Of a DNA stretch of 56,634 nt, positions 1-56,634 are shown in pieces. Below the pieces are notes generated by a model that worked only from the letters and a program-made list of their open reading frames with translations, was not told the DNA's origin and ran no database searches. Both the position numbers and the translations under genes were made by a program. Location of the stretch: NCBI GenBank assembly GCA_023334545.1, contig JAADVB010000111.1, positions 1-56,634 on the forward strand, written 5' to 3'. Position 1 is the stretch's first letter. Each line of letters opens with the position of its first letter. The DNA comes from Salisapilia sapeloensis CBS 127946. Taxonomy: Eukaryota > Protista > Oomycota.

Positions 1-570
1 ATCTTTCACTGAGCGTATGTCGCCAATGACTTCTATGATGGAGTGGCCAATACCTCTAGACTAGGCTACACGGCTTTGTTTGTTGTCGTCGAAACATGTA
101 TGTGGAGAAACCGCTTCAGAAACGATGATGGTTATTCAAAGGAGTATAGCTGTACTTCTATGGCAACCAGTTCCAGTCAGATACACATCAAGAGGCTGAA
201 CAGCGTGCCACGAAACATAGGATACTGCCAACCCCTTTTGCATGAATTGTCTTGGATATATAAACCTAGATCGTGTTCGGACTGACTACCGGCTCGGCAT
301 AATTGGGGATGTTCCTTTTGTAATTGTATTCATGATAATCGAATTGGGCAATTTCGCGTACACTGAGAATCGTCCATTTTCTTTGCTACTTGCCATTGGA
401 AACTTACCGTGACACTTCAATATAGGTTTTCCACTGAACGAGGAGTACAAAAACAAATGATTGTTCGCATTTGATGCAATCAGGAGGAAAGGATCTTCGA
501 AAGGACTCCAAGGCATGCCTGGTGCTCGACATGTGCAAATTTGAAAAAGCGCGCGAGACTTGGTGAGCTT

Positions 571-716
571 TTCGATTTACTTGCGCTATTGAGCTCTTCG
601 CTATTATTTCGGCACACAGTACAGTGGTGGATGGAATGATTGGTCGATATTTGCGACTCTCACTGTACACCGTCCCATTGAAATGACGAAGAGCTCAATG
701 TTGCAAGTAAATCGAA
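571..716. repeat. Imperfect inverted repeat / long foldback (30-bp outer arms 571-600 and 687-716, with further inner pairing)
   Basis: The reverse complement of 571-600 is CGAAGAGCTCAATAGCGCAAGTAAATCGAA; 687-716 is CGAAGAGCTCAATGTTGCAAGTAAATCGAA (27/30 identical). Inner pairs: ATTTC 606-610 with GAAAT 680-684, GTACAGTG 619-626 with CACTGTAC 661-668, GTCG 643-646 with CGAC 654-657. Confidence 0.85.
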
Positions 717-2608
717 TACAACTTCAAGCAGAATGACTTACGACGAGAAACGTGATATGCTCGACACTATTCCCCATTAAACTATGAAAGAGGAGTGGAC
801 GATATGCATAAATAGGAATGGAAAGGTAGATAGTGACGCACGAGTAGGATGAACTGCCAAAGACTCAAGTATTGATTTCTATTACAGTTTTTGCATGTTT
901 GTTTTTATACTGTCTCAAATGTCTTGCATTATACACGAGTATCTGCTCAACGAACTTAGTCTTACTGTGCAACTAAGTTCAGCTTATGAATGCATTGACT
1001 TCTGCATGTTTCACTGTCTAAACGATATTTCAAAACATGATGTATTCATGCCAACTTTTTTTACTCTTGTTTACTTTTATTCATGCTGCAAGGTTGCTTT
1101 TTAGACATAGTGACAATTTAACCTCGCGTAATACCAAATTTTCGCATGTCCTATCATTATAGACCTGATGTATGAAGATTGATGGGAAATGGATGGGGAA
1201 TATTTTCAAACCCTGGTCAGGACAATCTAAAGTATGGTTTTCGTTCTAATAAGGTGTACACAGAGCTAAAGCTTGGAAGGTATGCTGTTTATGTATAAAT
1301 CAGATGACACGACGAGTCGAATGCATTTGGCTAAAGACGGTGGTAAGCTAGCACGGTGTCAACGTATCATTTCTTTATCAATTTAACTGTACGCGATAAA
1401 TCTTTCTCTGCCCTTGGATGAGTACAAATGGTCAGAATTATACACGGAGCTGAAACTGCTTGCATGATACGCCAAGGTTTTGTCGACCGTGAAGAGTAGA
1501 AAGAACCCATGCAATGCCTTAACACAATTTCAATTCATTCCTCCTGTAAACTACTAGCAATTAAGTGATGTTTGGCCCAGTTTCAAAGTAGCGATGACAA
1601 CAACATTTGATCAAGTAAGCTACTGATAGCGGATAAAGTCTGGTTATGGAGTCAGAAAATTATCCTAGAAGACGACTTTGCGTGAATGATCCATGCAGGT
1701 ACTTTAAAATTTAGCCCGTACTTTCGCATTTAGTCATGTAAATCTTCAAGCGCATCGCTTCTCACTTTATTTATGTTGTATATAAGTAAGCTCAGTCATT
1801 TTCATATAGTTATGAGACGGTGCCATATGCGCACTTTTTACAATCTTGAAGACAGGTGAATATCGAAGTCCGTCCTTGTGATTAGTGACGTGCATCATGA
1901 TAATATCGACTACAAGATTTAGTCTACAGCATTCCAATTAGAAATACCGTTTGAGTTATCCTTCAACTAATTTATTGTCGATTGTGTGAAAGATAGATGC
2001 GTTGCAAAGCATCATCTCTAAAGAGCAGTCAAATAGTCGGCTGAACCTTCTTCAGATAGGACAGATAAAGAATCTACAAACAACTTGAAAATTGCAGCTT
2101 CGAATTTTACACATGGCGTATGCATTAGTACTGCATCTTTGCTACTTAAAATACTTAGTAGAAGGCAAGTCTGAATCCTTAGGCAAAGAGTAATGAAGCA
2201 ATGGCTATCTGAAGTTCTATCGAGTTAATTTACTTTGTTTAAATGCACACTAACACACGCATTATAGCTATCACGTTTGAATAGATAAATGGTATAAATT
2301 AAACATTCTATTGTGTGATTCGAGCTGCCATGAAATCTGATCATTTTAAGTACGTGGTATATCTAGCAACTACACGCAGCTCAATGCATATCTTTGGTAC
2401 AATTTCAAATAGACTTTATATTTATCGAAAAGCTAGCTCTACTTTCCTTCTTGGCTTACTTTAACGACTTAAGTAGCAAAACTTATTGTTTTGTATATCT
2501 TTAGCAAAATCAGTTTTAAACGTGAGATACATAAAAGTCGGACTCCTTTTAATGTCAATGTCCGTACTAGGTCTTCTCAAGACAAATGCATGACTACTAG
2601 CATAAAAG

Positions 2609-2681
2609 TATCAACGGCCGGGTTCGAACCAGCGACCTTCTGCGTGTAAAGCAGACGTGATAACCACTACACCACGCTGAC
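2609..2681 (-). tRNA. tRNA-Val(TAC): tRNA-Val (anticodon TAC)
   Basis: Minus strand GTCAGCG-TG-GTGTAGTGGTTATCAC-G-TCTGC-TT[TAC]AC-GCAGA-AGGTC-GCTGG-TTCGAAC-CCGGC-CGTTGAT-A forms a complete 73-nt cloverleaf with A and B boxes. It is followed by CTTTT (Pol III terminator). Confidence 0.97.
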
Positions 2682-3157
2682 AAAACATAAAGATATAATA
2701 ATAATATTTATACATAGCATTGATAGTGATGTGGTAAAACTGTCAACTTAAACTGGCGAACTGGGATGGAAAATGTTCTCAACGTCTGAGCAAGATTTTG
2801 TTAAAACGACGTGTTCAATAAAGCAACAATTAAAGATATATTTGCTAAATGGAACTAAGATTCGACAACTATGAATATTGATTGAGCATCAATTCATTAT
2901 AATCCAAACTGCAATAGAAGTAGTAGACTTTATTTTCATTTCATCATATATACACTTCCAAAATTGTCGTGTCATTTCCGCTGATATCAACATGCTTAGC
3001 GAGACTGAGTTTAGCCATAAGATGTTTGGAGTAGACCGGAGTAAACTAGTCCGACCATTTGAGCGCTATAAACACCCAAGTAACCGAAAAGCTTTTCATT
3101 GAAAATTTGAGCTCAATGTGCACTCTACGTTGAGTAACAAGTAGTAGTGGGCATCTT

Positions 3158-4151
3158 TTAGTTTTTAATGGACCGGCCTGTGTTGCTTTTTGTTCGAAGG
3201 ATACGCTCCATCCATCTTAAAGTATGTGATAGACGAAGGTAGACGTTGGGTCTGGTTCCGCATCTGCGAGTCACGCATGTCGTGATACCAATTTGCTATT
3301 CCTTTAGCATTAATGGGCTACCAAAGTCCCTCTATACATTGCTTCAGCATGAACAAACTGATCGATAAAGTTGGGATTACCAGCGCAAAGGTGGCTGTCT
3401 ACGATTGCGTTTGTATACCACCTCTGGCAATCATCCTTCGGTGCAAACTGCAGTTGGACGCGTTGTAGTTGCATTGATACATGTGGCATAACGTACGATC
3501 AGCTCCATTGTGAAAGGCTCCGGCAGTGTCCAAGCCATATATGTCCACTTGAAAATCAACCCAGTTAGGGCGCTTACTTACCTGTTCACGTGACAAATCA
3601 TATTTGACAAAGTAACGTTACTGTTTAGATACATCACGCTGTAGTATCACGATGCCTTCATCGTATTTACCCATAGAGCTATCCCATCTATCAAAGTAGT
3701 CCCGAGGCACATCGTCATCACTCACTTTAGTCTGTTTGCCTGAAGTAACGTCGCCGATGAAGTTCGTCCCGATAAAACATACAAATCTTCTTTAGCAGTG
3801 TTCCCGACATGTTCCCGATGTTCATTTCTTTCAATATTAACGACGCACTGTGCTGCTGTCAAGACAAGTCGACTTGCTATTAGTGTTCCACCATAACAAT
3901 TTGTTCCCTCTGCTCTTTGACGTATATCAACGATGAATTTGACCTCGTCAAATCAGCGTTCTCGCCGTCGTTAATTCGATTTTCAACACTCTGCTTCGAA
4001 GTCGGATTGACTGTGCTCGGTACGTCTCCACCTGAAACCCTTGGCGGTGTCTTGCTAGTCACTTTTCACCTCTTGCGGAAGCGGATCAGATATACAGTAT
4101 CAGTAGTACGGTGATCAAAAGACCAAGATGAAGTAAGTATGTACTTTGCAT
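3158..4151 (-). pseudogene. Degraded secreted trypsin/chymotrypsin-like (S1) serine protease homolog
   Basis: Manual minus-strand translation across frames gives, in S1 order: signal-peptide-like MQSTYLLHLGLLITVLLILYI*SASA (ATG 4151), activation-site-like NRINDGENAD, CYGGTLIASRLVLTAAQC (3898-3845), YDEGIVILQRDV, LQRVQLQFAPKDDCQRWYTNAIVDSHLCAG, GDFGSPL (~3331-3311), and CGTRPNVYLRLSHTLRWM. There are several in-frame stops (e.g. TAG 3298-3296) and frameshifts. Confidence 0.85.
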
Positions 4152-5082
4152 GATCCAAATTCTTTGTTTCCTCATTTAAAAGTGAACATGAGCTTTGTTT
4201 CTTGGAAACGACAAGAAGACGAGGTATTCTAATTGTAAATATATTCACGACATTAAAGGGTATATCGTCATAGTTTGCGAGAAATTTTTCTGCTTCTAAT
4301 TGAATGATAGGCTCGATAGTGTCTGCTTACGGACGACTGACATTTTGGCCAGGTATGATCCGAGAGCTACCTCATTCGAATAGCATTTTGTTCTATGCCC
4401 CTTTACTCAAAAAGCTCAGCATGATGATCAAGAAGCGCGAGTTAGTCTATCGAAACCTTTGTCCAAAGGCATGATTCCAGTGTAATTCGAAGAGATTTCA
4501 AAATATGCTTCAAGGTATGGTACGCGCGAATTAATTGTACTTTTCGTTTCCATTCAATGCTGCTAGACCAATGATATGTCTACGATTTCTATCTGGTCAC
4601 CGCACCAGAAGGCATAGATACATTTAAGGATAGGCCAAATGCACAATGACCTATATATATCACTTCGGCAGAGGTCCATCACCAGAGATGATCCTAGCGT
4701 TGCGAAGATAATTCTACACAAAGACATACGAAAACTACCCGTATCCACTGACTCAGCGCCAACAGGTGTCGTATACTTTAGAATGTAGCTTTCGCTGTAT
4801 AGAGTGCATCCGTCAGTTTACAAATTTTAATGCATGGCTCATAGCTACAATGCATGATGTGTTCAGCAAAAGCCTTTTGATCGTCCTAGTTCGAGTCTTA
4901 CCTAATCTAGACAACATGATCGCATAGCGAGCCACCAGCGACGAACAACAGCCACTATATACCTTTATATAGCAACTTTTCGTTGCAATCCAAGGAGATT
5001 ATCAGGTACTCCCTACAAATGAAATATTGGGCTCCTCTGCCGAGGCTCTCATGCCCGCAGATCACTTTAACACTTTTCACCG

Positions 5083-5775
5083 ATGGGATTCTTCGGACGC
5101 AAAGGCAACCGTGGCGAAGGCAACGGCAATAGCGCCTCATCACATTCTTCCCAGGATGAAGAGTCTGGGTTACTACGTCGAGCAATCGGCTCCGTTAGCT
5201 CGTACACTGGCGGGCATCACCCGATCGTTGGTGCTCGGTCCGTGCTAGCTGACTTCTTTGACTTTATCCAGCAAGGCAATATGATCGACCTTGCCATTGG
5301 TCTCATCCTCGGTCAAGCTTTCCAACGGATCTTGAACTCATTCGTTGTGGACATCTTGACACCGGTCATCAGTCTCTTTTCCGAACGCAGTATTTCCAAT
5401 TACTACTACATTGCTCGCTGTCCAAACAAATCGCCAGGGTGTGATGTCCATACATGGGAGACATGGGATGAAGGTACATTGATTGTCTTTTGTTCCAAGC
5501 TATGAAATCATTCATAAGTACTGACTTGTATTCTAGCGAGAGATGCTGGCGCCGTGACGATCAACTATGGCTTGTTCGCAGAGAACGTGATCAACTTTCT
5601 CATCAACGCTCTCTTCCTCTATGTCACCGTGAAACAGCTCTTCGAGTGGGTCTTTAAGCGTAACATTGTGACCAAGAAACAATGTCAGTATTGCAAGGAA
5701 TTTGTCAAAGGCTCTGCCCTTGTATGCAAGAATTGTGGATCTACGATGCAAAAGCCAGAAGAAAGTCAGAGCTAA
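5083..5775 (+). CDS. mscL: Large-conductance mechanosensitive channel (MscL family) with C-terminal zinc-ribbon motif; join(5083..5473,5537..5775)
   Basis: MscL signature FFDFIQQGNMIDLAIGLILGQAFQRILNSFVVDILTPVI, and after a 63-nt GT-AG intron (5474-5536, branch CTGAC) ARDAGAVTINYGLFAENVINFLINALFLY. The C-terminus has CQYC-x10-CKNC. Confidence 0.92.
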
Positions 5776-6400
5776 GCATCTAACTAGGACAATGTGCTTG
5801 CCATTAAAGTGCTTGTCGTATACCTTTTATGTCGCTTTCAAATGAGATAAGAATTAGAAGCAATAAACTCCATCTTGCATAAATCAGAGTATCTCCATCT
5901 GTATCCATTCTACCATCATGAAAGAGCAAATGCTGATTAAAAGCTTAGCATGCATGTCTTCCCCTATTTGATAGGAAGTAGATGCCACATAGTAACTGGT
6001 ATACAGCTACCACTTACTTAGATAAAAGATACTATGATATCTTTTAACCGTCTTGAACTACACGCCGACCTGTGCAGAAAGTCATATCGTTCTATCGACC
6101 GGCAACCTGTCGTCCGAATGTGGAAAGCATCCTCTAAGAGCTCCTCACTTCTATCTTCTACATCCATGCTAACGCGATATATCCATCCTCCTAAGACACA
6201 CCACTATCACCCTCAATACTACCAACATCAAGTCGCTCAGATGAAATGGATACATCCCTTTGTATCTTTGGATCATTCAACATAGAGCGTATCCTGGGAT
6301 AAATCCCATTCGCATCTAGCGCATCCAGGTACATATCTGACTCCTTTCGAATTTGCACCAATATAATCCTCTAAAACTGATTTTCCGCCAATCGCATCGA

Positions 6401-9400
6401 ATGGGTTCAACCGAGCGAAGACAGCACCCAAGACGTCATTCGCCTAACTGCTGCGGTCCAGGAGGAAGGATGCATCCTGTTCGCGTCAAGATCCTAGCAG
6501 CCAAGGGGCTGCTAGCTGCCGGACCGAATGGCACGAGTGACCCGTATGTCGTCATGAGTCTTTTGAATTCGAAAGATGAGGAGATGACGGAAGGAGGGAC
6601 GTTTAAGACCCAGCCAGCTCGACGGACAGTGAATCCAGAATGGAACGAAGAGTTTGTCATTGGTGATAAGATGGACTTGCGTGGTGCAACCACGTTGCGA
6701 CTCAAGATCATGGATCTCAAGACCGTCCTCGCAGACGAAGTCCTCGGTGTCGTCGACATTCCTGTCCACATCTTTGTCAATCTCGAAGAGACCGTAAGTA
6801 CTAACATCTTATCTTTCTCTTCATAAATCCTAATTACATCTACTCTAGATTGACAATTGGTATCAAGTGACGAAATTCCGATCTATGCGAATGGATGCGA
6901 CGGGAGAGCTGCATGTCGTCTTAGAGAGTGCTGCCAAGGTTCGAAAAGCTAATTTACAAGCTCCGAACATGTTGGTTGTTTCTCTAGAGTCCGGGAATAA
7001 CCTCCTGGCGATGGATGACAATGGTACATCAAGTGATCCGTTCGTGACGTTGACGCTAGGAGATCAAAAGCACCGATCGACAGTGCATAAGAAGACTCTG
7101 AAACCTCATTGGAACGAAAAGTTTGTCTTTGAAGCGAGTTCGAATAAAGAGAAACTTTCGCTACAAGTCGAAGATGAAGACATTACCATCAACGACTTCA
7201 TTGGACGTGCAGACGTCGAGCTCAAGCAGCTCGAACCGCATGTCAAGACACCTATGACGCTTACACTTGGTAATAGCAAGGGTAAGAAGGATAAACTTGA
7301 ACGAGGCACATTAAGTATCTCTCTTCTCTGGACGTTTCACGAAGAAGCTGCGAAACTCGCCAAGAAGAAGGAGACGTCGGTGCTAACGCAGATGATGACA
7401 ACCTTGAATCTCGGTGTACCAGACGCAGATGAAGATGTGTACTCTGGAGAAGACGAGACGGAGGATCAAGGTCGTAATGATAAGCAAAAGGTAATGACGG
7501 ATGAAGAGCGTCGGTTGAAAGAAGAGGAGGAACGCAAGAGACGGGAGGAAGTGTTGAATGAATTGCGTAGTATCGAGGTGAAAAGCGGTGATTACACCAT
7601 CCACGTGCATGTTCTCGAAGCTCGTGACCTTGTCCCAAAGGATGCCACAGGTACATCCGATCCAGTCGTATACGTGACTGTCTTGGATGAAGAGCAGCAG
7701 ACGATGGTCAAGAACCAGACACTCAGTTGCGTCTGGGATGACCTCTTGATCTTCAACATGCGTAATCTCGACAAGTCGGAAGTCGAAATGGGATTCGTCC
7801 GACTTGATGTCATGGACGCGAATACGGTGCAACGTGCTGAGCTCATCGGTAGCGCCCAATTCGACCTTTCGTACATTTACTCGCAACGTAATCACATGCT
7901 CGCAAACGCTTGGTTGGGTCTCACGGACATGGGTAACATGAAGAACAAGGGCATCCAAGGCTACCTCCGAGCATCCATCTCGATCGTCGGTCCTGGTGAC
8001 AAGTTGATTACACCTCCCGATCCATGGGTCTTGGACGACCCGGGCGCGAATCTCGAAGTGCTCATGCCGAAAAGTGTCGAACAAAGCGTCAACTTCGTCG
8101 CCGTGACAGTCCACCGAGCAGAACACTTGCCACCCATGGACGTCAGTGTCCTAGCTTCGAATCGAGGTCTAGACGCTTACGTCGCGGCATCCATTGCAGG
8201 CGAAAGTCCCGTACGGACGCGTGTCAAGTCTCGAAAAGGCGATCGGAAGAAGAACTTGAACGCGAGTTTCCATGAAGACCTCGTCTTGGTAGTGCGTGAA
8301 CCTTCCATGGCTGACAGCATCCACATTGGTGTCTACGATTGGGATAAAGTAGGCGAGAATGAGTCCGTTGGCTTCATCTACCAGAGCGTCAAGGCTGTGA
8401 AAGCCTGTGGTGGTCGCATGGGTCCATTCTGGGCGAACATCTACGGCGGTCCACTCCTTGGTCTAAGCGTTGGGACATCTGTGCTGGATCAAATGAACCG
8501 ACATCCAGAGATGGGGACGACTTATCGCGGTCGTGTCCTCCTCTCTCTTCGTATGCTCGAGAACGAAGATAATGATCGAGAGGAAGTGAATCGAAAGGAG
8601 AATGCTAAGAAACTCCCGAGAGACTTGTACCCCAAGACACGTGTATATCGTATGCGTGCACACTTTGTTCTTGGTAGTGAAATCCCTCGTTTAAATAGTG
8701 CAAAGCACTTGGGACAAAACAGTAAGATGCAACTTGTCATGACGTGCGGATTAGAAGAAATTGCTTCGATTCGTGCGAAGAATAAAAAAGGGGTTGTCGA
8801 ATGGAATACCATGGTCGAAAGTGAAAAGATGATCTGGCCGGAAGATACGTCCCAGATACCAGACATCTTTCTCTACTTGTGTCATGACGTTGGCGGAGAT
8901 CGAAAAAGTATTTGTTTCCAACGTTTCTCCGCGAGAGATTTAATGATGACCATGGGCGGATTCAAAAGTGACGTTCAATGGATATCGATGAAAGAGGACA
9001 ATGCATTGGACGCTTTGAAAGACTCGGTTTTCCCTGGAAACGTCCTCTTGCGAATGGGCTTTGGGACGGATGAAGAGTGGAAGGAGACGGTGTGGGATGA
9101 AAAGGAAGTCGAGACCGTACGTCTACGTCACGCTTATCAACTTCGAGTTCACATTTATCAAGGCAGGCGACTCCCTGCAGCCGATGCGAATGGGCTCTTG
9201 AATCCATACTTGACTGTCCATTGCATGGAGGAAGAGAGTCAGAATAAAAGCATTAAAAAGCAGACGCGAGATCCAGTCTGGTACGAGACACAGTGCTTTG
9301 ATGTGCTCCTACCAGACTTGAAATACGCGCCTCAAGTCTTACTTCGTGTCATGCATTTGGATCCTTTTGTAGATGAATTCATCGGTCGAGCAGCTCTCAA

Positions 9401-11747
9401 TATCTCCGACGCGCACGTTCGTTCGAGTGAAGATGTTCGTCAAGGTCGTAAGGATAAGCTTCCCGATCCCAAGTGGTATCCGATTATGCTTCAAGAACCT
9501 GGAGATACACAAGGTGAACTCCTAGCGTCGTTAGAACTGGTGAAGAAAGAGTTTCCGGATGAACAGGTGCCGAGAGCACCTCGGAACTTTTATCCACCCA
9601 TGCGTAAAGCTTGGCTAGAGCTTACTGTCCTTGGACTTCGGAGTATGGAACCTTTCGAGTTCCTACCTATTCAAATGCCTTTCGTAGAGTTCGTTCTAGG
9701 TGGTAGGAACCATGCGAGTCAGGAGATGGTGACAGACCGATCGAAGCGACCGTCTGGACGAGACGCGAATTTCCTCCAACGAATCGTGAAGGAAGTCGAG
9801 CTTCCGGATAATCCCATGTTCGCACCTCGTCTCAATGCCATCGTACGAGACACGAGACTTGGTGGTTTCCGAGAACCGATCGTCGGGTCTACTTCTATCG
9901 ATCTCAAGACGAAAATCCCGTGGAGTAAAGACTATCGGGAACCACAGAGTGATCATTTTGCCGAAATTGAATTCGAAAGTGGTGATGAGATGGATGATGA
10001 TGAAGAGAACATCCGGTCGACGTATCAAAAGGCAGAGCCTTTGATCACGACGAATGATAATGGTGCAGGTGTCTTTGGTGCACTCAAGAGCATGGGACTT
10101 GATAACGATACGTTGTTAGAAGAAACATCTTCTCGTCGATCGAAATCAACGAACGGAGATGATGATCAAGACTTTCGAAAGTACTTGCGTCATCGAGAAC
10201 TCTTGGAAAGTGACCTCGAATCAGAGCTCAAGACTGCACCGTTTGAAAAGTATGCTCTGCATATTGGTAAGAAGAAACGACAGCAGCAGTCGATGCTGTC
10301 GTTCTTTAAGAAAGAGAGGAAGGCGACGGGAGACTCGGCTGGAGGTGGAGGACTGTATAAGATCGCGGGACACTTTAAAGGTCTCGTGCGTGTCATGACG
10401 AGAGAAGATGAGAGTCCGCTCTTAGACTTTGATCGATTGTTGCGAGTCATGCCGTACGAGATTCGAGTCTACGTCTTGAATGGCGAAGGGTTTGCGCCGA
10501 TGGACATCGGATTGAACGGACAAAAGTCCAACTCGGACCCGTACCTTCGTCTAACACTCGGGAAGCACACGCAGAGCGACCGAAAGAACTTTATTCCGGA
10601 TAAAACAGATCCGGACTTTTACAAGATGTGGTCGTTCAATGCATCTCTCCCTGGTGCTAGTCTACTCGAGATTGAAGCCATGGATCATGACTATATCGGA
10701 GGTGACGACTTGATCGGTCGCACGACAATCGACTTGGAAGACCGATTATTCGATACAAGATGGCAGGAAATGGGGAAGAGCTATCAGACGAAGAACCGGC
10801 TTGCACCAAAGCCTTTGGAACGACGTGACATTCGGATCCCGACGTCACGGAATCCAATGGGGAAAATGAGCATGTGGGTCGACATTCTGACACCCGAAGC
10901 GGCACATACGTATCCGCCAGTAGATGTCTCGTTGCCACCACCAGTCGACATGGAACTACGTGTAGTCATTTGGAAAGCCAAGGAAGTGCCGTCGTTTGAT
11001 AAGGCAGAAGACATGAATGATTTGTACTTCCGCTGTTGGATGGAAGGGAACGATCCACAGGAAACAGACATCCATTGGCGTGCACAGAAAGGTGTCGGGT
11101 CATTCAATTGGCGCATGAAGTTCCCACTCGTACTTGGACATAATCAGATGCATTCCAAGATCCCGTACTTCCGTCTCCAAGGATGGGACAAGGATGTCTT
11201 TAGTGCGAACGATGCGATCGGAGAAGAGACGATTAACCTGAAGCAATACTTTGATCGGGCGTACAAGGAAAAGTGTCGCATCCAGTGCTTTGAGGACAGT
11301 CCAGAGGAAGCTCGGAAGAAGAAAAAGTCGGCGGACAACGATGAAGACGCTGTGCGGAAGATTCGAGAGGCCACAGGTCTCTGGAACGACATGGATCCCC
11401 CTGACTCCAAGTGGTTCACTATCAAGAAATACGACCATGCAAGTGGACAACGATCGGATATGGGGCAAGTGTGCATCTCGATGGAACTCGTGCCGGATGA
11501 GAATGCCAAGCAGATGCCCGTCGGATTCGGTCGAAACGAACCGAATAACTCACCCTACCTACCGCCTCCAGCAGGTCGATTGAGCTGGAGCTTGAACCCG
11601 TACAAGGTCCTGAATCAGCTCCTAGGTCCGCGCATTTGCCATCGTCTCACCTGCTGCTTCTGCCTCGTCCTCTTCATCATCATCATCTACTTCCTCGCAC
11701 CATTCATCAACGTTGCCATCGTTACGTTGAGTAGTAGTAGCAAATGA
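6401..11747 (+). CDS. Ferlin-like multi-C2-domain tail-anchored membrane protein; join(6401..6793,6849..11747)
   Basis: A 55-nt intron (6794-6848) joins ORFs 6353 and 6867 in frame (EET|IDNWYQV). About nine C2-like modules are recognisable (e.g. GTSDPYVV, GTSSDPFV, GTSDPVVYV, LLNPYL, SNSDPYL, ELRVVIWKA), plus ferlin C-terminal motifs (TDIHWR, FNWRM, GRNEPN..LPPP.GR) and one C-terminal TM helix. The start codon choice is inferred. Confidence 0.9.
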
Positions 11748-11820
11748 GGAAATATATGACACATGCATGCAACTCGTTCTACTTGGTGCTCCCTCTGTTG
11801 CTTTTTTTAATGTAAAGGTT

Positions 11821-13141
11821 TTAAGATCCTAGACCTTCCTTCAGACTAACGCACATCGGGACATTGCACGCCACTTCCTGACAGTGCATGACGTGATATG
11901 CAAATAACTCGGCAGTGACCTGTGCGATGCGAAAGCCTCGCCACGTCTCGTTGTGAGACGCCCAGCAAGAGCTACGTAGAAAACGCTTCATGTGACCACA
12001 AAGCTCCCGAAATATCGGATCCTTGCATGCTACGTCATCGCATGAGCAAGCGTGGATCAGTAGTCGATTGCTCTTATCTGCTTCGTTCTGGAACGAGTCA
12101 GCAATCTAGTCAGACGCATTAGAAGACGACAGAAACAGTAGCTTCGTATGTCCAGTACGTTTGCTGTAGGTGAGATGCCGAGAGGTACACCAGCCTCTTG
12201 CTTAATCGGCACGTCATCCGCAGCAGGCTGAGGTGTCTGTGTGGCAACTCCACTGCTTTGACATGTAGAACAGAACCAATCCCCTTGTGGAATAGAAGCC
12301 AATGGTGGGCTTAAGCAATATCGATGGTACGCTACGTAGATGTTACTATAAAAGTAATTGGAGATATATGTATACAAGTGATACCGTCATTGCATCCGTC
12401 GCATAACATGGTGTTCCCACTGTCATCTGTCTTATTGCACACACGGCATGGAGCATCGTCCTCTTCTTCACCAGCTTCCCCTTCATCGCTATAATCGCTA
12501 TTATCGCTCTTGTCTCCCATATTCTACACATCGTTCTTAATATACGTTCTGACTTGGTCAATAGCATAAAATACTTCATCTCCCATATCCATGACCACAT
12601 CTTCATTAGCTAGAGTACTAGTCGTATTAGTATCAGCTCCGGTCGACGCAGGGCTTGGCTCGGAGACAGGAGGAGCAGGTGTTGTTGGTCTACTAGTTTT
12701 ATTGCCATAGCGCTCCATCTCCTTTAGTTCTTCCATCGGATCAACTTCCGTCTGTTCTGCTTCACTCGATTGGCTCTGATAGTCGTGTAAATCGATTTCT
12801 GATGCGTCATTCGAGTTTAATGGACGACCTGGAGAGCCTTCGGCAGTAGCAAAGTGAGCTCCAGATCGACGCATATGACTGTCGCCTGGGTGTGGTGTTG
12901 GTTGCATTGCTGATTTATTTCTAGACGTGTTCGAAGGATTTTGAGGAGCTCCTGGAGCTGATCGTCGAGCTGTTTGGGCAGGAGGCTGAGCAGGAGGCTG
13001 AGATACAAACGTCCTGACTGGTGCCGAGTACGCACTGGAGGCTGGAAAGTTCTTGGCCATTATAGAGTCGACCGCTTTGCCCATGAGCGAGATATTGGGG
13101 TCATTCTCGATCTCCTTTCGCCAATCAAAGCGCTTCTCCAT
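11821..13141 (-). CDS. PHD finger + TAZ-type zinc finger nuclear protein; complement(join(11821..12105,12159..12331,12385..12523,12575..13141)), ~387 aa
   Basis: Three GT-AG introns of 51, 53 and 53 nt give a continuous frame (1164 nt). PHD: CRVC..MLCDGC..AYHRYCL..IPQGDWFCSTC. The last exon (not in the ORF track) reads LLIHACSCDDVAC..LCGHMKRFL..HVMHCQEVACNVPMC, which is TAZ-like. Confidence 0.85.
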
Positions 13142-13430
13142 GACAATCGTGTCCTTATGCGATAGAATAGCACTTCTGTGTCTGTCGCTGTTTATGTGAA
13201 CAGTATTGTATAAATAAGTGCTATCTGAATAGATTATAAAAGCTGAAAATAGCCAAAATATGCCTTTTATCGTAAAATTGTATACTAATAGGTGTCTTCA
13301 GCGACTGTTATCAAAAGAAGGGAAGCTTTCAATAGTATATATTGGCGCAAGCGTAGATCAAAGCCAAATGCTGCTAGCGAAAGCTTGTACGCGAGTGTAG
13401 GAACGATGTAGAAAATAAAATAAAAGAGAA

Positions 13431-13512
13431 TGTCAGCTGTGGGATTTGAACCCACGCGTACGAATACATTACGACCTGAACGTAACCCCTTAGACCACTC
13501 GGGCAAACTGAC
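13431..13512 (-). tRNA. tRNA-Leu(CAG): tRNA-Leu (anticodon CAG), copy 1
   Basis: 82-nt cloverleaf GTCAGTT-TG-CCCGAGTGGTCTAAGGG-G-TTACG-TT[CAG]GT-CGTAA-long variable arm-GTGGG-TTCAAAT-CCCAC-AGCTGAC-A, with a T-rich terminator downstream. Confidence 0.97.
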
Positions 13513-14613
13513 GCTGTTTCATTTAAACCAGTAAAAATATATATAACTTTTCATAGATGTTGTGATGTAGGCTTGATAGATTAGCAAAGGTGCTTCCGCT
13601 GACTGTGGACATTTACCCCCGTAAAGATGCTCAAACCCATTTATGATCCGCGCTTGACGCATTATTTGGTACAAGAAGTATAGTTGAGTCAATCTATCAA
13701 TACAATGTGCAATGTCCCTAGACTCCGCTTTCCAAGTTGCTACAATTATGGTCCGAGATAGTTTCTCACTGCTCATCCAGTCGATCTATTTCTGTGCACA
13801 ATTACATAGTGTAAGTCTTCCCATGTTCTGTAAAAAGAAGTTGTGGCGCATGCTACGATAGCTACTTGTTCTGGAGACACCCCTTGGAGCATTGCTAATC
13901 TTCCGAACTACCTATCCATGCAGACTACATGCCCGCTTATACTGCGTACATAGCCAGATAAGTAGGCGAATTTACCCTTATCTTTGCTTTGGTCATTGCA
14001 TGTTTAGCAACAGGATAAACGTCAGCCCTTCATGCATTCGAAAGGATACTGCTCTAAGTGGAGGGAACCGGTATTACTTTTTACTGTAAATAAATTCTTA
14101 GGCAGACACGAAACATTTTCAACTGCACATGGGCTAATATACTTGACCGCTATTAATGCTTCTGGAACATGTACATAATAGCATGACCTCGTGCAGCAAA
14201 AGGTTTGTACCCAAAGTTGCGCAAATTGCCTACTCCAGTACGCATAACGCAGGCTCAGCTGCATACACTTTAATGTATAAATCGACCGATTATAGACAAA
14301 GTATTTGATTTACATAGTTTTCGCTACAGCTATTACTTTACGGCATAAAGCATGCAATGGAAACACTAGCCCGACTGCTTGGTCAGTGACTGCTGCCCGT
14401 ATTCAAAAGTCCATGAATCAACATATTAAATGCGTTTTTTGTCGAAACCAAAGAATACAATCTTATGCGTTCAAGGGTATGCCCACCCTGTGTCTACTAA
14501 GTTTAAACTATACCTACTCCTATCCGTTTCCATCTTTGCACAGGAAGCAAATGCAGATTGCATCAATTTTAAAAACATACCTTATATACTTATGCTCTAG
14601 CGAAATTCATTAA

Positions 14614-14695
14614 GTCAGTTTGCCCGAGTGGTCTAAGGGGTTACGTTCAGGTCGTAATGTATTCGTACGCGTGGGTTCAAATCCCACAGCTGACA
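14614..14695 (+). tRNA. tRNA-Leu(CAG): tRNA-Leu (anticodon CAG), copy 2, identical to copy 1
   Basis: The same 82-nt sequence on the + strand, followed by TTTCCTTTTT. Confidence 0.97.
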
Positions 14696-16328
14696 TTTCC
14701 TTTTTGCCTTGTTGAGACCATGAGTGTATAAGACTGGCTTCACTCGTAGCATTTAAAAACCACTTATGCTTCATTTATCACAGATCTTTGTGAAAGCTGT
14801 TTGTGTGCCTGAAAGTAAATCACGTAGCAGGCGCAATCTTCCCTGAATCCAAATTGCTACACACGCCTACTTCTCTATGCTCACCGACATACGCATTCGC
14901 AGCACTGCTTATAATTCTGCAAGGCACTGTAATCATGCATACCGTGTACTTGCTAGCTTCCCTTTCAGCATTCTGCCTTCATGCAGAAATGGCGTTACGA
15001 TGTAGGTGAACATTCAATCGACACTCTCACATATCAGCGGCCAATGAACCACCTCTATGCTTTGGCCTGCACACGCTTTTTAAACGTTTGCTTCATAAGT
15101 ATGGAAATTAAAGAAGTCACTGAAGGCAAGTAGTCGGTTCTTGTGCTGTTTTAAATAGGAACCCTAAGAAAAGGAAACCGGGAAATAGACAAGATCGCCA
15201 GAGAGATGATGAGAATTATGGTCGAAGGTTCATACTCTATATCGGGCTCCCTGATCGGATAATCCCAGGTGAATGCATAAAGTTTTTCGATTATTTTCAA
15301 ATAGATTTTAACAACGAAGAGCTGCATGTTGATTCTTATTGAAAGTTTGTTTACCGAATGTGCACCCTTGACCAAGCGGCTCCGTCACACCGCTTGCATA
15401 TATCCCAATACATATACTTTGAGTCTCTGGCCGCGTTTTACGTAAGCTTTATCTACCACAGAAAATTTTAAAGAATACAGGCATGTTGTAATACGCCTTA
15501 CAATTTCCCAGGACTTTATTTTGAATACAAGATTCTAATTCTTTTCTCTGCTCTCTTTCTTTTTCGAATGGTAACCTAGGAACAAACTTCAACTATGACA
15601 CCGACTTGACATAAAATTTGTACGTAATGTCGGTACCTGATATCGGCGAGCTCCTGGAAATCGCCGAGACTACAGATTGTGCGCAAGATCGAGTCCACTA
15701 CGTAGTTCAAAGAAGGTACTTCAGGTCGTGGATCTATTCTATCTTTCTAAATTTAGCTACGGAGCTGAACCCACTACCACGTTCCCCTACGTAAACAATT
15801 ATCGACAGAGCTGCTCATCCTGATGTCATGTAATAGTTATGTGTCATCTTGTTGCATGGTGAAGTGGCACAAAGCGTCACTCGGTCCCTCTCGACACGAA
15901 GTTTCTGAGCAAAATTCTTGGTCAACGTGGCGGTGTTGTAAATGTTTCTCTTTGTCGTCTTCACGCTTATGGACACTATGGCATCCGGGTGATCCTGATT
16001 CCTACATAAGTTCGGAGGATACGATTGCTCCCGTCAAGGAAATGGGCATCTAGCCAGGTATTAGGATGCCCAGTGCGAGAAGAAATATTGCTTTATTGGG
16101 GCATTGTATGGCACTGTTACTTCAACAAGCCAAGGAAACTTGGGTAATGGAGTACATCTTGTGAAGTTCGACGTTACGAAGTATCTATCGCGCATCCCGG
16201 CTACCCGAACTATAACAGCAGAACCGTCTCGCAACTAGGAAGCGTGATATTGTTATCATAGTCTATTCATACGGTTGTCCACCCTAGCTTTCTCGTACTG
16301 TTGAGCCGCTAGATGATCACTCGTAACG

Positions 16329-16344
16329 TCACTTTTCAATTTGC
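16329..16344 (+). promoter_or_regulatory. Oomycete core promoter Inr + FPR upstream of the lipase gene
   Basis: TCACTTT-tc-AATTTGC fits Inr YCAYTYY plus FPR MWTTTNC, about 50 nt before ATG 16381. Confidence 0.7.
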
Positions 16345-16380
16345 TTTCCAAGCAGCAACAAGACTTCAACTCGGGTAACA

Positions 16381-17885
16381 ATGGCGCTACTCCGCTCTCT
16401 CATTCTACTCGCAGCTACCTTCACCTCCGTGGCCGTGGCCGAGAACAACTATCCCATCATTCTGGTGCATGGCTTTTCAGGATGGGGACGCAATGAACTC
16501 TCCATGGTACAATATTGGGGAGCTATGCAAGGCGACCTTCAGGAGGAGCTTAATTCTCAAGGTTATACGGTGTATACTGCATCCGTTGGCCCATTCTCTT
16601 CCAACTGGGATCGTGCATGTGAGTTATACGCTCAGATCAAGGGTGGTGCTGTACATTACGGAGACAGCCACTCTTCTCAGTTTGTCCATAAGCCTACAAT
16701 CGGAGAATCTGAAGGACTGTACCCTGAATGGGGCGAGGAAGACGAGAATGGAAACATCAAAAAAGTGCATCTTGTTGGCCACTCCATGGGTAAGCGCTTA
16801 CAACTGTCAAATATATACATGTTCAGCATGATGATTGATGTCTGCATATGATAGGTGGACAAACGGTGAGAATGCTTGCACAACTACTTGCCCATGGCAC
16901 AGAAGGCGCTCCAGTGGACGAGGATCCGTCTTCGCACGAGCTGTTTGCTGGTGGACACGACTGGGTGGCATCCGTCACCACCATCGCCACACCCAATCAA
17001 GGCACCTTGCTTGCTGGAGGCCTGCCCTCTTCGTCAGAATTTGTAAAGAACTTCCTTGGGTCGACACTCTCTTTGGCCGATGACGAAGATGACACTACCA
17101 ATGCCAACTATGATGCGGAATTAGAACAATATGGAATCGAAGGCAAGGGCTCGGATGAAGGCATCTCGGATTACATCGATCGTATATTCTCCTCGAAGAT
17201 GTTTGAACCTGGTTTCAAAGACAACGCCCTCTGGAGTTTATCGACGACTGGAGCTGCTGAAGAAAATGATTGGGTGACAACGCTGCCAAACGTATACTAC
17301 TTCAGCTTCTCGACGGCGGACACTCATGCATCCTACAACGCGGTCGGACAAAATGTCCAAAGACCGAACACATTGACTATGATGCCCACGATCCAAGCCT
17401 CCGCTACCATCCTCGGAGGTCGCTACGGCCCAAGTCTTGGTTTTTCGGAAGATTGGCAGCAGAATGACGGTGTTGTGAATACAATTTCGATGCGCAATGT
17501 CGGCGACGGAAACAGTCAGTCGTTCGATGGAACTGCTGTCGCGGGTACTTGGAACGAGATGGAGTTATTGGATAAAATGGACCATCTCGCAATCGTCGGA
17601 ATGACCCTTCATACTCAGGTCTTGGACATCTATACTGCGCATGCAGAGCTGCTTTACAGTCTAAATGACCCAGATACCGCTTCGAACACAACTGCCCAGA
17701 CCAAGGCAAGCAACGTTCACAACACCATCGCTTCGGCAAAGAATTCCGCTCAAAATACCGATACAAAGGAAGACCTGGAGACATTGTGCGCCTCCAACGC
17801 GTACAGTAAGATGGCGCAGAAGTACTGCAAGCAACTTCTCGACAACTACGAAAAGGAGCAACCCCGTTTGAGATTTGGAGCGTAA
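16381..17885 (+). CDS. Secreted lipase, Staphylococcus/Geobacillus (family I.5/I.6)-like alpha/beta hydrolase; join(16381..16789,16855..17885)
   Basis: Signal peptide MALLRSLILLAATFTSVAVA; YPIILVHGFSGWGR; ASVGPFSSNWDRACELYAQIKG. A 65-nt intron (16790-16854) splits the nucleophile elbow GHSMG|GQT. NDGVVNT (Asp) and MDHLAIVG (His) complete the triad. Confidence 0.92.
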
Positions 17886-18969
17886 TGCAATGGCAAGCGT
17901 GGCGAGGCAACCATGGCTTGAATACTTCATCATTTCCTTGCGTTTAAATTTCACCATCAGCTTCTGAGATGGCCTATTTGCCCAGGTTCTGGTCAAAGTA
18001 GACCTAGGGTTTAGAAGTAGATAAGCAAATCTCATTTTGACTTTTACTGGAAACGATTTAAAGTCTTTACAGCTTCAATTTACATGACGAATACTTAACG
18101 CTAAAGCGACTGCATGAGACACAGTAGATGCTACTTTTCCGAATATCATGGCTACATTAATGCACTACTTTGTAATGACGATTTGACTAGAAGCACCGCC
18201 AAATCCTTTACATAGCTACCGCGAGCTCCCTCAAGTACAGACTATCTGTGGTAACCAACGACCTTACAACATTTGTGAATATCTGTGTGGATACCATGAG
18301 ATCGACTCATATTTTTTACGTCGGACATCGTGAAAACGATGAGGCAAATACGAGAGGTTGCATGCTCACGTCAGGATAGACTTGTGCGCCGGGCTATCCA
18401 AAGTAGCAACAAATCACTGTCGCCTCCAATTATACCAATTTTAAACGTTTTACGTTGTTCGTAGTCTGGCGTGTACGCTTCACCACGGATCAACTTAAAT
18501 AACGCCTTACAGCTTTCCTTAATCAGGCCATTCATGATCTATAAATATACCCATTCATCTGGATTTCTCTTTATGATTTAGCGAGCCGGTTTTGATACAT
18601 GCACAAAATTTTATTAATGGCCGCGAAAATGGCGACACAGCTACGTACTTCTGACTTAGGTGTTTTCACATGGATACCCTGCAAAAGCCACTATCTGTCC
18701 TATTCCATGAACTATAGGGCGATATAATGGAGACAAAGCCATGGCTAAGACGGCTGACGAATTGTAGGATATAAACCTACCTATCTACTTTTTCAAGTGC
18801 ATCATGTAAAATATAGTATCAAAGAAACTCTGAATCGATGTAAAGGTGGCTTACTTCGTAGCAGTTGCCATCCAGTACCGTGCGGCAGGTACCTGCTCAC
18901 AGCCCACTGTATCATTCCAACTTTCGCACTGCCCGACCAACGTACCCGTTGTAGAAGTCATTTGATAAG

Positions 18970-21213
18970 ATGCGATTCCTACTGGCACTTGTAGCAGCGC
19001 TTGTTACGAGTACGTCAACGACTTGTGCGAAAGAGGCAAAGGAATATCCGACCAAGTCCGGGATCAAGCCATGGGTGGACCCAGACACACCGAGCAGCCA
19101 TTATAACCACACAACATCTCGCGGTGAGACGTGGGAGCTTGTCATGTCGGACGAGTTTAATGTACCCGACCGGAGCTTTAAGCCTGGAAAAGATCATCTC
19201 TGGACATCACTTGAGAAACCGGATGGCGTCAACGGAGCTCTTGAGCTTTATTCTCACAACATGACTTCAACGGCTTGTGACAAGGATAAGGATGGAGAAG
19301 AAACGTGCTACTTTTACATTAAAGTCATGGACGAAGTGAACACAATTCATATTTACAATGCGTACCTGAGCCCTCCGGACTACGAAGACGTCGATTTCTA
19401 TTACCGGGCAGGGATGGTGCAAGGTTGGAACAAGTTCTGCTTCCAAGGCGGAATGATCGAAGTGCGTGCGCAGCTACCAGGAGCTGTTAGTTCCAAGTCT
19501 GGAAACCCTGATCTATCCAAAGGACCGTCGGGTGTGGTCGAAGCTGAAGATTATTATCCGACATGGCCTGGCATTTGGATGTTGGGAAATTTGGGTCGAG
19601 CTATCTTTACTGGATCCACGAGTCGGATGTGGCCATTCTCATACGACGACTGTAATGAAGATGTCTTCCCTTCTTCCAATCAACGCATCAGTGCCTGCGA
19701 TGATGATCCGGGATACGGATTAAATCCGAATCAAGGCCGTGGGGCACCTGAAATTGATATCCTGGAAGGAGGTGGCACGCATATTTCTAGCTCCTTGCAA
19801 GTCGCACCAGGCATGCCGGAAGACTTCCGGCTATTTGAGGCGGATGCCGAGGGTGCCGACAGTGCCAATCCTTCCTGTGTTTATTCATATGACTGTAAAA
19901 CGCCCGGTGCTAATTACATTGACGTGCCGGCCGATTACTATATGAAAAAGCGAGGACACAAGAGTTGGTACCAAGGCCTTCGATATGCTGCGAATAATTT
20001 CTGTGATCCCATACCAGGCGAGAAACAAACATACGAAGCGGTGTCGAAGTCAGTCAAGAAAGGGGTGGAAAAGAATACTTGCAGTACTTCGACCTGCCCA
20101 GCATCGTATGATGTGAATTCAGATTTAGATTACATCGACGGTGTTGGCCCAGACCATTGGGGCATCAATTCGAACGGAACTTGTTACCCAGTCATGAACT
20201 CGTACATGGGAGCTTACTTATGTGACCCGGACAACACGAACGAACTGTGCTCGGAACCTCGCAACTCATCGACGAAGCCAACCGGCATTATGGAGCCTTT
20301 CAACTATCAAATGGACGCCGTTTCGTCCAATTGGCCAGTCCATGTCGGAGCGTATACCGACTACCTAAAATACCAAGTTGAGTGGGTGACTGGAACGAAA
20401 GGATACGTTCGATGGATGTTGGATGGCCATCCTCTCTTCGAGGTCACGTCTGACGCATTTTCAAACGTCCCACAGAACAAAAAGAAGAACAACCCGTCCA
20501 AGATGATGATTGAAGAGCCCATGTATCTCATTTTCAACGTTGCCTTGTCCAGTTCTTGGGGTGCTACGCCACCAAATGCTGGCGAGAAATGTCGTGGAGA
20601 TGGCTCGGATCCTACCGCAAATGCTATTTGCAACGACTTCCCTCTGTATATGAAGATTGACTACATTCGTCTTTATCAAGACACGAGTGGTGATTTAAAG
20701 GATGGGTCGATTATGAGCATCGGTTGCAATCCCGATACGCATCCGACGCAAAAGTGGATTGAAGAACATTTAAGTGAGTACGAAGACGAAGACAACAAGA
20801 TGAAGGAAGTGACAGGGAAAGCCTTTTGCAGAGATGATGACGATTGTACCATCGGAAACTCTGGTCCTCGTAGTCTCTTTTTCACTGGTAAATGCGAAAA
20901 AAATCGATGCAAATGCACTCACGCTGATTCGTGGGGCGGACCTCGGTGCACAACGACATTAGCCGAAACATCGAATGATTTATCCCATCGCGTCTATGGT
21001 CCTCCAATGGGGCTTTCGATCGGAGTCGGTGTGCTCTCACTTGCTCTCACCATAGCTTCCATGTGGTTTTCAGGACGACAAGCATCTAGAGCGAGAGACG
21101 CATTGGCGAGACGAATCGAAGAGAAGGAAGCGATGAAGGCATCTTCAAACGACCAACGATTAGATGAATCGCTTCGAGTGCCGAAGGATAACTACAAACA
21201 AAACTTTGTTTAA
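18970..21213 (+). CDS. Beta-glucan synthesis-associated KRE6/SKN1-like GH16 protein
   Basis: Signal peptide; WELVMSDEFN, YRAGMVQGWNKFCFQGG, WPGIWMLGNLGRA, GRGAPEIDILE (GH16 ExDxxE), PMYLIFNVALS, MKIDYIRLYQ; C-terminal Cys-rich module and one TM helix. Confidence 0.92.
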   Translation: MRFLLALVAALVTSTSTTCAKEAKEYPTKSGIKPWVDPDTPSSHYNHTTSRGETWELVMSDEFNVPDRSFKPGKDHLWTSLEKPDGVNGALELYSHNMTSTACDKDKDGEETCYFYIKVMDEVNTIHIYNAYLSPPDYEDVDFYYRAGMVQGWNKFCFQGGMIEVRAQLPGAVSSKSGNPDLSKGPSGVVEAEDYYPTWPGIWMLGNLGRAIFTGSTSRMWPFSYDDCNEDVFPSSNQRISACDDDPGYGLNPNQGRGAPEIDILEGGGTHISSSLQVAPGMPEDFRLFEADAEGADSANPSCVYSYDCKTPGANYIDVPADYYMKKRGHKSWYQGLRYAANNFCDPIPGEKQTYEAVSKSVKKGVEKNTCSTSTCPASYDVNSDLDYIDGVGPDHWGINSNGTCYPVMNSYMGAYLCDPDNTNELCSEPRNSSTKPTGIMEPFNYQMDAVSSNWPVHVGAYTDYLKYQVEWVTGTKGYVRWMLDGHPLFEVTSDAFSNVPQNKKKNNPSKMMIEEPMYLIFNVALSSSWGATPPNAGEKCRGDGSDPTANAICNDFPLYMKIDYIRLYQDTSGDLKDGSIMSIGCNPDTHPTQKWIEEHLSEYEDEDNKMKEVTGKAFCRDDDDCTIGNSGPRSLFFTGKCEKNRCKCTHADSWGGPRCTTTLAETSNDLSHRVYGPPMGLSIGVGVLSLALTIASMWFSGRQASRARDALARRIEEKEAMKASSNDQRLDESLRVPKDNYKQNFV

Positions 21214-21400
21214 AGAAAGCATAATATTGTTAACTTTTTTAGTGACGATAAACGCCTTTGCTACAACTTGTATTTCTTGTATCCATCAGGTGAGCTACCT
21301 ACGACGAAGCTTTATGACGAATGCCGACAGGAAAGATTCACATTAAGTGGCACTGCATATTGATACGAATCACCATTTGTGTTGTTCATAAGAATTTTAT

Positions 21401-22363
21401 TTATAATACAGTCGTTGGAGTACTCTTCTTCCATTGAAGAGTAGATCGCATCGACTTCATACTGTACTTGCTACAATTTTCACTTGAACTTGATTCAAGT
21501 CGAGGAGAGCCAGGAAACTCTTCTTTTGGTGTACCCTCGTCTTGCATCTCCTCGTCTTCAATGGTGGTCATCGTCAGTTTCGTCTCGTGTTCGCTTTCCG
21601 GCGTTAAAAATAGCTTCTTCGAGTCTCTGCTCGAGAGGATAGAAGGTCCCCACTTTCTTGATGCTAAGACCTTTAGCCTGGCAGTTGGTAATCGCTGCAC
21701 TTGCCACATACTGAACACTTCTTCATCTGGACATTGCCATTGATGCAATGCACACATGGAACAACAGAAGCCATCAGACTCGACTTCATCGTCCAATCGT
21801 CTTGTCATTTGACCGACATTTCCTTTCACCGGTGTCTTGAGGTCGGCGTACGAGCCGAGTTGATGGGGAGCTTGCATGTCGTTTCGACAGAGGAAGTTGA
21901 CAAAGACGTCTGCAACTTTGTTTGATAGCACGGGGCACTTTTGATTCGTTGGACTCAAGATGACTCGCTGCAGTGTCTTGAGGATGTAATGGAGCTTGAT
22001 GGATTTACGCCTCGAGACCTTGGCATAGCCTGTGGTGGAGAAGGAACCTGGGAAGCCGAGACTGAGAAATGCATCGACCCAAGGGCATTCGGCGATGCAA
22101 TTGTGCGATCGAGATATGGCTTTCCGAAGGCTACCACGGAGCTTTTGAAAGTCACGTAGCGAGTGCGGCCGTGTCCACGAAGCAAAACTTTTCGAATGAT
22201 ATACGTTGAGCACAAACATGTTGGCAGAGACATCCGCCCGTACGTCAAAGGACAATTGACTGAGGAAATGGGCATTGAATGAACTTCGTTGGATGCTGTC
22301 GTCCTGCTCGTAGGGGTGGTATGCCGCAGCACATTTCGGATGGTGGTTATCCATGACACCCAT
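21401..22363 (-). CDS. Hypothetical protein with PX-like N-terminal domain (oomycete family) and low-complexity tail
   Basis: Long open frame with pattern WTRPHSLRDFQKLRGSL..HNCIAECPW..FP..SRRK..L..L..NQKCPVL..VFVNFL, resembling oomycete PX-like domains. The start is ATG 22363 or 22354; the downstream Cys motif is degenerate. Confidence 0.6.
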   Translation of the reverse strand: MGVMDNHHPKCAAAYHPYEQDDSIQRSSFNAHFLSQLSFDVRADVSANMFVLNVYHSKSFASWTRPHSLRDFQKLRGSLRKAISRSHNCIAECPWVDAFLSLGFPGSFSTTGYAKVSRRKSIKLHYILKTLQRVILSPTNQKCPVLSNKVADVFVNFLCRNDMQAPHQLGSYADLKTPVKGNVGQMTRRLDDEVESDGFCCSMCALHQWQCPDEEVFSMWQVQRLPTARLKVLASRKWGPSILSSRDSKKLFLTPESEHETKLTMTTIEDEEMQDEGTPKEEFPGSPRLESSSSENCSKYSMKSMRSTLQWKKSTPTTVL

Positions 22364-23309
22364 CACTACCTTCTTTTTCAATCCAGGCGAGTGGCACTAC
22401 TTCTGAAGGAGCAGACGAAAACTGGAATGAAGGCTTGGTTTCGTCGGAATAAAATTTATGGTTACGATGTCCGTAGATTTCCACCAGCCACTATGATCTC
22501 GTCGAGAGCAAGTAATGCCGAGACAAGTATACTGAATTGTTCCTTACTCTCGATGGATGGAGTTGACGAATAAAGAACTGTCACTCACCTAATTACTTTC
22601 GACAGATGCACTACCCAGAATAGTTCCTTTTGATCTTTCAGCATCTGATGTCATGTGAATCAACCATGCAGTCTGCAGTAGAAGTTGATGGAAAGGGGAA
22701 GCCACCCAACCACGACGTACTCGGCACTGTCGTCACCCCTTGCGGTAGACATGGAAGCTATATATAGGGTAGCACATTGCACTTGAAGTCTTCAGAAGAT
22801 CGAGTATTCGTCATCCGTGCATTTGACGTATACGACGAGCTTTTTCACACACTAGAAATCATTTGGCGAGATTACTACTCGTCGAGGAACTGTCTGTGTT
22901 CTGTTGACGCAATGCAATGGTCGGAAGATAGTCTCCATCAACTTAGCGTACCCACCACGAACTTGTGGCCTTCTCCAACTTGCATTCGACCGTACTCGAC
23001 CTAGCTTAGCAACAAACAAACATCCTTCATACATTCCAACATGATTTGATTTGAATTAATTGAATATGAACCACGATTACCAGAACGGTCAAATCAAATA
23101 CTGTCGCGAAATACACTTTGTACTACATTTTGTACGTACCACACTTTCACAACAATTCCATCTATCCTTTAGTCCTCATTCCATCGCTTCTTCTCGTCGA
23201 AATCGCCATCGACCGCCATCCCAAGGTCGTCAGCCCCTGTGCCACATTATGAAACATTCTACCTTCCTGCAACCTTCCACACTGAATTCGCCTTTTGGAA
23301 GACAGTCGA

Positions 23310-24530
23310 ATGGACGAACTCAGTACTTCCGCCGGCACGGACGAGAGCATCTTACGGGACTTGCTCGACATTCTCGGTCCAGAGCAGGCCGCTACTGATG
23401 GGTCTACATCCAATGACACGAACTCTCCTCCAACTTCTGCGCCTCGGAAACCACAAAAGAGGGAGCAGAACCAATGGCGAAAGCGGATGCAGAGCGAATT
23501 AAAGTCCCTGCGACTCGAAAGCGCCGAGTTAGAGTCCACACTGCAGCAACTAAAGGAAAGAAGCAATGACCTTCGTGCCCATCATAACACGAACCAGTAC
23601 CAAGGTCCATGGCAGCGATACGCCGTCTTACAATGCGATTTGCGCAACCAAAGTGAAGCCACGCGAAAGCAGTTGAAAGCCATCCAAGCTTCCCAACAGC
23701 AATTGATCAACGCAATGAAGCCAGTGATAAGCCCGAATGTCTTCGCTCAACTAGCAAACTGTTCGTACTATCAAATCTCGATCCATGATCTCGATGCGTA
23801 CGGCCAAGGCATGGTCAATCGTGCCATCCATCGCATCGTTTCAAAGCACGAGTCGATTGATAAACTACTCGAAGCGAACCATATTGCATGTGACTCGAAT
23901 AACAACTACAAAGTTCGACTAGCGGACAATAAAGAAGGCAAATTATGTCTTAAGGCAGTCGATTGCTACGAACTACCGTACGATCTCCAAACGTGCTTCG
24001 TCGCAACGAAAGATAGTTTCTATAATGACCTAGGTGCACCTGCCATGGATATTTGGAACCATGGCGAGAACGAAGTCGTCGGATTACGATTCTTATGTCG
24101 CTATCGATCGATCGCACAGGATGAAATGTGTCTCGTCAAGTGGTTTGAAGACGTCAGTCCGACGGGTAGACATCGATATCTACTAACGTGGGAAGCAGAA
24201 GCTGCTGGAGATAGCGTCGTGGCGCAGACGAGGGCGGCAGAATCCGGCTTTTGTCTCCTGGAGCCGGTAGCGCATGGCAAAACGATCTTCAAGAGCATCG
24301 TGGAAGTCGATGTGAAGGATGAGTTGGGTGCAGGACGATTGACGATTGGAGCCGATGGGGCGAATGCGTTCCAGACGTCTTACGCGGCGTATATGGATGA
24401 CATTGTCGAGCAGGTGAATGCGAGGATGTTCCACGACAGCTTGGCTGGTGAAAGACCCGACCATGGCGTTCCTCGATGCTGGCAATTCTTTCGATATGGC
24501 GATGGCACACATGCCATCCAACGGACATGA
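23310..24530 (+). CDS. M96 mating-specific-family-like protein (bZIP-like coiled coil + START-like domain)
   Basis: QNQWRKRMQSELKSLRLESAELESTLQQLK then WQRYAVLQCDLRNQSEATRKQLK, the architecture typical of this oomycete family. First ATG at 23310. Confidence 0.6.
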   Translation: MDELSTSAGTDESILRDLLDILGPEQAATDGSTSNDTNSPPTSAPRKPQKREQNQWRKRMQSELKSLRLESAELESTLQQLKERSNDLRAHHNTNQYQGPWQRYAVLQCDLRNQSEATRKQLKAIQASQQQLINAMKPVISPNVFAQLANCSYYQISIHDLDAYGQGMVNRAIHRIVSKHESIDKLLEANHIACDSNNNYKVRLADNKEGKLCLKAVDCYELPYDLQTCFVATKDSFYNDLGAPAMDIWNHGENEVVGLRFLCRYRSIAQDEMCLVKWFEDVSPTGRHRYLLTWEAEAAGDSVVAQTRAAESGFCLLEPVAHGKTIFKSIVEVDVKDELGAGRLTIGADGANAFQTSYAAYMDDIVEQVNARMFHDSLAGERPDHGVPRCWQFFRYGDGTHAIQRT

Positions 24531-24594
24531 CTAGTTGTAGTAAGAGTGAATGAAAACCGTGAGTCGAGCGGTGGATCTTGGTGTATCTTTTGCA

Positions 24595-25097
24595 TTAGAA
24601 AGTAAAGAAAAAAAATAAATTGAAAGTAAGGAGACTTGAAGATAGCATTCGACTGCAACTGCTGTCCGATTCGGATTTGCTAGGATTAATATCCATGTGC
24701 ATATCGTCTACATCATGTTTGTTAATAAGATAGAGGAAGAGTATGGATGTAGGAAACCGTTCAAATGGTTTTTACCACTATCACAAGCATTTTGCATTTC
24801 CATGTTGAGGTGGTAGAAGTTCACACCATCATGATGACTGAATGACGTAGTACAATCGGGAAGTATATCTGCATCAGATGCGTATCGTTTTAAACAGGCT
24901 TCTTCACAGTTCAAGTACACTAGTCCGAGATTGAAATCATAGCAATAATCGAGCTCTTCGGCGTTTATTGCCATAGGCTTCGGTTTTACGATGTTCAGAA
25001 CTTCTTCAAATTCAGCGGCTGTGCACACGCGACCGTAGCTTGTTCGTGCGCATATCAAGTTCAACAGATAGAATAGAATGAAAGCGCGGCGATACAT
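24595..25097 (-). CDS. Elicitin-like (ELL) secreted protein with putative GPI-anchor signal; complement(join(24595..24707,24776..25097)), 144 aa
   Basis: Signal peptide MYRRAFILFYLLNLICARTSYG; six Cys spaced C-26-C-11-C-3-C-13-C-22-C with elicitin-like LPDCT..GVNFY..AC. A 68-nt GT-AG intron (24708-24775) splices in frame to DDMHMDINPSKSESDSSCSRMLSSSLLTFNLFFFFTF*. Confidence 0.72.
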
Positions 25098-27224
25098 ATC
25101 GGCAAATAAGATGGTCGGAGGTAGCAGAGGTCTTTGTTGTGACTTGGAAAGCAAATTGGAAATTAAATTAAGGTAGGGATGGAGGAAGGAGATAGAGCTT
25201 CCATGAATATCGGCAAGGATGAGATGCGCTACATTCTTTTATCGCGTGATTGGCAATACATGTAAGATCAATGTACACATGGCTTCGATGTCTAGGTGGT
25301 GGCTTATGTCTGAGATATGATAAGAGAGTGGTAGAAGATAGTTTCGAATATCCGGAGGGAGCTAGAATAGAAGGGATGACGAATTAAGAACTTGGACTTT
25401 GAATGATAGATGACTGGCACCAGGATGCTTCGAAAGCAGGTATGGCACCATACGCAGAGAGTTGGGTACATCTAAAGAAGTGAATACCTAGTTTTATCTT
25501 GCTTGAGACAGAGCATGAATTATAAGCACCAGAAATAGGTACATGTGAGTAGATGCATGTGAACAAGTTCTTGCTATCATTAAAAGGTATCGATCTCACG
25601 TAGGTATTGTACGCACGCAAGCTCTATTGATTGAGCTGCGCCGAAAATTGATAGAATGGTCTACAAATGCAAATCAAGATTTAGTCTAAATGCTCGAATG
25701 GAAACTTTGTCGTGGGTGCCAAGAAGGAAGAGTATGCTCGGGCAAGACTATCTCATTAGCTCTTTGTCGAACCCTGCTGCTGCCACGTCACTTGGCTTTT
25801 TCGAAGGCTATATATATATATAGGTTCACAGCATACACTTCTGCATCGCAAAGCTCCGTGACAATATTTTCTGGCAGTCCTCTCAACTGGAAAAATGCAG
25901 TGGCCACACTCATGGCTTATTATTTTGCTCAGAGAGGCAGCGACGATGTAAGCGATACGACTGATTCACTCAACTAGCTATTCTGTAGTTGAAAACGTCT
26001 TGGCATCGGATTGAATCTCACCCTTGCATTCTAGGGATGATACATGTATCCTCATGTTGAAAGCATTTTAGAAGGTTAGTTTAGTATCCACTAAACTATT
26101 AAAACTAACAGGCACGCGAGCTGCGATATGAAAGCGTCCACTTGCTTGCTATGAGTTGCATTCCAATGGCATCTATTCCACACTTGACGAAACCTGTCTA
26201 GGCAGTTAGAGCTAGAGATTGCATCTATAACCGAGGCTCGAGTATCGCAGATACTACGAGAGGGGTGGCGAACGCTGGATGTCAAGTAGAGTTGACCGTA
26301 CTTTCACCGAAACTTCGTACGTTGGGTGACATCTTTTGTGATTTTGAAGGAATGATTCGATTGGGACTTGCATTGCATCACCTGTCCTTTCAGCAGATGA
26401 GGCAGTCCTGGCTATTGCTGTAGTTGCTGCTATGCCAAACGTGTGGAATTCATTTACTTGGGTTTCATTTTTTGGTTTCGTTTGTATTAGGTGTTGCCGC
26501 TTGTTTGTACTAGTACAAACGATTTGCTACTCCGAATAGTCCAGGTTCTCGCAGCAATACAATACCTGCTACGGCCTTGAACGCTGGACTACATGCCGGT
26601 ATGACGGATACATGAAGACGTCAAGTCGAAGACTTGGTTACCAGTATCTGCTCAGACGGACTTGAAAGCTAGCCAAGCGAAAACACGCGCCGATGGCGGA
26701 TTAAGATCACAGCTGCTCGATTCGAATCTTTCTCACGCACAGATCCTAGCACATACATGTACCGGGGCTCTTCATATATCGCGCCAAAGTACATCTTCAC
26801 AGATGCGAGTAAAATGAAAAGCAGATTGTCGAATCGCATCTACGTGTTCTACGCTACGAAAGATAACGAAGGCAAATGCATAGAAATGTGCACAGCCATT
26901 GCTGAATAAAACCTCACCGAGCTACTCTTTCTATCTGCATCAAATCGGACCACTTCCATCATCTCCATCAAGTCTCTAAATGGATTTTATATTTCCATGT
27001 ATATCAGTATATTATATTCCTCGATCTCCATTTTCCTATGCTACCTTTGTCATCCTCTACTAACTCGGCGGGAGTAAACATAAACTGAAGCTCACGCTTT
27101 TGCTGGTCGAGAGACCATCCTGAAGGATGGTGTACATCCTTTGGTGATCTCGACGCATACTCAGCTCAAAACGTTCGGCGCGTGCGTTTCGATCTCATTC
27201 ATCAAAAATCCAAGCACTGGAACA

Positions 27225-29492
27225 ATGTGGCGCTGTAAGAACCTCGTTCGCTCGGCGACGAAAGCTCGGTCGACCGTGTGGAAACGACACTTTAACAACT
27301 CGGATGAAAGTAACCTCGTGCCGGTCGAAAGTCTCTACGTGACGTCCACCGATTCCGTTGGCAAGACGGCACCAGTGCTACTAGGTCTATCCAACATCCT
27401 CGAGCAGAAGTTCTCGTCCGTCGGCTACTTCCGTCCGATTACACCAGCCATGGACTCACCAGCGGCGGATGGCCACCTTCCGCTCATGCAAAGTGAGTTG
27501 GAGCTAAACAAAGGTCTCGACCATCTCTACGGCGTCACAAATGACTACGCCATCGACTGCTGGCTAAATGGCAAGTCGGACGAGCTACTAGATGAAATTC
27601 TAGACAAATTTGAGAAATGTCGACAGGATCACGATTTCATGATCATCGAAGGCTCGCCGATTGCCAAGAACGAAAGCGGTATGAGCTGGAAGATGCATGC
27701 AGAGATCGCGAAAACGATTGGTTCGCCAGTGCTGCTCGTCTCGGATTTCGCAAACCAGCGCGGATCGAATGAAACGGTCGCACGAGAGATGGCGGCGAGA
27801 GCTGCGCTAGGAAAGGACCAGGTCCAAGGCGCTGGACTGACGTTCTTCGGAAGCATCGCCAACCGCGTCCGATCATCCAATCCGCACGACTTGAAGGAAT
27901 CAGTGAAAGAACGATTTGAACAGCAAGGTCTTCCGTTCCTAGGCTTCTTGCCGATGGACGAAACGATCGCGTCGAAGCGTTTAAATGAAGTGACAGCTAG
28001 GTTAGGTGCTAAGAAGTTGTTCGGATCGAAAGACGTTCCGGACAACGTTGTCGTACGCGAAGGTGTGGTCGCTACGAGTCACTTGAAAGAGTTGTTTGAT
28101 CATTTAAAAGCACATGACGATGGAATCATGGTCATTACGTCTGCCGACCGATCGGACATTATGCTCGGTCTCCTTGCCTCTCGTATCCCAGGCGTCCTCC
28201 CGAGCGTCGCCGGCATCCTCCTAACGAATGGCGATTACCCACACAGTAACACGACGGAGATCCTCAAGGGCGTCGCGGATTTGGACACTTCGGGCATGTC
28301 CATCCCGATTTACTCCGTCCCGACGGACACGTACTCGACGGCCGAAGCGTTCGGTCAGATCTCGTCTGACATCCTGCCCACTAGTGTTCGTAAGATTTCC
28401 CAGTGCCGAACGCTATCGGAAGAGTACTTGGAAAAGGAGATGCTGGTTGGTAACATCGATCAAGGACACGTCGTCCACCGATCGCCAAAGCAGTTCAAGC
28501 ACTTTGTCTTCAACAAGGCACGTGCCATCCAGCGCCACATCGTCCTCACGGAAGGAGAAGATGTGCGTGTCCTCCAAGCTGCTGACGAAGTGCTACGACA
28601 GCACTTGGCAAAGGTTACCATCCTTGGTAACCCAGAGGACATCCAGCTGCACAGCAAGCAGCTCGGACTCGACCTCTCTGGTGCCAACATCGTTTCTCCA
28701 GCTGAAAGCGACCTCCTAGACGGATACGCCAAGAGCTTTTACGAAAAGCGAAAGCATAAGGGCGTGACGATGGAGTCAGCACGGGACATGGCTGCGGACG
28801 AAACGTACTTTGGTACGATGATGGTCGAAGCTGGCGATGCTGACGGTATGGTTTCTGGCGCGTGCCACACGACTGCGAACACCATCCGACCGGCACTACA
28901 GCTCATTAAGACGTTGCCGGACCGACCACTCGTGTCCAGCATCTTCTTCATGTGCCTCGAAGACGGCGTCCGGATCTACGGTGACTGCGCTGTCAACGCG
29001 GAACCGAGCGCGGAGGAGCTCGCACAGATCGCTATCACGAGTGCCGAGAGCGCAGTGGGCTTCAACATGGTCCCGCGTGTGGCTTTGCTGTCGTACGCGA
29101 CGGGAGACAGCAACAAGGGTCCGATCATTGATAAGGTCCGAGAGGCGACGAAGATGGCACAGGAGATGCGTCCGGACTTGGATATTTACGGCCCGATCCA
29201 GTACGACGCCGCTGTCGACGCATCGATCGCCAAGACGAAGCTTAAGTCCGACGAGACTGGCGCCAAGGTCGGTGGTCGCGCGAACGTACTCATCTTCCCG
29301 GACTTGAACACTGGTAACAACACGTACAAGGCCGTGCAGCAGTCGACGCAGTGCGTTGCCATGGGCCCGATGCTCCAAGGTCTTCGCAAACCTGTGAACG
29401 ACCTGAGCCGAGGCGCGACGGTCAAGGACATTGTCACCACCGTTGCCATCACGGCCATCCAGGCAGACCAAATGGAAAGTAACAAGGCATAA
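27225..29492 (+). CDS. pta: Phosphate acetyltransferase (class II, long form) with predicted mitochondrial presequence
   Basis: BioD-like N-domain (YVTST..VGKT..GYFRPI), DRTGG-like region (ITSADRSDI) and PTA_PTB domain (IVLTEGEDVRVLQAA, DGMVSGACHTTANTIRPALQ, DCAVN, YGPIQYDAAV, IFPDLNTGNNTYK, GPMLQGLRKPVNDLSRG). The N-terminus MWRCKNLVRSATKARSTVWKRHF is Arg/Lys-rich with no acidic residues. Confidence 0.95.
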   Translation: MWRCKNLVRSATKARSTVWKRHFNNSDESNLVPVESLYVTSTDSVGKTAPVLLGLSNILEQKFSSVGYFRPITPAMDSPAADGHLPLMQSELELNKGLDHLYGVTNDYAIDCWLNGKSDELLDEILDKFEKCRQDHDFMIIEGSPIAKNESGMSWKMHAEIAKTIGSPVLLVSDFANQRGSNETVAREMAARAALGKDQVQGAGLTFFGSIANRVRSSNPHDLKESVKERFEQQGLPFLGFLPMDETIASKRLNEVTARLGAKKLFGSKDVPDNVVVREGVVATSHLKELFDHLKAHDDGIMVITSADRSDIMLGLLASRIPGVLPSVAGILLTNGDYPHSNTTEILKGVADLDTSGMSIPIYSVPTDTYSTAEAFGQISSDILPTSVRKISQCRTLSEEYLEKEMLVGNIDQGHVVHRSPKQFKHFVFNKARAIQRHIVLTEGEDVRVLQAADEVLRQHLAKVTILGNPEDIQLHSKQLGLDLSGANIVSPAESDLLDGYAKSFYEKRKHKGVTMESARDMAADETYFGTMMVEAGDADGMVSGACHTTANTIRPALQLIKTLPDRPLVSSIFFMCLEDGVRIYGDCAVNAEPSAEELAQIAITSAESAVGFNMVPRVALLSYATGDSNKGPIIDKVREATKMAQEMRPDLDIYGPIQYDAAVDASIAKTKLKSDETGAKVGGRANVLIFPDLNTGNNTYKAVQQSTQCVAMGPMLQGLRKPVNDLSRGATVKDIVTTVAITAIQADQMESNKA

Positions 29493-29608
29493 AATGTGAT
29501 TTTGAACAACATACTTCTTTCGTTTCTTTTAAGCTTAAATGATTGGAAAGAGTTATCTCAGAAACAAGCAGGAAGATATGTACTTTTAAATCGACTTATG
29601 TATATGTA

Positions 29609-31214
29609 TTAATAGAACGCAGTCTTTATGCCTTCCCCAGTGTCCTTAACAGGCGTCAGCTTCTCTAGCACTTTAGCGGTAATCTCTGGCTCGTCCAGTT
29701 TCTCTAGTAACTTGGCGTTCAACTGCTTCTCACGACTGTTCATCAGCGTACGTGGCAACTGGAGTGTCGATAACGGCTGATCCTTCTTCTGTTCATCAAT
29801 CTGTCGTAATAGCTGTTCCTGGAACTTGACGTTATGCTTCCTTCGCCTCTCTAGCTTCATTTTTTGCTCTTCTGCCGCAGCTTTCGAGTCGCTCACCACT
29901 AGCTGCGCATAGTCCAGATCCTCCACTATTTCCTGATGCTCACGCTCTTGCTTCTGCGCTTTCTGCAGACTCAGAAACTTTTTGTACTCGAGCTCCTCCT
30001 GCTTACGTTTCGCAGCCTTCCGCTCTTCTTCCTCCACTTCCCGTAGATTCTTCTGTCGCTGATACTCCTCCGCACGTCGTTCGTCCACTCGATCCTTCTC
30101 CACTTGCTTAGCATGGATAGACGATGCGATGCTGTGTTCAATCTCGCTCAAACGCTTCAGTCGAAGCTCCATCGCCTCTGCTCGCTCCCGTTCTTCCTTA
30201 TCGAGCTTCTCAGCGTATGCACGCATGAGCTCTACATCCGTTTCCTGCTCTTGCTGTCGCTGACGATCCTTGGCAACTTGGATGGACGCATTAAGTGACT
30301 GCAGCTTCTTCGTACGTTCTCTCTCAGCCTCCTTCTTCTTCAGCATCTCTTCTTCTCGACGACGTAACTCCTTCTTCACACGCTCGACTTCGGCTGCATC
30401 GTTCAACCGCTGCATCTCCAATTGATGCTGATGACGCTCTTGCTGCTGACGGAGCTGTTCATCACGTTCTTGACGCACACGATGGACTTGAGCGATTTGC
30501 TCCTGCCTCTTTCTCTTCTCCTGCTCTCTCCACTCAGCCAAACTCTGTTGCTGTCGTTCCAAGTCGAGCTGTCCCTCTTCCTTGGCTCTTTGGATCGCAG
30601 CTTCTTTCTCAGCCTTTTGAGCATCCAACCAAGCTCGTTGAATCTTTTTCTTCTCAACCGTACGTGCCTTATCTTTCTCCTTCTCCTTCTCATACTCGAC
30701 GAGTGTCAATGCATTCAAGAGGACCCATTCATCCTGACCTTTCAACGAAGAAACGGAGCTTTTACTCATTCCTTTCGACACATGACGTTCATCCGAATCG
30801 GATGTTTCGTTCGCTGATACCTTTGAGTTTGTTGGAAGTGTAGACACTCGACTACGCTGCCGCTCGAGACTTGTTCTCTTAACCACAGCTTCTAAAGCAT
30901 TCATATCGCTCTTGAGGATGCGACGACTGGAATGAAGCATCAGACGATTCGTCATAGTCCGAATGGACTCCGCAAACTCTGCGTCGTTCCGCGCATACTG
31001 AGCACAGAGTTTGGCAGCAAACGCGTCTGCCACAACCTGTCGCTTATCGCTCTTCTTCTCTTCCTACTCTTACATGAGATCAACGATATAGAAACTACTT
31101 ATACATTTAAGTTACTTTTAAAAGGAGAGCAATGGCCTTGTCACGCGTGTTCTGGGTCGGTGTCTTCCGGACTTTGGCGCCAGCACTACGACTCAATCGA
31201 GTGTTCATGTCCAT
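29609..31214 (-). CDS. Long coiled-coil protein, possibly flagellar (trichohyalin-plectin-homology-like); complement(join(29609..31063,31116..31214))
   Basis: A 52-nt intron (31064-31115) supplies an ATG start (MDMNTRLSRS..LLLK|EEKKSDKRQVVADAF). The body is E/K/R/Q-rich helical sequence with a DEW..QRAWLDAQ motif. The flagellar role is inference only. Confidence 0.7.
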
Positions 31215-31318
31215 GCAAGTGATAGTCTCGTTTTGAATCCAGCGATCACAAGCTCATGTCTTTCCTTCGGACCTTATTTTAGCACCCAAGGTGCTATAAA
31301 TAGTTTCCACTGGTTCGT

Positions 31319-32521
31319 TTAAGCTTTCACGAGTGATACAATCTTTTTACTCACAGCGTCTTGATGATACCCGACTTCGAGCTCCGATTGAAGGATACGA
31401 AAATCAAATGCAGAAGCAAAGATATTCGTCATGATCTCACCGGAACGATAGAAATCTTTTTCTGTTGTTAAAATGACAACAGGAACACATAATCGATTGG
31501 CAATCTGTGTCGCTTGATCACGCACAGACGCCAAGTCCGTTGCTGTGAATGCGTGATGGTCAGGATAGACCTCCATCTCCACTGTCGACCAGCAGCCCAT
31601 GCCTTCTACAGCAAGCTGGACCGACTCTGGGTTGCCAACGCCACATAAGATTAATGCTGCTTTACCTTGCATCTGCTCTATCAAAGCACTACAGTAGCTA
31701 CTTTTATCTATCGGCTGCCGTCGTTGGAGAGCGAGGGCAGTAGGTAGTGCCACCAGCTTCATACGAGACGTGGCTACAATCGCCTTACAGCCAGGGATTG
31801 TATCGAGAAAGGATTGGAATTGGGCTATTTCTGTCGTTTCTGATAATGCATCGGAAGGATGATAGGCATGGTGTAAGAGAATAATATCAGCGCGTTCGAG
31901 CGCGACGGAAGGTTCTTCTCGAAGACTGCCACATGGGAGGAGCCGTCCGTTGCCAAACGGATGCATAGCGTCGATCATAATAACTTCTAAGTCCTTGTGG
32001 ATATGCCATTGCTGCAGTCCATCATCTAAGAGAATGCAATTCACTTGATGATGATACTGTTCGACTGCTTTTCTGCCAGTTGTAAGGCGATCTGACCCGA
32101 CGGATATGTTTGCATACGGGTACTTATCATGTAGCATTCGCCACTCATCATCTCCATAGCCCTACGATTTTAAATGTATCAACACAAATGCAAAGAGGTA
32201 GAAAATAAACCAACTATATACTCTTGTAAGGAGAATGGGTGACTGCTGATTAGACGCATCTTTCAAAAGCTTCAATAGGTACATGACGAATGGTGTTTTG
32301 CCTGTTCCTCCAAACGTAACGTTCCCAATACTAATAACAGGCACTTTCGATGCTATTACATGACGCTCCTGTAGCCGCTCCATTCGTCTACTACGCATAA
32401 AGTGCTGATATACAGCATCCAACCCCATCGGTTGCTTCCAATGATACTTGTATCCATCAGGTGTAGTCATATAGTCCACTACGCGACGATGAATCCATCG
32501 CCTAAGTCCATTGTAATCCAT
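31319..32521 (-). CDS. lpxK: Tetraacyldisaccharide 4'-kinase (lipid A biosynthesis); complement(join(31319..32161,32222..32521))
   Basis: VPVISIGNVTFGGTGKTP (P-loop); LLTR|GYGDDE across a 60-nt intron (32162-32221); VGSDR, ILLDDGLQ, PFGNGRLLPCGSLRE, CGVGNPESV, YPDHHAF, LTTEKD. All LpxK signature motifs are present in order. Confidence 0.93.
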
Positions 32522-32718
32522 TTCGCGTGCGTGGCAGTATGTACTTTCCCTCGATCTTGGAATTTGTATGCCATTTGGAAACAAAGATCAATAACATCTT
32601 TTATTCTGCTACGCTATACTACATCAACTATAGTCCCATAAAACTTCCTCTTGGCGTGTTCCCCATCAATTGACAACCAACGGACGAGAGCTATCGAGGT
32701 ACCTCTGATACTATTGTC

Positions 32719-34740
32719 ATGGGCAAGATCATCGACTCCATCGAGGCTCAATATGCCTCTTCGGATGAAAAACCTACCGTCTCATTTGAATACTTTCCAG
32801 CCAAAACGGAGGATGGTATCTACAACCTCCTCACACGTATCGAAGGCATGAGCCTTTCGCTCCAGCCGACGTTCGTTACGCTCACGTGGCGCTCTGCTTT
32901 CAAAGACGAATCTCTATGGCTTCGTATCGGTGCTCATATCCAAAAGGAATTCCAACTGGATGTCCTACTCCACCTTACGTGCCATTTACCTGTGGAAGAC
33001 CTTAAACGCATCCTAAAGAATGCACGAGCTGCTGGCATTCGCAACATCTTAGCGCTACGTGGCGATCCTCCTATCGGATCAGAGCGATGGCAAAAGGTAG
33101 AAGGCGGACTATCCAACGCCGTTGACCTCATCCGTCTCATTCGACAGGAACATGGAGACTACTTCTGTATCGCCTGTGCCGGGTACCCAGAAGTCCACAT
33201 CGAATCGTGGAACCATCCTGACCTTCCTCCATCGAAAGAAGCGAAGCAGCTCGATTTGGAACGCCTTAAAGAAAAGCAAGACGCCGGTGCAGATTTCCTC
33301 ATCACTCAATTCTTCTTTGACGTTGATAATATGCTCCGTTGGATCCAAGACTGTCGTGACGTTGGCATCACGATGCCGATTCTCCCAGGCTATCTCCCGA
33401 TCCAAAACTATAATGCCTTTCGTAAATTTACAAGTTGGACGAAAACGAGTGTCCCGAAGCAAATTTCGCACGACTTGGAAAAGATTAAAAACGACGATGC
33501 GGCCGTGAAAAAGTATGGCATCCAACTCGCGATTGATACCTGCCAGAAGATGATGAATGCAGGTGTCAAGTCTCTCCACTTTTACACGATGAACTTAGCG
33601 TCTACTGTCACACAAGTCTTGAATGGACTTGACCTCGTGCCATCGCCACATCAACGCAGTTTGCCTTGGAACTCGACACTCGCACGCACGAACGGACATG
33701 GCGACGGAGAGCAAGTACGTCCGATCTTCTGGTCGAATCGTCAAGCGAGTTACATTGCTCGTACGTCCGAGTGGGATGACTTTCCCAATGGTCGATGGGG
33801 AGATCGATCGAGCCCTGCATACGGCGAATTGTCGGACTATTACCTCAACTTTAAGCGCAAGGTGAATCGACATCAACTCTGGGGCACACCATCGACGCAT
33901 CAAGAGGTGTATGACGTCTTCGTCGACTTTGTCGAAGGCAAAATCAAGCAGCTGCCTTGGTGTGAGCAGACGCTCGCGCAAGAGAGTGGTCGCATTCGTA
34001 ACCAGCTGAAGTGGATCAACAGCCACGGCTTCCTTACGATCAACAGCCAGCCGCGTGTGAACGCTACGCCATCGAACGACCCTGCCGTCGGGTGGGGAGG
34101 TGACGACGGTGTCGTCTTCCAGAAAGCGTACGTCGAGTTCTTCGTCTCTCCGTCGCTCCTCGATGAGCTCCTCAAGATGTTCCCAGAGTACCCGAGCCTC
34201 TCCTTCCACGCGCTCGATCGACACGGCAACGAGCACTCGAACGTCCCGAAGCACAGTGTCACAGCCGTCACGTGGGGTGTCTTCCCTGGCCGAGAGATTA
34301 TCCAGCCGACAGTCGTGGACTCCGACAGCTTCGACGCATGGAAGGATGAAGCATTTGAGCTATGGCAGGCTCAATGGCTATCTGCATACGAAGAAGGATC
34401 GGCATCCCATAAAGTCCTAAGCGACATGATCGACACGTACTTCCTCGTGAATGTCGTCGACAATGACTATACGAATGATGCAAGTGACATCTTCCACATT
34501 TTCTCTCGTATCATCGCTGATGGGATGAGTAAAGATGATCTACGTGCACGTATGGTGGAGCTCCAGACGTTGAATGAACATTTGCATGAATCCGTTGGGA
34601 AACTGCAGGTACTACAGGATGAAATGGCACAAGAATTGTCGAGTACACACGCGGAGCTTGAACGTCTTAAGAATGACAATGTCCAACTACGTAATGAAAC
34701 GCGTAAACTACGTGCACGTGCTGCCATTTCAACGCTTTAA
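32719..34740 (+). CDS. MTHFR: Methylenetetrahydrofolate reductase (eukaryotic type, catalytic + regulatory domains) with extra C-terminal coiled coil
   Basis: SFEYFPAKT, HLTC, NILALRGDPP, AGYPEVH, GADFLITQFFFD, HFYTMN, RPIFWSNR, WDDFPNGRWGD, TINSQP, QKAYVEFF, VTWGVFPGREIIQPTVVD. Confidence 0.97.
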   Translation: MGKIIDSIEAQYASSDEKPTVSFEYFPAKTEDGIYNLLTRIEGMSLSLQPTFVTLTWRSAFKDESLWLRIGAHIQKEFQLDVLLHLTCHLPVEDLKRILKNARAAGIRNILALRGDPPIGSERWQKVEGGLSNAVDLIRLIRQEHGDYFCIACAGYPEVHIESWNHPDLPPSKEAKQLDLERLKEKQDAGADFLITQFFFDVDNMLRWIQDCRDVGITMPILPGYLPIQNYNAFRKFTSWTKTSVPKQISHDLEKIKNDDAAVKKYGIQLAIDTCQKMMNAGVKSLHFYTMNLASTVTQVLNGLDLVPSPHQRSLPWNSTLARTNGHGDGEQVRPIFWSNRQASYIARTSEWDDFPNGRWGDRSSPAYGELSDYYLNFKRKVNRHQLWGTPSTHQEVYDVFVDFVEGKIKQLPWCEQTLAQESGRIRNQLKWINSHGFLTINSQPRVNATPSNDPAVGWGGDDGVVFQKAYVEFFVSPSLLDELLKMFPEYPSLSFHALDRHGNEHSNVPKHSVTAVTWGVFPGREIIQPTVVDSDSFDAWKDEAFELWQAQWLSAYEEGSASHKVLSDMIDTYFLVNVVDNDYTNDASDIFHIFSRIIADGMSKDDLRARMVELQTLNEHLHESVGKLQVLQDEMAQELSSTHAELERLKNDNVQLRNETRKLRARAAISTL

Positions 34741-34842
34741 AAGGAAAGAAAGCTATTCGGCGACTACTAAAAGCTGCTCTGTTGCTTGCACTAGTAACAC
34801 GGCACCTTGTCCGGATCGGACGTCAAGACTTTGTAAGATGAA

Positions 34843-37083
34843 TTACTCTTCACTAGCCTTGGTCTCCTCCAACCGCTTGAACATGCTAATCGCTTCTTCC
34901 AACGACTTTGTTCCATGCACCTTGTTATCTCGCGTACGAATGTTCACTGCACGCTCTTCCTTTTCCTTGGCACCGACGACGAGAATGTAGTTATAATGCG
35001 CCATCTGCCCCTCGCGAATCTTTTTATTCAATGTCTTGCCTGAATCGTCGATATCGACGTCGAAACCAGCACGGAAGAGCTCATCCTTGACTTCATACCC
35101 GTAATCGACAAAGTTCGCACCCACCGTCACGATCAACGCTTGACGCGGAGACAACCAGAAGGGGAACTTACCAGCGTAATGCTCTACTAGCACAGCAATG
35201 AAACGTTCTAACGAACCATAGATCGCACGATGGATGATCACCGGGCGTTTGAACGCCTCTGCATCTTCGTTATCCGATCGGTACTTGAGGTTGAAACGAA
35301 TCGGGAGCTGGAAGTCAAGCTGCACAGTCGCGCATTGATGCTGACGCTTGAGAGCGTCCGTGATCATGATATCGATCTTTGGCCCGTAGAACGCACCGTC
35401 TCCAGGGTTCTCACGCCACTTGCCTTTCCCGACAAACTCATCCAAGGCATTCGCGAGTTGTTTCTCCGCAAATTCCCATTGTTCCAAATCACCCATGGCT
35501 TTCTCCGGACGTGTCGATAGCTCTAAATCAACTTGAATGCCAAAGACATCGTACACGTACTTCATAAAGTTCAAAAAGTCGAGCACTTCTTTCTGGATCT
35601 GATCGTCACGACAGAAGATGTGCGCATCATCTTGCTGGAAACGACGGACACGCGTGAGACCAGTTAAGGCACCACTGAGTTCATTCCGATGGAGGACACC
35701 ACAATCAGCGTATCGGACAGGAAGCTCTCGATACGATCGGAGACGATGGTCGAACATGAGGCAATGGGAAGGACAGTTCATCGGCTTGAGTGCAAACTCC
35801 TGTCCTTCCACTTTGAACGTAAACATGTTATCCTTGTAATGCTGCGCATGACCCGATGTTTGCCATAGATCCATGTTGAACACATTCGGCGTGATCACTT
35901 CTTGATACCCTCGTGCACGATATTGTTCACGAATGAACTTCAACAGCTTAAAGTAGATGGCTGAGCCATGAGGAAGCCAGAAGCCACTGCCAGGACTCCA
36001 CGGATGGAAGAAAAAGAGCTCTTCCGATTGACCCAATCGACGGTGATCGCGCTTCGCAGCCTCTTCTTGAAAGTGCTTCCACTCCTTCATCTGCTGCTTG
36101 TTCGGGAATGAAATGCCGTACACGCGCTGGAGACTGTCGTTCGTAGTCTTGCCGAGCCAATACGTACTCGACGTACGCGTGACGGAGAAAGCTTTCAGCT
36201 TACCCGTATGCGGCACGTGTGGACCACGACAGAGATCAATGAGAGGACCACAGCGATAGGCGGTCGTCTTCCCTCCATCCGGAATCTTCGTACTGATCAA
36301 TTGGACCTTGAAAGGATTATCAGCAAAGAGTTCGAGCGCCTCTTCTTTCGTGAGGACGATACGCTCGAATTTTTGCTTGTCCTTGACGACCTTTAGACAA
36401 GCCTTTTCAATCGATGGGAGCTCACCTTCCCCAATCGTCTCTTTCCCCATGTACGAATCATAGTAAAAGCCTCCTTCCACCGGCGGACCGATGGTTAAAT
36501 GGCTACCTTTCATCTTTTCTAAACTCTCGCCTAAGACGTGAGCACTCGAGTGCCAGAAGACCATCTTGCCTTCACGATCTTCGAACTTGAGCAACTCGAG
36601 ACGACAGTCGCCGATCAACGGACGGAAGACGTCCCAGAGCTCCGTCTTGGCGCCACCGGCACAGCAAGAGTCGGTATCAGCATCCTGCGTCTCGTTACCG
36701 TCAATGTCCGATGCATCGACACGGAACGGATCTTCTGGCTGGCCCTGGTATCGAACGCGAGCGACGACGACAGCGTCGGCGAGACCTTGGGAAATGGACA
36801 GCGCAATGTCCAGTGGCGTCGTCTGCCACGCAATACCGTCTTTCACGGCTCCATCCGGCAATTCGACCTTGATATGCTTGTTCTCGGCAGCAAGCTTCGC
36901 TACTTGTTCACGCTGAGGAGCGATCAATCGGTCGTACACTTGCTCTCGCTTCGAGATAAAAGGAGGGTCTTGCGTCGGTGTAAATTCACCACCAATCTTG
37001 TGAGCGTCCGCGGTAGACACCTTAGGTCCACTCGCTTCCGTCAAACGCGTCTGTACACGCTGCGTATTGCTCTCGTCCGCCAT
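34843..37083 (-). CDS. TARS: Threonyl-tRNA synthetase (cytosolic type)
   Basis: TGS domain (WQTTPLDIA), HSSAHVLGE, DLCRGPHVP, RDHRRLG, KPMNCPSHC, TRVRRFQQDDAHIFC, QCATVQLDFQLP, IHRAIYGSLERF, anticodon-binding domain. Confidence 0.98.
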   Translation of the reverse strand: MADESNTQRVQTRLTEASGPKVSTADAHKIGGEFTPTQDPPFISKREQVYDRLIAPQREQVAKLAAENKHIKVELPDGAVKDGIAWQTTPLDIALSISQGLADAVVVARVRYQGQPEDPFRVDASDIDGNETQDADTDSCCAGGAKTELWDVFRPLIGDCRLELLKFEDREGKMVFWHSSAHVLGESLEKMKGSHLTIGPPVEGGFYYDSYMGKETIGEGELPSIEKACLKVVKDKQKFERIVLTKEEALELFADNPFKVQLISTKIPDGGKTTAYRCGPLIDLCRGPHVPHTGKLKAFSVTRTSSTYWLGKTTNDSLQRVYGISFPNKQQMKEWKHFQEEAAKRDHRRLGQSEELFFFHPWSPGSGFWLPHGSAIYFKLLKFIREQYRARGYQEVITPNVFNMDLWQTSGHAQHYKDNMFTFKVEGQEFALKPMNCPSHCLMFDHRLRSYRELPVRYADCGVLHRNELSGALTGLTRVRRFQQDDAHIFCRDDQIQKEVLDFLNFMKYVYDVFGIQVDLELSTRPEKAMGDLEQWEFAEKQLANALDEFVGKGKWRENPGDGAFYGPKIDIMITDALKRQHQCATVQLDFQLPIRFNLKYRSDNEDAEAFKRPVIIHRAIYGSLERFIAVLVEHYAGKFPFWLSPRQALIVTVGANFVDYGYEVKDELFRAGFDVDIDDSGKTLNKKIREGQMAHYNYILVVGAKEKEERAVNIRTRDNKVHGTKSLEEAISMFKRLEETKASEE

Positions 37084-37188
37084 ACTCGTACTTGGATCTC
37101 TTCCTCCGATATTCGGGTGGCGAGGACAGGGTCGGTTGTTAACGAATTGATGTTAGCTCGCAGTTAGAAACAGAGAGCTGGTTAAGAG

Positions 37189-37204
37189 GGAAATGGTAAA
37201 GTGA
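37189..37204 (-). promoter_or_regulatory. Oomycete core promoter Inr + FPR upstream of ThrRS
   Basis: Minus strand TCACTTT-ac-CATTTCC matches YCAYTYY + MWTTTNC, with the same spacing as the lipase promoter. Confidence 0.7.
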
Positions 37205-37658
37205 GAGAGAGGATTGGAGGTGGAAGGATGACTTGTTGTGTTGCTGGAAAATATATATGGAATGGAGGCATGTTGTGGTTGGAGTGGATGACGAGAATGA
37301 TCTTGTGCGGTAGAAGTTGATTGCTGTGCTTGAAGATGGAGATGTGGAAGTGACCTTCATCGACGCCATGAGCAGAGTGTATGTAAGTGTCCAAGCAGCG
37401 TTTTGTCACTAGAAGCTGTAAAGTTATAGGATTTAGACATTTGCTAAAGAGAATTCTTTCTGTGTAATAAACACATGAACCACAAGAAATGAAGTAGAAT
37501 GGGTATCTCGCCTTGACTAAGGCCAAGTAGATCAAAACGAGAGTACTCTGACTAGCGTCTATTTTCTACCAATAAAAGATGTTTATATGGATTTTAACCA
37601 ATTAAAAATGGCTACAGGATTGGTGGTCAAACGTGGGAATTATCAGATTGGAACGAAC

Positions 37659-40099
37659 ATGGAGACCAAGGTCGCGTTCCATGTGCGCAAGTACTTGAAG
37701 GAGAATGATACAGTTCCGACGGAGGAATTTATGACCAAGTACCTCAAGGACACGTATGCCGAGTATCAGCGAAAACCACAGGTATACACGCTAGAGAATA
37801 GCTATCAAATGCAGTGATTAATACGTGGTCCAGGGCCCTCTCAAGACCATGGTACGCAAAGTTTTAAAGAAGCAAGGCAAAGCCAATGGCAACAGGTACA
37901 TTGCAATCCTCCTAGCATCATTTTCAGCCTTTAACGGCACATTCTAGTGCCACAAAACGAACTCGAAGTGAATCATCGGAGGAAGATGAGCGTATGGCCG
38001 CCGAGTTCGAAGCCCAAACAGCTTTATCAGGTGCCTCCAACTCGCTCAACTCTTCCATTCGAGCCAACTACGCTTCCACGACGGAAAAGAATGCTGAATC
38101 AAGCGATACACCGAGTAAAAAGAAAGCTCGTGTTCGCCAACGGTCCGACGATGATTCGCAAAAGAAGAAGCGCGATGCCAAGTCCAAAGACGATGAAGAG
38201 CCAGGCTTTGTCGTCTCTCGTCCGACAGCTCGATACACTGATTTTGGAGGCATCCATACTATCCTACAAGAAGTAAAAGAACTCATCGAGTATCCTCTCA
38301 CGCATCCCGAAGTCTACTCTCACCTCGGTGTCGAGCCTCCTCGTGGCATCCTATTGCATGGCCCGCCTGGTACAGGCAAGTCGATGCTTGCTCATGCTAT
38401 TGCAGGAGAATCAGGAGCCTGCTTCTTCCGTGTATCTGCTCCTGAGATTGTTTCTGGCATGTCTGGTGAGTCCGAACAAAAGGTTCGAGAGCTATTTGAT
38501 GAAGCAGTTTCAAACGCCCCATCCATCATTTTCATCGATGAAATCGATGCGATTGCACCGAAGCGAGAGACGTCTCAACGTGGCATGGAAAAGCGTATCG
38601 TCGCGCAACTACTCACTTCCACAGATTCACTCAGTCTCGAGCGAACAGGAGGCAAACCAGTGGTTGTCATTGGGGCTACAAACCGTCCAGATGCACTTGA
38701 CTCTGCCTTACGTCGTGCAGGTCGTTTTGATCGAGAGATTGGTCTGGGTATTCCAGACGATGTCGCTCGAGAACACATCCTCCGCGTCCTCGCTGCCAAG
38801 ATGACGTTAGAAGGAGACTTTGACTACAAAATGATCGCCAAGAAGACGCCTGGTTTCGTTGGTGCAGACCTCGCATCATTAACCAAAGAGGCGGCTGTAC
38901 TAGCTGTGAATCGCATCTTCTCCACCATCCTTTCGGACAAGAACAAAAGTGAGAAAGATGAAAGCATGGCAGCTGCGGACAATGCGGATGATAGCTCTAC
39001 TGCCGATGGCATTCGATCACAGATAACGCCATTCACACCGGAAGAATTAGCACCACTAAGCATCTCCATGGCAGACTTCCTTGCGGCTGTACCTAAAGTC
39101 CAGCCGAGTTCGAAGCGTGAAGGCTTTGCGACCATCCCAGATGTCTCGTGGAACGACATTGGTGCACTCTCGAGTGTGCGTGATGAGCTCGTCTTGTCGA
39201 TCCTCGAGCCGATCCAACACCCCGAACGCTTCGATGCCTTGGGACTCGACATGCCAGCAGGTGTGCTGCTCTATGGACCGCCTGGATGTGGTAAGACGCT
39301 ACTTGCTAAGGCAATTGCGAACGAAAGTGGCGCCAACTTCATCAGCATCAAAGGGCCTGAGCTACTTGACAAGTACGTCGGTGAGTCGGAGCGTGCTGTT
39401 CGACAAGTATTCCTTCGTGCTCGAGCGTCTTCTCCTTGTGTTGTCTTTTTCGATGAACTCGATGCGCTCTGTCCTCGTCGATCAGATGGTGGTGATTCTG
39501 GTAATGGAGTCAGTGAACGCGTAGTTAATCAGCTATTGACCGAGATGGACGGACTGGACGGACGGAAGAATGTCTTTGTAATTGCGGCTACGAACCGTCC
39601 GGATATGATTGACCCAGCCATGTTGCGTCCTGGCCGACTAGACAAGTTGCTGTACGTGCCGCTACCTGGTGCAGCCGATCGCCTGCAGATCTTGAAGGCG
39701 CAGACGAAGAAGTGTCGAATGGCAGATGACGTTCAATTAGAATCGATTGCTCAAGACCCGAAAGGTGAAGGCTTTAGTGGCGCTGACCTCAGTGCTTTGG
39801 TGCGTGAAGCTGGTATCGCTGCACTTCGTGAAGCAGACCTGTCGACGACGGCGACTGAGGCATTGTTCATCCATCACAGGCACTTTGTACAAGCGTTTGA
39901 GACGGTCTTCCCATCCGTCTCTCGTGCTGACCAACGCATGTTTGATCGTATGAAGAAGAACTTGCGTCGATCCAGAACGACGATGGTGCCGGATGCGACC
40001 GAAAAAGCGGCTGCAGCAGCTAAAGTTGCGGTTGAAACCATCGACAAGAAGGTTCCTGACGATGAAAAGGATAAAAAGGATGAAAAGATGCTGGCGTAG
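37659..40099 (+). CDS. NVL: Nuclear VCP-like AAA+ ATPase (NVL/Rix7, 60S ribosome biogenesis); join(37659..37781,37834..37895,37948..40099)
   Basis: Two AAA domains (GPPGTGKS/IDEIDAI and GPPGCGKT/FDELDAL; second-region RRAGRFDRE and RPGRLDK). The N-terminal VRKYL..YAEYQRK motif is recovered by two 52-nt introns (37782-37833, 37896-37947). Confidence 0.92.
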
Positions 40100-40150
40100 A
40101 GCGATTTAGTAACAAGCAAATAGATTGTTCATTCACTTTGATATATCTGT

Positions 40151-43100
40151 CTACCCATGCATGCGTCCATAGCTACGTCCACTTGATGTGATACGAGGTA
40201 TAGACCGTGGACTTCTACCGCTGAGTCTTTTCGAGAAATTAGAGGGATCCAGTAGCAAGCAGAAAGTTTGGATGATAGTGTTCCCCGGTTCTATCGTGCC
40301 ATCCTCTGGAATTGATAGATCAGTATCTTTCAGCAAGTATCGTGCAGCACAAGCCTTGGCACTGCTTATGATCTCCTTAGCTTCGAGCACACTAAGGCTG
40401 TTCAGTTCAGAGAGGAGGAACATCGCAGAGTGATAGATGTAGGTATGCGGTATCTGGTCCTCCACCATCGTTGCAATGTCTATACTAGATCGTCGGCTAC
40501 TAGGTGAATTTTGAAGGGAATCTACCCTACGACTAAGACCTGCTTTTATATGAGGCATCAGAATGTCAACGGCATGCCTCATCGTTGGAACGAAAGGGCT
40601 GGATGGAGCTACTGGCATGATCCAATCTACTTTGTTCATACGACGATGGTTTGGATAGCTTTGGAGCAATTGCTCGTAGTCCTCATGGTCCAGACGGAAG
40701 AGGTCGCAAACTGAAAGAGCTGTACAAGTTTCCTGCCATGGGATACCATAAAGCAGTGGTAATTCACCGAAATGTGCTCCAGATTCCTTCACTTGCTCGG
40801 ATTTTTCATGCCGAACGATGACACGACCACTAGAGATGAAGTACATGACTCGCATGACATCACCTTGGGCTACGATCTCTTCACCATCACTGCAGACAAC
40901 GTAATGCAACTTTAGTAGTAGTGACCGTAGGAAGTAATATTCAAGTGATCGAAAGAGAGTCACTCTCCACGCCAACGTACGGCGCATTGTGTATACTACA
41001 TCCTCACGAAGAACTGGTGAAATGAACTCAGTCGCACTTAGCTTCTCGTCTCCTTGTTGCCTATTCCATATTCGAGCGTAATAGTTCTTTATATGCTGCT
41101 GCATTTTGTCCGGCACGTTGTGCTGGACAAGGTAGTGCTGTATCGCTGCAATACGCTCCTCAAAGCTAGCACGCTGACGCATGAAAATGTCCAACCATTC
41201 GCTTTGTGCACCGATAAGAGACCCGTATACATATATGCCGACGAGGATGAAACCCATTTCGACTGCGGTCTCAACGACATTTAAAGACGTGATATCGCCA
41301 TAGTAGACCATCGAGACCGACTCATACGATACTAGCAACGAACGAAGATACTTTCGACTAAGCGATACAGCACGAAGCCCGGCTACATCAAGATTGATAG
41401 TAAAGAACCCTGGTGGAAGAATGAGCAAGCCAGACGACGATAGCCACGATTTGTCGTAATACTTAAAAGCACTGTCACTGGCAGCATACCAGATACATGC
41501 AATCAAATGGATCATGACATTGTACTTGATGACAGATCGAATGAATCGCAGCGTAGCTTCTGTGATAGGTAACTTGACGTCGTACACGAAGAACTGAAAT
41601 AAAGACTCTGAAAGAGAATCGATTCGTGCAACGTAAAGCAGCTTGTTCAGACGCAAGAAGCTCAAGTACCTTCGTTCGTACGCACTGGGCACATATATAG
41701 CCAATATAGCCAAGTCAAATGGAAACAACGCCGCAAGGTCGTACCAGAACGAAGGATAGATAACCGAGGATACTCTTGCTATAAATCTTCGATACTTGCT
41801 CGACCTATGAAGCAGCGGTGTGGTGTTTATCTGCACATGGCGCTCGTTGCTGTGAAGATGCAGCTTGTACCCAACATCGACAAAGCATGCCAAATCCATC
41901 ATGTATTCACACCAAATCCAAGGAGAAAGTGCATCACTACCCCTTACTTGTAGGTCATTGTCGAAACATACTCTGAATGGATATCCAGTAACCCAGTAAC
42001 AACTAATAATCAGCATAAAAGCTTCCCACATTTTACTCATGTTCAGGATCATTCGCTGAAATCCAAGTAGGAGACGATCACTTTTCTTCCTCTTTGCCAG
42101 GAGATGTAATTTGCTTGCTTGCGCTTTTATCATTGCTCGTGCGCTCCCAGATTTGCTCAAGGGTTTCGAGTCACCGACTGGCAGAACTTTTGAATCAGGA
42201 AGATTTTGTTGGACAGCTAAATTTCTCTTCGAATCTCGGCTTTGACTGCGGCTCGTACTGTGACCAGAGGTCTTAGAAGACATTGATACGCCAACCTTCT
42301 GTCTCCAATTTCGATATATATGATACAAATTTAGTAACTTTGAAAATTGAGGTCGTTGACATTGCTGTAGAACCTCAAAGTTAATACCCACTGTTTCATG
42401 CCTGGCAGCCTCAAGACCACCCGTGACCTTATTCGCAAGCCGCTTATGTTTTTCTTCATCAAACTTGACTAACGAAAAGAATTTTTCATCGAATAGAGGA
42501 AGTGATTTGCTGCGGTGTAGTCTTTGGCGACGGCTCCGAGTAATTTGGCAGGCAAGACTCGCGAGACTAGATCTTCTCCGTTGAACAAAGGGCTCTAAGC
42601 TGCCTGAATTAAGCTCATTTGTACCATTTGCTCCATCCTGGTTTGTTTTACGACTGTCAAGTACGTTAGTGACACTAGTTGCCTCACTGAACATGTTGCG
42701 AGGCGTTGGCAGCGTATCTTTTGGAGGTAAGTCGTTGGTTACCAATGCTATCGAACTCATCCTATTTAACGCTTGACTGTCATCAATGCTTATTATGCGC
42801 TGATGTGCAACGGGGGATGCTTGCAGTTGCTGTATACTGTCTTGGCAAAGACCAGACATCCTTCGTCCATTTCTGAGAGGCGCTTTTTGCGCTAATACTT
42901 TAGCTATTTGCTGGTTGTGCGCTTCCATAGAGTCCGTGATTTCCTTGAGTTTTTTGTCTACCGCAAACTCGACGGCGGCCAAGTACGTGGCTCGTCGCCA
43001 GCATTCCTTTTGCAGCAGCTCTAGGTTTTGACTGGTCATATGGATGCGGATGTAGCGACTGACAGGATTTACTTGTGACATCATTTCACGATATAGATCG

Positions 43101-46100
43101 GCATTCGAATCTTCTTCTTCGCACGCCGTTTGACGCATCGACGGTGCTAGTTTAGCTGCACCGTTGCGAGTAGTACTTCGTGATGACCGCTGCTTTAGCA
43201 CATTACCTACATCTTGTCTACCAAAGCTTCTAAGCTGCATCCATAATGCTGTCTCGCTTAAAGCTTTATTCACAGCCTGGTCATATTGATTCTGGAAGAC
43301 GTCGAGCTTTTGAAGCATGTACTTGGCTTTACATTTCAGCATTACCGCTTCTGGCGTAGCAAACAAAGAGGATGATTTATTCCTGCTAGCAAAAGTGCCT
43401 TTTGACCCTCCTCGAATAACGGACATGGCGGACGCAAATTTCTTAGTACCGAGGCGTTGAGGTTGTTCCTTTTTAGGGCGTGCCGTATTTACAGTTTTGG
43501 AATCTGCCGTGGGTTCTCCAATAACGGGGACAAGCATGTTTTGTGTTGCCAAGTGTCGCATCGCTTTACAAGCAACAGCTATACAGCGTTCACGGTACCG
43601 ATGCAGTCGATTACGTAACCACTGATAGATCGAATGCAATGCATCCCGATGCTTCTGCACTTCACCAAAATCGCCTGTGGACACAGTCCACAGTTCGTTC
43701 CAATCCTGTTTGGAAACATGAAGCACCTCACAAGGTTGAATTGCCTTCACTGTCGCTAGACGACGATGAGACGGAAGAAAGAAAGCCACTTCTCCAAATA
43801 CACAGCCCTCAAGTAGCACAGCAACATTTGTGGTCGATTCACTCCAGAATACGGCGGCAGCACCCTTCCGAAGGATACATAGTTGGCGACCTTGAGCCTC
43901 CTCTGTCAAAATACTGTCCCCAGCTACAAACAGCTCAGACCGGAGCTTCAAAGCCAAGTTATCAATCTGGGAGTATGACAGATACTGAGCGATCGGCATC
44001 TTCATCAACGAGGTGCCGTAGATTTCTTTTGCAAATTGTAATCGCAGATTCGTATTCAATTCTTTTAAAATGTCTTCCATCTGATGTCCATGCGAATGTG
44101 CAAAGTCCATCTTTAAATAGGCTCCCACACGGCCTCGAATTGTCGTGGACAACCCGTTCTCCTTTGCAAAATGCTCGAAATTGACAATCCGATCCTTATA
44201 TTCTTTTTCCTCTCGGTTTAAATTAATAACCAAATCCGAGAACTCACCGATGATGTAACCCATGAAAAACGTACAACAAATGCACGTGAGTGTCGCCCAT
44301 AATGTACCGAGCGTATCCCTCGGTACAATATCCTTTGAACCCACAAGTGTCAGTGTTGTCATAGCCCAGTAAATGGATCTCATGTACAGCCATAGAACAG
44401 AAAATTTGTTTTCTAGTATGAACGTATCTTGGTTCATCCAGCAATTGCTTCGATTCGAGCACTCTTGCTCTGAAATCCAGTAGAAGACACAACCGGTAAA
44501 ATGAGCTCCGAGAAGAAAAAATATGAGGAGTTTAACCGGACTCAGATATGGTGCTACACTACGTGATGGAAACCGTTGCTGAATTTGAACAATGACTTCA
44601 TCTAGCTGCGTCCAAAGAACCCTACAACGAACAAGTCGTGTTAGACGACAGATCTCTGCTGCTCGCACGTTATTGTAAAATATCCAATTAATTGGAACTA
44701 TCCCAAGGAGGTCTAGCTTGAATTCTTTGCTTTTGAAATAGCACCGGTTCATTTCCTCTCTAGTAATAAGGTTGTCCATACCGACTTCCTCACCGCAGCC
44801 AAAGTAAAACAATTTTAAATAAATATCTGTCGTAAATGCAACGTCAGATGCAATCGACAATGAGAGCAACAGCAGTAACTCCTCACCCAAACCATTAACT
44901 GTTATAATAGACGCGAAAGAGATGCAGAAGATGATGGCCCAAGCGTTGTAAATGTTAAACAGAGTCAAAGCCATTGTCCAGAAGCTTTGGAAAGCTCGCT
45001 TCATGTCCCGCAGATCCCTTAAGCTCGGAGCATGTATGGTACCGATGGTATGTGAGCCTTGCTCGCGTTGAAAGAACAAAGTCGAAGTGGCGAGTGCATG
45101 CGGCTTTAGCTTCGCTTTCTCCAGATTCTTTTCAATATTTTTCAAAGTCATCATATCGTCATGCCATTCCTCGCCTGCAATCTCTTTCATGTCTCGTACG
45201 TCATCTGCGTACTTCCGTCGAATGTTTTCAAATAAATCTCTCGTCATAACCGAAGCACTGATAGGTGACATGGCAATTAACGTCACAGGACTCGGCAAGA
45301 GCAGTAAGAACTCACTTACACCGAAACAATCACCATCATGAAATGCACGCACTGGCGCTCTTCGTGGTTGGGAGAAAGCATCCACTTTTCCCCTCTTGAT
45401 AATGAAAAATTCGTGACAGAGACTTCCTTTCAAGTACATCGTTTCCCCGACTTGATACAACCGATTGCGGAATTTACCTGTCACCTCATTCAGAAACTCT
45501 ACACTAGCAGAGTCAAAGAGTGGAACTTGTCTAGCAGCTTTTGAATGCGATTGTGTAGAAATTTGATAGCAAAGCTGTTCTGGAAGATGAGACAGTAATT
45601 GAGACTCATATAACTCCGCGCGCTGCATGTATTTGCTATAGTAGAATCGACGAATGTCTGCTTGTAGCTTTTGCGAAATACCCCAATGCGCCATGCTACC
45701 ATTGAGTGTGTTTATTCGCTCCACATGCTCTCGCTGGCCGGATGTGAGATTGGAAATTGTCGTTGACATCGCACCGACGACACCAAAATTAATGACACCT
45801 CCAACAAATATCCATATTGCCGCAAATATCGTTTCCGATGTTGAATACGCAAGTATATCTCCATATCCTACACTTGTGAGTGCAACGACAGCCCAGTAGA
45901 TTGAGCGTAAGAAGGCAAAGCTCGCCGTATATGGTGATGCTGGATCTATATTCGGAAGCACATGACCAAGCTGCCCGTAGGAGTCAAAAAGTACCCAGGA
46001 GCAGTTGTGATACATCTTTGCCATTTCGAGACAATCATGACGATTGAGAGAATGAAGAGTGCCATAGTCGATGTTATGAGCGTCAATCCATGCTGCTTCA

Positions 46101-48505
46101 AACCAAAGACATGCTGCAAAGTGAATGGTAAGTGCTACCCCAAGGAACAGTGACACAATCCATTGGACACGAGAGCTTAGACTATATGTTTCAGCGACAT
46201 TTTCGGTCAAATCAAAGAAGTGCCGGAATCGTATCAATCGAATTAGACGCAACATAGAGAAGTATTCTTTCCAAGGGACGTTGACCGTATCGATGATCCA
46301 AATTACTGGTAACGAGGCAAGCAGGTCCAAATAGAAACCTTGCGCTTTGTACGCTGCAAAGATCATTGCTGGATCTTCGACAATAATCATCACACGTTCC
46401 TCTAGGTAGCTGAAAACGCGAGATCGAAGGAATAAGTCGAGCAAAAAGAAGATTTCAGCACAGGTTGTTAATGCGTACCCTGCTCCATGAACACGAGCAC
46501 TAATAAAGGGCGACTCGGTGTTAAAGCTTGAAACGAAAATGATATTGTAAGGTACTTCGAAGGCGACATAGATGATTAGCACGAATCGTAATAGCTCCCA
46601 CCGTTCGCGAAAAGTGGACGTGGGGTGAAACCAAGGTGTAGCGGACGATTGTCGATTATTCCCCTCTTTCTTTCCTAGGTGGAAAATCGCAGCACGAAAT
46701 GAACTCCCTCTCCTGTTTTTATCCGATGTACCTAGTAATTTTTTCATCTTCCGCTGTTGTGCTTCGTGCTTTTCAAACACCGTTTTCATTTCTTCTAGGA
46801 CTTCCGCTTCATGCCCACGATAGAAAGACTTTAGCACATTATTAAATTTATTTTGATGCAGTGCGTAGAGTTCACAAAAGGATTTAGCAATGGCATACTC
46901 ATTCGAGTACTCGGTACCAAGGAGGGCTCCAGCAGAAAAGTAGTCTCCTTTCGTGCATTCTTTCGCCCCAAGGCTGTCGGAGATCACTTGAACAGAGCCA
47001 CGTGTAATAAAACACGCTCGAATATTAATATTCGGCTCTGCAATCACGTCGTTTGGCGTGTATACGTGATTTATCAGCTCGAGCACGAGTAAATTAATGA
47101 ACTCGACACTCTCTTTTGCTAGAAATGGAATTTGCTGCAAAGGAGTTGCCTTGAGGTAATACAAAATATGCGACTGAAAGTGCCTCGGGAGTTTATGCAA
47201 TGAAGCCTCACTGTCCAAACCTTGGTGTGTAACCCAGGTATAGCTAAAGTAAGCGGTAACTTTACGTCGGAGTGCACGTGGTAGGTTCTGGGACTTCATG
47301 TATGCACGTGCGTTGTCGACATGCGCTGTAAAGTCTACGTACGCAGCATTTCGGTGGCGAAAGATGAACAGAAATGTTGCTATGATGATACTACTTACCA
47401 TAGACCCGACAAATTGGGCAAAGATAGCGAACAATGTTTCGGCATTTGATATTGGTGTAACGTCGTCATATCCTAACGATACAATCGTTCGTGCGGCCCA
47501 GTACATGGCTCGAGCATACTTCCGAAGGACGGTAGCATCCTGAAGGCGATCTCGAATCGCCCAACTAGATTCGTAATCTTCACCACACAAGGAAATGTCG
47601 ACACCGCACGATTCATGTGCTATCAGCATGTATCCACACGCACACCAGTGGCAAAGTATGAGGGCACTCGCGATGGCAAGAACTAACGTCGCGTTACCAG
47701 TCCTTGAGATGGTGTGGACCAAGTGTCGGTGTGCTAGTGTTTTTGAAAGTTGCCGAAGACAGCTTCGTAGGCGCCCGATACGAAGGAGCTTGTTTAATCG
47801 TAGAATGTGAACCGTCTTGTAAGTCGGCGTGAGTAAAGCAAATAGTTCAAGAGGTAACATGGCAATGACATCCAGACCGATGCGAAATTGACGTTGACCA
47901 GATCTCCTTTTCGTTTCTTGCAGCGACGTAAATGCAGAGCTTTGAGCCTCAGGTAGCGTTTCTGATGCAACAGAGGCTTTCAAATTCTGCACCGTCCACT
48001 TAGTGGCGTTTGACCGGTGTCGCCGAGAAATAGATGAGCTTCGCGAGGTTGGCGATGACGAGCCAGAGTGACGCTTTACTACATTCCACTTCGATTGCAC
48101 TGATATTTTACGATATATTGCTAGTCGTTGATGTGGTTCAAAGACGAAGACGGCAAAATCAATGAGTCCTACAATGTCTGCTAGTACATCAAGTGTCGTG
48201 AAAACTGTGAGCTCTGGTGACCAGTCTGAATTCGTGGCATGATGCGGGTCGTAGAAAAATCCTAGTCGCAACGGAACGCTTATTGCAATGTAGATGACTG
48301 AGAGCAATACTGCACCTCCACTCAAGACGGATCGAGTGGTAGGATCGACTCGTCGATACTGATCATACACTACCTTAACGATCACCTTCCATACTTTCCT
48401 ACCTTTAGACAAAGCCATTCCATCTACCTTTCCAGTAGCTGGAGCCGAAGCTGGAGGTTCATGGTCATCGGCAGCGGCAAAGACCTTCAACTTGGTGCGT
48501 TGCAT
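40151..48505 (-). CDS. Four-repeat (6TM + pore + C-linker + CNBD)x4 cyclic-nucleotide-gated-type cation channel, CNGK-like, ~2780 aa
   Basis: One intronless frame. Four S4-like segments (LRLNKLLRIGR, LRLIRLIRFR, CRLTRLVRCR, LRLNKLLYVAR), four pore loops (SLGYDD, SVGYGD, LVGSKD, MVYYGD) and four cNMP-binding-domain folds. First ATG at 48505. Confidence 0.9.
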   Translation of the reverse strand: MQRTKLKVFAAADDHEPPASAPATGKVDGMALSKGRKVWKVIVKVVYDQYRRVDPTTRSVLSGGAVLLSVIYIAISVPLRLGFFYDPHHATNSDWSPELTVFTTLDVLADIVGLIDFAVFVFEPHQRLAIYRKISVQSKWNVVKRHSGSSSPTSRSSSISRRHRSNATKWTVQNLKASVASETLPEAQSSAFTSLQETKRRSGQRQFRIGLDVIAMLPLELFALLTPTYKTVHILRLNKLLRIGRLRSCLRQLSKTLAHRHLVHTISRTGNATLVLAIASALILCHWCACGYMLIAHESCGVDISLCGEDYESSWAIRDRLQDATVLRKYARAMYWAARTIVSLGYDDVTPISNAETLFAIFAQFVGSMVSSIIIATFLFIFRHRNAAYVDFTAHVDNARAYMKSQNLPRALRRKVTAYFSYTWVTHQGLDSEASLHKLPRHFQSHILYYLKATPLQQIPFLAKESVEFINLLVLELINHVYTPNDVIAEPNINIRACFITRGSVQVISDSLGAKECTKGDYFSAGALLGTEYSNEYAIAKSFCELYALHQNKFNNVLKSFYRGHEAEVLEEMKTVFEKHEAQQRKMKKLLGTSDKNRRGSSFRAAIFHLGKKEGNNRQSSATPWFHPTSTFRERWELLRFVLIIYVAFEVPYNIIFVSSFNTESPFISARVHGAGYALTTCAEIFFLLDLFLRSRVFSYLEERVMIIVEDPAMIFAAYKAQGFYLDLLASLPVIWIIDTVNVPWKEYFSMLRLIRLIRFRHFFDLTENVAETYSLSSRVQWIVSLFLGVALTIHFAACLWFEAAWIDAHNIDYGTLHSLNRHDCLEMAKMYHNCSWVLFDSYGQLGHVLPNIDPASPYTASFAFLRSIYWAVVALTSVGYGDILAYSTSETIFAAIWIFVGGVINFGVVGAMSTTISNLTSGQREHVERINTLNGSMAHWGISQKLQADIRRFYYSKYMQRAELYESQLLSHLPEQLCYQISTQSHSKAARQVPLFDSASVEFLNEVTGKFRNRLYQVGETMYLKGSLCHEFFIIKRGKVDAFSQPRRAPVRAFHDGDCFGVSEFLLLLPSPVTLIAMSPISASVMTRDLFENIRRKYADDVRDMKEIAGEEWHDDMMTLKNIEKNLEKAKLKPHALATSTLFFQREQGSHTIGTIHAPSLRDLRDMKRAFQSFWTMALTLFNIYNAWAIIFCISFASIITVNGLGEELLLLLSLSIASDVAFTTDIYLKLFYFGCGEEVGMDNLITREEMNRCYFKSKEFKLDLLGIVPINWIFYNNVRAAEICRLTRLVRCRVLWTQLDEVIVQIQQRFPSRSVAPYLSPVKLLIFFLLGAHFTGCVFYWISEQECSNRSNCWMNQDTFILENKFSVLWLYMRSIYWAMTTLTLVGSKDIVPRDTLGTLWATLTCICCTFFMGYIIGEFSDLVINLNREEKEYKDRIVNFEHFAKENGLSTTIRGRVGAYLKMDFAHSHGHQMEDILKELNTNLRLQFAKEIYGTSLMKMPIAQYLSYSQIDNLALKLRSELFVAGDSILTEEAQGRQLCILRKGAAAVFWSESTTNVAVLLEGCVFGEVAFFLPSHRRLATVKAIQPCEVLHVSKQDWNELWTVSTGDFGEVQKHRDALHSIYQWLRNRLHRYRERCIAVACKAMRHLATQNMLVPVIGEPTADSKTVNTARPKKEQPQRLGTKKFASAMSVIRGGSKGTFASRNKSSSLFATPEAVMLKCKAKYMLQKLDVFQNQYDQAVNKALSETALWMQLRSFGRQDVGNVLKQRSSRSTTRNGAAKLAPSMRQTACEEEDSNADLYREMMSQVNPVSRYIRIHMTSQNLELLQKECWRRATYLAAVEFAVDKKLKEITDSMEAHNQQIAKVLAQKAPLRNGRRMSGLCQDSIQQLQASPVAHQRIISIDDSQALNRMSSIALVTNDLPPKDTLPTPRNMFSEATSVTNVLDSRKTNQDGANGTNELNSGSLEPFVQRRRSSLASLACQITRSRRQRLHRSKSLPLFDEKFFSLVKFDEEKHKRLANKVTGGLEAARHETVGINFEVLQQCQRPQFSKLLNLYHIYRNWRQKVGVSMSSKTSGHSTSRSQSRDSKRNLAVQQNLPDSKVLPVGDSKPLSKSGSARAMIKAQASKLHLLAKRKKSDRLLLGFQRMILNMSKMWEAFMLIISCYWVTGYPFRVCFDNDLQVRGSDALSPWIWCEYMMDLACFVDVGYKLHLHSNERHVQINTTPLLHRSSKYRRFIARVSSVIYPSFWYDLAALFPFDLAILAIYVPSAYERRYLSFLRLNKLLYVARIDSLSESLFQFFVYDVKLPITEATLRFIRSVIKYNVMIHLIACIWYAASDSAFKYYDKSWLSSSGLLILPPGFFTINLDVAGLRAVSLSRKYLRSLLVSYESVSMVYYGDITSLNVVETAVEMGFILVGIYVYGSLIGAQSEWLDIFMRQRASFEERIAAIQHYLVQHNVPDKMQQHIKNYYARIWNRQQGDEKLSATEFISPVLREDVVYTMRRTLAWRVTLFRSLEYYFLRSLLLKLHYVVCSDGEEIVAQGDVMRVMYFISSGRVIVRHEKSEQVKESGAHFGELPLLYGIPWQETCTALSVCDLFRLDHEDYEQLLQSYPNHRRMNKVDWIMPVAPSSPFVPTMRHAVDILMPHIKAGLSRRVDSLQNSPSSRRSSIDIATMVEDQIPHTYIYHSAMFLLSELNSLSVLEAKEIISSAKACAARYLLKDTDLSIPEDGTIEPGNTIIQTFCLLLDPSNFSKRLSGRSPRSIPRITSSGRSYGRMHG

Positions 48506-48700
48506 GGTCGTACAAGTAGCTTGTATTTTCGTCTTTACGGGTGAAGAAATGTAACGACGGAGGTGCAAGGAAGCTATAAATATTTCCTTGCATCAACCCC
48601 GAGCAAGTAGATCCTTTCGTCAAGCTCAATTTTCTCGGATGAAACGACTATGAACGCACGTAAAGATCCTGTCCGACAATGTGAAGACTATATTGCATTG

Positions 48701-49873
48701 CTAAAAGTCATCAAACACGTCAAACGCTGCTTTGTCTTCTCCAAAGAGCGCAGGTGTGTTATCTAGTGGTGAATCCGGGTACTCATCAAAATTATGATGA
48801 TCGCCGGGTCCAGAGACAGGAGGAATGAATGGCGCTGGCACCATCCGATGCAAGACGGCGTCCCAATCCACTTTCTTAAAGTATTTATGTTTCTTCACAT
48901 CCTCTGCGCCGCCACGAAGACACCCGAGTCGCTTGGTTCGATCGGACGCGAGAAGCTTTTTAATCAAATCCTTTGCGTGGCTATCGAAATGCTTTGGATA
49001 GTCCACTTTGCCATTTAAAATCTTTTGATAGATACCGAACGGGTTCTCGTCGTAAAAAGGAGGGTACCCAGCGAGCATCTCGAACAAGAGGATGCCAAGT
49101 GCCCACCAATCGACACTTTTGCCATGCCCACGACTTTGAATAATCTCCGGTGCGAGGTACTCGGGCGTCCCACAAAGTGTCCATGTCCGGTCTTCGACGA
49201 TTTTCGCGAACCCAAAGTCCGTGATTTTAATCGACCCGTCGGCTGTGATGAGCAGATTCTCTGGCTTGAGATCCCGATAGATGATGTGTTGGCTATGGAG
49301 GTACGAGATGGCAAGAATGAGCTGTGTGATGTAGTAACTCGCGACGGCGTCTGGAAACCTCCCTTGGCGTCTCAAATATGAGAACAACTCCCCGCCTTGG
49401 ACGTAATCCAACACCAAGTAAAGCTTCTTTTCGTCTTGGAACTGGCCTAAGAAGTCGACGATGAACGGATGCTGTATCTTGCTTAAAATCTCTACTTCGC
49501 ATTTGATATGATGCAACTGCTGCAATCGCAGTATCTCGCTCTTCTTGAGGATCTTGAGCGCATGAAAAGCGCCGGTCGCGCGAGACCGTACGAGCCGTAC
49601 ACGACCGAACGTGCCAGTGCCTACGTCATACAAAGCGTCAGCGCAATGCATCTTGAAACGTTGTGGTGTACAGGCTCACCGAGTGTCGCGAGGAGCTCAA
49701 AGTCGTCGAGCGAATACTTCATCCGCTGCTCCGATGCACCTGTGACAACGTCTGGTAAGGAGAGTACTTCTTTCGGTGGCTCCTATGATAGATAGAGTCT
49801 CAGATGAGACACGAGGGAGAGGGAAATGGCGTGTACGTACCTTGGTTTCTGGCATCGTCTTCCGTCCAAACAT
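48701..49873 (-). CDS. PKA-C: cAMP-dependent protein kinase catalytic subunit; complement(join(48701..49620,49680..49782,49841..49873))
   Basis: Introns 49783-49840 and 49621-49679 give MFGRKTMPETK|EPPK..DDFELLATLG|TGTFGRV. Motifs: YRDLKPEN, DFGFAK, RTWTLCGTPEYLAPE, VDWWALG, and a C-terminal FDDF hydrophobic motif typical of PKA. Confidence 0.93.
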
Positions 49874-50116
49874 CGTCTCGGTGTCGATTGTCCTCTAACG
49901 GAAAAAAAGAATGGTGGAAGACGCCTCGCCTCCACCTCGACAGACTCTACTACCTAGAAGCTAAAAGCTCGCGTCGGTTAGTCCGAAAGACCGTTCGATC
50001 TTTCTTCCTTCACCACCTAATTATAGAAGAAGTAGTCGAATCAGGTACGATGTACGAGGCTACATCGTCATTCAAAATTGTGCATGTTCATCTCTTTCTT
50101 ACGTCTGTTCTACGCG

Positions 50117-51688
50117 TCACACGTCAAACGTCGGACGGTGGTCTGTATCCAAACTCTGACCAAAACTACCTGCAGTCGATCGATTTTCGCCTACAGACGC
50201 CATCGACGCATTGAACGAGGACCCGGCACCAGTCGTACGGCCCATGGTATTCGAGAACTCGGGCTTGGACTCCGACACAGTCGATGACGATATGATAGAT
50301 AGTAATTCACGGTCCTCCTCTTCCTTCTCCTCCGTCTCGGCTTCACTTACATAGTACCTCGGGTGATGTTGCAATCCCGCAGATGAATCCGGCGCTTCAT
50401 TCACGGTAAACACACTCGTACCGCTCTCACGCTCTTCATCAATATCCACTTCCTGCATCGATCGATCCAACGTCTGACGAGGCTGACGAGTCGACACTTG
50501 CGACGAAGTAAACGCACTCAAGGTCGTGTCTCGAGTACCGCGCATGGCATTCCCATTGTACTCGGACGGCATCACTGAGCTCCAGCCGTGGCTCGATCCG
50601 CTCACAGAGAACTGTTCAGACGAGTCGATCGAGTCGTTACTGAGGTAATGCATCTGCTTCATATTCGCATGCGCATATTCACCTCCATGCGCCACGACTT
50701 CCGTGCTACCTTTGGCACTCGTCGTAGGCGTTGGTGCCATACCTGGATCATTGTACAGGATCGTCGAGTCATATCGCTGGATCGACTCTTGACCGGTCGA
50801 TATCGCATGTGGGTTCTCTCCTTCATTTCCACTCGTCTCGACAAACGTCGACATTTCCCTTCCTGTACCTTTGACGGCAAATCCTCTCACGTCCGGATCG
50901 TCCTCCTGATTCCGCTTCCTTCGACCGTTTAACACGAATAACGTGGCAATGACAGCGATACCAGCTACGACGCCTACGAGAGACAAGATGGAACCTGTGC
51001 CCATACTAAACGAATTCTTAGATGTCGTGGTACTCGTGAGAGAATCCACTTCTGTGCTTTTACTACTAGAACTAGATGATGTTGAGTCCTTGTCTTCCGG
51101 TACGTCGTCCGCTGGATTAATCGTCATGGGCGGTTTCGTCGATTGACTCGGCGCCGATGTCTCGCCTTCTGTCTTAATGTTCAGTTTATCCGCAATCGGT
51201 TTAAAGTCCACCGGGTCGATGTTGTGGCTCGAAGCATCCTCGTCCTTCGTATTATCATTATTGTCTTCCGGACTAGTCGCATCTGTAGACGAACTCGAGG
51301 TGGACATAGACGGTGTAGATGCATCAGTAGAACTAGAAGTCGTGGGATCAGTTGCCGCTGGCACACCTGGGTCGGGCGTAGGTGCTGCGTCGTCTATACC
51401 TGACGAAGCAGTCGACATGGACGGCGTCGCAGCAGCATCCTGACCCTCTGGAGGTGTCGTAGGAGCTGGTGCCTCTGTGTCGGCAGCAGACTCTGCTGGT
51501 GGTGCATCGTCTCCATTTGCTTCCACTGCCGGTGTATCCTCTCCCTCAGCATTGCTAGGTAGGATGAACGTGGATGGCGAGGACGGTAGTTTCGAGAAGG
51601 CTGTCCCGATGCTTGGCTTATTGTCCTGCGCATAGACAGTCGTAGCCCATAGCAGCAAGAGACCTGTACCTAGTAAACGTCGGAGCAT
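50117..51688 (-). CDS. Type I membrane mucin-like protein (signal peptide, S/T/P/D-rich ectodomain, one TM helix, S-rich cytoplasmic tail)
   Basis: ATG 51688 MLRRLLGTGLLLLWATTVYA; long low-complexity S/T/P tract; TM ILSLVGVVAGIAVIATLFVL followed by RRKR. Confidence 0.8.
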   Translation of the reverse strand: MLRRLLGTGLLLLWATTVYAQDNKPSIGTAFSKLPSSPSTFILPSNAEGEDTPAVEANGDDAPPAESAADTEAPAPTTPPEGQDAAATPSMSTASSGIDDAAPTPDPGVPAATDPTTSSSTDASTPSMSTSSSSTDATSPEDNNDNTKDEDASSHNIDPVDFKPIADKLNIKTEGETSAPSQSTKPPMTINPADDVPEDKDSTSSSSSSKSTEVDSLTSTTTSKNSFSMGTGSILSLVGVVAGIAVIATLFVLNGRRKRNQEDDPDVRGFAVKGTGREMSTFVETSGNEGENPHAISTGQESIQRYDSTILYNDPGMAPTPTTSAKGSTEVVAHGGEYAHANMKQMHYLSNDSIDSSEQFSVSGSSHGWSSVMPSEYNGNAMRGTRDTTLSAFTSSQVSTRQPRQTLDRSMQEVDIDEERESGTSVFTVNEAPDSSAGLQHHPRYYVSEAETEEKEEEDRELLSIISSSTVSESKPEFSNTMGRTTGAGSSFNASMASVGENRSTAGSFGQSLDTDHRPTFDV

Positions 51689-52286
51689 TGATTTGCCACA
51701 AGTATAGATGCCGTAGCAAATTGAAGACTGTTCGTACGCTCCGACGGCATCGGGCACTATCGATCGATGCTGGCTAACAATCGGACACCACGCTTACGCA
51801 GCACCATCTGGTCTTTTGACTAGGGTTTTGTATGTCACGCGTCAAATCAGGTGCCTTCAAGGATGCGTTCGCGCCATTTGACTGTCGAAAAGTATGGACA
51901 TAGAGAAACGAGAGCGTGAGTATTATTTGACGTCACGTGCATAGCAAGGGAATGGATATTAGCACATGGTTCATTAATAACCTACCAAGGTAGATGCGTC
52001 GGATTTGAGTTCGTTTCTCGAGTCAAAATATCTTTCCGTACTCGTCATGTCTAGCAATCTATAGGAGCGATTGATGTGAATAAGATGGAAGTCACTAGTG
52101 GGCGGTTGGTTGCAGTGCAAAGGTTCTATTCTTCTCGATGGTCGATACACGTTTCTTCGTTGACAACTAGAGAAATCACAGAGGCAGTGGTATGAGTCTG
52201 TCGTACACCTCCCGTCCAGCGTAACTCTGCACATGTCGACGACAGAAAAATCCCTTGCCACTTTCTGCTCTACGCGGTTACGCACG

Positions 52287-53820
52287 CTACTCTCTCGCTG
52301 CTTTAATCAAGTGGTAGTCGTACCCACTCTCGACCTCAGACACAGTCCTTCCCTTGAGTGCGTCCATTGGTTGCACCCCAAAGGTCATCGTCCACTCGAA
52401 CGCCTGGCCTTGTCCTAGGATCAAATCATCAGTTCCTACCTCCAACATCTTTTTCAAGTACACACATACGAGTCACAAAGGACATTTTGTCAACGCCTTT
52501 CCCAATCGATGTCACATCCGCTACCTCCATCGTCTCATTATCTGTGATAGCGAGAGGAAACTTGTGAGCAGTCGCACGCACTTGCGAAATTTCTTCCGTC
52601 GTTGCCTTATGCCCCGACGGTGTCCTTCCTAGCATCCACAATTGGCTATCCTCTACGTTTCCCTTAGTACGTCACGAAAGATACATCACCCAAGGTCGTT
52701 ACCAGTGATAAATGTCGTATGAAAGTGGCTACATTCAAGCAGCCGAACCGCATCACTCGTCCGCACGAGTCGCGGGACGAGCTGGTCCGAATCCTTCTCA
52801 CTCTCGCCTTCTGGATTCAACAATTTGCCCCACACGTATAGCTCCCCATCCGTCGTGATGGCACAAGAATGGTTAAAGCCAGCATGCACAGAAGCCATGG
52901 GAATGTTTTTCAACGCAAGAAGCTCTTGCGGAGCGTTCACATTGGCTGAGCCGTAGCCCAATTGCCCTCGTTCACCTTTGCCCCATGAAAAGACAGATCC
53001 AGAAGACGTGAGTGCCAGACCGTGTTGATACCCACATGCGATATCAACCACAGCATCATCTTCATCTCCAATCAGAATCTCTGATGGCATATTGACTGTA
53101 TTCGTGTCCGTTCCGTTGCCACATTGGCCGTAGCTATTGGACCCGAGAGCAAAGAGACGACCGCTTTCGGTCAAAATGTATGTAAGAGCAGCACTACAAA
53201 CGATCTTCTTAGCTTTCTCGCCTTCTGGAAGAGGCAAGATAGTCGGGATAAGTGTGTCCACGCGAGCTTTCAAGGCGATGCCATTCACGATACGAAGTAG
53301 TGACGGGAAGAAGCGATTCATGTTGGTCGATCGAAGGACATCTCGGAACGAATGCGTCCGGCCGTACTGATAAGCATCTCCGTCATCCGTGACAAAGCCA
53401 CCATGAGCCCTGGAAATCGATGAGTTTGAATCATGGTGGATGCAATGGAGATGAGTACCATCCGGCGGAGATCTGTCGGATCGCAAGTGATTCCGTGCTG
53501 GCAAGTGGTGTCGGCGATTCGACGTCTTGAAAGTCGCCCATGCCGAGAGAACCTAGATAACCTTTGCCGTAGGAATAGACACCATCTACACACTAAGAGT
53601 TATGATATATCCTAATAACGGTTGGAAGGGTGATAATGGTACGTGGAGTATGAATGCCACGACTGGTGGAGAATGGCGTCAATCCTAGTCATCACAATGC
53701 ATATTCATAAGTATATGGGTCCTTATGACGTGAAACAGTAGGTATACCACTTGATTGCATACCTGCATGTGCCCGTGCGACAGTAGGAAGGAGCCGGACA
53801 TGCCTCCGAAGCTGCGTCAT
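52287..53820 (-). CDS. RCC1-repeat protein with mitochondrial-type presequence (RCC1L/WBSCR16-like); complement(join(52287..52414,52470..52652,52703..53409,53459..53585,53643..53684,53763..53820))
   Basis: Five GT-AG introns (78, 57, 49, 50, 55 nt) keep the frame: MTQLRRHVRLLPTVARAHAGLTPFSTSRGIH.., VYSYGKGYLGSLG, ISAGWAHGGF, FALGSNSYGQCG, IACGYQHGLAL, WGKGERGQLG, HAGFNHSCAI, VESGYDYHL. Orthology to RCC1L is inferred. Confidence 0.82.
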
Positions 53821-54092
53821 TGATTTCTTGTCTTATTTGTGTCCTTGTGTTCGAAACATGTTTCTAACGTTTCCGATCACAACATTCTTGGTAATGGTCG
53901 TACTCACGCATGGCTTCCATCGCATTGTGCTTTGCATGATGGATGAAAGAGCGGTTGAAATGTACACATGCCATCAACTTGTTCGTCCGCATTCATGAAA
54001 CTCGCATGTAATTGCAAACAGTTGAACCGATTCAAAGCAACGTTTCTAACCACGTAATCAGACGTCACGATTTTTTGGGCACAGAAATCGAA

Positions 54093-55401
54093 ATGAGCAA
54101 TCGGTTCGACTTGGAGGCACGTCTGCGTGCGTTGCGAGCGCCCACGAGTACATCTTCACAGTCGTCTCTATCTGAAAATACACCTCCTCCCATCTCTACG
54201 ACTACTTCTAGTCCGATCAATGAGCAAAGTCCATTGCTTTCGCCTACAAACGGAACTATCCGACAAGTTCTCGGACCCGAATATGATGCTGCAGTCCAAC
54301 TAGCTCAACAAGCCATCGCGTATGAGCGACAGCAGCACGTTCGGACTGCTGTCAAGGGATATATCCAAGCAGGACAACAATTAATCCAGCTGGGTCGCAG
54401 CCAGTCGGACCCACAGCTCCAGAAAATGTACACCACTCCATCTAAAATCACCATGATACCCTTTATTCATATCTCTTTTCTATACTAGTATCCGGAAGAA
54501 AGCATTGGCATTACTCCAACGAGCAGAAAAGCTATCCGACTGGCTAGGCAACTCGTCTGACGAAGCTGTTGCCGCTGCATATCAGAAAGCCAAGCAGGTA
54601 GATGAACAAGCATTTGCAGCAAAGCAGGCAAAGGTCGAACGTATGCAGTCTGAAAATCAAAACATTCGCGACAAGCTGCACCAAGTCTCTACTCTCTCTA
54701 CCGTCCGTAATCGCTACTTTCGCCGTAACGCTCGTCGACGACAGAGTAGTCAGTCCCGTCGATCCAGTGATGCATCTAGTACCCCTTCTACCCCCGCTCC
54801 AACAGACCCTTCAACATCAAGCGATACAGACACATCTGATGTGCCTCTATCCAACAAGAAACTAGATCTCGTCAATGAACTCCATGCACGTATCGGGTTA
54901 CCGGAAATCAATCACTTACGGTCCTTCCAACCGCTGCATGATAGTGCAACGGATGAAGCCAAACGGCAACTGCTCGAGTCTGAACTGGATGCTGCACAGC
55001 GTGAGGCAAGAGAGCTTCGCGAAACTTTAAAAAGCATGGAAGAAAGCGTCCGAAAAGCACAAGAAGAGTCGCTCGAAACATCTCAGCGTGTCGAACAAGA
55101 AAAGGAGGATGACTTACAACAAGTCCGAGAGGAATTAGCTCGTGTCCGGGGTGAATTGGAAAAGGAACGACGACTCAGTGCGTCGTTCAACAGCACCCGA
55201 TCTTTCCGATCCACTGACAGCGATGACCCAGATGCGTATGAGAATCCAGACGTCATCCAACGTCTGCGTAAGTCACTTCAAGACATGGACGTATCAGAAC
55301 TCGAGACGGATGAAAGGCAACCTCCGCGGCAACCTCCGCGGCAACTCTCGTCCATGTCGTCCATGTCGTCGCAAGACTCGGACGAAGGTTGTTGGATCTA
55401 A
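54093..55401 (+). CDS. MIT-domain + coiled-coil protein; join(54093..54427,54489..55401)
   Basis: A 61-nt intron (54428-54488) completes an MIT-like three-helix pattern (YDAAVQLAQQAIAYE..AVKGYIQAGQQL..LQKI|IRKKALALLQRAEKL). A downstream coiled coil follows. Confidence 0.75.
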
Positions 55402-55546
55402 TTTCGAAACACATGATCTTTACATGCCCGAATTACTTGCTGTCTGTATATCGTTTACAAGAAAATATGTTGACCTCCTCTCATCCGCATTCGATCCATT
55501 TCCGAATTTTCGTCCGCGCGCGCACTTCTCGAAATCTTTCTCGAAG

Positions 55547-56634
55547 ATGGGTCTCGACGATATCCACGATACGATGGAAGCCATGAGCTTTGCACGTAAA
55601 GCTGCTGGCACAGTGGCTGCCGTGACGATCCTGTTGCTTGTTTCGATCCCGACGGACTTGTTCCTCTTCGCACTGATTGACATTGGTATCCAATGGATCG
55701 TTGCACTCGCGCATGCAATCCCGAAACAGACGGAGCGGTACTTTGATGTGACGGGATCCGCGACACATGTCACGTTGGCTGTCCTCGGTTTCTTGCTGTC
55801 GGACAACAAGAACTGGCGCAACATGCTTTTGACCGTGTTTGTCTGCACTTGGACGATCCGACTTGGCCACTTCTTGTACGTCCGCATCTCCGAAAATGAC
55901 GGTGTTGACAAGCGTTTCCGCGATATTCGCGTCACTCCGCTTCGATTCTTCTCGGCCTGGAGTCTGCAAGGTGTCTGGATCTTTTTGACGCAGCTGCCCG
56001 TCTTCATGAGCTTTGTCCACTCGGATGGAAACTCGAACGTCCACGTCTTGGATGTCTTTGGCATTCTCCTGTGGGTCACCGGCTTCGTCATTGAGGTAGT
56101 CGCCGACCACCAGAAGTGGAACTTCCGCCTCAAGGAAGAGAACAAGGACAAGTTCATCCGTCATGGGCTCTGGTACTACAGCCAGCACCCGAACTACTTT
56201 GGCGAGATGCTCATGTGGTGCGGTATCTACTTTATCAGCGTCCACTCGCTTACAAGCGGTTGGTACATGCTCGTGTCGTTGCTCAGCCCTCTCTTCGTCA
56301 TCTTCCTCTTGACCAAGGTGTCTGGTATCACGCACATGGAAGAGCTGAATGAAGAAAAGTGGGGACTGCTCGAGTCGTACAAGAAGTACAAGAGCCGAAC
56401 CAGCTCCGTTTTGCTTTTGCCGAAGAAGCAGCAGAGCTCGGATGAAGAGGACAAGGACGAGAAGCACTTCTGGGAACAGGACAAGGCTGAGAAGGGTGAG
56501 AAGAGTGGAAGCAAGATGCCTTGGAACAAGAAAGAGTCTAGCAAGGATGAAGACAAGCACTTCTGGGAAAAGAAAGACTCGAGTAAGGACGAGGACAAGC
56601 ACTTCTGGGAAAAGAAAGACTCGAGCAAGGACGA
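55547..56634 (+). CDS. DUF1295 / steroid 5-alpha-reductase-like membrane protein, 3'-partial (runs off the window)
   Basis: Not in the ORF track because it has no stop in the window. From ATG 55547: TERYFDVTGS, WTIRLGHFLYVRI, DKRFRDIR, WSLQGVW, EVVADHQKWNFR, FIRHGLWYYSQHPNYFGEMLMW, LLTKVSGI. The minus-strand ORFs here are its antisense shadows. Confidence 0.9.
   Translation, partial: MGLDDIHDTMEAMSFARKAAGTVAAVTILLLVSIPTDLFLFALIDIGIQWIVALAHAIPKQTERYFDVTGSATHVTLAVLGFLLSDNKNWRNMLLTVFVCTWTIRLGHFLYVRISENDGVDKRFRDIRVTPLRFFSAWSLQGVWIFLTQLPVFMSFVHSDGNSNVHVLDVFGILLWVTGFVIEVVADHQKWNFRLKEENKDKFIRHGLWYYSQHPNYFGEMLMWCGIYFISVHSLTSGWYMLVSLLSPLFVIFLLTKVSGITHMEELNEEKWGLLESYKKYKSRTSSVLLLPKKQQSSDEEDKDEKHFWEQDKAEKGEKSGSKMPWNKKESSKDEDKHFWEKKDSSKDEDKHFWEKKDSSKD
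56543..56634 (+). repeat. 42-nt coding tandem repeat (KDEDKHFWEKKDSS)n
   Basis: Units 56543-56584, 56585-56626 and a partial unit from 56627; differences are at third codon positions only. A diverged copy (KDEKHFWEQDK) lies at ~56453. Confidence 0.92.

What the first reader, a model, noticed from the sequence alone, without database searches (positions are those of the whole stretch)
40151..48505. Single-chain four-repeat CNG-type channel where only repeat III keeps an intact cyclic-nucleotide-binding cassette
Seen: four tandem 6TM-pore-CNBD units. The phosphate-binding cassette (consensus GxxFGExxL...RxAxV) is complete only in repeat III (GCVFGEVAFFLPSHRRLATVKA, ~43742-43807). Repeat I (GDYFSAGALL..EYAIA) and II (GDCFGVSEFL..PVTLIA) lack both FGE and the Arg; repeat IV has FGE but no Arg (GAHFGELPLL..WQETCTA). 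Established (from memory, needs verifying): sea-urchin sperm CNGK is a four-repeat channel reported to be opened by nucleotide binding at repeat 3 alone, driving chemotactic signalling. Inference: an oomycete channel with the same one-ligand logic could serve as a high-sensitivity chemotaxis sensor in zoospores. The residue after the Arg is Leu rather than the Thr of cGMP-preferring CNBDs, hinting at cAMP or non-selective binding.
Basis: partly seen in the sequence, partly recalled or inferred. Interest (0 to 1): 0.8.

Follow-up and report, generated by a model that had tools for sequence, protein, structure and literature searches.

The report
Four-repeat oomycete cyclic-nucleotide channel
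This is a real, intact gene for a giant ion channel made of four chained channel subunits; it belongs to a little-described stramenopile channel family that arose separately from the sea-urchin sperm channel CNGK, and in this organism only the third subunit keeps a complete cyclic-nucleotide binding site.

Summary
Window 40151-48505 (minus strand) is one uninterrupted 2,784-codon ORF with four Ion_trans and four cNMP_binding domains. The Gly-Glu...Arg phosphate-binding cassette is complete only in repeat III (E1572, R1582). Repeats I and II lack both residues. Repeat IV keeps FGE but has Trp2590 where SthK and HCN4 have the Arg. RNA-library contigs from a separate study carry the same TGG codon.

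- **Not a CNGK orthologue.** In a tree of single repeats, all 20 holozoan CNGK repeats form one clade (98/96). Joining repeat III of this family with CNGK repeat 3 is rejected (AU p about 1e-8). The four-repeat design looks convergent.
- **"Only repeat III" is specific to this lineage.** Across about 73 Phytophthora, Pythium, Globisporangium and Albugo relatives, repeat III is intact in 69 of 69 scorable cases. Repeat IV is intact in 58 of 62, and its Arg was lost separately here, in Albugo and in one Phytophthora paralogue. Repeats I and II are never canonical, yet they are as conserved as III and IV.
- **The pore is asymmetric.** The four filters (GYDD, GYGD, GSKD, YYGD) differ, and the pattern is conserved in the closer oomycete relatives, so K+ selectivity as in CNGK is unlikely.

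Cyclic-nucleotide gating, ligand preference and a zoospore role remain untested. The other stage-one notes found for this stretch concern its pore filters and its PKA neighbour.

The parts
40151..48505 (-). Complete coding sequence of the four-repeat CNBD channel: 2,784 aa plus the stop at 40151-40153, with no introns
   Evidence: ORF listing and translation. Pfam finds 4x Ion_trans and 4x cNMP_binding. Orthologues align over 96-99% of the length. No joints appear in RNA-library contigs across 40151-46000.
46754..48322 (-). Repeat I (res 62-584): S1-S6, pore, C-linker and a degenerate CNBD
   Evidence: Unit HMM envelope. cNMP_binding scores 25.7 bits, below the cutoff.
47462..47479 (-). Pore filter I, SLGYDD (res 343-348)
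   Evidence: LGY[DSN]D is conserved in group A orthologues.
46883..46948 (-). Cassette I, GDYFSAGALLGTEYSNEYAIAK (res 520-541): no Gly-Glu and no Arg
   Evidence: It is never canonical in about 65 relatives (FAD/FAE, with Y or F at the Arg column).
45140..46603 (-). Repeat II (res 635-1122): S1-S6, the only canonical GYGD pore loop, C-linker and a degenerate CNBD
   Evidence: cNMP_binding scores 33.8 bits.
45857..45874 (-). Pore filter II, SVGYGD (res 878-883)
45266..45334 (-). Cassette II, GDCFGVSEFLLLLPSPVTLIAMS (res 1058-1080): Glu replaced by Val, and Ser at the Arg column of the unit-profile alignment (Val by eye)
   Evidence: Relatives have YGV/FGV with H, Y or C at the Arg column.
43622..44983 (-). 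Repeat III (res 1175-1628): S1-S6, a divergent pore loop, C-linker and a canonical CNBD
   Evidence: cNMP_binding scores 50.3 bits. E 5e-14 to the SthK CNBD.
44330..44347 (-). Pore filter III, LVGSKD (res 1387-1392), with Lys where K+ channels have the second Gly
   Evidence: VGS[RKN][ED] is conserved in groups A and B.
43742..43807 (-). Cassette III, GCVFGEVAFFLPSHRRLATVKA (res 1567-1588): complete, with E1572 and R1582
   Evidence: Aligned to SthK FGEMALILRAP-RTATVRA. FGE..R is present in 69 of 69 scorable relatives.
41936..43615 (-). III-IV linker of about 560 aa (res 1631-2190): no Pfam family, poorly conserved, rich in Ser, Leu, Arg and Lys, with four [RK][RK]x[ST] motifs
   Evidence: no family. 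(24-30% identity to orthologues; motifs at residues 1837, 1881, 1976 and 2139).
40592..42031 (-). Repeat IV (HMM envelope res 2159-2638): S1-S6, pore loop, C-linker, and a CNBD well conserved apart from its cassette
   Evidence: cNMP_binding scores 48.6 bits. E 1e-18 to the SthK and HCN4 CNBDs.
41294..41311 (-). Pore filter IV, MVYYGD (res 2399-2404), with Tyr where K+ channels have the first Gly
   Evidence: [FYW]YGD is conserved in relatives.
40718..40780 (-). Cassette IV, GAHFGELPLLYGIPWQETCTA (res 2576-2596): Gly-Glu kept, Arg replaced by Trp2590 (TGG, 40736-40738), and Pro2583 in the cassette helix
   Evidence: The same letters appear in RNA-library contigs. Relatives have [FI]GE..R in 58 of 62. 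Neither the Trp nor the Pro is seen in any of them.

Best explanation
**What is shown.** The gene encodes a pseudo-tetrameric cation channel of the CNBD-channel superfamily: four different 6TM-pore-C-linker-CNBD modules in one chain. It belongs to a stramenopile four-repeat family found in Peronosporales, Pythiales, Albugo, Saprolegniales and Platysulcus, plus many unnamed environmental sequences. Each of the four repeats has its own orthologue clade across these taxa, so the chain is old. The family is separate from holozoan CNGK, whose four repeats duplicated independently.

The four modules are specialised:
- CNBDs I and II have lost the ribose-binding Glu and the phosphate-binding Arg in all closer relatives, yet they are as strongly conserved as III and IV.
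- CNBD III keeps a complete cassette in every closer relative examined.
- CNBD IV is usually complete but has lost its Arg several times. In this organism it carries Arg to Trp plus a Pro in the cassette helix.

**What is inferred.** In this organism the channel has one canonical high-affinity cyclic-nucleotide site, in repeat III. Ligand binding there, passed through the ring of four C-linkers, opens or modulates the pore. CNBDs I, II and IV then act as ligand-independent parts of the gating ring, much like the KCNH homology domains. The non-canonical four-way filter argues for a channel that is not strictly K+-selective. A role in spore or zoospore signalling is plausible but rests only on general data from relatives.
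For: - **Architecture and intactness:**
- **Cassette states, fixed by alignment to solved CNBDs:**
- **The Trp codon is real:**
- **Family pattern:** '--++' in 30 of 67 four-unit proteins, including all Phytophthora, Pythium, Globisporangium and group B Albugo rows of that table; the window is the only '--+e'.
- **Wider survey:** III is FGE..R in 69 of 69. IV is intact in 58 of 62, with exceptions in Albugo laibachii (Ser), A. candida (FGA..Ser) and one P. fragariaefolia paralogue (His).
- **Losses look independent:** the window protein branches at the base of group A and is not sister to Albugo.
- **Degenerate CNBDs are constrained:** C-linker plus CNBD identity between P0001 and P0007 is 75, 70, 67 and 61% for I to IV. 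The window's repeat IV is not specifically accelerated.
- **Repeat-by-repeat clades across stramenopiles:** STR_r2 100/98 and STR_r3 95/90, with all CNGK units together at 98/96. The AU test gives p 1.2e-8.
- **Taxon names:**
- **Asymmetric filter conserved in groups A and B:**
- **Likely transcribed:** RNA libraries hold 0.30-0.53 of the gene's sampled words against 0.13-0.15 for an ORF-poor control stretch.
- **Precedent:** one functional CNBD suffices in a four-repeat channel (PMC4749565, PMC7024835).
Against: - No functional data exist for any member of this family.
- Zebrafish CNGK has canonical-looking CNBDs yet is gated by pH and not by cyclic nucleotides (PMC4749565). An intact cassette therefore does not prove ligand gating.
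- Some family members have no canonical cassette at all, for example Lagenidium P0079 '----' and P0093. The scaffold can evidently work without cNMP binding.
- All four S4 segments keep three or four basic residues (read by eye from the translation), so voltage gating is possible.
- Arg to Trp is predicted to weaken binding. That prediction rests on general knowledge of Arg mutants in HCN, CNG and PKA and was not measured here.
- The independent-origin inference could be mimicked by concerted evolution among CNGK repeats.
- No single-repeat outgroup could be added, because the word-based search returned almost none.
- The RNA evidence is low-depth assembled contigs, and the life stage is unknown.
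Confidence: 0.6

Rival explanations
1. The channel is gated mainly by voltage, pH or another signal. All four CNBDs, including III, would then be structural parts of the gating ring, and cyclic nucleotides would have little or no effect. This is how KCNH channels and zebrafish CNGK behave.
For: - Zebrafish CNGK has canonical-looking CNBDs but is gated by alkalinisation (PMC4749565).
- Family members exist with no canonical cassette (P0079, P0093, P0151).
- Degenerate CNBDs I and II are conserved as strongly as III and IV, which shows a ligand-independent role for the fold.
- S4 segments keep their basic residues (by eye).
Against: Gly-Glu...Arg in repeat III is retained in 69 of 69 closer relatives over deep divergence. 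That is hard to explain if the pocket binds nothing. Repeat III and IV CNBDs score about twice as high against the cNMP_binding model as I and II.
Confidence: 0.25
2. The channel still works with two ligands. Repeat IV would still bind a cyclic nucleotide or a related ligand despite Trp2590, with the indole replacing the Arg contact or changing ligand preference. The 'single intact site' would then be only apparent.
For: - CNBD IV is the best-scoring CNBD against SthK and HCN4 (E 1e-18).
- It is not specifically accelerated in this lineage.
- Gly-Glu is kept.
Against: - The cassette carries two substitutions found in none of 62 relatives: Arg to Trp and Ala to Pro in the cassette helix.
- From general knowledge, replacing the cassette Arg in HCN2, CNGA1 and PKA lowers affinity by orders of magnitude.
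- Independent Arg losses in Albugo, with the Glu also lost in A. candida, suggest the site is dispensable rather than retuned.
Confidence: 0.12
3. The gene is a decaying copy, or an assembly or annotation artefact, with no function.
For: - It sits on a long branch in the gene tree (end branch 1.21).
- RNA depth is low.
Against: - The ORF runs 2,784 codons without a stop.
- All four units match the family profile end to end.
- Transmembrane and CNBD regions are 40-55% identical to orthologues, against 24-31% in the linkers.
- RNA-library contigs from another study match exactly.
Confidence: 0.02

Closest known systems
Holozoan CNGK (tetraKCNG): sea-urchin ApCNGK, zebrafish DrCNGK, choanoflagellate SrCNGK
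   Same: Four 6TM-pore-C-linker-CNBD repeats in one polypeptide. In ApCNGK, functional asymmetry among the CNBDs lets a single ligand at one repeat, the third, open the channel (PMC4749565, PMC7024835).
   Different: - **Not orthologous.** CNGK repeats form their own clade (98/96), and joining the two families' third repeats is rejected.
- **Pore.** CNGK has GYG or GFG in all four repeats and is K+-selective. Here only repeat II has GYGD.
- **Symmetry.** CNGK is described as pseudo-symmetric, with short uniform linkers and no domain specialisation (PMC6259924). This family has a linker of about 560 aa between III and IV, two permanently degenerate CNBDs and four different filters.
[quoted passage not shown] 2020, PMC7576140)
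   Same: Chained CNBD-channel repeats in SAR protists. Each repeat position forms its own clade, which points to co-evolution and specialisation of the repeats.
   Different: Those have two repeats and TVGYG-like filters. That survey used P. infestans XP_002907851.1 and not the four-repeat gene XP_002895936.1, and it reported four-repeat CNBD channels only in holozoa. How the two-repeat genes relate to this family was not tested here.
KCNH (EAG/ERG) cyclic-nucleotide-binding homology domains
   Same: A CNBD fold is retained under constraint without the canonical cassette residues and without cNMP binding. That matches what the sequence suggests for CNBDs I and II, and here for IV.
   Different: KCNH channels are homotetramers in which all four domains are degenerate and are filled by an intrinsic ligand. 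Whether CNBDs I and II have an intrinsic ligand was not tested.
Heterotetrameric CNG channels (CNGA/CNGB) and four-domain Nav/Cav channels
   Same: A fixed arrangement of four non-equivalent pore-lining modules, with an asymmetric selectivity filter. As in the Nav DEKA ring, the basic residue sits in module III.
   Different: There is no sequence relationship beyond the voltage-gated-like superfamily. The Lys in filter III is a positional analogy only, and selectivity is untested.

Membership tests
CNBD-channel superfamily (HCN/CNG/KCNH/CNGK-like) | 6TM voltage-sensor-plus-pore module (Ion_trans) | tested here: met
   There are four Ion_trans stretches, whole-protein E 9.5e-32. Per repeat the scores are 41.8, 34.8, 41.9 and 21.4 bits; repeat IV is below the 25-bit cutoff on its own.
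CNBD-channel superfamily (HCN/CNG/KCNH/CNGK-like) | C-terminal cyclic-nucleotide-binding domain after each pore module | tested here: met
   There are four cNMP_binding stretches. Full-length matches run from S1 to the end of the CNBD of CNGA1, CNGA3, SKOR and TAX-4 type structures.
Canonical cNMP-binding site (phosphate-binding cassette) | Gly-Glu of FGE and the cassette Arg both present | tested here: met
   Met for repeat III only: E1572 and R1582, aligned to the SthK cassette. Not met for I (FSA..S), II (FGV..S) or IV (FGE..W).
Canonical cNMP-binding site (phosphate-binding cassette) | Actual binding of cAMP or cGMP and its coupling to gating | not testable with these tools
   This needs binding assays and electrophysiology.
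Holozoan CNGK | Four 6TM-CNBD repeats in one chain | tested here: met
Holozoan CNGK | Repeats fall inside the CNGK clade, or pair repeat by repeat with CNGK repeats 1-4 | tested here: not met
   The 20 units of fish CNGK (P0136), a nemertean (P0108) and three related unnamed proteins form one clade at 98/96 that excludes all units of this family. The AU test rejects repeat III plus CNGK repeat 3 as a clade, p 1.2e-8.
Holozoan CNGK | GYG or GFG K+ filter in all four repeats | tested here: not met
   The filters are SLGYDD, SVGYGD, LVGSKD and MVYYGD. CNGK-clade proteins show G[YF]GD in all four.
Holozoan CNGK | Opening by one cGMP at the third CNBD with nanomolar sensitivity | not testable with these tools
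   Only the sequence prerequisite, one canonical cassette in repeat III, is seen here.
Stramenopile four-repeat CNBD channel family (unnamed) | Each repeat groups with the same-numbered repeat of oomycete and Platysulcus proteins | tested here: met
   Q_r1 to Q_r4 each sit in starred clades made only of same-numbered repeats. STR_r2 is 100/98 and STR_r3 is 95/90. STR_r1 and STR_r4 need two changes on the best tree, although the starred branches do not rule out one.
Stramenopile four-repeat CNBD channel family (unnamed) | Group A signature: filters GY[DSN]D, GYGD, GS[RKN][ED], [FYW]YGD; cassettes I and II degenerate and III complete | tested here: met
   The window departs only in cassette IV. 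It is the basal branch of group A.

The most novel reading that the evidence does not exclude
Oomycetes and other stramenopiles carry a second, independently evolved pseudo-tetrameric CNBD channel. Unlike CNGK, it has become fully asymmetric in pore, CNBDs and linkers, in the way Nav and Cav channels have. Within it, repeat III is the obligatory ligand sensor. In this early-branching lineage, and independently in Albugo, the channel has been pared down to a single binding site. That would converge on the one-molecule gating of sea-urchin sperm CNGK and could give flagellate spores near single-molecule sensitivity to a cyclic nucleotide.
Probability: 0.25. Interest if true: 0.8.

Novelty: new variant of a known kind. 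Interest (0 to 1): 0.58.

Why it matters
Four-repeat CNBD channels have been described only in animals and choanoflagellates. A broad 2020 survey found only two-repeat tandems in oomycetes (PMC7576140). A 2018 review states that among 4x6TM channels only the Nav, Cav and NALCN lineage became asymmetric (PMC6259924). This gene and its many unnamed relatives suggest a second origin of the four-repeat CNBD design, and one that did become strongly and stably asymmetric.

The natural series of two-site proteins (most oomycetes), one-site proteins (this organism, Albugo) and zero-site proteins (one Lagenidium paralogue) makes a useful test set. It can address how many liganded CNBDs a tetrameric gating ring needs.

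The family is absent from plants and land vertebrates, and it is multi-copy in Phytophthora. If it controls zoospore behaviour it could be a selective target. That step is speculative.

Tried and rejected
1. **Single-repeat outgroups.** A profile search with an alignment of single repeats returned only seven hits, so the repeat tree has no single-repeat outgroup.
2. **Stage-specific expression of the Phytophthora orthologues.** The supplements held for PMC5322657 contained none of the search terms. PPTG_06812 is not in the held supplements of the zoospore membrane proteome PMC12223298. Neither result shows absence.
3. **Link to flagellum loss.** The paper on flagellar gene decay in Hyaloperonospora (PMC3471859) does not mention channels or cyclic nucleotides. 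No downy-mildew name appears among 86 homologues of the P. nicotianae protein, but the search filters by length and shared words, so this is only a hint.
4. **Conserved pairing with the PKA gene.** The PKA catalytic gene lies directly upstream here. In Globisporangium polare the channel's neighbours differ, and the nearest kinase is about 7 kb away on the other strand. I do not treat this as a conserved gene pair.
5. **ESM Atlas look-up.** It confirmed only the general family.
6. **Pseudogene or assembly-error reading of Trp2590.** Rejected on the evidence.
7. **Not attempted.** Structure prediction was not run, because sequence matches to solved CNBDs were already unambiguous and pocket geometry cannot be inspected with these tools. 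The organism's species name and the life stage of the RNA samples are coded and could not be recovered.
Full report
**1. What is at the coordinates**

The minus strand of window 40151-48568 is a single open reading frame. Its first ATG is at 48505, giving 2,784 codons before the stop at 40151-40153. Pfam finds four Ion_trans and four cNMP_binding stretches. The protein matches solved CNG, HCN, KCNH, SthK and plant Shaker-like channel structures from S1 to the end of the CNBD.

Scored repeat by repeat, the cNMP_binding scores are 25.7 bits (I, below the 27.5 cutoff), 33.8 (II), 50.3 (III) and 48.6 (IV). A stretch of about 560 aa between repeats III and IV, and the 144-aa C-terminal tail, match no family. 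The four repeats are only 18-23% identical to each other, so the internal duplications are ancient.

**2. The cassettes**

- HMMER alignment of the repeat III CNBD to SthK places FGEVAFFLPSHRRLATVKA on FGEMALILRAP-RTATVRA. E1572 and R1582 are therefore the ribose and phosphate contacts.
- The repeat IV CNBD is the best match of all to SthK and HCN4 (E about 1e-18). Its Trp2590 falls on the cassette Arg.
- In a profile alignment of all units the states are FSA..S, FGV..S, FGE..R and FGE..W for I to IV.
- My column assignment reproduces a published detail. The fish CNGK P0136 has Ala at the Arg column of repeat 2, as PMC4749565 reports for the zebrafish channel.
- The Trp codon is TGG at 40736-40738. 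Contigs assembled from three RNA libraries of a 2019 study of the same organism cover it and cassette III without any difference, and no splice joints appear.
- Those RNA libraries hold 0.30-0.53 of the gene's sampled words, against 0.13-0.15 for an ORF-poor control stretch. This favours real, low-level transcription, but the life stage is unknown.

**3. Relatives**

The closest proteins are only 39-41% identical. They come from Globisporangium, Phytophthora and unnamed assemblies. A second paralogue group (B, 31-32%) and more distant groups also exist. These include Albugo, Lagenidium, Aphanomyces stellatus, Achlya hypogyna and the deep-branching stramenopile Platysulcus tardus.

An exhaustive HMMER search with repeats II and III found 207 proteins at E below 1e-30, many of them longer than 2,000 aa. 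With a unit profile built here, 94 of the 197 proteins then held parse into exactly four units. In Phytophthora the group A genes are multi-copy and lie in tandem arrays; P. lilii has five on one contig.

In a gene tree the window protein is the basal, long branch of group A. It sits outside Albugo plus Pythium, Globisporangium and Phytophthora.

**4. Is it a CNGK?**

I cut 25 four-unit proteins into 100 units and built an IQ-TREE tree (LG+C20 PMSF, 427 columns).

- The 20 units of the CNGK clade form one clade with 98/96 support. That clade is anchored by a cyprinid protein named 'cyclic nucleotide-gated potassium channel' and by a nemertean protein.
- The stramenopile-type units sort by repeat number. 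STR_r2 is 100/98 and STR_r3 is 95/90. Each window repeat lies in a starred clade made only of same-numbered repeats.
- Forcing this family's repeat III and CNGK repeat 3 into one clade costs 123.5 log-likelihood units (AU p 1.2e-8).
- Two further small groups (P0024 with P0150, and P0132) also have their four repeats clustering together, which hints at yet more independent chainings.

The four-repeat architecture is therefore old within stramenopiles, and it is not inherited in common with CNGK.

Three caveats apply. No single-repeat outgroup could be obtained. Concerted evolution among CNGK repeats would give the same picture.

**5. How general is 'only repeat III'?**

In the first table of 67 complete four-unit proteins the commonest pattern is '--++', in 30 proteins. 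That covers all Phytophthora, Pythium, Globisporangium and group B Albugo rows of the table. The window is the only '--+e'.

A larger survey covered about 73 group A and B proteins.

| Repeat | State of the cassette |
|---|---|
| I | never canonical (FAD/FAE, with Y or F at the Arg column) |
| II | never canonical (YGV/FGV, with H, Y or C at the Arg column) |
| III | FGE..R in 69 of 69 scorable units |
| IV | [FI]GE..R in 58 of 62 |

The repeat IV exceptions are Albugo laibachii group A (Ser), A. candida group A (FGA..Ser), one P. fragariaefolia paralogue (His) and one distant Albugo laibachii protein (P0282, FGA..R), scored from its only assignable unit. The window has Trp plus a Pro in the cassette helix, and neither residue is seen in any relative. 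Because the window protein is not sister to Albugo and the replacing residues differ, the losses look independent.

CNBDs I and II are not decaying. Their C-linker-plus-CNBD identity between Globisporangium-type and Phytophthora proteins is 75% and 70%, above III (67%) and IV (61%). The window's repeat IV is not specifically accelerated.

In more distant groups the pattern shifts. Aphanomyces stellatus is '-ee+', Achlya is '-eer', Lagenidium P0079 is '----', and several unnamed proteins are '-+++'.

The picture is a hierarchy:
- repeat I is almost always degenerate;
- repeat III is invariant in the peronosporalean groups;
- repeat IV is usually intact but can be dispensed with.

This supports the idea that repeat III is the key sensor in groups A and B. 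It does not support a conserved single-ligand design.

**6. Pore and other asymmetries**

The four filters are SLGYDD, SVGYGD, LVGSKD and MVYYGD. The pattern GY[DSN]D, GYGD, GS[RKN][ED], [FYW]YGD is conserved in group A. Group B shares it in repeats II to IV and has G[YF][YS]D in repeat I. More distant members have other non-canonical repeat III filters, such as VVVVIGD and TVVCFGD.

Only repeat II has the K+ channel signature. A basic residue sits in filter III, and an aromatic residue replaces the first Gly in filter IV. By inference, the channel is not a strictly K+-selective pore like CNGK.

The III-IV linker is long, poorly conserved and carries four [RK][RK]x[ST] motifs. This degree of domain specialisation contrasts with the published description of CNGK as pseudo-symmetric and unspecialised (PMC6259924).

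**7. Mechanism**

*Shown:* the architecture, the cassette states, their conservation pattern, family membership and independence from CNGK.

*Inferred:* repeat III binds a cyclic nucleotide and drives or modulates gating through the C-linker ring. Repeat IV has lost high-affinity binding here. CNBDs I and II act as ligand-independent ring elements. Selectivity is not K+-specific.

The ApCNGK precedent shows that one liganded CNBD can open a four-repeat channel (PMC4749565; PMC7024835, KD 26 nM). The zebrafish orthologue shows that canonical-looking CNBDs can nevertheless be ligand-insensitive, and this is the main rival reading. Ligand preference cannot be read from Leu1583, because that position is I, L or T in relatives.

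*Context only:* P. infestans CNG-type and cyclic-nucleotide genes are reported as spore-induced (PMC5322657). P. parasitica zoospores carry voltage-sensor-cyclase fusion proteins (PMC12223298). Neither paper names this family.

**8. Novelty**

The proteins are in public databases as hypothetical, 'VIC superfamily' or 'cGMP-gated cation channel alpha-1' entries. In the searchable literature I found no description of four-repeat CNBD channels outside holozoa. The broad survey PMC7576140 reports only two-repeat tandems in oomycetes. It used a different P. infestans accession (XP_002907851.1) from the four-repeat gene identified here. Only two papers mention both CNGK and oomycetes.

I rate this a new variant of a known kind: a convergent, strongly asymmetric pseudo-tetrameric CNBD channel. 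The specific 'single intact cassette' is a lineage-specific state within it.

**9. Verdict**

- The object is real, and it is more interesting at the family level than for the feature originally flagged.
- Function remains untested.
- Other stage-one notes cover this stretch: one on the asymmetric filter and one on the PKA neighbour. I checked the first against orthologues and the second only in part.

Noticed in passing
window 48701-49651 (-): The gene directly upstream of the channel is a clear PKA catalytic-subunit homologue: E about 1e-109 to mammalian PKA C-alpha, with the next family, SGK1, at 1e-79. It lies on the same strand, about 195 bp from the channel's ATG. In Globisporangium polare (L001) the channel's neighbours differ, and the nearest kinase gene is about 7 kb away on the opposite strand. 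The pairing does not look conserved.
   Followed up: partly
window 37994-40099 (+): A 701-aa protein with two AAA ATPase domains (CDC48/NSF-like class) converges on the channel gene. Only about 50 bp separate the two stop codons.
   Followed up: no
P0226, P0240, P0243, P0046, P0262 (one P. lilii contig of 96,363 bp); Pythium oligandrum Poli38472_011913/011915/011918: Group A four-repeat channel genes are multi-copy and arranged in tandem arrays in Phytophthora and Pythium. The 4,070-aa Pythium oligandrum model P0261 contains eight units, so it is probably two adjacent genes merged by annotation.
   Followed up: partly
P0024/P0150 and P0132 (unnamed Logan and JGI proteins, about 2,100-2,200 aa): Two further four-repeat CNBD channel groups have four repeats that cluster with each other and not with CNGK or the stramenopile family. 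They may be additional independent chainings. Their taxa are unknown.
   Followed up: partly
P0022 (JGI metagenome, 3,590 aa): The first, flawed unit profile suggested about six 6TM-CNBD units in one predicted protein. The four that aligned with the window's repeats have canonical G[YF]GD filters. This is either a longer chain or a merged gene model.
   Followed up: no
window 44544: One RNA-library contig (run X3) reads G where the genome has A, 31 letters from the contig end. It could be an allele, RNA editing or an assembly end effect.
   Followed up: no
window 41936-43615 (-), residues 1631-2190: The III-IV linker of about 560 aa has no recognisable domain. It carries four basic-basic-x-Ser/Thr motifs (residues 1837, 1881, 1976, 2139) and two short islands conserved in group A, near residues 1722 and 2039-2057. 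These may be regulatory phosphorylation or docking sites.
   Followed up: partly
window 1-6800: This stretch is AT-richer (39-43% GC) and has no ORF of 200 aa or more, yet RNA libraries hold about 0.13-0.15 of its sampled words. It may hold a small or intron-rich transcribed gene.
   Followed up: no
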